A stretch of DNA of 64,000 bases from Paramecium tetraurelia (taxonomy: Eukaryota), in the NCBI GenBank assembly GCA_000165425.1, contig CT868023.1, positions 62,001-126,000 of the forward strand, given 5' to 3'. Made by a program: the position numbers and the translations under genes. The notes under the pieces are model-generated. The model saw nothing but the letters and a program-made list of their open reading frames with translations, was not told the origin of the DNA and made no database searches. Position 1 is the first letter of the stretch. The number at the start of each line of letters is the position of its first letter. Of this stretch, positions 1-64,000 are shown piece by piece.

Positions 1-1423
1 ATCTATATGCTGAGTTGGCTGACAGGGCTGCCAGAATCACAAAAGCACCAGAGGCCATCCTGTACAATACAGTACACTTACCTGAAACTGTCAATCTCTA
101 TTATTAAACACCAAAAGATGGAAAATTTAATGCAAAAATTGTGACCATTTTCTCCAATGTTCAGTAATAGAATCTACCAAATATTGTGATTTTGAATCAA
201 TCAGCATTCTATCCATTTGGAGGTGGTTAGGATTATGATTAAGGGTGGTTGACTATTCAAGGCGAGAGACATTTTGTAAACAATGTTCAAAAGGTAGGCA
301 AAGTTGTATTGCACATTTTGGATAAGCCATTGTCTGACCCTATTGACACATATGTAAATCAAGAGATCTTGGCTGAAATTGATTTGGACAGGAGAACCAT
401 CTTGCGTAATCATCATACAGCCACTCACATTGTATTTGCAGCTTGTAGAAGAGTCCTTGGTCCTCATGTTTGGTAGAATGGTGCTCATAAGAGTGTTAAT
501 AATGCTCATCTTGACATCACTCATTTCGCTCCCTTGACCAAGGAATAGGAGCAGAATATTGAAAATGAAGTCAACAAGATAATTCTATCAGCCAGATAAA
601 TTAATAAAGGGTTCATGAGTAAGTCAGATGCTGAAAAAGAATATGGATTTAGATTATATCAAGGTGGTATTGTACCTGGAAATGAATTGAGAGTTGTTAA
701 TATCGAGGGTATAGATGTGGAAGCCTGTTGCGGTACTCATTGTGACAGCACTTCAGAAGTAGGATGGGTTAGAATTCTCAAGACTTAAAAGCTTTAAGAT
801 GGAGTAGTCAGACTTTATTATGTTGCTGGAGTGAAAACAATTGAGGTTCTCAATTCTGAAGGAGAGATGATCAATTAATTGGTTAAGTTGTGGTCCATCT
901 CCAAAAATCAATTGGTTGAAGAAGGAAGCAAAATATTTTAGGAGAAGAAGCATTATGAAACAGCATACAATGTAAGTTTAAACATTCATATTTTAGTCTA
1001 TTAAAGCTGAACTTATCAAATCTTAAATGAAATATGTGATCGACGGACCCAATCTTAAGACTATCATATAGTCCAATGAAACCAATCCTACTGCTTATTT
1101 CAGTGAAATAGGAAAGTACATTCAACAATTAAAGGATTCCAAAAAAGGACTTATTTTTGTGGCTGATACTTTCCTATATGGGGCTTTTGGCGATGGAAAC
1201 TTCAACGTTGAAGAACTTTCTAAGCAGATTGAGGAGGAAGGAACTCAATTGAAAGTCAACAAATAGAATAAGATTAGTGTTAAGGATGGAAAGGTATATT
1301 AAATTAAGTATAATTTAGAAATGCATTTAAGTTAATGATGTGCTGACATTTTCGGTGTTGGGCAAATTCAATAAGAATAAGGTATTGAAGTATCTTAAAG
1401 ATCTACAATTCGCATTGTTCTGA
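1..1423 (+). CDS. alaS: Alanyl-tRNA synthetase, archaeal type (3' part; starts before window)
   Basis: Code-6 translation gives the editing-domain motifs HHTATH and EACCGTHC, plus GPHVWQNGAHK and YGFRLYQGGIVPG. Introns at 972-996 and 1294-1318. TGA at 1421-1423. Confidence 0.93.
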
Positions 1424-1485
1424 AATATATATATATATAAATAATTTATTATTATTAAAATTAATCGAATAATAATAAAAACATT

Positions 1486-2530
1486 TCATTTATTAAGTGT
1501 TGGTAATTGGACTTTTTGCTTTTTGCTGTAATTAGTTTGTTCAGCCGTATTCAAATCCAGTGACATTATCTTCAAGGCCATTGATTTCTCATAATTTTCT
1601 TAAACTTAATTTGGATTAGGTCTGGTCAACAAATTGTTTAGTCTATTTAATTATGTATAAATGTTACGTGCTCTTTGACCACTTCTCTTAATAGGTGGTT
1701 GTCCAATGTTGTGATGTTCCCAAATCAGATTTACGCATCTTGAATAGTGATAGATAGAATTTACTTTTAATTCATAATCTGTTTAGTTGAGTCTTTGAAT
1801 GAATGATTGATCGTATTTATATTTTAAGTCTCTATTTTATACTGATATCTTAATGAATCCAAAATCTATGTGGAGATCATGTCCGAGTCTGGTTAAATCA
1901 TGAATAGCCTTAATCAATGAAGTGTGAACTGATTGGACAACATCTTTGCCTAGATAACTTAATCACAATTAGTATGTACTAACCTTGATGCTGCGATTGG
2001 ACCAGCATTACAGAAGTTCATTCCGAATCCTTTCTGATAGATGGAATGCTGACTCAAAGGCTTAGTGATTTCCTCTTTGCCTGGGTAACGAGCCAAGAAG
2101 TATTTCAATGCATTGTCAGGAACAAAACAAGGTCTATTCATGATATTGGAGAATGAAGTACCTGATTTAATGAACATGTTTCCTGTCTGCTCTCTGAATG
2201 GCCAGGTCTTGAGTCATGTTGAATCCTGAATGTTGGAGGGGTTTCACATAATCAGATATGACTTCCATCGTGAATGCTCCCAACTCTTTCATGTTGACTC
2301 CCTTAAATTATTATTGAATATTACATTTCCATTGAACATCTTCTCCTTGATGTACTCAGCTGTGGCTTTGATTATGATGTGAAATTAAGCCTTTGGTTCG
2401 AGTGGTTTATAGGACTGCACAGTTCTTGGCTGCGATTCTTGTTGTTTTCCTGGGTAGTTTTAAGGATGTGAAAGTATCCTAATATGTAATGGATAAACTC
2501 ATACCAGTTGTAAATGTCATCGAGGTTCAT
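1486..2530 (-). CDS. CCDC81-like HU-domain protein (probably ciliary/centrosomal)
   Basis: MNLDDIYNW...GVNMKELGAFTME...RPCFVPD...LHIDFGFIKISV resembles the CCDC81 HU domains. Several short introns. Ends KVQLPTLNK*. Confidence 0.65.
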
Positions 2531-2652
2531 TCTGTTTCTGAAATTGATATTAAAATTTATTTTTTATTTTGTTAAAATGAAAGAAAACTTAAATTTAAAT
2601 GGAGGGAATAAAAAACAAATAATGAATGCTTTTCTGTTTTATATTATATGAA

Positions 2653-3754
<1,102 letters not shown>

Positions 3755-3814
3755 ATTAATTTAATTTTTGAATCACTACTAGAACTAATCAAATATATAT
3801 AAAGGTTTAATAAA

Positions 3815-6800
3815 TCATTAAGAATTTAGTATGATCTACATGTATTAGGGCAGACACTCAAATGCATATTACTCCAATAACAGTTCCTTGGCTCTTCTCT
3901 CTAGGAATCTCCCCAACAATACCCTCTGCTCATTCGAATTCAACTCATTCATCCGATAGAACCCTTCTCTCTCAGTCGAATCATATTTCGAGGATCTGAT
4001 CAACATCAATTTCAACTCGATCTCTCGTATCTTCCACAACTTGAGATCATTGAAATACTAAGCATTATTCTTCTGCAAATACTCACTCAAATTAGCCAAT
4101 AAGTTGTGTTCCTCGCAAATCTGTGAGAATCTCTTATGTGACATATACTAAACACTATTCTATTCCAAATCACATTCATTCATGAACAAATTAATTATCT
4201 GTGATTCAGTTCTCTGTGAATCCACTTCCAATAATAGCAGTCTGAATTAGAGTTAAGTGAATCGTTCCTAATCAAATAAAGTCAAAATTAACTAATATTT
4301 TTGAGTGATCTCCTTCGTTCTGAAATCCTACATCCCTTACATATAGGGTTGTACCTCTTGATCATAATCAACCAGTTGCACGTATTTTGGAATAGTATTC
4401 TTAACATATTGTCCGATTGCTTCAGAAAGTTATGATTATTGGACAAATATGCCATTTTCTGTGAATTCTTTGTTTTGAATGGTGTTCAGGATACTCAAAT
4501 AGATGTTAAAACTCTGATCTCCAATCAACATCCAATGGAAGAGTTTAGCATAACTTGTCTTTTTCTTGTAGTAGATGATACTCTTGATTATTCTCTGGTA
4601 CTTTTGCAACCAAACTTGAGGAGGCTATTGGAAATTCTCTATTTAATAAAACTCATAGAGTTGTATATGCAGGGGATAATTGTACTTCCCATATTTCACA
4701 CACCAACACACAAAACTGGACAAATATTTTTAAAGAGTTTATCGAGTGACAATATTGTCGATTCTATCTCTTCGAAATTATTGTATCTCTTGCAATAACA
4801 GTTGAGTTGCAGTTTGCGTGTTTTTGGATGGACATTTACTCACGAATAGTTTCTTCTCTATGGATAACAAATTCTTTATGGGTGACAACTAAGCCTCGAT
4901 GTCCACCTCCTACTCATCATCCGAGGACGAATCATCAGGTGGAGCCAATGAATCTTAGAAGACTAAAAATGAGATAAGTTTATTCCTTACATATTTATAC
5001 TGGATGGTGCTTCTTCATTGGACTTATGGGTGGAGTCTCTCTGGGTTCTCTGGATAGATCAACTGATTAGTCTCTTCTCAATTATTGTGGTTCTGTTGAT
5101 TCACTTTATGCTATATCCAAGGCACTCTTTTGAATCTATGAACTGGTAGATTGATTGATTTGTGGAGGTATCAACAATTAAGGTTAAGAAGAAAAGAAGA
5201 TTGTATTCGATTTTTCAGGAGGCAGTAGATTGGGACCAGGCGATTGAAGCTTTGGAAATTCCAAGAATATTTTCTTTTTAATTGCTTGTCTTTTGATGGT
5301 TTCTATTTGAAAGTGTGGCAAATATTTGTGGATTCGTATAATTTGTTTTTGGAGGAATGAAACCTATTTTAACGTTAATTGATGTTTGCCTATCAACATA
5401 TCCAACTTTTTTTCGGCATACATCTATTTACGATATGCCTATTTCGAATCAATCTATGTTTCATAGAGACAAATCTTGTTCTCTACTAGACTGGATTTGT
5501 TTTCAATAATCAGAGCTTCCAAATGTCGAATCAGATTAATGAACACATTATAACTATTAATGACATACTAACTCACACATTAGAAATCATCCAAATGAAA
5601 TTCTTCCTTCATTGTCAATATGTTAAACAACTATCTAGATCTCTAAGCCAGTTGATCCACGAGATCATTTAGTTCTTAGTTAAATGTATTTTTATTATAA
5701 GTAATTTTGATTTCATGATAGTCGTCAATAAAGACTTGAATAGGATATCTGGACATTTCCAAATAAGTCTATTCTTCTTTGTTTCTAGGGATGCATTCCC
5801 TCTTGATCATTGAAAAGTTGGCTTCAACAGATTGATTGAATGTAACAACAGGAGGTGTTTGAGTACTCCAATCGTATACTTTTTTCTTGAATTAAATAGT
5901 CTAGACTGATGCATCTGAGAAGTGAAGTAAGTCGGAGGTGTCAGTTTCTTGTGTTTTGTAAGTGATTGAATTGCCTACACATTCATCCTTGAATATGGTT
6001 TATTAATAATCCTATAGTATTTATTCATCTTCCTAATTTTAATTTAATATCTCTCTCCTTTCTAAATCATCTAATTTTCTTTAATACATTTCTTCATATA
6101 TCATAGTTCTTTATTCGAATTGATGTTTAAAGTCTTCAAACATCTCCTTTTTGGCATGTTACAATTCATCTGCAAACTTCTCTTCAATTTATTATGCATT
6201 CACAAGATTTTGATGAATGTAGATGGAAGGATCGACTTGATGATTAATGAAGACTTTCATGGCATCTATTTCCCTTATCAGATCAGAATTCTGCAATTTT
6301 AGGAAATCACACTCTCTTCTTAGGTTTAGTAGTTCTTACTCTAATTTTTAACATTTTTTTCTCAAGTATCTACCTTCTTTAATCATTTTGTCGTTTTAAT
6401 CAGAATTCTATTTCAAATATCTCTCAGCCTCCTGCAATTTAGTGCCCTTGTCATTCAAGGTTTTTTGGTACATCTGATGCAATTTCACAGTTTCTGAGAG
6501 ACAATCTTTCTCCAATTTTCTGAAGGTTTCAGATTGCTTTTCAATAATCTCCTTTACTGCATGTGTAAATGATGACCATATTTTATTCAGGATTGTCTAA
6601 TAATCAATGCACTTAACAGCCAGTTACTAACCTAACTAAGTAATGGAACCAGTGTAGACCAACTCCATTTTTTCATAGAAATCCCTAATGTTGCTGTACT
6701 ATTGTAATTATAATTATTGAACCATTAGCTACATAATAATGGTTAGATACATCTGTCCATTGTTCTAGTTGTTGAAGATCTTTGCGTTCATTTAACTCAA

Positions 6801-7552
6801 GTACCCACTTTGTCCTACTAGTCCGATTGCTACTCACATTATTGGCCCTACTCATCAAGGATCTCATGGCAAAGACCTATGATCTCCTCATCTTCATTCA
6901 TTACCGTTCCATCCTCACCTTAAATAGTTCTGCAAATGTTTTGAAGAGACGGCAATTTGTTCGGTGAACCGTAACGCTAAGAATTACTCTCCACAGATGA
7001 TATCTTGCCCTTGGATGATAAATCGATGTGTGTCTCAACTCGAAAATGAATACTCTTCAGTGGCTTTTGATTCATTGGTAATTTAATTTATAAACAACAT
7101 CATCTTTTCAACTTCTTCTCAATGCATTACTACAAACGCACCATTTCATTCACATAGTTTTTAGACAGTCCTTTTGCTTATTCACCCCCCAATGTATTAA
7201 AGTAATTCGCAATCTCTCCCAATTCCTTCATTGGCAACTTCTCATCCAATCTCCTCCCGAAAGAACGAGGAGATATTAAACCGACATGCTCAGACATTCC
7301 TCTCGCTGTCTTCACTGTCGCACGAGGACTCCCTATCGTAGAAATCCTATCCATGTAATATTGTTTTCATTTACTGTTCCCTCAATGAGACTAATTTTGA
7401 CAACAATGCTGATTCTTTCGACTCTCTCGTTGTCGCCAACACCTAAGCATACATTCGGTTATTCGCCTTGTACTCCATCATCTCTGATGACTCAGTTGGA
7501 TATCTCAATAGAACAAATAAACATACGATCTCAATTGTTACCGACCAAACAT
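3815..7552 (-). CDS. Large coiled-coil hypothetical protein (~1200 aa)
   Basis: Code-6 frame starts MFGRQQLRSYPTESSEMM; two short introns near the 5' end restore the frame; E/K/Q-rich heptads. Continuity across the whole span was not verified codon by codon. Confidence 0.6.
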
Positions 7553-8126
7553 TATTAAAATTAATCGAAATTCCTCCCACTTCAAATTTCAACTTATGTT
7601 ATGAAATCTTTGGTTCTTCCAAAAATTGTTATCACCTAAATCATTATTTTCATCCAATATTCAATTATCTATCACACATCCACATTATTCAATACCAAAC
7701 TACTCATTTTAAATATTTGCTTTTTTATACCGAAAATTCTACTCCTTTTTAAATTCCTACATTTATCTCTTTCATCAAATACAGTATTTGGAAATAGTAT
7801 TTAATATTTATTATTTTTAAAATCCTTCTATTTTTGCTTACTAATTTATACTCTAAAGCAGAACCAGTAGCACTTAATCTATCCCTTATTCAGAATTACT
7901 ATTGTACTTCTTCAAGTCAAAAAATAAAGATAAATTTAGCAAATATTATTAATTAAAATTTTCTGATTAACTACCCATTCTTTGCACTCATATGATATTC
8001 CTGTGTTTTTTTAATGTACTTTTTGTTCTCTCAAAATTTATATTAAAGTAATTTCTAATAAATTAAATAGTTTAACTTAAAGCATTTTTTAATCAAATTG
8101 ATTTATAATTAAATACAATTTTAACC

Positions 8127-9987
8127 ATGAAAAAAAAGGACATCATTCTAGAATACAAACTTTTTAAACGATATGTGCAACACTTACAATTCAAATTACT
8201 TTAAGAGGAATCTCACAATACATAATCAATAAATGTCAAGATCAATAGAAATAGATACTACTAAATTGACCTTAAAGTGAATAAAAATAGAGATAATCTT
8301 CCTTTAATGACTAACCACTACAAAAGCATACCCTAAAACATCAGATTATAAAATCCAACTCCTGTTTTACTTGAGAGATTAAGTACGAATATTAACTACT
8401 TAGCACCTATGTCAGTTGAGTTGTCACAAGGCGAAGAAACAGAAGAGCTATTTAAAACCATTGAATAAGCTTAATAGGAAAGTATTGAAAAAAGTAAATA
8501 ACTCTTAAGAAATGAATTAAAAGTGTTCTTAGATTATCTTTTTGAAAAATACAAAGAATTGTTCAGCTCTATTAAAGATGTATTCAAATTTAATGAAATT
8601 GCAGAAGCTTTGAATGTTTCAGTAGATTAAATTTAATTGCATTTTTTATCGAAATTATAAGGGAGGTACTCTATGAGGTCTGTTGTGAAGTATCAATTCG
8701 TAAGATTCAACAGGTATTTTTGTCCCATTTGCAATCTGTATATGTGTAGTTGGCATTATAGGTTAAAATTGAGTCTTATATAGTTCAAAGAATCAAAGAG
8801 TGTTTATTGAGAGTGAACCAAATGTGGAGATGCCAATTAATATTCAATCAATTGATAATTTTTATGAAACAGACTTCAAACCGAATCAAATAAATTTGAA
8901 AGATAGTATTTGGAGATATCATATGAGAAATAAGTAAGAAATAGATATAAGATGTACTAAAATTGAAAGATGCGGTAGATACAATTGTGATAACAAAAAA
9001 AGATTAAAGAAATTTTAAATAAAATCTATTCAATAACTACTTGAATTTGGTTTTGAAAATTGTTGCTTTATCAATTAAATATTACAGCATCCTGTCTATA
9101 AGATTTACTGTGATTAAATTAGCTATATAATCAAGAATTACTCTAATAATTAGGAGAACCTTAATAATAAACCACAATAGAATATTATGTCTCCAGAGAT
9201 TTATGAAGGATTTGATTCTTACTCTTAAAAATTACATAAAATTACTAATTACTAACAATAATATACACCTTGTTTTCATTAAGGCAGTTGCAAAGATGCT
9301 GATTGCAGTTGTGTGATGTGTCCGAGATACTGTTGTTGCAAAGGTAAATGTGAAAAGAAGATTAAGAGGTGTGACTGCAAAAACTGTGGGTATGATGAAA
9401 AGAAACGTAAATTTTAATGTACTTGTTTCAATTTAGGATTTGAATGTGATCCATCTATTTGCAAATGTACAAATTGCAATAACGTCAATTTAACTCTGGG
9501 AATATCTAAATAGCTAATCTTAGGAAACTCTCTTATTTGTAATGGTATAGGCTTATTTGCTGCATAGCATTTTAAAACATATGACTTCATAGGGGAATAT
9601 AGAGGAAACTATCTGTTGTTGGATGAAGAAAGCTACATTATAGAGTGTAAAATTTAGATATATCTTTAGAATGTAATATGCTTACTGGGAAACATTACTT
9701 GTTTGAAGTTGATGATAAATGGCAAGTGGATGGAACTTATTATAGCAATTATCTTAGATTCATCAATCATGCAACTAATTAATCAGAAACCGCAAACTGT
9801 TAAGCCATTATACTATTTTCTGAAGGAAGATGGAAGATTGGAATGTATGTAAATTCTACTATTTAGGCTCGCAACTAGGGAGATTGAAGTAGGATAAGAG
9901 TTATACTTTGATTATGGGGATAAATTCAAAACTAAATGGCTATAAGAATTTAACAAAATTAGTGAAAGATATTTTTAGGGCAAATGA
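8127..9987 (+). CDS. EZL: Enhancer-of-zeste-like histone methyltransferase (CXC + SET), ~597 aa; paralog identity not resolved
   Basis: YFCPICNLYMCSWH motif; Cys-rich CXC domain (PCFH...CTCFNLGFECDPSIC); SET motifs GIGLF, IGEYRG, RFINH and ELYFDYG. Introns at 8762-8783, 9647-9669 and 9845-9866. Confidence 0.9.
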
Positions 9988-10149
9988 GTTAAATAATTTA
10001 TCATTAAATATCATTTTTATAATTCCAATATTAAAGGAAACATTTGATAAAATCTAATATATTATATATTATAGTAGTGATTTTCTTATTCTAAATTTAA
10101 TATGGATCTAAAATTTCAAAAAACAAATTATTCTATGATTAATTAATAA

Positions 10150-11397
10150 ATGTTTATTAGCAACACAACTTTTAGTTTGTAAAAGAAAAGAGAGAATTTT
10201 GCTTTGAATGTTAAACGCATAGATAGGGAAACTCTATTATCTAACAATAGGAAGAAAATGTTATAGTAAAATAATAATGACTTTGAAGTAGATAAAACAC
10301 TTCATCTCTTAAATGAAGCAATTAAAGTTTATAACAAAAAGGATATCAAAAGTAGCTTTAAGCAAATCAATGACTATAATAACTTTAATGAGGAATAAGA
10401 AATAAGATTAGTATAAATGATTTAAACTCTCCTTAAACATAAAGTTGAGGATGAAAATTCATCTTTGCATAATGAATGCTTGAATATTTTAGTTAAATTA
10501 AGTTTGTTAAACAACTCATCTTAAGAATTATTTAACACTTTGACAATACTATGCCAATTGATGGAAATGTATAACAACCATATTAATCAAGCACTTTCTT
10601 ACTAAATTTTAGATAAAATACTAGCTTTTATTGGTATAAAACTATTTATCATAATTAGGTAATATTTCTTGTAATAATGGATTTATTAGTGCATTTACAT
10701 CCAAATTAATAGATATCTTATAATATCAGATAATTTTTGGCTAAAAAAGATTGTTATTTTAGGCAATATGGGCTTTAAATAATATTTTGTATGCAATACA
10801 TAATGAAACTGCATTGTTAAACTAGATATTGCGAAGGATAGGTTAATCAGATATGCCTCATTACTTAGTGCAATATGCAAAGAAGAACGAAATTAAGCTT
10901 GATTAAAATTAATTGATTTAAATATACTGGTTATATGCAGAATTGTCCTAAATAATCCCTTATGATTTTGCATAGTTATAAGTGAAGGAAGCAGATTGTT
11001 TAGAATTGTAATTAATAAAACTCTTTATCTACTCTAATTTGACAGGGTAATAAATAGTACCTATAAATTGTAATATTAATTAACTTCTCAATCTGTTTCC
11101 GGTGTCACCTATTTTAATATAAAGATAACTGTTAGTGATCATTGCTAATTTAGTTCTTTAGACAGAGATTGAATTAGAGACATTAAAGAACCTAATTAAT
11201 TTTGCCTTTCCCATTTGTCCTGTAAAAATAGCTTTTATTTCTAGATAGATACCATGTTCTTATTGCATAACTGTTAAGTGAAATATAATTTGTAATTAAC
11301 TCAAAGTGAAAAAGATCACATTTTGAGAATTGTTGATGAACTTTAGAAAGACTCATTAATATAAGATTTGGTAAAGCAGTTAAAATTAAATAATTGA
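10150..11397 (+). CDS. Divergent importin-alpha-like / ARM-repeat protein
   Basis: N-terminal IBB-like segment KKRENFALNVKRIDRETLLSNNRK; LAFIGNIS after removing intron 10634-10658; Leu/Ile-rich helical body. Confidence 0.55.
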
Positions 11398-11461
11398 ATA
11401 AAATAAAACTAAATCAAGCTTTTCTAAAAAATTATTTTAAGTATCCTCCTATTTAGGTTAT

Positions 11462-13620
11462 TCATCCCAATTGATTCTATTTTTTTTATAGATTTTAAGC
11501 TTACACAGTATTTTATTAATCAGATTGTTTGATTTTCTCTGCAAATTTGATGAATCCTAAATTAAATAATGTATTAGTAAGATCCTTCTTACCTTCTAAA
11601 TGAAATGAGAAGATGCCATAAAATTAAGAAATCATATCATTCTTACAAAATTTGAGAATTTCTTCAAAGGTATGTAGTTTCAATAAAGAAGACTCACAGC
11701 ATTTCAACATTCCAATAATAAATGTATGAATGATATCTTCTCCTTCGAAAAGGAAAACATCAAATATCATTCTGCTTATTTTCCATGAATTTCCGTACAT
11801 TAGTAAAGTAAAATATTGATATTGGAAGCAAATGTTAAAATCTACACCTACTTCTTGAAAATGTTAATAGAGTTGAGGTAATTCAGACATAAATTTTTAA
11901 TTGAGAGTCTTCATCATTTTAATGAGACCAGGAAACCCAGTCTTAAACACCTCTTGCCATTTCAGTTCTATCATTATATAAATAAAAATGTAAAAGACCA
12001 TTTCATCCCTTTTTGGATCAAATATTTCTACATCTAAAAATGAATAAGGATATTTACTTTCTAAAAATTAATGATCGTTATATTAAAGATCATAACAAAC
12101 CAATAAATTAGCTGCAATAATATTCATGCCTTAAGTATATCCCAATTCAGGATCGTAATTAGCATATGCAATTAATATTTTTTTTAAACTCACAATATTA
12201 TCTGGCTTTAATAATTAGATATTTTACATTCGTTAGAAACTCACATTCAGTTAAAGTACGAGGAATGTCCTTCTCTATTTAAGATTTAAATTTATTGTCC
12301 TGCAAAGAATATTACAGAAAGGATTTCCCAGTCTATTTAATTTAATTCTTTATTGAATCCACTTGGCAGAAGAATTGCCAAATGTCTCTTCTTTCAAAAA
12401 AGTTTAAACTCTATGCCAACAATGAGACATGTATGTCGAAAACATTGTAACCATTTAATGACTTTTAGGAAATTATCTTTCTCCAATCTTCTTGTTTTAA
12501 TAATTTATACTCATTTCCATTCTTACGGGGCTCGATAATAACAAAGTCAGATATTTCCACTTAGATCAAATTGTATTCAAATTGTTCCTCATCTGTTATG
12601 GGTTAGTCATCTTTAGATTTTTTTAATAGCTTTTGATCTTTAAACTTCATGTTATATGCTAAAGGCTAGTATTTAGTTTGTATTTTACTTCTTCTTTACT
12701 CTCACTAATAGACCTTTTAAACAATCGAGATTGGTTCGTTTGATTCTGGACTTATGAAGCTTTTTGTCTATTTCTTTTTCTGCTTAACTAATATTCATTT
12801 AGAATCTAACTTAAATAATCTCAAATGGGATAGATTCCCAATCGCCATTCTCATTCTATTCAATAGTCTTAAAATAATTCATTAAATGATAATTTAATTA
12901 TTGAGTCTTACTAATAGAATTGAGAATGTTATATATAACTTTTCATTTTTTTAACAATTTAATTAAGGAATCAATTGATTAGGTTGTGTTCTTCTTCTCT
13001 CTTGGACTATAATACTTCAAATTGGCTTTCATTTTTATTGGATTGATGTTATTTCTCTTGAAAATCAGTTCCATTTATTTGGGTAAATCTTAAAGTTCCT
13101 AAACTTCTGGGAAACGCTATATAGCAGTAGGTTAAGGGATTTTAAGATAATGACTATTTAATAATTCATTTAATTTTCTGAGGCTCAACTTATTGGATTC
13201 ATAGTTATCTGTTCCATCTGTGAAAACTCGTTTGCTCAATTGATTTAATTCCTACTTCTAAGGACTCAAACTCAATTTATCTTATGAACAATTTGATTTC
13301 GTATTATTACTTTGTTTCAAGTATATCGAAGGTAATTATCTGCGAATTGCTCTTTTGTTTTGATCATCACATGAGTTGTCACTCTACAACTGTAGGAGTC
13401 TTGGACTTTAAAGAGCAATCCTAGTTGAATTCCTCTATTTCAATTTATTATTTAAAAGTGGTAATAACTTCTTTTTAAAATCATTAGTTTGATCAAAATT
13501 GAAAATTTGGCTCAGAGATTTTTAGGTTGACACATTCTTCAGAGTCCCATTATTTTACTGTGATTAATTATTTAGATATACAGGACTTTGTTGTTTTGGA
13601 AAATCAAAATTATATAGCAT
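11462..13620 (-). CDS. TBC-domain Rab GTPase-activating protein
   Basis: RRDIWQFF, IEKDIPRT, YANYDPELGYTQGMNIIAA and IFDVFLFEG. The N-terminal extension to 13620 assumes an intron at 12911-12939; otherwise the start is at 12882. The 3' end is approximate. Confidence 0.85.
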
Positions 13621-13695
13621 ATTATTATTAATAAAAAAGCCAAATTTAAATAAGTGTTACTAATATGATTTAATTTAGTGATAAATAATATTAAT

Positions 13696-15698
13696 TCATT
13701 TGATATTATAGATTTTTATATTTTGAGGTCTTAGACTTACCTTAACAGGAATGTATTCATTGGCCTATTTTGCATATGCTTCAAACTCCTTTTCCCTTTT
13801 TGCTTCCTAAACAAAGTTAATCCACTATAACATTATAAACTTCTTCCTCATCAAATTTACACTTGTATACGCATTCAAAAATTTACATTTGAGTCTCTAT
13901 TATTCATAAGTGAAATATTTCCAAGTATAATAATATCTCTTCATTGTTGAGAAATAGAATTTTGTCAAAGACTTTATATCCTTTTATTTCTTCTCCCTTT
14001 TAGCTACATTGAACCAACCATTAAATAAAAATTGCTTATATTAAAGATCCATTTATTTCTTCATTTTCTGTTTATATACTTAATTCTTCCATCTATTCAG
14101 AAACACTTTCTACTTATGATTGTTCATTAATTTAATCAAACTCTAAAGAAACTATTGCTAAGCTATTTAATTTTGTTTTAGTGTTTGGAATACATTATCT
14201 TTCAACTTTTTCTATTTCTAAAATCTAAACTATCTTGAAATTCTATCCTTCTCATATTTCTCCAATTATTTATCCTTATTTATCTTAAATTGCTTCATGC
14301 ACTTCTTCAAAATACAAATATCTTTCTTCTAGATATATTATTGTAACTTCTTCAATAATCGAAACTCTTTCAACAAATCTCGATTTAATTACCCAATCAT
14401 ATAATCGAAATATCTTTCGGCAATAAACAATAATTGAGTTTTGTTGATACTATTCAATAAATGGCTATTTTTTTCAAACTTTTCCATATCAATTACTAAT
14501 TCCTACGATAGTTTCTTAATGATATTATGATTATTGACTGTAATTCCATCTTTTGATGTATCCTTATCTGTAAGTTTAGAATTCCCTTAATGGTTGTTGT
14601 ACTAATTAGATTATTGGGCCTAATCAAATGACTGACCATAACTGATATCATTATTGGAGGAATCTTATTTTGTTTATAATGAATTGTTATATTCTTATTT
14701 CACCTCTATAATTGTTGGCTGCACATTAGGGTTGAACTACGCTGTATTTTATGGAATCGTCTGATATTGACTCCATCTTTAAGTTGTTTCTACTAATTAT
14801 GACTCCTAATCAATGCTTTCATAAATTGGACTTTAATTTGATTGATAATGAGCCTTCTCTTCTTGATGAGACGAATGAGTAACACTACTAGCTTCATCTT
14901 GAATCTCTTCCTTAATACTATTATAAGTTCTTGATGATTGCTAATAGTTATGATCAAATTTTTAACACTGAGTACCCATAGTAACTTTACCTGATTATTA
15001 AAATTGCCCTTGCTCTTCTATGGTATCATAGAATTATTCTGAATCTATTGATTTTTCTTATGTTTAACTTAAATTCTAAATATTGCTACTTTCTTAGCTT
15101 GTGTAATGACTTATCTAATTTCTATCAGAAACAGTCTTCGCATAAGGATCAAGCATTTATGTTTAAGTATACTGCATTACACTTGAGCTTTCAAAGGGAT
15201 TCTTCTAGCCCTCTTAATCAGTTTATACAAGTTCTTCCTAAATTTGACTTTCAGGCAATTTAACTTCCTGCTATCTGCTAAAAGACATATTCTGCTCTTC
15301 TTGCTTAGTCTTACGAGTATCTTCAAAAGGATTTTTAGGGGGCTCTGAGCGAGGAGATGAAACACTTTATTAATGTTCTTCAAGTTCTGCATTTTTCTTG
15401 ACTTCTTATTGTGGACTTGGTTTTGGCAATACTTAAAATTTGGGCTGAATTTCAAGTTGCGCTTTGTATTTATTCAACAAATCTCTTGTCTTAACAGGCA
15501 TACTCTTCACGGAAGGTTTCGAAAGACTTTCAAAGTCATTCATTTATTATTCAGATGTTTAGGAGACATACTCTTAATAATTGAGTTCTACACTCTTTTT
15601 ATAACTGTGCAAAGACCTTGCTGCATTCTAATTGTAACATATCATTTTACATCTCTTTTTTCTTGCAGGTCTTTATTAATTATTGGTCGTTATTGCAT
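13696..15698 (-). CDS. Hypothetical protein with C-terminal Trp-spaced basic helices (Sfi1-like)
   Basis: Long code-6 frame with KCFLNRWK, FLFNGWF and YYYTWKY segments. The Sfi1 assignment is weak. Confidence 0.55.
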
Positions 15699-16343
15699 TT
15701 AATATTAAAATATGTAATTTAAATATCATTCTTTATTTATGATAATATTAAATAATACTCTATAAGCTTTTGATGAACCAAATATATAATTCATATATCA
15801 ACCACATATATTTGATATAATCGATAATGATAAAATATAAGAGAATGTTTTATTCTCAAATAATACGATTAAGATATTCAATAAGCCAAGTCATCTCTAA
15901 GTAGTTTAAACATATTAATTATTTAATAATTTTTTTTTTTCATTTCTTTGGTATATACAAAGCAATTCTTTATTTCTTGATAAAATTTATTTTAGATTAA
16001 AATTTTGTTGAAGATTATATAAGAAATTGACCAGGATTAATCAGCGTGGTATATATATCAAGAATTAGTGATAATTATTAATTTCGTTTAAGCATATCGA
16101 GGAAAAAATATAATTTACTGATCTTTCTTTACTAATATGCTTAGATATTATTCTTAATAGGAAATGGATATTAGTGTTTATTATATATATTTTGTGAGAT
16201 TACAATTCTCAACTTTTTCTCTTTTGAAACTCAAACTATGGCATTTTTTCCTTTATAAATTATTATGATATCTATGTAATAAATATAGAAATATAATAAT
16301 TAAAAAAAATTATATATTTCCAAATTATGGATGAAGATTTTTT

Positions 16344-16838
16344 TCAATTTAAATTAACATATTCAGATATTATGACTAGTATGCAAATCATAGGAAGTGC
16401 AATGATTAATAGCAAATACAAGTTCCATGTATTTCTTACATATATTTGATTCTTTGATCTTAAAGAGAGAGTTGATTTTTAATTTCGAAAATTTTATGCA
16501 ATAATTGTAATACATTGTTGTTATTAGAGAAATTATTGGTTATGATTTGACTATGAGGAACTTGATTTTTCTAAGAATTTTAATCTAGCTTGTCTCACAG
16601 CTAAGTTTAAAACATTAAATTTTTTTTTTTTTTCAAAAAAGTGAGCTTGGGAAGAGAATTTTTTTGGTGTGTAAGTCTTATTAAGTCTCTCATACTCACT
16701 TTATCTCTCTAAAAGGTCCATTGTTATTTCTTAATATGTTTTCTATAGTTGCTTTGAAATCAGTGTAGAATTTCTTCCCAACAGTATTTATTTAGGTGAA
16801 CGTGAATAAGTATGGTTTACATTTGCATTTGGAACCAT
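16344..16838 (-). CDS. Small tail-anchored membrane protein (paralog A)
   Basis: Intronless code-6 ORF ending LYLLLIIALPMICILVIISEYVNLN*. Start uncertain. Confidence 0.55.
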
Positions 16839-17334
16839 CTCAATAATATTTTATTATATTATAATAACATTTGGATAAGATTTATCTCATAAATAATTAT
16901 TTTTTTTATAATCTCGTCAATTTATAATTGACATAATTTGAATATGGCTTTAATTATTGTAGACAAATTACAAAAGCCATCATTTTTTTAATAATGACCA
17001 ATAAAAATTTATTTAAAATAATTAATAAGAAATATCTAAGGCTTTTTTTGTTAATTTAGAAATTTGTAAAAACTTATTATCAATATAATATCTTTTAATG
17101 CCATAAATCGTTATTTAATATACACCCTGAAATTTTTTCAAAAAATCAATCCATAAAAAATAAGCCTCTTGTCTATCATGATTCAATTTAATCATAATTA
17201 TAAAATATCAGATGAAATTTTGTTTGAAAAAGGCCAGAAAAATTTAAATAATTAATTGCCTAAGGTAATAAATTTTAATTTTATTAATAATTACATCATT
17301 ATTGATAAAAAATTATTAATATGTAAATATATGA

Positions 17335-17841
17335 TCATATTATTAGGGATTTCTACTTAAATAACTCTAAAAAAACTACAATGAAGCATAGCATTGGAAT
17401 TGCCAAGGACAAAACTATATTCAATTCGATTTTCTTAGTATTTTAAGTTTAATTAAAAAACTCTTTACTTTTGTTTTGAAGTCTCTTTTAATCTCTTAAA
17501 TATTCAACTATAAATTTCATTGCGCTTTGTTGTTTTTCGAGATTATATTTACTATGTTGTGAATCAGAATCAATAAATCTTTTTTTAGCGTCTTGAATTA
17601 TGGTTCTAAATTTATTATTTTGAGCCTCCTTTCTTTCTGATGTATTGACTATACTTACACTGTGGTAATTGGGAAATTTGTAAAGATCTTCATACACTTT
17701 TTAACGAATTAAAAATTCACTGCTGATTTCTTTTTAAGACTCAATCTCTTTTTTCTTTGCTTATTAATATTGCTTGGGATGATTAGATTAAACTTATAGC
17801 GATATTTTTCTATTTGGCTTTGGATAAAACTTTGAATTCAT
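17335..17841 (-). CDS. Small tail-anchored membrane protein (paralog B), 168 aa
   Basis: MNSKFYPKPN...IVLSLAIPMLCFIVVFLELFKQKSLII*; extends the track ORF 17488-17697 under code 6. Confidence 0.6.
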
Positions 17842-18411
17842 GATATTTATTTTAATAATAGAAGAAAATGTTTATAGGATTTTTCTAAGAATACCAAATT
17901 GCTTCTGAAAATATTAGGAATATCAAAATTCCGAATGATAAATTCTTGTGCAAGAATAGCCAGAATTATTTGTAATTCATATACCATTATCTGAATATTT
18001 GAATTAATTAATAAAAAATATTATGCTTTTATAATTAAATTAATTGATTGTTTCATTAAATATGACTATGAATTAATAGTTCTGAAAAGAATTTAAACTT
18101 CATAAAACATTTTAATGAACTAGAAGGATATTATTTTTAAATAAATAAGACTATTTCCAATTAAAAAATTTATTTATTTTCGGTTAAATCATTTAGAGTA
18201 ATATCGTTAGAAATTTGAGTTGTTAATTTTTCACTCAAATTTCTACCTAAATATATAATTATATAATTGAATTAAGTAATAAATGAATTTCAATTGATTA
18301 TATTAAATATTTTTGTTTTTGAGAAGTAATTCAGAATTGTAATGTTTAGCTAATTGTTTGATATTAAAATATCTAATTTATATTTAATATATATAGAATT
18401 GAGAATCAAAT

Positions 18412-20176
18412 TCATTATTACTTTTTTTTAGTCTAAATTTTATTCAGTTATAATTATAATTATTGTATTTCATCATCCAACTTTCTGATTTCTTGTCTAT
18501 GTTTTACAAAAATGTTTATTTGATTATTGAACTAATTAATACATAGAAATTAAGTACATCAATAAGACTTTTGAGTGTTCCAATTTCATCCCTCATTAAA
18601 TCTGTATAATTTTGAAGGATTTCAACTCCTCTCATAACTTCTTTGTCTCTCATTTTTAGGAATTAATATTGTTTTTCATTTTAAGTTTGCATTCGTTTAT
18701 CATAGAGTAATTTTTATTATTTATCGAAGCCTGTGAGAGAGGTGAATATCTTGGATTTATAACTGCTTTGTAAGTTTTATTTGATATTATTGTATTTTAA
18801 TCCTCTAAATTCTCGAATCTTGAGTATCTCAGTCAAGAATTGAGTGTAAGAATCAGGGAAACCATCTTTATATTTTTTTTCAATTTTATCAATTTATTAG
18901 CTTAATTCACTAAAGTGATCTAAATAATTTAAATAAGAATACATATCCATCAATTCGAAATTGTATCTGATACAGTCAAGCTCTAATTAATCAATGTTCT
19001 ATTGGATGACTTGTAAACACTTTTCATACTCAGGATTATCATAGAATTAACTCAGTTGAACATAATACAATGACATGGCTTGATCTCTCATTTGATTCAA
19101 TTTATAAGCCAAGGAATCAACTGTGACTTCTTCTGAGATTGAACAAAACTCCCTGATTTCTTTATAATATATGCTTTCTATATAGTCTTTCTCATATTTA
19201 ATTTATTTTTGAATGGCTTTCAAAAATCTACATGGAATAGTAATATGATATATACATATTTTCTATTACATTAATTTTATCTAACTCGGACATTGAACTT
19301 TTAGTAATTATCTCAGCAATTGAGAAGAAAGTCAAAAAATCGATTTCATAACTTCTATAAATCTTTTTCTATAATGACATTTCAAGTTCCAAGGCCCAGT
19401 TATATAGAGTGTCGGATGGATTATCAACAAAGGATGAACCTGAAGCACTCAGATAATTAGATTCTTCCATGATTGTAATTTTGATATTGTCATAGATTTG
19501 ATACCATTTATATTGGTCTATACTCTATCCTTAGCCTTCAACCAAATTGATAATCTGTAACTTGTAATTAGGATTATCATCATGTTTAGTGATTTAATGA
19601 AAATTTTCCAAAATCTCATCATCATTATTGTTAATGAGGAATACAATTTCACTTGCCAAAATAGAGGCCACTGTCATTAAAACTGTATCTGCATGTATAA
19701 ATACACTATTGTTCTCAACCAAATTCAAACTTTATCTTCTCAACTGTTTTTCCTTAAACTATTCTCCTAAAATGCATAAAAGTTGATATAATTAGATGTT
19801 CTTATGTTCATTGTATATCACATGATTCCAAATGTAAATTCCTTTTTACAACGTTGTGTCTATGAGGGGTAAGCTTTTATCGAAGTTCAATTTAGAAAGT
19901 TGATTTATTTCAGACCGTGTAGCTACATAGACAACGAAAGAAGCAGGCCCAGTTCTAAAGAGTGAATTCTAATTTAAAATTAGTGTAAAATACATATTTC
20001 TTAATGTCCAAACATAACTTGATTTGCTTAACATTATCGTCCCATTGTAAAAATCTTATTGGTTTTGCATCCACATGACTTTTCTTCATCTGTGATGGTT
20101 GCATAAGAACTGTGGCCTTCTTAACTACTTTTTGATTTATAAAAGGTGATAATTGGTTAGACTAGAAAACATTCAT
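18412..20176 (-). CDS. Guanylate-binding-protein/atlastin-like protein with degenerate GTPase motifs
   Basis: QKGIYIWN (cf. GBP TKGIWMW) and VASILASEIVF (cf. LAVLLSSTFVY), followed by a long helical/coiled-coil tail. No GxxxxGKS motif. Confidence 0.5.
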
Positions 20177-20246
20177 TTTCCTATATTAAATTTCAACTAT
20201 TATTTTAATAATCACAATAAACACAATCACTATTACACTTTAATTA

Positions 20247-21488
20247 TCATTCTTTGAAAAACTCATGTTGCAATACTTCTTCAGCCGTTATCCTAACTCT
20301 GTGATCATAAACAAATATCTTATTCAATAAATCAATTACAGCAGGACTTGCGAGTTCTCTGTTCTCCTCATCAACGAAATTCTCCAAAGGTTGCCTCTCA
20401 TATCCTTCCAATGTTTTTTTGAATTTCTCGGTTAATGTAATGTTATACTTCTCACAATACAAAAATAAATCCTTTGAACCCAATACCTTGACTACTTATA
20501 ATAATTAATCATCATTGTTTCTTCCTTTGAAAAAAGGGTACTTTTTAAATATAGTAGATGCTAGGATTGATCCTAAAGCCCATACGTCAACTGCATAATC
20601 ATAATGCTTATAATGGACCAATTGTTCTGGAGCCCTGTAATGACGAGTCCCTACTCTTGTCCTGTATTCTTTCAATGGATAGTAAAAATCACTCACTCCC
20701 CAATCAATTATTTGTATCTCATCATTTGAAACTATAATATTTTAAGGTTTTATGTCTAAATGCATAATTCCCTTTGAATGAGTAATGCTGAGACCCTGAA
20801 ATAACTAGAAATAAAACTTTTTTATCTCCTCCAAAATTAAATCATGATAAAATGAATAGATCCTATAATCAAGGGTTTTGCTATCCTCTAATTCCTAAAA
20901 CACTAAAACAGGGCTTGTATCGTTCATATACATATCCACTAATCTTACAATTGATGCTTTCTTTTCCTCATTCAAAATATCTATAATTTATGCTTCCATT
21001 CTTGCCCACCACAGGTATTATGATTTTATTTACTTCAAAACAACACGTAAACCATCTGATAATCTTACCCCACTTTACACAAATGCAAAGGTACCATCGC
21101 CTAAGTATTTTTTTACGGCATAATCACTCATATTTCCTTCAGGAATTATTAAGGGAATCAATTCCATTTTATTTACATTTTGGTGTATTCTAGATACTCT
21201 TAAATCATTCAAGTTTATCTCTTGATTATAATCATAAGGTGATAGTTATTCTACAAAATCTGTAGTTTTATCATCATCAAAGTAATCAGGTGAGATTGAA
21301 GAATAATGATTTTTTTGATTTGTAGTTGAAGAATGGACAACAACATTATTATCATAGTAGTGTTTCTATTACCCTCCTAACATCACTGCTATTGATTAAT
21401 TAAGAAATGCATCATTAGGATCAGGGGATTCCCTTCCAAAAGTTAAGAGAAAAATAGAAATAATAAATAACATAAAATAATTATTCAT
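20247..21488 (-). CDS. Casein kinase 2 alpha-like kinase with N-terminal signal peptide
   Basis: LGDGTFA, VVLK, IMHLDIKPQN, IDWG, RVGTRHYRAPEQL, YDYAVDVWALG and PFFKGRNNDDQ motifs. Hydrophobic N-terminus MNNYFMLFIISIFLLTFG. Apparently intronless. Confidence 0.88.
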
Positions 21489-21507
21489 TTCAATTGATGA
21501 TAATCAG

Positions 21508-21561
21508 GCTCGCTTCTTTACTCTTGTAAGGGATGCGTGACAACCCCTACGCCAAATGAGC
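21508..21561 (-). pseudogene. tRNA-Val(TAC)-like relic lacking the T arm
   Basis: GCTCATT/AGCGAGC acceptor stem (one mismatch), A-box TGGCGTAGGGG, D arm, anticodon loop CT-TAC-AA. No GTTCRA and only 54 nt long. Confidence 0.55.
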
Positions 21562-21609
21562 AATTATAACTTTGAAACTGTAATTTAATAGTTTATAAAA
21601 TAATTTGTA

Positions 21610-22239
21610 TCAACAACAATCCTTCTTTTTTTTTTATGCTGATTTTGTATTTTTGGTTAAGTTTATTTTATAATTATTGTCTTCTGTAAGATTTGGCAAT
21701 GAAACCTTACCATTACATTGCTAACATGCTAGATCAGCTAATCTTTAAAATGCCTCATGAACATTTAGACCTAACTTGGCTGATGTTTCAATATAATCCA
21801 CATTTAATTAATTTGCTAATTCTTCTCCTTATTATTACGATACGACTCGTTAATCACCTATGTCTTTCTTATTAGCAATCAAAATTATTGCAATATCATT
21901 TTTGCCATGTTGCTTTAAAGAATTCATCCAAAATGTGATTTCTTGAAATGATTTCAAATCATCTACAGCATAAACAAGCAATACTCCATGAGCAAATTTA
22001 TAATAATTTTATGTTAAAGTTCTAAATTTCTCTTATCCAGCAGTGTCCCAAATTTGCATTTTCATTACTTTGCCATTTGTTTTCACTTCTTTGAATTTAA
22101 AATCAACTCCTATTGTAGTAATATGACTTTCACTATAGTTATCATCAGTAAATCGTGTTAAAAGATTTGTCTTTCCCACTTAAGAAGATCCAAGGATTAG
22201 AAACTTGCACATTATATCATAAGTTGGTTGCTTTGACAT
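21610..22239 (-). CDS. Rab GTPase (Rab1/Rab8-like)
   Basis: GSSQVGKT, TTIGVDF, WDTAGQE, NKKD and ETSAK motifs; C-terminal DCC* prenylation motif; intronless. Confidence 0.93.
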
Positions 22240-22993
22240 ATATATTTCTAATTACTTTAGATTATAAACAAATATAAATTTTTTAATTTTGTGATCATAA
22301 TGATTACTTTGAAATCTTATAGAGACTCTGCACCCTTATTTTAATGTATTGGCATGAATAATATCTACCTCAATCATGATTCATATCACTTAAATTTAAT
22401 TCCTGTTTCTGTTAGTTAACGTAATAATAATAGAAAAAAATAGGACAAACGAGCTAATTTTATCTAAATTTAACTCTAAAGCCAATTAACTTTAATCAGA
22501 TTTGAATATAGATTTTATTCTAAATTAGCGTTATGTTCTATGAATTTTATTATCAATTTTGAAGGTAGCCTCATAAAAATAATACTCTATATGCAATTAC
22601 TTTTAACTCTTTTGGTGATTCATCTTATAAACAACAATTATAATAAAATCCTCCTTGAATTCGTTATTGATAAACTCTAAAATGAAAATTTAGAGGATTT
22701 TTAATATATATAACTGTTGATATCACATTATTTGATCACTAGGGTATTCTCAAATTAATTATAAAATTTCCATTATTATAATTAATATACTTTTAAATTT
22801 ATACGATGTCACTAAAAAGAATCATAAACCTCCTATTTTTAAATGAAGAGCAATTAATTATAATAATATTAAAGTGTAATTAAAGAAAGCAAAAGTAAAT
22901 AAATCACATTTTAAATGAGTCTTAAGAATACTCAATTTAAAGGGTATAATTAATAGTAATTTGCTAAATAGACAAAATATACAATGCGAAGAA

Positions 22994-24660
22994 TCATTAT
23001 TGTTAAGCAAGTTTCTTAATAGTTACAAGATCATTTAATTCCTTATTAACATCTTAAATTTAATCGATTATCTCTAGTAATTTCTATCTTTTTTCTTTTT
23101 TAATAGTCATATCTGTTTGTTATTGAATTTATTCTTCAATATCTTAGTATTATAAATTGAGGGCTGTCAATAGTTCATCTAAGAATCGTATTCTTTAGAC
23201 AGCTTCAACATATTTCTAGTTCTTTCTACCAAGTTATTAATCATTCAAAGTTATTTCATCTCCAATAATAACAGCATTATTATATAAATCATTCTTTTAC
23301 GAAGATGGATAATTTTCCTCTAAAGTCTTTACTATTAATCGGCTGACACCACTACTTTATGAATCATATCCTTATTATTTTTAATTCTAAAAGTTATTAT
23401 TTTGCATTGATTGAGATTGAGTCAGGAACTAAGGATCTTTCAATTTATTCAGACTCTTGCTTTTAATTTAACGTAGGTCTCTTATTTTTGAGGCCTTGAC
23501 TGACATTTCTTTTGAAGATATTTATTTGATATTCTTTTTTTTTGTGACTCTTGGACTTATTGTAGTTAAATTAGATTTTGAAGATAGAGTAATTAATTAT
23601 TGTCTCAATTATTCTATTCTTATATTTGATTCAGATGATTTTTTTACTCTTCTAAATTCAGATTCTTCAAGTTCTTATGTTTTTATATCTAAATTGGATT
23701 TCAAATTTTCAATGGCATCATTAAGCTATTAGTTTTCTTTTGTCAAATGTTCTAATTAAAATTTTAATTAATTATTTTCTTCTTCCAACTCTAGAATAAT
23801 AAAATAAAATACTTCTAAATATGCTTTCATTATAATAATCTGTATACTATTCTATATAAGCATCAGCCTCAAAAAGTTTCTCTTTCAATTTAGATAATTC
23901 TAATTATAATTTTTCATTGTTTTGCTACAAAAATCGTTTCTCATTTTTCTCTTACTCCAATAGAAATTAGAGGTGTGAATAATTCTAAAAAAATGTTATA
24001 CCAAATTTACCTATTTTTCTTATTGTAAAGATTGGTTTTATGAGTTCATCTTGTTTCGATAATTAGTGTTATTTTCTTCTTGAATTCTCAACTACTCAAT
24101 TCTTTTGATATAAGAATAAAGATTACAAATTTTGCTTTTCCTCTATATATTCTCTGTATTTTTGATCAGCCTATTATGTAATGTTCAATAAATTCTATTA
24201 TAATTGTGTAATTTTGCATTCATAATCCTCTATCCTCATTTTAGCTGTAAATTCTTATTGCATCAGTTTCTACTCAAGTTCTTTCGTTTATAAGCTTTCA
24301 CTAGTTTTTAGATGAACACTGGATTCCTTTAGTTTTCTCTCATTAGACTTTAGATTACTCTTACTATCATTAGATGTCTAATCAATTATAAAGTCTTACT
24401 ACTAGACTCTGTAAACTTTAATTCTCAAACTCAAGCTATTTGATCTTCTCTTACAAAGCCTTCATTGCATTCACATAACTTTGAGAAACTGTAAGGTTGT
24501 TACTCATTTTTTATTCATCTGATGGGCTGGAAACGATATATTGCTTTTTTTATTGGTCTTTGCCTCGAACTTTATACCCAACGAAAAGCTAGGAATTTAT
24601 GAATTAGTTGTATTTAGAATGCTTATCGGAAAGCACTGAGTGAAAGCTATCAGCTTTCAT
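22994..24660 (-). CDS. Coiled-coil hypothetical protein
   Basis: MKADSFHSVLSDK... E/Q/K-rich frame with short introns. Confidence 0.6.
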
Positions 24661-24799
24661 TAATTTATTTATTTATAAATAGTAAGTTATATAACTGCAA
24701 AACAGATTAGAATTTAATAACAAACAACACAGATAATTATTTTCATTAGGAAGAACATTAAACTCAAAATTACAATAATCCGACTAAAAGAATAATTTT

Positions 24800-25676
24800 A
24801 TATCTTATCATTCTGAAAAACCCTAATTTTAGAAATACCTTTTCGTATTAAAAGCTATACTTTAATCTTCAATTTTATTTAATAATTGAGATTTCATTTT
24901 ATTTTTGTTGAGAGTAGTACCAATATAGAGGAGAAAATATTATCCAAAAAAACAAAGGGTATAAAAATAAATTATTTATTGGAATAACAATAGCAGCCAT
25001 AGAAAAATTAATTTCACCTTTCTGTTTATAATGAGCAACACTTATCCAACAGCTTGAATTAACTTTAATTAAAAGTTTAGTTTTTCAATTATGAATTTCA
25101 AATAAATTGTTTATTTACAATGATGACAAATTATTATGCAGTGATGCTGATAAAAATATTATAATATTTTATATATTATCACTATAAATACTTGTTTAAA
25201 AATAGATGAGCAGTAATAAGGATGATGAATATAACCGAAAAGGCTTCTATTAGGAAGATACAAACCTTTTTATTAACATCATCATCCTAATAAATCTGAT
25301 GTTGAACGTGAGATTTATACTGTTTGACCTGTTTAAGTTGATCTTCTCTTTACTTTATATAGAAGGGCACACACTAAAGTTATTTGAAATCATATACTTA
25401 TTATTATTCTAATCTGTTGATTATTGAATTAGGGGGGGTTTCAAGAGACTTAAGGTTTTTCTGTTATCCCATCTCTTTTAATACCTGAGATTTAAAATCA
25501 GATTGATTTGACTCTGTTTCTATTATAATCTTTCTCTTTTGAAAATGAGAGAAGTCATCAGTCATAAATTTCTTGAACTTGCTACTGCCTTTCTATGTTT
25601 CTTATGTTTGAGCTTCAAAAGCCTAATTGTTTTATGAATTATTGGTATTAATATGTCCAAAAGATCCTCTTTTCAT
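24800..25676 (-). pseudogene. Hypothetical ORF or truncated relic resembling a ciliate K+-channel N-terminus
   Basis: MKRGSFGH...FIRMMMLIKRFVS resembles the pre-S1 segment of the channel at 37653-40426. The frame breaks near 25100 and no pore or CNBD follows. Confidence 0.3.
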
Positions 25677-25797
25677 TATATGACAAGGGTAAAATTTTAA
25701 TTTAATTAATATTGACTAATGTTAATACAATTAGTTAAAATTAAGATCATATAAAATAAGTGATATTTTATTGAGAATATAAATATTAAGTTAAAAA

Positions 25798-26675
25798 TCA
25801 CTTATTTTAGTAGGTTTAAAGGTTTGATTTCTTTGAAATCTCTTTGACTCTTTAGTTCAGATCACCTTTAGTTTTAAGCGTAGAAGCCTTTTTTAATTCC
25901 TCAAGCTTTAAATTCTTCTCGTGATATTTTTTTGAATCTGATATAAGAAATCTTATGATTTAACTTTCTTATATTTCTTAAGTACAGAACAAAGAATTCA
26001 AATAAGTCTCTAAGTCCTCCTTTCTCTTTTCGATATTCTCTTAAGATAATTACATTAAGTATTACCTGGTTTTTCATGAGTTTACCCAAATAATTTCCTT
26101 GTTGGAAACTATGGTAATTTGTTTTTGAATCCCTGTTCTATAAGGGCTTCATGTATATTTTTGATTTCAGAATATCTTTGTTTGTATACCCATTCATCAT
26201 TTGTATAATTATTCTTGAAACGAAGAGAATACACTACTACGTCATCATACAAAGCATAGTTTTCAATCTTTATAGTAATATTCATTCTAAAGATATTGTT
26301 TATATTCTACTATTATTTTTGATCAGTCTCTAGGGGTAAATATTGTTAGAATGGTGTTAAACTAAGTATTTTTTCAATGCTTAAAAGTTCATTAAAATAA
26401 ACTTCTAATTCAAATTGTCTTTGCTGAATTCTTTCCTCATTTTTATTGGTTTTGCTAAAGAGAGATCTCCCTGGGAACTATGGCAATTACAATTATAGTT
26501 TTAATAGAGTAATATTCTTGTGCAACTGATCGTGAAAATCTTTAATTTCAGAATACCTACTCGTAGTTGTTTTAGTTTCTTTCTCATTATTTAAATTAGT
26601 AACTGTGATTTTATAGTGAACTTTATCGTTTTGTATCTCGTGGTTAAGCTAAGCTTTAAACCTCTGTACCAGCAT
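25798..26675 (-). CDS. Tandem PX-domain protein
   Basis: SRYSEIKDFHDQL...LPQFPGRSLF...IQQRQFELEVYFNEL, then a second LPQFPTRKLFG...IEKRKEDLETYLNSL. Confidence 0.8.
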
Positions 26676-26783
26676 TTATCTTTATTGATAATAAAATAAT
26701 TATAAAGTGAATAAAACACCAAATTCAATATATTAAGTTTAAATTTATAAATAAAGTATCTTATACTCACAAAAATTATATTA

Positions 26784-27780
26784 ATGGGTTTTGTGAGAAT
26801 CATGAACAATTCTGAAAAAATGAATTTGCTCTTTTATCGAGACTACAATAAATCATATATAAAAACGAAATCATGGTTTACTTTAAATAAATCAGAAACT
26901 ATGCAAACATCAAAAGGAAAAAAAGTCGAATAGATGCCCATTAATTCAACTAATTCTTGGAAAAAGGAATTCCATAGGCTTATCATCTACTAAAACTAAA
27001 TTAGAAGATTAAAATACAACTATTACTTAGAAAACTTAAAACATAACTAAGTAAATCTAAAAGAATAAATATCACGCAGGTATAACAAGATAGAAATTAA
27101 GAAAAATAATAGAACTAGAGAAAACAAGAAAACAGATCAAAAAAAATTTAAAATAGGATAAATTTGTTCCAAAACCTTTTGAAGAAAAGCTTATGAATTC
27201 TTGTTAGCTGTCATTTTATCTCTCTCCTCCTGAAAATTAGTTGGATAGTTCATTTTTTAACTTATTTGTACAACAATTACAAAATTTAATCTAATAAATG
27301 GTTTTATATCAAATAGGAAAATTAAATATTGATTCATTCGAAATGCGCTACAATCTAAAGTTGTGTTTATCTTGGAATCGCATATAAAAATATCAAGTAA
27401 AAATTTACAAATTATGCTTAATATTATATTATATAAAAGTTTGGGCATATTTATTAAAAATTATAAATTAACAGAATTAACAACATTTGACATCAATTTA
27501 GATCAAACATATTTCTAAAAATATCAGAAACTCCATATTGTCCAATTTAAGGTTTGACTATCTATAAATAGATTGTGAAAGATTGAAAAATTTCAACATC
27601 CTATATGTTTCAATGAACAACCTTAAATTTCTAGATTATGCTTTATCATAATTAAGTAAGTAAATTAATTTAAATAATTAAAGTTAACAATATTATAACC
27701 AAAACTATTTTTATATATTACAAGTTATAATATGTATTTATATGTTCTAATTAGAATGCTAAACACAATTAGATGATTGA
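26784..27780 (+). CDS. Hypothetical protein
   Basis: Open code-6 frame from ATG 26784 for more than 200 codons; 3' end uncertain. Confidence 0.4.
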
Positions 27781-27841
27781 AAGAATAATTTTTATATGTT
27801 TAAATGGTGCTATATTTAATTTATATATTTTTAAAGAGCCT

Positions 27842-28437
27842 TCAACACTTTTCATCATGATAACTCCATAGAAAGCTTTTTGGACCTCTTCCAGCTGCTC
27901 TTTTGACGAATTCTGCATCATTAGGTGGTTTCATCTTAGATATATTATAATAAGAGACTTTTTTTGTAGCGCTAGATAACATCGATTGTATTGACAAGCA
28001 GATAGAACTCACAGTAAGGGCTGCTGACCATTCTAAAATACATAATGCGTCAAAAGTACCATCAAATAATATTGATAAGCAAATGAATCCATTGGAATAG
28101 ATGTGCTCATGTTCAGGTGGTTTGCCAATAAAGATTACCTATTTAATCAGATTTTATATTACTTCAGGTGATTCGATTGGCTAATTTCAAAGAAAAAAAG
28201 AGCTAAATAGGTATAAGTATTTCTACATATTCGTTTGAAAACTTGAATTGCAATCTAATTTATTTAAATTATATACTCGAATTTCTCTCCTTGATACAAT
28301 GTTCCCTTAGCACCCTCAAATGCTACAATCCAATGTTTAATATCATTATTAGGCATTCTCACATTAAATTGGTCTGTGTACGACTTTTACATCTACTCTA
28401 AATCCTTTTAGAGTCTTTTGGCCATTCTACTTTGCAT
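27842..28437 (-). CDS. UBE2W: Ubiquitin-conjugating enzyme E2 W-like
   Basis: AKRLQKDL, GTLYQGEKF, HEHIYSNGFICLSIL (catalytic Cys), VSSICLSIQSMLSS and WSYHDEKC*. Five short introns. Confidence 0.9.
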
Positions 28438-28659
28438 TTTTAATACTTAAGAAAATTATTTATTATTTTTTTAATTGAAATCAAATTAAGAATTTTAATG
28501 TTTTGTGAAGGGAGTCTTCTTAATGATCAGTGAAATAAGATCAAAAAATTAGAGTTAAAAAGGGAGATATAAAATAAAGTGATTAAATAATAAAAACGAT
28601 GAAAATGAAAGCACTTAATATAAAATATTTAAAATTATAATAAATTATATTTTAATATA

Positions 28660-29062
28660 GATAAATTATTATTTAAGTAAATAATTAGAGCATTGCCGCT
28701 TGATTATTTAATTTTAAAGACAAATGCAAATTTCAGAAAATCACTATTTGCTCAAAAGGTAGGATACACAAGATCAAAAGTTCAATTCATAATTTTCTTC
28801 ACCAGAAACAGATTACAGGTTAACCCAAAAAGATATAATTCCTTTTAAGTCACAAGAGGATTTCGAAAAGGAAACCCAACAATTACAATTCTTCACTCCA
28901 AAAAAGATAAGATATCAAGAGAAGGAGATTTATTATACCCCTGAGAATAAAAAGAAACAAGTACATCATGCAGAGATAGAGGACAGAAAATTCAAATAAA
29001 TAGGCAACATCTTGTTTTTCATACAAATTATAATTATTATACTATTGGAAGTGATGAATTGA
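28660..29062 (+). CDS. Small hypothetical protein with C-terminal hydrophobic tail
   Basis: Frame ending QIGNILFFIQIIIIILLEVMN*; start not resolved. Confidence 0.35.
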
Positions 29063-29079
29063 ATATTCTAATTATTTTT

Positions 29080-30119
29080 ATGTAATAAATATAATACTAC
29101 TCTTGTGGATCAGGGGGCTGTGGACTATTACTATAAGACACCTTGGACGACTTAAATGCTCCTAAAATATGCTCATAATTAATCAATAAGGATTAGAAAA
29201 CTATAAAAATGAAGTTTAGTGGATTGGTAGGATTAATTAAAGAAGGTGATAAAATGTTCATATATGGGTAATGGGTGTCTTTATATGTAATTCCAAAGGA
29301 GATAAACCTAATATAAAGTGTATCTAAATTTTCATGTGGTTGGTAACATTGTTTGATCCTTACTGATAAAGGACTTTATGGTTTAGGATCAAATAAATTT
29401 AATGAGTTGGGACTTGCTCATAAATAAATATTTGAGGAACCCTAATAGATAGCAGTTGATCATACCAAAATTAGCAACTTAACATGTGGCTTTAGATAAA
29501 GTTTTATAATTCAAGATGAATGCATATTTGGAGTAGGATAAAATAAGCAGAACGAGTTAAATATTTCAAATATTAAGATTGTTGAGCAATTCACAAAGAT
29601 CAATATACAAAGGAGCATAAAGAAAATTAAATGCGGATAAAAATTTACTTTAGCATTATCAAGTAGAATATTCATTCTTATCAAGATGATAATTCCTTAT
29701 ATGGATGGGGAAGTAATAGTTTTGGATAATTATCATAAGAACCTCAACTCTAAATATTAGAGGAACAAGAATTAATGAAAAATGTTTAAGATTTTGATTG
29801 TGGATGGAGTCACCATGTCATTTTGACAAAAAATGGATAGGTTTATATTTGTGGAAGGGGAGATTTAGGATAACAAGGAGATAATAAAAAGTAACACAAT
29901 TACAATTATTAATTGATTGATTTAAAGGCAACATAAGTAAGATGCGGATCAGAATCAACCATAATAATAAATTAAGACAAATAAGAAATCTATGTCAGTG
30001 GATGGAACGAGCATGGAAATTTAGGATTAGGTCACAATAATAATGTGTATTAATTTGAGATAATTGAAATGATACAGTCAATAAAAGCTAAAGGGGCTAC
30101 AATATTGTTATCAAAATGA
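29080..30119 (+). CDS. RCC1-repeat protein (SERGEF/Ats1-Kti13-like)
   Basis: SCGWQHCL, GLGSNKFNELG, GWGSNSFGQL, CGWSHHV and SGWNEHGNLG repeats. Confidence 0.8.
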
Positions 30120-30937
30120 AAATTATACGAAAAGTTTTCATTTTTATATTACCATTAATTTTTTTAATGACATAATTCAAAGTATATTTTATTTTTGTCT
30201 TTTTCCTTAAATTCTCTATGGGATAGACATTTTTCATATTAAAATGAATTTATCGTTTTAACAAAAATAACCATGATTTTTATTTGTTACCGATGAGAGG
30301 GAATGAAGGAAAAAGAATCGGGTTTTCAAGTTCTAGACTCAACAATAACAGGGGACTGAAACTATTTATATTAATCAAATATCAATTAGTTAATGGATAA
30401 AGTAAAGAAATACTAAAAAAAAAACTTGGACATGAGTGGCCATAATCAAATGGGAAATGCTTTGTTGGGTTCATAAGTGTTGAAATTTGTGATTTCCGTT
30501 ATAAAGCAAGCAGAAACAGTTGAAGAATATCAAATCGAACTTTCTATTTTTCTTTGGGAATATTTAAATATATGTATTTTGAATATATGATTGTCAAATC
30601 AATTGAAAATGAGTAATTTCCAATTAGCATATTATGGATTTCTCTGATTTAAAAATGTATAGATTATATGAAATTATAATTAATAAAGTTCAAACAACTC
30701 TTAAAATATCAGTAATTTAAATCAAATATATTTAAGAATATTCTTTAATTTTATTGGATTTCAGCAAGTTGCTTTGAAAGGGTCACCATTTTGAACAACC
30801 CTGCCGTGTAATTGGATTCAAAGAAGCCCATTAAACTTGGATAAATTTAATTATCCGTATTAATACATAATAATGACTTTAAAATTGCAAATCTTTTTTT
30901 CATCTCTAATTATAAAATTTGTAATTATTTGCAAACC

Positions 30938-31905
30938 ATGCACTAATTTTTACCCAACTAACTCATCTTTGATTCCTATTCCCCAATCAGTTACTGGAAT
31001 GCATACTAAAATCTACAAAACTCCTATTACAACAATTATTATGCTTATCAATAAATGGCTTACTCACAACCTTTCCCATGTTATTAATAGAAACTCCAAT
31101 AAAATTTTGAATAAGGTAACACTTTCCTCCTAAATATATCTAGTACATTATTAGGAAGACCCAATTTCCACTTAAGGCACCAGAAGATCGATTGTAGAAT
31201 ATTCGGATGTGACACCCCAAATCACGAATGAAACTCTCGAACGATACATAATGATGATTATCAACGAGGACGAATCTTTCCACAATATAATAACAAAGCT
31301 AAAAAGTAGCAATTAAATTGCCTTAATAAAATTGCTTGAAATGTTGGCTCAGAAACAGAAATGCTAACAGAAAAGTCGAGAAGAACTCGTTAAGTTTTGC
31401 ATACGCAAAGCATTGAAATTTATTTTCCAAAGGATTTAGGAGAAATACGATAAGACAAGTATATATTAGTTTATAAAATTAGAGACAAATTTGAAATCAG
31501 CACAGAAAATATTCATGTCAATGGTGGAGAAGGAAACCCAAACTACCATAATGCTCCCATTTAGAAAGAATAGCAAAAACAAAACAATGAATTCAGATTT
31601 TTTAAAACAAATTTTCTCATCTTAAACTTTTGTTAATTACTATAAGGAATTTCTAAGTACAATTTTCGTATATCTTAGGCTGCTTAGAACAAGAAATACA
31701 AAAGGATTCAAAAAAAAAAATTGCCTCTCTCTGCAATAAAATTATGAACCATATTCATGATGAAAAAAAGGTAACTTATCAATTTGTATATAATTTATAG
31801 TTTGAATTCGACGTGAAAAGATTGCCTTGGTCTCATTCTAACGTAGAGAAAGTCAAATAGGCTGCTCAAGAAATGTTACTTTATTCGAATTTTGAGATTA
31901 AATGA
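30938..31905 (+). CDS. Hypothetical protein (KSREELVKFCIRKA motif, probably a ciliate-specific family)
   Basis: Spliced frame with a Tyr/Gln-rich N-terminus, KSREELVKFCIRKALKFIF and KRLPWS; three short introns. Confidence 0.6.
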
Positions 31906-32227
31906 ATTATAATATCCATTTATAAATATTTGTATTTTAAGTCTCAAGAACATCAAATTAACAATCAATACATAAAGCAGCAAATACCCAGAAAAAATAA
32001 ACTCCCAATTTAATAGAAATTAAAGAAGGTTGACTATGAAGCACATGTGAGTTCTAAAAAGTATCTAAAAGCTTGAATCGTCCTAGATACACTAATGAAT
32101 AAATGGTGAAAGAAATTCTTTGATAAAACTATGAACAGCCACTGAATTGATTAATATATAATTTAATTAATTATTCTTAATTTAGAATTATATATTAATA
32201 ATGAAATAAATAAAATTATGTTAAAAT

Positions 32228-33238
32228 TCAAACAATAACAATAAGGGAAATAATTAAAATTATTTCGATAATCTAACCTTAGTTTTATTAATCCAAGTAT
32301 TCAGAATAGCAATGTTAATTTGTTTAAGTCGAGTTGAGTTGACATCTCATTTTTTAGGTATTCCACTCACACTATTCCGTCTTCATTTTACACAAGCTAG
32401 GATTTTTGTATTGTTAACATCTAAACATAAATCAAAATTTTGAAGTTACTCAATATTTTAGCACTGATTTTAATTCCATAAGCACAACCCTTTATTTTAA
32501 ACGCAAGTTTCATATTATGTAAATGCAGCACAAACAGTACATCCTCTTATGTAAAATGAACTTAATACTTAGCTCCCCAAATGCATTGGACTCCATTTAC
32601 AAAAGTGCAATCATATTTATCAGATTTATGTTTGCATTACTAAACGACACACTCAAAAGAATCAAAAATAGTGGTTGATTTTTATGCAAGTGGTAATACT
32701 TCTCCATTTACAATAGGTACGCATCTAATAATAGTATAATTAATTAACTTTTCCTTAAATCTTGTATTTCTACACCCCTTTACAGTTTAGAAATCTTTGC
32801 ATTATGTAACTTAAACGCAACTGTCGTCCTGCCAATCGCATGATACTTAACCAAAGGATGAGCAATCTGATTAACTAGTAAAATCTTCACATCTTGATTG
32901 AATATATAACTTTTATACTTTTGATCTACGCATTTTCCATCTGTGTTGGCTATCATTGCTTAAGAGTCATAATTATTAATATTAGTTCCATCCCATCTGC
33001 ATCCATAAGATCTATAATAGCAATTATACTCATTAGTATATTTGGAACATGGCAAATTATAAAGAATTGATTTTTCACATTTATCTGTATTCCACTCACA
33101 AGGGTGATTATCATTGGAATCTCTAGTTTAATAGCATAAATCGCTAGTTGTAATGGATTCGCATGAAATCTAAGTAGTGGAACATGTTTGTGCATCCAAT
33201 ATTGAGATGATATTAAATAGCAGAAATATGTGTAACAT
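32228..33238 (-). CDS. Cys-rich GPI-anchored surface protein (mini-antigen-like), 336 aa
   Basis: Signal peptide MLHIFLLFNIISILDA, repeated CxW motifs, hydrophobic C-terminus IIEIILIISLIVIV*. Confidence 0.8.
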
Positions 33239-33307
33239 GGGGATTTAAGTAATTTATATAATGTAATTGTTATTTACTTAATTCAAAATGAATAAAAATA
33301 ATGATAA

Positions 33308-34300
33308 TCAAAAATTCTTATTAACACTGGCAACTCTTACAGCACTGCCACTAGTTTGATTTACCCTTGACTTAGATATTATTTTGCTGGATGAGGATTA
33401 AGTAATAATTGCTCTTTTCTGAATACTCTCAATCTGGGCTTCCGTCATTGTTATCTCCTCTTCTAAGTCGTGATATTTCTTGTTCAGCTCTTAGAACTTC
33501 TTCCTCCATCTAGCTAATTCAGCATGTTATTCCTCCAATTAATTTTATACTTATTCTTCAACATTCTCTAAATTATTTTACGCTTAATCGACCAAACTTT
33601 CCAAATTTTAAATGTTTTCCTCATTTTCTCTCATTAACTGCTTCAATTTTTCAATTTCTTATTCAAGTTCCCTAATTCTACTTTCATCTTCCACAATTAT
33701 GTGTCTTGTTTCTACCTTCTTTGGAGAACCATATTTTAAAACCAATTATAACTCAATTAATTGTTTCTCCAAAAGAATTTGTTTACTTCTCCAAGGGGCT
33801 TCTATTTCAGCCATAGATATCACATTTATAGGCCTATTTACATGATGTACTTCATGCACTACAGGCACTTCCTCTATCTCACGAACTAAAGATATTGCTA
33901 TGTACACATAATTACTAATATTAACTTAAGGTACTTGTGTTTGTATCAATTATTGATATCTAGGTTATACCGATTATGGAGATTGGGACTATTGTAAATA
34001 TAAAGGAGAAGGAGGTGCAATAGTTGGTTTTCCTATGGATTAAGGGGTAGATTATTAAATCATTGGTTATGGAAGTCTCTAAGGGGAAGGTGTTTAGAAT
34101 AATGACATAGAAAGATTTCTATTTTATTAAGGATATGTAGGGAAAAGGGCTGAATATATGTTAAACTTAATATTACAAGGGCTTCCTTATTGTATTGGAG
34201 ACTTAGCAATCCCATATGGTGATTTTGATTTGTCAATGTAAGGACTCAAATGAGATTTTTAATAGGCAAATCTTGGATCGTTTGGAATGGAAATCTTCAT
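33308..34300 (-). CDS. Pro/Ser-rich plus coiled-coil hypothetical protein
   Basis: SP-rich N-terminus; WRKKFQELNKKYHDLEEE coiled coil. Confidence 0.65.
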
Positions 34301-34480
34301 TAAATTCTGAAATAAAATTTAATTATTAATGAAAATTTAAATGCAGTTAATTTTAGTATTTATAGTTAATGCTTGTTATTATTTAATTTAGTTTAGGTAG
34401 ATCGTTTTTAGTAAATCATTTTGATTATTTATAATAAGATAAGTTTGGGCATAAAATAGAATAGAAAATTATTATATTAA

Positions 34481-36009
34481 TCAATTATAATTTCTTTAGA
34501 TATTGATTTGCTTAATATCTTTCCATCCAAAAATGGCATTCCATTATTAATCATAGACCTATGTGGATTTATCAGGGTAGATGGCATAGATGTGAACATA
34601 GAACATCAAAACAACGATCTAATTTTGAAATTACACTTACTTTCCCAAAGAGCAACAACCAACTGAGTATTATTTGATATTTTTGCAAACCGTATTCTAA
34701 ATGATCAAAAGGTGCATTAAACTCTCCCAAATATGGCTATTAATTTAATATGAAATTTACAGTACTATAAATTGCAAGCCAAATTATGTCCATCAACAAG
34801 GCAACACCCAACATGACCATTATGATTTTAATGTGAAGCAACGATTGAAGTTTATAGTTTTTCTGATAAAACAAAAAGCAATAGAATATAACTAAAAACT
34901 ATAATATATCACACTTTGTTACATCAAAGTTGAGTGTTCGATATAAACTATTCAGCAATCCAAACACCAAATAAAGGATAATTAATAAGAGTGAAATCTA
35001 AACCAGTCTATCTATTTGACTTTCACTTATCAACAAGGGACTTCCTTATTATTATTACTAAATTGGCTGTGTTTGGTATGTCGATATAGTCAGATTATTT
35101 TAGAATTTGATTGCTTGTTTAAATGGGGAATTAATAATATCCAAATCAACTATGTGATCGTTGATTTCCTACTCCAATTAGTTAATCTATGTCGTATTCT
35201 CATCAATTAAGTCTGATAAGTATTTATTCTACGAGTCTATGTAATATTTACTTTTGAATAGATCCATTATATTTTAAGATGCAATTTGGCTCTCACAATA
35301 GAATTACTTTCATCAGTCAAATTCACTGTGAAGTCATGAAGCATCTAATCTCCAAAGGTGTTAATATCAATATATGCAACGCCTCCGATCCCCCTTTTCT
35401 ACTGCAGTTCTGTATCCAACAAAATGAATTTGATCACTGCTTACTCATTGGCATTACTAAATCATATATTGAGAGTATATACAAGTCGAAGGCTTCATTC
35501 CAAACTGGATTTAGTCTTTTTGCTAACTCTACAATTCAATTATTTAATTTACATGTATAAACAATAGATGACATGCATTCTAAACTGATTTATAATTATC
35601 CATTTCCTTAATACAAAATTTCAGCATCAAGAACTTCCACATTCAATTTACTCTATGAATTGACACTATGTGTTTACTGTTGCCTAAGTTTATCATTATA
35701 GGCTCTAATTTCACTATTGATAATTCAAATATGAAATTACATATTTTTCTAATCTATAATTTGTTAGCATTTGTTTATTTTATCATTCAACACATCCTGC
35801 GCCTTCTTAAATACATTAATTAACTAATTAATTGTGCATTATTATTGCAATGATGCTTGTGGGATTTATTCAATCAATTATTAATACACATCTCTATCGA
35901 AATAGCCATTAGCACATTTGGAATCCAAAAATGATAATATTTCCCTTGTATTGTATTTCTGATTGTGTAATTATGAGAACTCATTGAATACATCCTAGAA
36001 TTGATTCAT
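34481..36009 (-). CDS. C2-domain, coiled-coil, multi-pass membrane protein
   Basis: LNVEVLDAE...LNPVWNEAF (C2-like); C-terminal hydrophobic segments such as IIMVMLGVALLMDIIWLAIY. Confidence 0.65.
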
Positions 36010-36067
36010 ATTTAAAAATATAACGATTATTAATAAATATTTTCAATCTCTAATTAATTTATTGAGT

Positions 36068-36253
36068 TCATCTTGTCAAGTGGGTGATTTCTTCAATTCG
36101 TTTTACTAAATCAAACTATGATAGCCTTCTAAAGTTATTGATGAATGACTGGTAAATGCATTCATATCTGTTGGAATTATGATGTTAATTGATGTGTAAG
36201 AACAATCTAGTTTTAGTAAGATTTTTGGGATTAGAAAGTAGAGTTAGATGCAT
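36068..36253 (-). CDS. Possible 61-aa small protein
   Basis: ATG-TGA code-6 ORF MHLTLLSNPK...EEITHLTR*; no motif recognised. Confidence 0.3.
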
Positions 36254-36441
36254 TTGATTATATGAGAGTTATTAAATTTGAAAGAAATTAAATAAATTTA
36301 TATTGCATTTTAAATTTAGTTTTTTAATAAATGATTTGGAAATATCTTGATAAAAATTGATGTAAATAGTATTAAATAAGTTAATTATATAATGAATGCC
36401 AGATTCAAAATAACAGTAATTTGAGTTCGAAATTGGGATGC

Positions 36442-37101
36442 TCACTTGTACTATCGATAAACCATGCCAAATCTGACTTTCTTTTAACTATTGGTCTTAC
36501 TCTTTTGGGAGTTTGATAGGGATTTTTCAGATCCTATAGATTTCAGAATGGATTTAGGTTCTAGAGATAAAATAACTGCTTCATCAAGTTGGCACGACAA
36601 CCTAGTCATTTTGATAAGTTAGTTGGATCTCTGATCAGGACTGTGGATCAATAATGCAGTGTTATGCTTCTTCTAATGATTTGAATGTATGACTTTGACA
36701 GGACTTAGTTATCTATCTGCGGATTTTCTCCTGGTGATAGTTGTTTTATCTTGCTTAAGCAATTCCAAAAAGTAAATCTCTTCCTTCTTATAATGATGTT
36801 TAGATTTGATAGGTTTAGTGGGAGACTACGCTCTAGACAATTTACTTGGTCTGATAGGCGATAAATCGTGATCCTCCTTGTCTTCATTGGTCATCAATAT
36901 TTCAAATTCTTCCTCGTCTAATCTAGCGATGGTTGGGTTCTTTGATTCGATGCTAGGCTTGGATGGACTTTAAGATTATGAATTCAAAAGTGGTAAAACA
37001 CATTAACTATTGCATGGCTCAAATTAATTTTTTAAGTTTCGAGCTACTAAATTTACTTCATCTATAGAAGGAACTTATTAGTGACATGCTCCATTCCCCA
37101 T
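36442..37101 (-). CDS. Predicted N-acylated disordered protein with SILK and RVxF motifs
   Basis: Starts MGNGAC; ends PKSILKS...KKVRFGMVYRQYK*. Confidence 0.7.
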
Positions 37102-37139
37102 TTTTATATATATAAATTAAAAGTTAAATAATCAAACAA

Positions 37140-37630
37140 TCAATCAATCAATTAATCATTTGCAAACAAACCTAGAAAATCTTAGTCGAGAGTAGTTTAA
37201 AATGGAACCTTATTCTAATTATTACGTGCAGTGTTGCTAGGATTACAATTTATAAGATAAATATGTTATTACTATTGATCACTACAAATTATATAAATAT
37301 TATTTACTCCTTGTCATCTTCATTCTCGCATTCTAAGATTTCGCATTTTGTATTGGAATTTTAAGTTCCCTAAAAAGCATGATCCCCCATCAATTTCTTC
37401 CTTCTGCTCCCTTTTGATGTTTAAGGCCTTCGCATTTTTACAAATTCCTCTTCCCTAATTAATCTCGAATTGTGTTGAGTTATAGCTCTGTTTTATTTGA
37501 GTGAACTATTTCTGGATTTGTGATCCAACGAATACTCAGTTGGATAATCTTAGCTTTTACGAGCTTTTAGAATAGGTTAATTGATTTGAGATAATCTTAT
37601 TGCCTTGCACCCCTTCTGTTAATAAGACAT
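37140..37630 (-). CDS. Hypothetical protein
   Basis: MSYQQKGCKAIRLSQ...RRPQTSKG; one 26-nt intron. Confidence 0.5.
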
Positions 37631-37652
37631 TTATAATTATACAAATATAAAT

Positions 37653-40426
37653 TCAAGATTCTAAGACAATAACAATTTTTGATTTTTTCCATTTTCTTCT
37701 GAATATATTGGCATCTATGAAATCGTGAAAACTATCCTAATTATTATTCCTTTGAAAATGATTTTGTATTTCCCTAAAATTCATGTGCGGCATATATTAA
37801 TCATAATCTCTCTATAAATCGAAACCTTCAAAAATGTCCTTGTATCTTCCCATATTTTCATTTTAATCTTAGATTATCAAACATACATTTACTTTATTGC
37901 TCAATCCATATAGGATTAATCTCAAGAGTTTCCGTTTCTTACTCATTCTCCTCAATTGCATCTTAACTTTTTAACCTAGTCATACTTTAAGTACTCTTAG
38001 TAATAAATTATTTATTTAATCCTTTAGATATCTTGAAGCTATCTTCTTTGGTTAACTCTTAATCAAAATTAGTAATTCTTTTAAACTGACTTTATTATTC
38101 TCTACTAAATTAGATACCTAAACTTCTATCATAATTTGCCTCAAGTGATCTAGAAAATTCTTAACTTAAGAATATAGGCACTCCTCTTTTTGGTTGAATT
38201 GATAATTTCTTTTTAGATTTCGGTCGAACCCCATTTTAATTTACAGGAGTTGTTCTATTAATTTAAGTACTTAACTGTTCGTACATTTTAGGGTCTCTTA
38301 AAAGATAGTATAATACGCTATCAGCAATTTTACTCTCGAAACTTAATGTTGATATACGCTTAAAACTATTATTCCTTTATATTAGTCTTCTTTCTTAACA
38401 AAACCTTTTTTTATGTTTAATCAATGTTTTCGTCCTGCTTGGAAAACCGCTAAGCATAGGACAATTATATAAAAGATGTGTTGATTTACTACATCCAATG
38501 CATTAGATGTGGAATTCATCAAATCTGCCAGAAAATTTAACCAAATCCTTCAATTAACAATATTTTTCCTAACATATACAAAAAAGATACATATCCGTAT
38601 TTTTTGGCTATCTATTGAAAATTCTCTCGACTGATCTTTAAAATTCTAGTCACTTTAGTGGTTCTACAATTTATTGAGTGATGTTAATCTAGCAAGAAGT
38701 CCTATTATCCAAAAATTTCATCTTGACCATCAATTTTCTATATAGAAATTGAATTTGATGATCCTTCGGGCAATTAAACATAATATTCAACTTCTCCTTC
38801 GCATAAAATATATAAATATTGACTTTACTCACCTTTTGTAAAGATACTTTACCAAGGCGTTAAACGCTCTTCTTCAAAATCTCCAGCTAATGATTAAAGA
38901 AAATCAGCACTAAAGTTTTCATGAAAAAATGGAATCTTTGATATGCTTTTCATATTCAAATCTAAAAGCATTTCCTTAAATTATGAAAAATGATACTTAC
39001 ATTAAATAAATTACTTGGCAACTATTATTGTAATTTTACCATGTCAATTTAATCTTAACCCATGCAATCTTTCCATAAATACTCAAAATATCTTCTTACT
39101 TTGATTTGTAATTGCTAATTAAATCCTCTAATCCTTAAATATTTTTTTAGATCATTCAAATCCAACCGAATTTACTATTCTTTTTTCTATATAGAATTTA
39201 TGATTTATCCAACGGATGATACAAAGAACCCAAAAGTACAACATGATGTGATTGCTACAAAGATTACTAGGACTCTCTCATTCAAATTCGTTGGAGCAAA
39301 ATCACCATAGCCTATTGTTGTCATAGTAATAACACTCCAGTAAAATGATGAAATCTTTTAATAACAGCAATTTTACATAACTAGTTACAAGATCTGCATT
39401 TTCGAGATTCTCATTAATTATCCATGAGAGGTTTTTATTTTATTTCCCAACAAAATACAAAAAGCAACAGAATATATGAGCCTCTAATACAATTAAGTAC
39501 AATAGTCTAATTAAATCATAAATTGCCCAATGATTGGTTGTCAATTCCAATTTATCCAATATTAATCCAACCCTCTTTGGAACATTAAATATTTTGACTA
39601 GCATGAACAATTATAAGGTGTTATTACTTTTCTAATCAAAGAAGTATGCCAAGGATATTATTATTAGGAATATGTCTATTAGGGTGTCTTTGGAAAAGTA
39701 AAAATGTTTTAATATTTTATTCCTATCAGTAACCAAATAACCAGCCTCATAATAACCACTATTTAATTTAACTAATATGTCGATCAAATAACTAAAAAAA
39801 GGAATAATCAAAAAGAAAACCTCACTTTCCTTATAATTGTCAGGTCTTTAATTTTCAAAATCGAATGCAAACTTTATAGTGCAATATAAAAAATTGAAAT
39901 TGGTCATAAACAGTAAGTAAATATTCCAGATTAAAATTTACTTTTATTCTGGTTTGAATAAAAATCTACTATTAGACAAATAATCGATTAAGTTTTGTAA
40001 ACTATATTGCTTGAATATTGTTTTTTATATCAAATGTTAAAGTCTGGAATCTGGGGCTGCTTTCTAAGATTAAATAGGAATTACTATGTATTTAAAGTAA
40101 TCATTCTTCACATAAAACTTAAAGTCGGAAGCCTTGTCATTAATAATGCGAAACATATTGGCATCTAGATATTTAAAGTCCTATGGGAAGATTGATTGAG
40201 TGATGATAGTTATGAATCTGACGATTTTTACAAATACATTTAATGGATTTACCTTGGACGATTGTACAATTTCCTAATTTTACTTGATGCTTTATATTTT
40301 TTGGAGTTGTAGTGTTTTGAAATATGCTGGACAAGACTTAAATTAGCTTTAACTTCTAAGAGAATCTGATTTCTTGATTTAGGGAATTAAAGGTCTCTCT
40401 GTTAGCAATTCTGAGTTTATGTGCAT
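37653..40426 (-). CDS. Cyclic-nucleotide-binding-domain K+ channel (EAG/HCN-like)
   Basis: Six-TM region, pore FYWSVITMTTIGYGD (~39300-39350), C-linker and CNBD-like region, C-terminal FDLQRDYDQYMPHMN. Confidence 0.9.
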
Positions 40427-40725
40427 TAAATATTTAAATTAATTGATTATTATTTAACATGGATTGACAAAATATTGTTTTTCTGTTTATCCTTTATAAA
40501 GTTTAATAAATAATTGAAATTTTAAGTAATATGAAAATAATCGATGACTACATATTTATAAATCAAATTTAATTCAACAACTTTACAAATACAAAAGGCA
40601 TGACAAGTAAAAAAAAATACTTTATAAATCCCAACCGATTTTAAATTTGCAGATGAAAAAACGCTAGTTAGTGATAATTATTATTAATAATAGAAAGATT
40701 ATATTGCACTTTTAATTGAAAAGGA

Positions 40726-42145
40726 ATGATTTTTCAGTTCTAGTGTATTAGAAAACATCTAATATTTGATAAGCAATACCTATTAACCTATGATGGTTCT
40801 AGCATTTTTATTGGGGAAGTATGCATTCAAACTATATCACCAGACCAAAGCGAAACCCAAATACCAACTCGAAGTATCCCTGAGATCCACAATAACCTTT
40901 CACATTGATGATGATTTTTATGGTTTTTCCATCCCCTACTAAGGGCAATAAAAACTCTTTAGAGCCAATGCTAATAAAATTCGAGAATTTAAGAAATTAA
41001 TCGATGCCAAGATAGTTTATCTTGATATGAATTAGTTTTATCTGCCCCAATAGGTCTTGGGAGTCGGTGCCTTTTCATAAGTATAATTATAAAATCATAA
41101 TCAGGTACAAATGGTTTAAAATTTGCAGACGAAACAATTGGTGGCTGCGAAATTTCTGAACAAGATTCGAGAAGGGAAATCAAATACAGAAAGAATGAAT
41201 GTAATATTGGTTCATAATCCGAATTATAGGATATCATAAATGAAATATAAATATTGTACCGATTAAATCACCCAAATATTGTGAAAATTAAAGAAATATA
41301 TGATAAAACCAATTAAATTGTCATCATCCATGAATTTGTCGATGGTTAAACTTTAGAAAGATTCATCAATGAACATGGAACACAATTACATTAAACTGAA
41401 ATTTAATCAATTATGAGAGTAAAACTATACAAGATTTCATTCTAGGAAATTCTGTTAGCAATTGTCTATATCCATGAACAAGGTTTACTCCACAGAGACA
41501 TCAAACCAGACAACATTATGATTGACAAAAACCTCAATATCAAGATCATCGATTTTGGCTTGGCGACAAAACAAGGAAGTCTGTTATGCTTTCAAAAATG
41601 TGGAACTCCAGGGTATATCGCACCAGAAATTGTCACTTCCAAAAAGTCTCAATACATCACCAAAAGTGACATCTTCAGTCTTGGAGTTGTATTCTATAAA
41701 CTGTAATACCATTCATATTCATATTAGAATTACGTCGAAAGACTTATTTTAGTAATAATAATTAGATAATTTGTAATACTGCTATAAAGAAAACTTACTA
41801 TCAATGGAGCATTTCATTGAATATAATATTCCTGACTCATGCTTTGATCTATTAACTAGCATGCTTTTTTATGATAAGAACAAAAGAATTAGTGCAAAAG
41901 AGTGTTTGCAACATAACTACTTTAAAGAGAGTCTTCGACCTTCTGCCAAGAAATCTTAAGTCTTACTACAACAATCTACTTAATTCGCTTAATAGCAATC
42001 AACTATGTTTTAGTCATGCTTATCAGACGGTAGTAGAAATTAATCAAGAAAAATTAGTGATAAAACAATGAATCGATCGTATAAATTTATTTAAAATCCT
42101 AGTTTATCATACAAAAAGTCGGTTAAATCTAATAGTTCACTATGA
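40726..42145 (+). CDS. Ser/Thr protein kinase (CAMK-like) with N-terminal extension
   Basis: [38 protein letters not shown] and DIFSLG motifs. Confidence 0.9.
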
Positions 42146-42672
42146 TGATGAACATTTTCTAAATGATATCTACTCGAGTTATATATATAAATTGTAATAA
42201 AATTATATTATGCATCCTTATTGAATTTTCTTAAAATAGCTATTTTGTTTAAATCCAATCCAACTAGTATTTAAGTATGATTCAAAATCTACATGTTTTA
42301 TTAAGCTAGTGTGTTAAGCAAATCACTAATCTAACTTTTAAAATTTTCATTTAAGCCGACTTAACATTCAGATTTAAAAAATTCTTATACTCCTTTAAAC
42401 ATCCTCCAAACTTTTCTAATATTGAATAAAATTATTAAACCAAATCTTTAGAAATAATGAGTATTTTTAAATAGCTAAGTAACCCTAATTTTAGAAATAT
42501 TTAGCATGGTTCCTTTAATATTAAGGTTAATTAACTGTTAATTTATTGATTACAACTAATTAAACTAATCTAAATCATCGTAATATTACAGGGATTCACA
42601 CACTATTGAGATTATAATTGTTATTAATTTTGATTAATCGCTTTTAATTATAAATTTTTTTAATTAAGTTTT

Positions 42673-43425
42673 ATGATTTCTCTATTATTAGTGTTACAAC
42701 TAACAACTATTCTTGGTTGCGAATTCAAATAGGAAGACCATTATTACAATTTAACACAATTACAAAGAACTGAACCATACATAGTGAAAGCATCTGCAGA
42801 TTCAAGCTTTTTCAAAATGGCTTATTGTATATTAATCAATTGAATTAGAGTTTAATTTTTGCGGGAATCACCCTAAACATTGTCAAGGTTAGAGTGGAGC
42901 ATATTAGGCATTAGAAGTGATGGGAATATTAACTGATTCTTGTGAAATATTAGGCAAACCAGAGAATTAATAAATGTCATTGATTGAAAACGGATTACAA
43001 ATTACTTATTCATAAGGCTCATAATGTGAAAACAATTAAAAAAAAAGCGTGAATTTCAACATTCTATGCAGTTCAGAAGCGGACTAAAATTTTGTATTGT
43101 TGTCTGAAGATAATTGTAGAACTGCGTATAATTTGATGTAATATTAGGTTTCAAATGAAATCACCAGCTGGATGCAAATAGTAATATTCAGCATAGCCAT
43201 TATTTATCTATTATCTTAGTGGAGTTGGTGTAATGTTAATGATTTTGGGAGCATGCTTTGGGTACAAATAATTGCAAAAGAAAAAAGACGAGAAATCTGA
43301 TTAATATGTAAGCACAAATAATAATAAATTAGGAAAAACTGAATAGTGATCAACCTCAAGCATAAAATAAAAACCCAGATCAGAGTACTACTGTTGTTAT
43401 CAATCAAGAAGCGCCATCCTCTTGA
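42673..43425 (+). CDS. Mannose-6-phosphate-receptor-homology (MRH/ATG27-like) type I membrane protein
   Basis: Signal peptide, YYNLTQL, FNFC, GLQITYSQGSQC and MKSPAGC segments, then a TM helix and short tail. Confidence 0.7.
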
Positions 43426-43661
43426 TTTTAAATCATGTGATCATATTAAAAATAACTTAAATGATATTTATTAATTGCTAAGTTTCGAATCATTTGAAAA
43501 AGGTTAGATATGCTTTTTGTGTAATTCTAAAGAAAGTTCACTAAATTGAAGTGTATAACCAAACATTTCTTAACAATCTAATCGATATACTAAGTATAAG
43601 AATGCTTATTATTTATATACATAGAAATTATAATATTTATTAGCAATATAGAGTTGATTAA

Positions 43662-45751
43662 TCAATTTTACTTCGAGCTAGCATTTCCGACTGCTAATTT
43701 TATGAATCCGTCTTTAAATTGCGAATTCGTTTCAGTAATTACAAAACCATATTTCTTGGCAATTTCATTATTTCTCATTTTTTCGTTGACCTATTTTAAC
43801 TTAGTACTTGCATCTCCTTTATAACCTTCTCTATTGTTTTGTAATATTGCGAGTTCCGTAGTTATTTAGTTCGAAGTAACATAAGCACAAAACATTTTGT
43901 TAGGCTCTTTCTAATATGGCAAAAAGTTTTCTTTGTATTTATCATCTTATAAACTTGTAAATCCTTAATAAAATGATTTAATATTAATATGAATGCTTTT
44001 AATCGACTTAGAATGAACCGATTCTTCGATAATCCTATTTGACTTAAAATCATATGTAAATTAGTCGGGCTTGTTTTTTGACTTTGATTTATTAAATTGA
44101 GTCAAAGCAATATAAAATGCTTCATGAAAATACACATTAAAAGCTAATTCTTCAAAGGAAAATGGATGATTGGAGCAATATTAGCAGTTACAAAATTTAA
44201 GACATTATTTTTCATAATTGTCCACCTCTAACTATTGAATGCTATAATAAAAACTTTCAAAATCGACTATTCTCTATTCTGGGCAGTTCTTGAGAATTAA
44301 TGGCAGACTAATGGGTATTGCTGGATTTGAACAACAATAGAGTTAAGTAAAAGTGCATATTTAATTTTCATTGTCTTTTTAGAGATGTTTCTTAAATTCT
44401 ATTAATTCAACTTTTTATTTTTAAAGAAATTCATCTTTCATTAATTTTTTCCCATCATAAACATAGGTTTGACCAGACTTTTCTAAAAATCCTTGGTCAA
44501 AAGCATCAAACAAGTTTTTATCAAAATATACAACATTTGGAATAAAACTATTATAGTTAAACATTTTTTCACACAAAGGGCATTTTAATTGCTTTACTTG
44601 CTATTTATATAAGTCTTTTTATGTTTAAAAACTAGAGAGTAGGTATTTTAACTCCATGACTTAAGATACATGGCAATTGATACACCTAGCAGGCTGTTTT
44701 ATATTTTCAATAATTGCTGGAATTACAAATATCTTATATTTAAAAAGTCTCAGCTTTTGTTCTGCCTTAACAATAGAAGTTCTTTGTAAAATTACATGAG
44801 CATACTCTGTAACTTATTTCTAATATTTTTAATAGGCTTCATTTGAAGCTGGTACGTTTTTATTTTCTTGTAAGTATCTACATTATATCTAAGGATCTAC
44901 TATTGCGTTGTCCTATAAAACGATATCTTATTGGATTTAGCGAGTATTTGGATTATAGCTGTATTAATAAATACTGGGTAACCCTTTCTGAATAATTTTT
45001 AAGAGTTCTGTTTCAATGTAGATATTGTCAAATAATTTTTATACAGTTGAAATATCTACTTTAACTTGACATGTCCTTTATTTACACTTGAACTATTTTA
45101 ATTTATCAGAGGAGCTTTAATAGATGGAATTCTCATTGTAATAAACCAATAAACTGGCTAAATCATAGCATTCTGGATGTTGACAACCAAAGAATCTTAC
45201 AGGAATATTGAGTGATACAAGATCTAATAGGCACATTGCTTTAAAATAGATTGGCTTTTGAGTTTAATAATTTTACATCATTCTCTAAAATATTTGGATA
45301 ATATTATTAGAATTTTATTATTCTAGCAATATTTTTAAACTAGAAAGAACAAATTAATCCGTAAGTGCTGTATTGTATCTCCTAGCTCTTTTAAAATGAT
45401 GGAATAATTTATTATGAATTACTAGTCCATCATCAAAGATTTCATTGATTTCCTCATTTGCATCCCATCTGATATCCTTTTGTAATTAGCTGGGATGGCG
45501 AGCTAGATTATTACATTCGCATTTGAAAAATCCTGAAATATTAATTGCATTGAGAACTTCTTCTAAGTTGGTGGCATACTTAATATGTTTGCATTTTGAT
45601 GTTAAAACCTTTATATAACAATGTAAATTACAGGATATAAATATCGTTCATTATTATGATCGGTTAGTTTTATCTCAGTAAATTCCTAGAAGCCGTTATA
45701 TTCTTGGAGATATTGAATTGAATTCTATAAGGTAAAATACTATTATCTCAT
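43662..45751 (-). CDS. Protein with multiple SP-RING (zf-MIZ)-like fingers; candidate SUMO E3 ligase
   Basis: Clear finger LNIPVRFFGCQHPECYDLASLL plus three related segments with PxxxxxC(xH) and CxxC/CxC spacing. Confidence 0.7.
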
Positions 45752-45806
45752 TTGTAAAAATAATAATTATAATTAATAATTTTGAGATTTAAATAAATAT
45801 GATGAT

Positions 45807-46939
45807 TCATTCTAATTTGATTTCAAACTAAGTTATACATAATGCAAATGCTTATAAGATTGAAAGAGGATGGCATATATCTAAATTGTAATATTCTTCG
45901 CCACATTTGCCAAATTGTATTAAAAATTCTTCGTCATTCTATTAATTATTAGAAATGAGAATAAAATTTTTATTGGAGGCTGATCGCACTCTCTGTGTGA
46001 ACTTCAATTAATAAGCATTCTTTTCTTCACTGAAAGTGGGAGGCCTTGAGACTAACTACATCACGTTTTCATTCTTGGATTGGTTGAATGCTTTGGAGAT
46101 GCCTTGATTTTGTGAAATGGGTTTAAAATCTTATGGCTATCCATTAATTACTGAGGGGATTAAGACATTAATTGATTTGAGACCTAGACTGGATTTCTTG
46201 TAAAAATAGACAGCATATTCTCTTCTTGTGGTTTCCAATTGATCAGTTTTATTGGGGTCATTGCCATTGTCATATAAATGAAATGAGTTTTCGGCTGTTC
46301 CATATTTCAAATTCCCTATACATACTGATTTGTTGTTAGAATTAAAGTTCTCGGCATTCGTTGAGATTACGTAATTCGATTTCCTCTTGGTCGATTGTCT
46401 TTTGGCAGCACAGAGAAATTTCAGGCTTTCTGAGAAATAGAGTTCAAATTTTGGGTAGAAATTGCAAAAGCCCTTCCTGTTTTTAATTAAAGTGCATTAT
46501 ACAATCTTATCTAATGATAAATTGCATTTATAAAGATACCTATGGGTACGGGGGATGTCAGAAATTGCTAAACATCTGGAATATATTGAGGAGCATAGAA
46601 GATCAAGTTTTGATTATTTAATCTCTCAGTCATTACGTTAACTTGTTATAGTGAGGTGTCCATTTTTTACTTTGAATTCAGTTATTCAAGCAATTAATCT
46701 GATTTATTCTGTTATTCATTGGGTCCAGTATCATTGATGTCATAAATTTTATTATTCCCATAACTTTCAACACATTTCAGGTTTAAATTAACATTCATTG
46801 GAGAGAATAGCTTACTTTTCGGAATCAAATCCTCGTCAAATTAATCAAACTATATCAATTCTTCCTTTTTTTTATTATTGCAAACTGATACTTGAGTATT
46901 TTTTATTTATAAAATAGAAATGCCATTTGTTGTTTGCAT
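45807..46939 (-). CDS. Tubby-domain protein
   Basis: FLCAAKRQ, SNYVIS, LYDNGNDP, YQLKFTQRVRSASNKNF, QFGK and PLSILQAFALCITQF motifs. Confidence 0.88.
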
Positions 46940-47850
46940 ATTTTATTAATTAATTTATATTATTCTTTTTAATTATAAACTCATAGGATGGATTCACAAT
47001 AACCATTGATTAACAGACATAAAATACATTAAATTGCAGTATCATGAGAATTTAGAGAAATCATTCATTTGCTGTATTTGTGTCAATTTAAGTATTTCCT
47101 TATGCTAGGTAATTTATGTACCTACATTCATATAGAAAAGTGAGAGTATCAATCATGACAGTTTTAGTTACATAAAATATTATAATTTACTTTATTTAGT
47201 TAGAGTGAATTAACATACTATCAATCATTCACTTTAGAATCACCTATATAATTCAAGGACATGATATGAATCATCCAAATTAAGAATTTAGTACGTGAGG
47301 TAACAGCATGGTTTTAATAAAAGATAAATATTCTTGATATTTTGTAACTTTATTATTTATATAGTCTTCTGAATATATACATATTTTTGGATTGAGTTGA
47401 TAATATCATATATTCATCTTCTTTATGATATGACTACTTATTTATACTTTTAAATAATATCTTTGTGATTGCACAATAATATTACGGATCAATTGCATAG
47501 AATAGATATATATATATAGTGGATTTGATATTTTCGTATTCAATTATTCTTTTCTTCTTTTCCCCACTTCTTAGTGTGCATCTATTTACATCTTGATGTT
47601 TTGTATCTATTTTCAGATGATATAACGATCTTATAATATGAATATCAGCAATTTTATAGTGATATGATTTACCTATGATAATATACTTCCATTTCGTTTA
47701 TTATTCGATAATGATTTGAAAATGCTCGTATCTTGATATTTATGTTAATCATGTTCAATTAGAGATATTAGTTTGTGTAGTATTTGGTAATCTATAAATT
47801 TCAAATTTAAATGGATTTTATTGTATAATTATTTTTTTAATTTTTCAGCC

Positions 47851-48717
47851 ATGATTTCTTTTGCTGAAATAAGAGATTTATTAGCGAGAGAGAAAGTATC
47901 ACTATCATTGATTCCCTTAGCCCAAAACCTTCAATGCGCTGAATCCGTACTACAAATACGATGCCTCCAGTCCTTGCAAGAGAGATATTCTAGTCCTATG
48001 GGTTACAAAGGTAAACATTAAACATTATTTTTAGCTATCATCTAATCTCAATCATTCCATTAAAACCTTAGAACTGGCTGTCCTTATTATCGATACATAC
48101 TTAAATTATTTTAATATCTCTGAAGATTACCTTCAATTGTTGGGTATATCGGCATATTCAATTGCCTATAAGGTACGTATAATTCATCTACCTCTTAGTT
48201 TAACGAGACAGAGTTCATGCCCTTGGATTCATTGTAACCCAAAGATTAATAGAATGGCAAGGTTTGCAAGCCTATGTACATGGATGAGGACTACAATGAA
48301 ATGGAAGTGCACATCCTCAGAGCCATGGGATATTAGTTAAATCTTATAACTTTGTCTGATTTTTTGATTGCCCTGAATATTAAAATAGATGAATAAGTCA
48401 GTTGTCTGATACAGTTCATTCTTATGGGTATGATCATATAATATATATGAATAGACTTCGAAATTTATCGATATTCCCACTTCGAATTGGCTTTGGCAAT
48501 CATGCATTACCAGAATGACACAAGGTTGACCTTTCAAGCGAAAATTCTCACTGTATCTTAAATGCTTCACAATAAAATAATTCAAGCATAAGAAATCGAG
48601 TGTGAAAAATCAGAGCAAGAGGAAACCAAATCTCTTGAAAGAAGTCACTCTATTCATAAAAAGATTTCCAAAAAAAGAGAATCTTAAAGAAAAAGATAAA
48701 TACAACAACAAAAATGA
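47851..48717 (+). CDS. Cyclin (N-terminal cyclin box)
   Basis: KRDILVLWV, TLELAVLIIDTYL, LQLLGISAYSIAYKFNE and MEVHILRAMGYQL; four short introns. Confidence 0.85.
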
Positions 48718-49508
48718 ACTAGTGTTGTTGTATTTTGTTTCAATATTGATCAAAAAAATGAACAAAAATGATATTTTTTGTTTCTTTTTAATTAATCACA
48801 ACTAAGCTCTCTCTCTCTCTCCAAATAAATCTCTTGTTCAGATTGCGTTCGAAATCTAATTTAATATATATTTCATAATGTTAATCAATACTCAAAGAAT
48901 CTGACTTTAGACTGAATTCTATTGCGTCTATCATACTGAAACTATACATTTAGGAGCATTTATTACTAAGAAGCGGAAGACCACATTTATCTCAAATAAA
49001 TAATTACTGAAATTTATTGATTCTAATAATAAAGAATACCCCCTTTAATTGATAATAAATTAAAAGTATATTGCATCATTTTCCAACTCAAAGTTAAATC
49101 TTCAAATCCTTTGAAAACTCAAATCCCTTTTAAATTTGATCATCGCTCACCTCTTCACATTTTCAACCGAATAAATCAACTTTTTAATTAGTTCAACAAA
49201 TATTCTTATAATTTAATTATCATGAATCCATGTCCTTCCCATTCATTTTTGATAAATCTAAAACTAAATTAGTCATATATGAATAAATATCAACAATTGA
49301 GATGGTGAAGGATAACATAAATTACATTTATGTTCAGATTTCCCAATAAATAAAAAAAGAGTTAGTTTGAATGTTCAGGTAACAATTGTTCGTATGCCCA
49401 TACACATTTGTCATGGAGATTGCTGTTGAAATACGGATTTAGATGAAATGTTCATTTTTGTATATTATTCTTTTTCAATAGTATTAAGTATTTAATATTA
49501 CTAATAAA

Positions 49509-50177
49509 ATGTAAAATTTGATCAAAGAATCCAAAAGAATATACTCTTAGTTTCTGCTACATGGACCTAAATATTTGGACACTTTCGACTTTCAGCCAAT
49601 AACCAAATTCACAATTGAAGCTCTACAGACAAAATCTCTTCAAGATTACATAAACAAGAATTTGACCATGCACTAAGAAATTTCAATGTTGCCAATATAA
49701 TTTGAACCAGATAATAGTTTTGCCTTTGCTATCTTCACACTTGCACCCTCAGTAACAATGCCTCTGCATGACCATCCTGATATGTTTGTACTATCCTATG
49801 TTTTACATGGAGATGGAATTAGAGAGGGATGGAATATCAAATAGACTCATTTAGAAAAACTCAATTAATTTAAGAAAACATCCATTTAATAAGATGTTAT
49901 GGTTGAACCAGAAGAATTACCCAGATTAAGTTTAAAAGCTGGAAGCATTTGTTATACTACTCCATCTTCATGCAATTTGCATAGTTTTATTAACGTAACA
50001 AAATTACTAATCGAAGAATAGCAGCACTGAACCCTTTGTTTTTCTTGATATTATTGTACCTCATTATGATGAAAATACAAATAGAACTATAACATATTTT
50101 GAACGCAAGAAAGATAATCAATTAAAATTGCTTCAATAAGATGAGTATTACTAATGTTTATTCTTTTTAGATTGTGA
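49509..50177 (+). CDS. Thiol dioxygenase of the ADO / plant cysteine oxidase family
   Basis: MPLHDHPDMFVLSYVLHG, NLHSF and FLDIIVPHYD...RTITYF. The stop position assumes a 26-nt intron at 50145-50170. Confidence 0.85.
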
Positions 50178-50290
50178 TTTATTGATTAATGTGTGTTTTT
50201 ACATTGAATTATTTACAATTGAGATGGTGACAAAGTTGTTAATTATAATAATTACAGAAATTCTCATTTATATATGCTGTTGTATTAATA

Positions 50291-50791
50291 TCATTAAATT
50301 TGTGTTAACAACTCTTCCAACCTTTGTAGTTTAGAAGTAAAAGGATTAGGGATTTTAAGTGGATTAAATTATTAAAATTATTAGTTTCTTTCAGGATTTC
50401 CCTTGATAAAATCAGCCAACAGTTGATCTTGGCTTTATTGGTATTAGGAATATTATGTGAAAATATCTCCGTGATATTAAACGATAATTTGATTTAAATT
50501 CAAATCAGGAGGTTACACATCCTTGTTAATCTGCATTAATTTTAAATTACTTGAACTTTGCTCTAACTTTTTCAACTATTGCGAAAGCATATTCAGCATC
50601 TTATTTGGAAATTATTTCATTAATTCCTCTTTGCTAATTTTGTTGAGGTCACTCTACTGTGATTGATTTTAGAGTGATTTATCGGTTTCCTTCTTTAATA
50701 GTCCACTTTAGAATCGATCTTGTCTGTCTTGATTGGAGTGTAATTCTTTTTGTGATTTTATTTTTTTCTTTGCTTTTGATTAATTACTCAT
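50291..50791 (-). CDS. Hypothetical protein
   Basis: MSNQSKAKKKIK...KLQRLEELLTQIQ*. Confidence 0.45.
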
Positions 50792-50865
50792 GTTAAATAT
50801 AATAATACGTCTATACTTAATTTAAAGGTATTTATAGGCTATATTGAACACTATAATAAATAATC

Positions 50866-52250
50866 ATGAACAAAAGCAGCTTGATTCCCATCTTTACTTT
50901 GTCCAATGGAATGGTATTACAAATTCTTATGTGTTAATTAGATTGGATCAGCTCCTATAGTGCTTCCTGTTTTGTACAATGAATACGGGTTCCTTAATGG
51001 AGTAGTCTTCTCATTCATCATATGCTTGGCGTCCTGCATTACATGTCTGATTGTTAAGAAATATCATCTGAAAAAAGAAGTCTTAAAACTAGTTTTATGA
51101 TAGGTTGACCTGCAATTTCTGATCAATCGAATTCTCGGGCCGAAATTGTAAACAACTTTCAATTTCATAACAATCATCTTTTACATAGCTTGTGCATAAA
51201 TTTAAGTAATAATTTCTTGTTCGCTCATTTACTCAGTGATATCCTTGTTCGTTAACTCAGCTCCCTAAGTAAGATTCCATTGATATAATTTTAGAATGTC
51301 TTCACCTTCACTTAGTTCTCATACCAAATTCTTGGAATGATTTACATTCTTATTTTGCTTCCAACTTTTTTTATCAAAGATATCACTCCATTACTAAAAC
51401 TACCCACTTATGCCTCTTTGGCAACACTCTTGGCTGTCGTTTTCATTATCTTCCAAGGTTCCTAAACCCCAACAATCTCCACATGGAAATCAAACGATGT
51501 AAAATTGTACCCCCATTTATATAGATTGCTGTATTGCCAAGCGTGTTCCAATTGGCCTTTTTGGGTCATAGTTTGGTGGTTCCACTCCTATCCAAATCGG
51601 AGAGCAAGCATAAATCAAGGGATATAATAATTGCCTATATTTTAACTTTTTCAATTTATTAAGTCGTAGGCCTTTTTGGTAGTTATGCACTATTCGAAAG
51701 GAAACCCTAGGACGGACTATCTGGATTTACAATTTTGGATTACTTTCCACAATCACAACTATTTGTAATAATTCTACAAGTAAATTATATGTAAAAATCA
51801 AATAGATTCTTTTATTCATTCAAATCAGTTTGCTGCTCCCAATTATTTAGTATGTGGCTAGACTAAGGTTCTTTGCGTTCTTCAATGCAAAGAATCCTAA
51901 ACCATACATGTTAATTATATTTTCTTTTGTGTTCGCATTTATATGTTTGTTTTTCGAAATGATGAACTTAAATTTAGAAAACCTAATAAGTTACACTGGG
52001 TATTTATATTATCATAACAATAAGTGCAATAATAGGAACCATAATTGGTTTCCTTATTCCGATTGCCTGTCACATAAAAATGAAATATTTTAATAATAAA
52101 CAAGTGCAAGAATTCAATTTGATAGAATCAAGTTAAGAATTGAAATCGAGAAAAATTGGAAAATTAGAATTAATATCCGATATCTTAGGTTGTGGAATCA
52201 TCTTATCGATCGGCTTAAGTGTGTTGACGCTTAGATTCATCTATGTGTGA
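50866..52250 (+). CDS. Amino-acid transporter (Aa_trans, SLC38A9-like)
   Basis: IFTLSNGMIGSAPIVLP first helix, many hydrophobic segments, multiple tiny introns. Confidence 0.8.
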
Positions 52251-52461
52251 TTTAAACCTTTATAAGATCAATTTTAATATTATTATTATTTGATATATTA
52301 AAAATGTAATATGTATATTCAAATAAACAGTTATAATTATATGATTGGTAATTCTACTTCATTAATTTTCATTTCAATATATATATAATGTTATAAAGTA
52401 ATATTGAATAGTTCATTATTTTTAATTAAGTTTCGTATAATTAATTAGATAATCGTTAAAA

Positions 52462-53466
52462 ATGGAAAATGAGTAAATGTGCAAGAATCACCCTAAATAA
52501 TCTCTTAGTTGGATATGCTTGGAAAGGAATTGTTAGTAAAGAGTGATGTGTTCAACATGTGCTGTTAAATTGCATGATCGAAATCACAAATTGGAGGAAT
52601 TATGTAATATTTATGAGAATGGATGCTTGGCTACTTATTTCAGTAATAAGAAGAACTCGTCAACAGGATTATTACAATTAATAAATGGCGAATAGGATAA
52701 TGTGTTTGTGAATGAGCAATATGATGATTATTTGCAGGAGGGGATTGAAAGGTGTTTGAGAAATGTTTCGAAAAAGATCGAGGAATCAAAGAACTAGTTG
52801 ATTTAATAGCATGAGAGATTGAGAGAGGATAAGGAAAATGAGAGAATGAATTTCGTAGCTTAATTAAGTGAAGTGGATGAGAGATTGAGGACATCCTAAA
52901 ATTTGGAAGTCGATATTGAAGATGCATTTCAACAAATCTAATCCTTTGCTCAAAAGAAGGAGATGGAGATGGCCAACAATAGAGAAAGTGCAATACTTCT
53001 AAGGAAAATTCGTCTGCTTGAATTGATGAAGGAGAACTTTCTGAAAATGATAAAGTCTTATTTCCATAACTAATTCACAGCTGAGTTTTGTCATCTGTTC
53101 GATATGCAAATAGAGACTCTGAATGCTCGAGAAGTAGATGATGTGCAAGGGTTTTTGGATTACGTGGATTCGAAGTGGAAACAAGACTATCGTAACATTC
53201 AATTGTCGATCGAGAAATTTGTGGGTCGTCTGAATGAGGGTTTGAAGTATTGTATAGGAATGCCGCTGGAAAATCAGAAGAAATAGTTGTTAGTGCGATC
53301 TCCGATGAGGCAATTCCCAATCAATATTCAGACTCCCGCTTATCATCAATTCACGTCTCCGAAACAAGTAGAATTCACCAAATCTTAAGTCATATATGAG
53401 GAACCCAGTCAGAGAAAGAATATCAAGATAGAACCCGTTAGTTAGAGTCTTTAATAGTATTAGTGA
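52462..53466 (+). CDS. B-box-type zinc finger plus coiled-coil protein
   Basis: CKNHPKQSLSWICLERNCQQRVMCSTCAVKLHDRNH; intronless. Confidence 0.75.
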
Positions 53467-53487
53467 GATATGATGACAGAGCAAATA

Positions 53488-54448
53488 ATGAGTATATAAA
53501 ATATTAAAGTACTATTTGTTGCATAACCGTGTTAAGGAAATCTAGAGATCTAGATCACAGAGTACAAGTATCTTCCAGGATTATCAAATCAACGGAATCA
53601 TCTAAGGTCCACGTTATGATGAGAGAGGTGACATCATCAGGCGATCCATTGTTGGAACTGCGGACCAATTTCAACGAGAAGGCAAGGTCTAATAGGATAG
53701 TAGGGTGACAGATGAGGACTTATCAATGATAAAATCTTTCGTTATTACCTCAGTCAATAAGAAACAAAATAAAAAGAAAAGAGCAGAGCCTGTTCAAATG
53801 AACAAGATTTCAAAGGAGGAAATTCTATTGCACATAGATAAAGTTCAGAACAACATCAAACTCTCTCAAACTTCACTCAGAACTAAGGAGGAGACTCTGC
53901 CCATAATTGAGAGAAATCTATTAACCAAATAGAGAAGAATTTTGGAGTCTTGTGAAGGGCAGTAGCACAGATGGAACCATTTAGAGTAGGAATTAGGGTA
54001 TCGTTGTGATCGTTCTCATAACAATACTCTTCTCAGGAGGAGTTAAGGCTATCGAGAAAAGAAGCAATTATTGGATTCATTAAATGTTATATAGAAGGAA
54101 CCAAATGACAAGGAATGGTATGCAAAATTGAGAAATTATCAATAACCAATTGAACCAAATGTTGAGATAATCAAGAGTGGGAATCATGCCAAATTGTACA
54201 GTGACAAATTTAAGAATATGATCAACCAGAGGTTAAATAATAAGTATTACGACTCCGATTTTCTTGTGGTCAACGGAAATAGCAAATTGAAAGTGGAATC
54301 CAAAGAGGCCACTGATCTAATGATACTCCCTTAAGATATTACGTAATAGCAACAACCGTAAGAACAGAATCAGGATTTAAATTATTCCAATTACAATCAG
54401 AGAGATGTCAGTCGTCGATCTTCCTATAGAATATTTTAATTATAATGA
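53488..54448 (+). CDS. MYCBPAP-N-like protein (paralog 1)
   Basis: GPRYDERGDIIRRSIVG, YREKKQLLDSL and WYAKLR. An in-frame ATG is also present at 53470. Confidence 0.6.
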
Positions 54449-54470
54449 CATAATTATAAATATATTTTTA

Positions 54471-55455
54471 ATGTAAGATCATCTCCAATAATCAAAGACC
54501 ATGTTCCTCATGCATCAAATTAAGAGTTATAAGTTGCAGCCCTAAATTTCAAATAATATTTTCGAAAAACATAATCCTTAATATGGACCAAAATATGATA
54601 ACAACAATAAAATTATTGCTCGAAGTGTTGTTGGAAAACCGGATATCATTGAAAGAATTAAAAAGAAAATCGAAGAATCCAAACTATCTAATTCTCCAAA
54701 AATGAGAAACTCAGTTGTTTTTTAAAAAATGAAACAATCCTATTCGAATCTCTCCAACATGAAGAAATCTTAATCATCCAATAAAATTCCTCTTTTTCAA
54801 GATTCCATTCATTCTAATATCCTATCTCGACAGGTCTCACATAACAAGTCCACCTTAACAGCATTAATCAATCATCATGCAAATGTGAACATTGAATAAT
54901 ATTTATAAGAAACAAAAAGCAGAATTCAAAAAAATGAGATGGAAGAACTAAGACTTGAGAAGTAATTAAATCTATTTGAAAGAAATGCAACTACTCGATA
55001 ATAAAGAGTGATAACTTCATTTTAGGAGCGAGAATAAACTTGGGAATCAGTCAACATGACTATCCAAAGCAAATGTCAAACAAGAAGCAGAGAAAAACTC
55101 ACATTGTTGCAGAAGAGCTAAGGTAGTGAGATGCAAAAATATTAGGTGAACAGCTTATCGATTGAAGAAGGAAATTCTTAACGAATTGCCATCTCCCCCA
55201 TAAAATTGGTACCAATAGCTGAGAGGATAGAGCAATGCAGTGGAGAAGGAGGATGACTGGAATCTCAGGTCGCAGAGAATAAATTTGAATTCGAAAACAT
55301 TGTTAATCAAGCAGGCCGATCTTGAGAGCAGTTTGAGGGTTAGAGGGGAGAACAAATTGAGAAGGGAGTTTGAAAATCACAGGTGCCCCATGATTACGAT
55401 GGTTGGACAGGAGAAAACAGAGGAGAGTGAGATCCTTTCAAAACTGAAATATTGA
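54471..55455 (+). CDS. MYCBPAP-N-like protein (paralog 2)
   Basis: GPKYDNNNKIIARSVVG, YRLKKEILNEL and WYQQLR. Confidence 0.6.
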
Positions 55456-55542
55456 ATACTTTTTATTTAATCTTCAGAGATGTTGTTATATTCATATATA
55501 TATCTATTAATAGATGCATAACATCGTTATATTAATTAAATA

Positions 55543-56725
55543 ATGGGGAATTGCAATATTACTGATAGGAAGGACTTTCCAGATTCATCAAGTACTTAGA
55601 ATTTAATAAAGAAGTTCTGTCGGTGCATAACTTTGAATTTATTGAAGTCCTGGGGAAAGGAGGATTTGGGAAGGTTTGGAAAGTGAAGAGGAGAAAAAAC
55701 AAAAGTTATTTTGCCCTGAAAGTGATGTCCAAGGCGAAGTAAGGAATAGTTGTTCTAACGTAAGGGTCATCTCAAAAAAGAGTGTATCTTCAGTCATGAA
55801 TGAGAGAACCCTCTTGAGTTAGCTCAGGCATCCATCTCTGATCAACATGATAGCAGCATTTCAAGACAGGGAAAACCTCTACCTAGTTATGGATCTGTTG
55901 AGCGGAGGAGATCTCCGTTATCACATTGGAAAGAACAAGAAATTCTCAGAGGAAGAAACGAGTATATATGATGCAATATAATGATTAGAGTTCTTTTGTG
56001 CTTGCATCATCATAGCTCTGGAATACCTCCACTCCCAAGGCATCATCCATAGAGATTTGAAACCAGAGAACCTAGTATTCGACTCTGAAGGCTACCTCAG
56101 ATTGACAGATTTGGGAATTGCCCGTATTTGGCGACCTGACAATTCCTCAGATACAAGTGGAACTCCTGGATATATGGCACCAGAAGTGCTTTGCAGATAG
56201 AATCATGGGATTGCTGTTGATTATTTCGCATTGGGTGTCATGGTTTATGAATGCATGTTGGGAAGAAGACCCTACGTGGGTAAATCGAGATAGGAGATAA
56301 GAGATAATGTGTTGGCGAAGTAAGTTCAAATAAAAAGAAATGAAATTCCTGTTTCATGGTCTTTGGATGCTGCTGATTTTGCCAACCAAGTAAATGTGAT
56401 TTCAATTTATTAGTTGATCCAACGTAAACCAGCTCAAAGATTGGGCTCCGATAACCCAGAGGCTGTTAAGTACCACCCTTGGTTCAAAGGGTTCGAATGG
56501 AATAAGTTACTCAATAAGGAGTTGCATCCTCCTTACATTCCTCGTTGTTCCAGCAATTAAGGAGGGTCCACTCAGGATACAGAACAGGACACCAATGAAA
56601 ATAACATGATGCTTAGAAGGAACTCTATCTAAGGTATTTAGTGTTAATAACTGTCGATAGCTTAATTCGATGGATATAATTATGATCCTAATGAAGTGAT
56701 GATAGCAGAACCATCTAAATTCTGA
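55543..56725 (+). CDS. AGC-group protein kinase, predicted N-myristoylated
   Basis: MGNC start; [23 protein letters not shown] in place of [13 protein letters not shown]. Confidence 0.92.
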
Positions 56726-56757
56726 TTAACTTTTTATATTAGTAATTATAATGACAC

Positions 56758-56949
56758 TCATAGAGTCTTCATCTTGTAGTTGATGATCGTAGCCAAATTC
56801 ATCAATTGCTCTAAATACTCAGGATTGTTTTCTAGGGTCTAGTCTGAACACTCCATTATCTGAACCTGCATTTGCTTTATTTGTTGTACTGTAATGCCAT
56901 TGCGATTGGAAGCTATTATTTGATAATCTGATAGTCGAGAGGAATCCAT
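56758..56949 (-). CDS. Small hypothetical protein, 63 aa
   Basis: Clean ATG-TGA ORF MDSSRLSDYQ...NYKMKTL* with coding-like GC content. Confidence 0.45.
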
Positions 56950-57001
56950 TATTGATTTAACGATTTAATAATTAATTAAGTTAGAAATAAAAAAAGAATA
57001 C

Positions 57002-57757
57002 TCATACTTAATTAATTTTCCCTTCTTTAAAACACTTTCTTACAAATCTTACTGCTTCTTCTTGATTGTAATTCTATCTAACCACTATGTGGAATAGATC
57101 CTAAACTAGAATTGATTAAGCAGGATCATTCTTGGCAAGTTGAAGTTTCAACTCCAAACATTTGGAATAAAATGTTCTTTTAAATTCAGATACTCTAATA
57201 TTACTCTCCGATTTAAACTATCTGTATGTGTACTCAGCTTCACTGCCTTCCTAATGCTAAGACTCAGTCTTAATTCTAGTATCAACGTTAAGAGGGAATG
57301 AATTCTAAGAAACCAGCTTTTTCTGATTTTGTAACATTAGTTTCTCTTGCACCAAGGCTAACAATCTGCTTAACAACATCATGATGGTCATCGAAGTTTA
57401 AGGATATGCTATCAGTACATTTACTTCACTCTCAATGTCTCTTAACTTCTTGACACTCTAACAATTATAGCATCTAATGGCATCAATTTGTGAACTGAGT
57501 TCCTAAATCCTTATGAGAAATTTGTATTTTTGGCTGCTATCCTCCTATTTTTGTGCTGCTTTCATGGCAATTGTCTTGATATGATGTAATTATTAGGAGA
57601 TTTAATCGATTTAGGTATTGAGTCTCTTGGTATTTTCCATGCAGCTGCGACAATGAAGATCGATTTAAGTGATGGGGATGAAACTTAAACATTAGACACA
57701 GAATCCCATCTGTTCGGACGGCTACTATCTTCTTTTTGTTTACTGTGCAGTGCTCAT
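57002..57757 (-). CDS. Hypothetical protein with N-terminal Cys/His cluster
   Basis: CVQCLSFIPITQIDLHCRSC and C-terminal FYSKCLELKLQL. Confidence 0.6.
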
Positions 57758-57866
57758 TTGAGGTAAAGATTTAATTAAAATGATTTGTTAATAGTATAAG
57801 TAATACAGAGTTAAAATAACTCAAATTATGTATTGTGTAATAAAATGCATAATTAGATATTCATTC

Positions 57867-58364
57867 TCACCTGATTATTTTCTGTGTACCCTTTATGTTA
57901 ATAAAATTATTCTGTTTTGGTTTTGGCTTATCCAAATATATGCTCCTGATTTCCAGTGCTTTCTTTGTCAATCTCATTTTCGGTTTGATGCTTCTCGAAG
58001 GCAACACGAAACACGAGGGCTAAGGCTTCTTCTTAGAGGAAGGCGAATATGATAAATTGAGGGAATGCGATTCTGCACTATTAATGATGAGTTCATCCGA
58101 ATTCTTTAATGGCACGTATGCATAATTTATATTGTTTTCCTTATTCTAATTCATGCTTCTGTTCTTTATTGGCGAGTGTATTTGAGTCTAATAGAGATTG
58201 ATGTTCGCCTTTGGTTATTGTGTTTGTTTTGTGACTATGAAACTAGCATTCTCCTTTCTTGACTTTTGTGACCTTATTCTCAAATTGCTCTGATTCTATT
58301 ATTTGATTCTTGCATCGCCTGCTATATAACTAATATTTTATAGTAACTTTTATCTTGTATTCAT
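57867..58364 (-). CDS. Hypothetical basic protein
   Basis: Intronless code-6 ORF MNTRQKLLQ...TQKIIR*. Confidence 0.5.
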
Positions 58365-58497
58365 TTTTTGAATTTAATTAAATTCAACAACTAAATTTTC
58401 TTTCTTAATATACTTATCACTCTTTATTCATTTAAATATTACGCAATATCACCTCACAATGTATTTCATTTTAATTATTATAAAACAAATATCCTTC

Positions 58498-58883
58498 ATG
58501 AAAATCTTAGATTAAATCAAATAAGAAGTTGAGCATCAAATGCAAGCCAAATATGGCAAAAGCATTTCCAAAAGATATAATAAAGCTACCATCGCACTAA
58601 GTTGGATCCTCATCTACATGGTTCTTGTTTTAAATAAGACCATCAAACAAGTACTCTTCCATAAAACATTTTACAAAAGGCCTCCGAGCTATTGGGTATC
58701 AATTACACTGCAGCCAAAAATATTTATAGACAGTATAAAAAAATACACTTGCACCAAAATCTACAGAGAAGAGCTGGAGTCTCCACCAGCGAAAACTACA
58801 ACTGGAAAAAATTCGAAGTCAAAGTTATTTGCCAAAACACACAAACACACACCTACACACTCGACTCATATCTTCAAAAGTGA
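58498..58883 (+). CDS. Small helix-turn-helix (psq/homeodomain-like) protein
   Basis: Removing a 29-nt intron joins two track ORFs to give KTIKQASELLGINYTAAKNIYRQY. Confidence 0.7.
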
Positions 58884-59169
58884 TTTACCGCTACCTATTT
58901 TTATTCCAATTAATTTTATAAAAATTGTTATTTCTCACTGATTAAACTTCAAATCCTCCTTATCTCATTTGCAATGCTCCCATTTTATATTGATTCCCTT
59001 CCAATTCATCCAGACTACGTAATATATATGTAAATTGCGACGTCTTTAGAATAATAATCTTTTATATTCCTTAATTTTTTTAAGATTTTATAGACATAAA
59101 AACAATCTACATGTAAATAAAATAACCAATATTTAATAAACGTTATTAATAATATATATAAAAGCACAA

Positions 59170-62100
59170 TCACTAGGAAATTCCTTACTCTAATTTATAA
59201 AACGAGCCCTTCTGATTGACCAATTGCTAATAGGATCCCTATTCTACTATCTTGCCCTCTTCAAATACATAGATCACATCAGAATCCTAAGATGATATTA
59301 AAACAATATGTACCCTGATTGTTGATATTCTGTGAGCAATGGCAATTGTCGTTTTCCCTTGCATTAATTAATTTAAACTGCTTTGAACCAACTATTCACT
59401 TTCTGCATCCAGAGCACTAGTGGCCTCATCAAGAAGGAGAAGATTACAGTCTCTCAGTACAGCTCTGGCTATGGCTATTCTTTATTTTTGTCCCCCAGAT
59501 ATCTAAGTTCCTTTGGGTCCAACTTGTCTATCAAAGCATTATCCTCTTTATTATTCATTCCCTTTCTATTCCGCCTGTGTTTCTTCAAATTAATTATTAA
59601 TGATAAAATCATAGGCATTTGCCTTTTTGGCTGCACTCTCAATTTATTCCATAGAAGCTTAGGATAGGTTGTATTTTATATTATCTTTGATTGTCCCATT
59701 AAATAAGACTGGTTCTTGAGAGACAATACCAAATTACCTCCTTAAATAACGGATGTCATAATCAGTAATGTCGATTCCATTGATTGTAATAGCCCCTTAA
59801 TCTGGTTCATAGAATCTCATCAGCATTTGCATTAAGGTTGATTTGCCACAACCAGAAGGTCCAACAAAGGCAACCTTTTATCCAGGCTTAACAATGAGAC
59901 TAAGATTCTCAAACACATTTTTGTCCCTGGATTAATATTTGAATGTAAGATTATTGAAACAAATGTCTCCTTGAATGGGCTAAGTGAACTTCTGCTTTTT
60001 TAATCGTTCTTCTCTCTGAAACTCATCTTCACTATCCAAGATCTCGAATATGTTTTTACTTGCATTTTTGGCTGCTCCAATATCTCCAGCGAATGCAGCA
60101 TTATTCCCTGCTCCCATGGTTGCAAATGTCAATGCAAATATAGTCCTAAACATATCATTTACACTCAAATCAATATCTCTACAGAAGACAGCTCCTACAT
60201 AGAACACGATAGCATTCATGATGAAGATATTCATTTACGATAGACCCATAGCAAATCCTGCCTTGTATCCTTTGGATTTAGCCATTTCCAAGGGCATCTG
60301 AACCTTTTTAGAATAGATTCCCAGAATGATACATTCGTTTCCAAAGGAATACACAGTTCTAATGTTGGTGACAGCTTCCATTATCAAGTTGCCTGAGTCT
60401 TTATAAGCCTCATCAGTTTGAGCAGAGAAGCCTTGTAAATATTTAGCTTGTAAAACACCTGAGATAAATGAGAAGGGAGTCACTCCAAGAGTTACAAGAG
60501 TAAGTGCCCAACTGGATGAAAATGCTATTGTTAATCCGCAAACTAAAGAGGCAAAATTAGCAAGATTGATTCCAATAATAGATGATGTTAATCCATTAAT
60601 GAGTTTACAATCAACTGCTAGTCTGCTGGTCAATGTTCCAGCATTGTTTTTTGCTTCATCAAAATAAGGAATTGGCATTCTCAACAATTTTCTAAATGTG
60701 TCTGATCTCAATTTTAAGGTCAACCTTTCACCAACATATGATAGACAGAAGGACTGAATTGCCCACAATATAAATGCTGCACATCCAATGATGAAAAAAT
60801 ACAAGGCATTTTTATCGGCTTCACTCCTAACATAAGCCATCTTTTCCTCTCTAATAGTTCCCTCGTATTGTTTTGGATTTGATTAGGCCAACACAGTTAT
60901 GATATCAGATAAAAATAAAGAAAATAAGGGGAAGGTACAACCATTTGCTAATGCTGCCAATATTCCAATTATGAACTACAATCTCTCTGATCTGTTGTAT
61001 GTGAAAAGTCTTCCCATCTAAGCATCTGGCTCTGGGGGTTTATCGTTTGAATTCACTTTCTCATATTTTGAATCAGTAGATTACTTTTAACTTTTAATTA
61101 AAACATCCAATTCTTATAATTGTTTGTACTGATCTACAGCTTCTTCTGTTATGCTTTTATTCTCCATGACATTCATAGATATCATTTTTTAAGGATTGCT
61201 TTTTCCTTCATCCACTTAATTAATGGGTTCTAATTGCTATTTAGAATTCTGAGGCTTCACTTATTTCATATCTTCTTCTGCATTATTGATTTAATTCTTT
61301 GCCAAAGCCTCATATTTCCCATGCTTATTCATCAACTCTTAATGCTTTCCTGCTTCCACAACTTGACCTTTGTCAATAACATAAATTAAATCTGCATTTT
61401 GAATAGTACTCAATCTATGAGCAATCACAATAGTAGTAATTCCCTTTGATACTTCATCCAGAGTTTATTGTATCAATCTTTCATTAGTTCTGTCTAAAGC
61501 ACTTGTTGCTTCATCTAATAACAAAATTTAAGGCCTTTTTAATATGGCTCTTGCAATGGCAATCCTTTATTTCTGTCCTCCACTCAATTAACTACCTCCA
61601 ATACCAACATAAGTGTTTAATCCTTTTTCCATTTTTGATACAAAGTCCCAAGCATTCGACTTCCTTAATGCATCTATCATTTCCTCATCAGTTGCATCTA
61701 CCTTTCCATACAACAGATTCTCCCTGATACTTGTAGCAAATAAAACAGGCTCTTAGCCTACTAGTCCTATTCTACTTCTTAAATCTACAAGATCCAGATC
61801 CTTAACATTAATTCCCTATTCTCCACCAAAAAGGACTTCTCCTGAATCACAATCGTAGAATCTTTCAATTAGTTGCATTACAGTTGACTTTCCACAACCA
61901 CTTTCCCCAACCAAAGCAACCTTCATACCAGGAGGTATTCTCAATGACAATCCATTCAAAACTACTTGATCTGGTCTATTTGGATAATTAAATTTGATAT
62001 CTTTCAACACTATTTCGCCATTAAAATCTTATAATTTAATAGGATTTCTTGGATTAAAAATTTTAGGTTGTCTATCTAAGATTTCATACATCTAAGCTGC

Positions 62101-63210
62101 TGCTGCTTAACCTTTAGCAAAGTTCTAAACACATGGTCCTGCTTATCCTAAAGAAAAGCCTCCAGTTACTATAGCAAAGAATATTGTCATAACATCTCCA
62201 ACTTTGTAAACATCTCCTTAATTATGATTGTATGTCTAAAATAATTGCTTATTGTTTTACTTAATCTGAAATTAACTTTGCACCATACCAAAATCCTAAA
62301 GCATATGACCATAAACTAGCTGCCCACAATAAACCTATTGCAATTCCTACTCCTAAATCATATTTCATCGTTTTATGTGCTGCTCCCTCTAAAAGTTGAT
62401 AATACTTTCCGTGTTCGTACTCCTCTCCATCTAACATTTTAACAGTCTTTATTGAGTTTATTGCCTACTCTGCCAAAGCTCCAGCTTCGCTATATGCCGC
62501 TTAAGTTGCAGCTGCTGATTGTTGAATCACCACAGAAAATATTGACATTATTATTGTCAAGGCTGGTAGGGTGGCTGTTATTACTATTGCTAATTGCCAA
62601 CCCCTAAATCATTGTTAGATTCATTACCAAATATATCCATATAGAAATCCAAAAAAAGTCATCGAAAAGGTCATTATAAAGGTTGGAACCTTCTCCCCTA
62701 TTGCACCTTGCACTGCGAAGGATTCATTTGCCACCTTACTATTCAACTCGTTTGGATTGATAGTATCAAACCACCCCACTTCCTGGTGCAATATTGCTTT
62801 GAAGTAGTTTTTTCTAAATTCTATCCCCTATCTTTCTCCAGATATCATCCAAGTTGAAAACATTGTGAATGACAAAATTCCAGTCCCGATAGCAACTATC
62901 AAGAACCACCTTTAAAATAAAATTTGAAAATGTACAATGCATTCCACCCCGCCTGTCTAACCATCTCGTCTCCAGCTTCCTAAAATGAATTTATCATAGA
63001 TCCGAATATCAAAGAAAAACTGGGAATGGCTCCACCATTCAAAAATGCTGCTATTGATCCCAAAACCATTAATGCTATATCTTCCTTTTTTGCAAATCTA
63101 AATAGATCAAAATAAGCTATCATTTTAGGTTTCTCCTCATTTGCCTTTACTTCTTAGATTTTATCACTAGCATGTATCTTAACTTCAGGTTTATCTTTCC
63201 CCTAAGACAT
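59170..63210 (-). CDS. ABCB1: ABCB1/MDR full-length P-glycoprotein
   Basis: Two TMD-NBD halves: [23 protein letters not shown] and [18 protein letters not shown] and ISGGQKQ. Confidence 0.95.
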
Positions 63211-64000
63211 TATATCTAATTTTTATTTCTGAAGAACAAATAAGTAAATCTTAGTTTTATTTCTTTTATAAATTCCTTCTGTTGATATACGATAAGTAAT
63301 CTTCAGAAACACGCTTAAATCCCACCAACTGGAAGATTTCCTCCTCAATAACATTTCCAAAGACTTTATTACCCTAATTCTAAATCAATTGTTGAAGAAT
63401 TATGCTGAAAAATGTTTAATCAGATATTCACACCAAAATTGGAATCTCTATATAAAAAGCCAATTTTGGTGAGATTTGACTCAAAACATTAACAATATAC
63501 AAGTTTAACCTAAGTAGTTTCATTGATGTAACATGTATAATATAGAATAAGGATGAATAATAACTAAAGTTTTATATTATAAAAAGGAAATACTAAAATA
63601 ATTATTATAAGGAGAATGATTTTTTATTGAGTTTGTTAAAACATTAAAAAGAAATATCATATTTGTCTTCCAAGTAATATAATATTATCCCTTTTTTGGG
63701 TTCAACATTTTTAAGTTTAATACTTGTTCTATAAGAATGATGAATTACTATTTTGAATATCATACATTAGCAACGAAGTCTCGAAATTACCAATTTTAAA
63801 TATATAAATCGGATGGAAATTTGAAGTTTTCCCTAAATTTCTAATATTTGAAATTTGAGGGATAAATAAATTCTTTTATTAATTATTCAATAGTTCATTT
63901 ATACAAATATGAAGAAAGTTTAATTGTTCATAAATTTGAAATATAATAAAATATTATTTCTAGTATCCTCATTCTTATATATAAAGAAGTTAAGAGATTC

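What the first reader, a model, noticed from the sequence alone, without database searches (positions are those of the whole stretch)
43662..45751. Four tandem SP-RING (zf-MIZ)-like fingers in one protein
Seen: four similarly spaced segments. (1) ERYLYP..TSKCKH...FKCEC at ~45490-45670. (2) LNIPVRFFGCQHPECYDL...FKCK...C at ~45040-45250. (3) IKQPARCINCH...LKCPLC at ~44520-44750. (4) ISLPLILKNCPEQRIVDFESF...CQYC at ~44120-44350. Established: PIAS/Siz/Nse2 SUMO E3 ligases carry a single SP-RING, and SUMOylation is linked to ciliate sexual development. Inference: a multivalent SUMO ligase or scaffold with an unusual architecture in which some fingers are degenerate.
Basis: partly seen in the sequence, partly recalled or inferred. 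Interest (0 to 1): 0.7.

Follow-up and report, generated by a model that had tools for sequence, protein, structure and literature searches.

The report
Paramecium protein with four SP-RING modules
A Paramecium gene encodes one protein built from four consecutive copies of the catalytic module of PIAS/Siz-type SUMO ligases, an arrangement not described for this enzyme class, which normally has a single copy.

Summary
The gene lies on the minus strand at 43662-45751, has one 23-nt intron and uses the ciliate code. It is Paramecium tetraurelia GSPATT00032912001, an "uncharacterized protein" of 688 aa.

They hold 17 of the protein's 22 cysteines, each conserved in at least 8 of 9 relatives.

Each segment is more than a finger. 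It is the core of a unit of about 90-147 aa whose fold matches SP-RING plus SP-CTD of Siz1/Siz2/PIAS.
- Unit 2 is near-canonical: Z 12.1 to Siz1, zf-MIZ E 5e-6.
- Units 1 and 3 match bona fide SP-RING fingers of a paralogous family by profile comparison (E 1e-5 and 5e-12). Their zinc ligands are altered.
- Unit 4 has lost detectable sequence similarity. Folded alone, its three best matches among 48,161 PDB chains are Siz2, Siz1 and PIAS3 (Z 9.8-8.8).

No SAP or PINIT domain is present. A Paramecium paralog family and an unnamed eukaryote from a compost metagenome share the four-unit layout.

SUMO E3 activity, Ubc9 binding and any role in sexual development are untested. The literature searches found no tandem SP-RING protein.

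Verdict: a new variant of a known kind, of moderate interest.

The parts
43662..45751 (-). Whole coding region of GSPATT00032912001 (688 aa; ciliate code, TAA/TAG = Q; stop TGA at 43662-43664)
   Evidence: The deposited protein P0003 matches the exon-2 query at 100% identity and coverage.
45632..45751 (-). Exon 1 (residues 1-40), ending in ERYLYP
   Evidence: It equals the first 40 residues of P0003.
45609..45631 (-). 23-nt intron (GTAA...AAAG)
   Evidence: Sequence. A contig of run X3 lacks exactly 23 letters here (table 4). The 688 aa of P0003 equal 40 + 648.
43662..45608 (-). Exon 2 (residues 41-688 plus stop)
   Evidence: P0001.
45393..45682 (-). Unit 1 (residues ~24-112, spans the intron). 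SP-RING-like with ligands C46, H48, C70, C72 (C-x-H ... C-x-C), followed by a helix and a beta-hairpin.
   Evidence: The four ligands are invariant in 9/9. hhalign to fingers g1/g3/g4 of the paralog family gives E 7e-6 to 1.4e-5, probability 80-85%. RING-type structural matches cover residues 24-97 at Z 5.2. The paralog P0009 finger 1 hits zf-Nse at E 0.0028. This unit was not folded alone.
44922..45356 (-). Unit 2 (residues 125-269). Near-canonical SP-RING + SP-CTD: C166-L-L, I-P176-x-R178, C182-x-H184-x2-C187-Y-D, F-x-C215-x4-C220.
   Evidence: Pfam zf-MIZ E 4.7e-6, 26.7 bits, below the 33.5 cutoff. VIA-align to Siz1 314-444: Z 12.1, rmsd 2.7, 123 aa. Siz2, PIAS3 and PIAS2 give Z 10.8-11.6. 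hhalign to g2: E 2e-18.
44454..44840 (-). Unit 3 (residues ~297-425). SP-RING-like with a C4 site: P346-x-R348-C349-x2-C352 ... C383-P-L-C386. The canonical His is lost and replaced by C349.
   Evidence: Pfam zf-MIZ E 0.023 on its own. hhalign to g3 gives E 4.9e-12 and to unit 2 E 3.2e-6. RING-type matches cover residues 331-416 at Z 5.4. The four Cys are invariant in 9/9. This unit was not folded alone.
44019..44459 (-). Unit 4 (residues 424-570). Sequence-degenerate SP-RING + SP-CTD: C465, P476-L, C482 (no His), C513-x-C515-x2-C518.
   Evidence: No Pfam hit. Best hhalign E is 0.0012. Folded alone it gives pLDDT 88. The wide VIA-align search puts Siz2 at Z 9.8, Siz1 at 9.4 and PIAS3 at 8.8 (122-124 aa) as the top 3 of 48,161 chains. 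The Foldseek top 9 are all SP-RING ligases.
43665..44018 (-). C-terminal tail (residues 571-688), mostly low-confidence or disordered
   Evidence: pLDDT is below 50 for 570-575, 591-599, 602-619, 633-635 and 670-688.
43935..43964 (-). SIM-like motif GFTSLQDDKY (residues 589-598). It is clearer in relatives (GF[LIV]xL[LM]DDExY) and weakened in the query.
   Evidence: Alignment columns; G589 is invariant. The region is disordered in the model. The SIM definition is taken from a passage of PMC8636563. Calling this a SIM is inference.

Best explanation
The gene encodes a protein made almost entirely of four tandem copies of the catalytic module of Siz/PIAS-type SUMO E3 ligases. Each copy has a linker helix, an SP-RING and an SP-CTD. 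The SAP and PINIT domains of that family are absent.

Shown:
- All four units carry a conserved four-ligand Cys/His set.
- Units 1-3 are sequence homologs of bona fide SP-RINGs.
- Units 2 and 4 adopt the Siz/PIAS fold in prediction.

Inferred:
- Unit 2 keeps every canonical motif: C-x-hydrophobic loop, P-x-R, C-x-H-x2-C-Y-D and the second Cys pair. It is the most likely Ubc9-binding, catalytically competent SP-RING.
- Units 1 and 3 still bind one zinc each but with rewired ligands (C-x-H/C-x-C, and C-x2-C/C-x2-C). They may recruit further Ubc9~SUMO or serve as supporting modules.
- Unit 4 is a pseudo-SP-RING that keeps the fold. It probably acts as a structural or substrate-binding partner, as inactive RINGs do in heterodimeric RING ligases.
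- A SIM-like acidic-hydrophobic motif in the disordered tail would hold a SUMO, as in Siz1/Nse2.

The protein would thus be a SUMO E3, possibly a multi-SUMOylating or chain-promoting one, that carries its own partner RINGs in cis.
For: - Gene model and identity.
- Conserved ligands: 17 of 22 Cys are kept in at least 8/9 relatives and all lie in the four units. H48 and H184 are the only invariant His.
- zf-MIZ is found in 5 of 5 orthologs, best E 3.8e-9. It is found in 8 of 8 further relatives, with 1-4 separate stretches each.
- Unit-level Pfam: unit 2 E 4.7e-6, unit 3 E 0.023.
- Profile-profile: f2-g2 2e-18, f3-g3 5e-12, f1-g1/g4 about 1e-5, f2-f3 3e-6, f1-f3 3e-5. The reversed control gives a best E of 0.016 in 32 comparisons.
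- Module-length colinear alignments cover 92-128 columns.
- Full-length AF2 model: pLDDT 76, pTM 0.67, with the same order of strands and helices in all four units.
- The Foldseek top 10 for the whole model are all Siz1/Siz2/PIAS2/PIAS3.
- Unit 2 against Siz1 314-444: Z 12.1.
- Unit 4 alone: top 3 of 48,161 chains are Siz2, Siz1 and PIAS3 at Z 9.8-8.8. The Nse2 SP-RING scores 6.3 and generic RING/U-box chains score at most 5.4.
- The nearest Atlas clusters are zf-MIZ/zf-Nse at score 0.88, a lead only.
Against: - The query itself is below Pfam's gathering score for zf-MIZ: 24.1 against 33.5 bits.
- Unit 4 has no significant sequence match to any SP-RING. Its best E of 0.0012 is only about 10x better than the reversed control.
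- Units 1 and 3 were not folded alone. Their structural matches are generic RING hits at Z about 5, a level the tool calls common.
- Both models rest on a 9-sequence alignment.
- The PDB sequence searches gave nothing significant: none by phmmer and PIAS2 at E 0.044 by profile.
- The canonical W-x-C-P-x-C is altered in units 1, 2 and 4.
- The canonical His is missing in units 3 and 4.
- The SIM-like motif is weakened in the query and its closest ortholog.
- No E2 binding, zinc content or activity was tested.
- Transcript coverage in the three oligo-dT runs is low, 15-31 reads each.
Confidence: 0.6

Rival explanations
1. Non-catalytic scaffold or pseudo-ligase. The four modules descend from SP-RINGs but none now activates Ubc9~SUMO. 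The protein acts as a zinc-stabilised protein-protein interaction platform, for example sequestering Ubc9 or SUMOylated proteins, or doing something unrelated to SUMO.
For: - Three of four units deviate from the canonical ligand or motif pattern.
- The query subfamily diverges fast. It is 46-71% identical among aurelia species, against 89-92% for the paralogous P0029 subfamily.
- The query is below Pfam's cutoff.
- SAP and PINIT, which position substrates in Siz/PIAS, gave no Pfam match.
Against: - Unit 2 keeps every canonical SP-RING motif and matches Siz1 at Z 12.1.
- All putative ligands are invariant across 9 sequences down to 23% identity, which indicates purifying selection on the modules.
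- Per the passages read in PMC10830130, the atypical SP-RING of Tetrahymena Ema2 still binds Ubc9 and acts as an E3. Deviation alone therefore does not imply inactivity.
Confidence: 0.25
2. A ubiquitin (or other ubiquitin-like modifier) E3. The RING/U-box-like modules recruit a ubiquitin E2 rather than Ubc9.
For: Generic RING and U-box domains such as RING1B/Bmi1, TRIM and CHIP also align to the units at Z 4-5.4.
Against: Siz/PIAS chains stand 3.4 to 6 Z units above every ubiquitin RING or U-box. They also cover the whole 122-124-aa module including the SP-CTD, which ubiquitin RINGs lack. The only Pfam families hit in the family are zf-MIZ and zf-Nse.
Confidence: 0.06
3. The four-fold pattern is a chance arrangement of Cys-rich stretches, and only segment 2 is a real SP-RING.
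For: In the query alone only segment 2 gives a clear Pfam signal. With 5 close orthologs the finger-finger hhalign scores were insignificant except f2-f3.
Against: - With 9 sequences and the paralog family, units 1 and 3 match SP-RING fingers at E 1e-5 to 5e-12, against a control best of 0.016.
- Unit 4 folds as Siz/PIAS: top 3 of 48,161 chains.
- The ligands are invariant.
- The four-unit layout is colinear in a distant family in which Pfam itself finds four zf-MIZ stretches, P0025 at E 1.2e-32.
Confidence: 0.02

Closest known systems
Siz/PIAS-type SUMO E3 ligases (yeast Siz1/Siz2, human PIAS1-4; PDB 3I2D, 5JNE, 6U75, 4FO9, 4MVT)
   Same: The SP-RING followed by the SP-CTD is the same. Units 2 and 4 superpose on Siz1 residues about 313-444 over 122-124 residues (Z 12.1 and 9.4). 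The motifs C-x-hydrophobic, P-x-R and C-x-H-x2-C-[FY]-D are kept in unit 2 (alignment to PIAS2). A SIM-like motif lies C-terminal to the last module.
   Different: There are four modules in one chain instead of one. No SAP or PINIT domain was found (Pfam). Three modules have altered zinc ligands or have lost the His. The spacing of the second Cys pair is C-x4-C (unit 2) or C-x-C (unit 1) rather than C-x2-C.
Nse2/Mms21 (Smc5/6 SUMO ligase; PDB 3HTK, 2YU4, 7P47)
   Same: It has a single-zinc SP-RING. Its C221-x4-C226 spacing, as described in the PMC8636563 passage, equals that of unit 2. zf-Nse gives weak hits on finger 1 and finger 4 of paralogs.
   Different: The structural match is restricted to the RING and is weaker than for Siz/PIAS, Z 5.0-6.3. 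No equivalent of the N-terminal Smc5-binding helices was detected.
Tetrahymena Ema2 (conjugation-specific SUMO E3, PMC10830130)
   Same: It is a ciliate protein with an atypical SP-RING, with a changed zinc ligand and missing stabiliser residues. It nevertheless binds Ubc9 and is required for SUMOylation during conjugation (passages read).
   Different: The passages read speak of one SP-RING domain in Ema2.
Heterodimeric RING ligases (RING1B-BMI1, BRCA1-BARD1)
   Same: An active RING is paired with an inactive, structurally supporting RING. That is the logic proposed here for canonical unit 2 plus the degenerate units. RING1B/BMI1 chains align to units 1, 2, 3 and 4 at Z about 5.
   Different: Those are ubiquitin ligases, the pairing is between two chains, and they have two zinc sites per RING. 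This is an analogy only. Their mode of action is recalled, not taken from a call.

Membership tests
SP-RING / zf-MIZ domain (PF02891) | Match to the Pfam model at or above the gathering score | tested here: inconclusive
   The query scores 24.1 bits, E 3.1e-5, below the 33.5 cutoff. Relatives aligned over the full length do reach it: P0008 46.3, P0009 42.5 and P0011 44.5 bits, with 2-3 stretches each. All 5 of 5 orthologs match at E <= 1, best 3.8e-9.
SP-RING / zf-MIZ domain (PF02891) | Single zinc site formed by C-x-H and a second Cys pair on a RING-like fold | tested here: met
   - Unit 1: C46-x-H48 + C70-x-C72.
- Unit 2: C182-x-H184 + C215-x4-C220.
- Both sets are invariant in 9/9.
- Unit 3 has C349-x2-C352 + C383-x2-C386 with the His lost.
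- Unit 4 has C482 + C513/C515/C518 with the His lost.
- Units 3 and 4 therefore have variant ligand sets.
- Zinc binding itself is not testable here.
SP-RING / zf-MIZ domain (PF02891) | Fold similarity to solved SP-RING structures | tested here: met
   Unit 2 scores Z 12.1 to Siz1. Unit 4 scores Z 9.8/9.4/8.8 to Siz2/Siz1/PIAS3, the top 3 of 48,161 chains. Units 1 and 3 have only generic RING matches at Z about 5 in the whole-model search and were not folded alone.
SP-RING / zf-MIZ domain (PF02891) | Binds Ubc9 and stimulates SUMO transfer | not testable with these tools
Biochemistry is required.
Siz/PIAS-type SUMO E3 | N-terminal SAP domain | tested here: not met
   The Pfam scan of P0003 at E <= 1 lists only zf-MIZ, DUF4706 and COX5A. 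Only about 24 residues precede unit 1.
Siz/PIAS-type SUMO E3 | PINIT beta-barrel domain before the SP-RING | tested here: not met
   There is no Pfam PINIT hit. Structural alignments to Siz1/Siz2/PIAS3 begin at chain residues 279-314; that these lie after the PINIT domain is recalled. The regions before each finger are helical in the model.
Siz/PIAS-type SUMO E3 | SP-CTD following the SP-RING | tested here: met
   The alignments of units 2 and 4 run to Siz1 residue 444 and PIAS3 residue 408, covering 122-124 residues. That these stretches are the SP-CTD is recalled from the Siz1 literature.
Siz/PIAS-type SUMO E3 | C-terminal SUMO-interacting motif | tested here: inconclusive
   A motif of the form GF[LIV]xL[LM]DDExY is conserved in 7 of 9 relatives. 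It is weakened to GFTSLQDDKY in the query.
Nse2/Mms21 | N-terminal helical Smc5-binding region plus a C-terminal SP-RING | tested here: inconclusive
   Matches to 3HTK, 7P47 and 2YU4 score Z 5.0-6.3 and are limited to the RING part. zf-Nse appears only as sub-threshold hits in paralogs.

The most novel reading that the evidence does not exclude
One chain carries four Siz/PIAS catalytic modules and can hold several Ubc9~SUMO at once. It would work as a processive multi- or poly-SUMOylation machine, an E3/E4 in cis, for clustered substrates. The degenerate modules would act as built-in partner RINGs or substrate receptors. The family is expanded in Paramecium, and the subfamily of this gene evolves fast. 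That would fit a role in a conflict-driven process such as small-RNA-guided genome rearrangement, where SUMOylation is already known to be required in ciliates.
Probability: 0.15. Interest if true: 0.75.

Novelty: new variant of a known kind. Interest (0 to 1): 0.5.

Why it matters
In the solved SP-RING SUMO ligases matched here (Siz1, Siz2, PIAS2, PIAS3, Nse2) the match is to one RING-containing stretch per chain. Full-text searches found no tandem, multiple or four-SP-RING protein and nothing for zf-MIZ in ciliates.

A natural protein with four SP-RING + SP-CTD modules graded from canonical to pseudo has two uses.
- It is a ready-made system for asking what an SP-RING minimally needs: which ligands, which loops, and whether the His is dispensable.
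- It can show whether SUMO E3s use active/inactive RING pairing, as ubiquitin E3s do.

In ciliates, SUMOylation is required for programmed DNA elimination. This rests on passages in PMC10830130, which cite Matsuda and Forney 2006 for Paramecium. None of the papers read here names a Paramecium SUMO E3. This family supplies candidates.

Tried and rejected
- phmmer of the protein against PDB sequences gave 0 hits at E <= 10.
- The profile of 9 relatives against PDB gave only PIAS2 at E 0.044 on unit 2. It also gave a chance-level consensus C2H2 finger at E 0.038 on the second Cys pair of unit 1.
- A C2H2 reading was rejected. This covers that hit and the zf-H2C2_2 hit at E 0.0039, far below its cutoff, on unit 3. 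No conserved His pair follows either Cys pair.
- Finger-finger hhalign with only the 5 close orthologs was uninformative except f2-f3 at 8.9e-4. It became informative with 9 sequences.
- The genome search on the window's own genome failed because no genome is held.
- The search for homologous proteins with the distant-family alignment A3 and with P0025 returned only Paramecium or unnamed proteins. The range of the architecture outside Paramecium stays open.
- The viral-contig scan for P0025 found no relative.
- Sequencing-run search: no RNA holder is listed on record. Laying the reads still showed a spliced contig and sparse stranded reads.
- Gene identifiers of this gene and four paralogs appear in 0 papers.
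- Supplements of PMC3091696: 3 text files were searched with 0 occurrences, and 2 PDF files were unreadable. Autogamy expression therefore could not be checked.
- Earlier findings of this scan: none.
- Not done for lack of quota or input: separate folds of units 1 and 3 (prediction cap reached), and docking with Ubc9 (no Ubc9 sequence obtainable, so complex prediction was not used).
Full report
**What is there**

The window is AT-rich, with GC 0.23-0.35, and reads openly only under the ciliate code. On the minus strand an ATG at 45751 opens a 40-codon exon ending in ERYLYP. After a 23-nt GT..AG intron at 45609-45631, a 648-codon exon runs to a TGA at 43662. The sum is the 688-aa deposited protein P0003 of Paramecium tetraurelia. 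It is an "uncharacterized protein", GSPATT00032912001 / A0BWZ3.

A contig of run X3 covers 43760-45736 with exactly those 23 letters missing. Three oligo-dT RNA runs give 15-31 reads each, all with the first mate on the + strand, as expected for a minus-strand mRNA in the usual stranded libraries. The gene is therefore real, spliced as read, and at least weakly transcribed.

**Is the four-fold pattern more than chance?**

One ortholog per species was found in four other aurelia species, at 46-71% identity. An all-against-library profile search added four full-length Paramecium paralogs at 23-30% identity and a more distant group.

In the 9-sequence alignment, 15 of the 22 cysteines are invariant and 2 more are kept in 8/9. 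All 17 sit in the four segments. The other five are kept in 1-5 of 9. Only two of 14 histidines are invariant, both in C-x-H motifs.

Profile-profile comparison of the four finger regions gave:
- f2-f3 E 3.2e-6
- f1-f3 E 3.2e-5
- f3-f4 E 1.2e-3
- f1-f4 E 1.4e-3
- f1-f2 E 0.011
- f2-f4 E 0.023

All are in the same register. Over whole modules the alignments are colinear for 92-128 columns. They include the post-finger helix and a Y-x-[YF] strand. Against reversed profiles, the best of 32 comparisons was E 0.016.

**Are they SP-RINGs?**

Pfam zf-MIZ hits the query below its cutoff, at 24.1 against 33.5 bits. Cut out singly, the units behave differently:
- Unit 2 gives E 4.7e-6.
- Unit 3 gives E 0.023.
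- The exon-2 part of unit 1 gives nothing.
- Unit 4 gives nothing.

All 5 orthologs and all 8 further relatives tested hit zf-MIZ, with 1-4 separate stretches.

A distant family keeps four colinear fingers. It comprises the Paramecium GSPATT00009571001 and GSPATT00011056001 types plus P0025, a 559-aa protein from an unnamed eukaryote. In P0025 Pfam itself counts four zf-MIZ stretches at E 1.2e-32. Using those fingers (g1-g4) as anchors:
- f2 matches g2 at 2e-18.
- f3 matches g3 at 4.9e-12.
- f1 matches g1, g3 and g4 at 7e-6 to 1.4e-5.
- f4 matches nothing, with a best E of 0.01.

**Structure**

The full-length AlphaFold2 model (9-sequence alignment, pLDDT 76, pTM 0.67) shows the same succession of elements in all four units: strand, strand, ligand loop, strand, helix, two short strands, helix, hairpin.

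Foldseek's ten best PDB matches for the whole model are all Siz2, Siz1, PIAS2 or PIAS3, at E 3e-3 to 6e-2. The second look places them on unit 2. Residues 125-269 align to Siz1 314-444 with Z 12.1 and rmsd 2.7 over 123 residues. That is more than the RING alone; by recall it is SP-RING plus SP-CTD. In the same list, RING1B/Bmi1-type chains align to unit 1 (24-97, Z 5.2) and unit 3 (331-416, Z 5.4). These values are suggestive only.

Because one domain fills such lists, the most doubtful unit was folded alone. That was unit 4, residues 424-570, with pLDDT 88 and pTM 0.84. A Foldseek-independent search of 48,161 PDB representatives ranked:
- Siz2 at Z 9.8
- Siz1 at Z 9.4
- PIAS3 at Z 8.8
- the Nse2 SP-RING at Z 6.3
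- generic RING/U-box domains at Z 5.4 or less

The three top hits each align over 122-124 residues spanning the whole unit. Foldseek's top nine were likewise all SP-RING ligases.

**Anatomy**

| Unit | Zinc ligands and motifs |
|---|---|
| 2 | All canonical motifs: C166-L-L, I-P-V-R178, C182-Q-H184-P-E-C187-Y-D, F-K-C215-x4-C220. |
| 1 | C46-x-H48 and C70-x-C72. Paralogs have C-x2-C. |
| 3 | Canonical His replaced by a Cys three residues before the canonical Cys (R-C349-x2-C352). It keeps a textbook L-K-C383-P-L-C386. |
| 4 | No His. It offers C482 plus C513-x-C515-x2-C518. |

The unit 2 motifs align residue for residue with PIAS2. Its C-x4-C spacing is the one described for Nse2 in the passage read from PMC8636563.

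No SAP or PINIT domain is detected. The last 118 residues are mostly low-confidence. They contain a hydrophobic-acidic motif, GF[LIV]xL[LM]DDExY in relatives and GFTSLQDDKY in the query. This fits the general description of a SIM quoted. It is an inference, not a test.

**How it most likely works**

The best reading is a SUMO E3 derived from the Siz/PIAS catalytic core by four-fold internal duplication. Unit 2 would be the E2-binding, catalytic RING. The rewired or degenerate units would be additional E2 docks or cis-acting partner and substrate modules. Confidence is about 0.6 for the functional claim and about 0.9 for the architecture.

The main rival is a non-catalytic scaffold, at 0.25. 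It draws on the deviating motifs and the fast divergence of this subfamily, 46-71% among species against 89-92% for the P0029 subfamily. A ubiquitin-E3 reading is unlikely because Siz/PIAS stand well above every ubiquitin RING. Chance is excluded.

**Comparison and novelty**

The protein fails two defining features of canonical Siz/PIAS, SAP and PINIT, and is not Nse2-like outside the RING. It is best called a tandem SP-RING protein of Siz/PIAS descent.

Full-text searches returned 0 papers for "tandem", "multiple" or "four SP-RING". The single "two SP-RING" hit refers to two Arabidopsis proteins. There were 0 papers for zf-MIZ plus ciliate and 0 for the gene identifiers.

The one ciliate SP-RING study found was read in passages. 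It describes Tetrahymena Ema2, with an atypical but active SP-RING, and names three further Tetrahymena SP-RING proteins. These searches cover open-access text only, and domain databases could not be queried for architectures.

**Limits**

- Units 1 and 3 were not folded alone.
- The models rest on shallow alignments.
- No Ubc9 sequence was available for docking.
- Autogamy expression could not be retrieved.

Noticed in passing
window 45810-46061 (-): The C-terminal part of a Tub (tubby) family protein ends 56 bases upstream of the start codon of the studied gene, on the same strand (Pfam Tub E 2.7e-29). The intergenic spacer is very short.
   Followed up: partly
L001 2851-4530 (+): A compost-metagenome contig encodes a 559-aa protein with four canonical zf-MIZ stretches (E 1.2e-32). 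The contig is about 12 kb with GC 0.38, has long ORFs under the standard code, and carries a kinesin motor fragment at 7990-8445. The four-SP-RING layout therefore exists outside the named Paramecium species, in an unidentified eukaryote.
   Followed up: partly
protein P0010 (P. pentaurelia, 884 aa): This looks like about one and a half paralog copies run together in one gene model: fingers 1-3 of one copy followed by fingers 1-3 of another. It is either a tandem pair merged by annotation or a real fusion.
   Followed up: no
protein P0027 (mite, 1519 aa, partial): Four near-identical PIAS-like units, each with a canonical SP-RING, sit in one predicted protein. This is probably a tandem gene array merged by gene prediction, not a true multi-RING protein.
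   Followed up: no
alignments A1 and A3: The subfamily of the studied gene is only 46-71% identical among aurelia species. The paralogous P0029 subfamily is 89-92% identical across a similar species set. This is a large rate difference between sister subfamilies.
   Followed up: partly
window 45609-45631 (-): The 23-nt intron ends in AAG. Paramecium introns are recalled to end mostly in TAG (recollection, not tested). The splice is confirmed by a contig.
   Followed up: partly
window 43400-43490: RNA reads here have the opposite orientation (first mate on -), and contig depth in X3 is much higher, at 44-55. This indicates a convergently transcribed, more highly expressed + strand gene ending just downstream of the studied gene.
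   Followed up: no
window 1-8000 and 52000-62000: GC is 0.32-0.35 here, against 0.23-0.30 in the middle of the window. This may reflect gene density or expression-linked composition.
   Followed up: no
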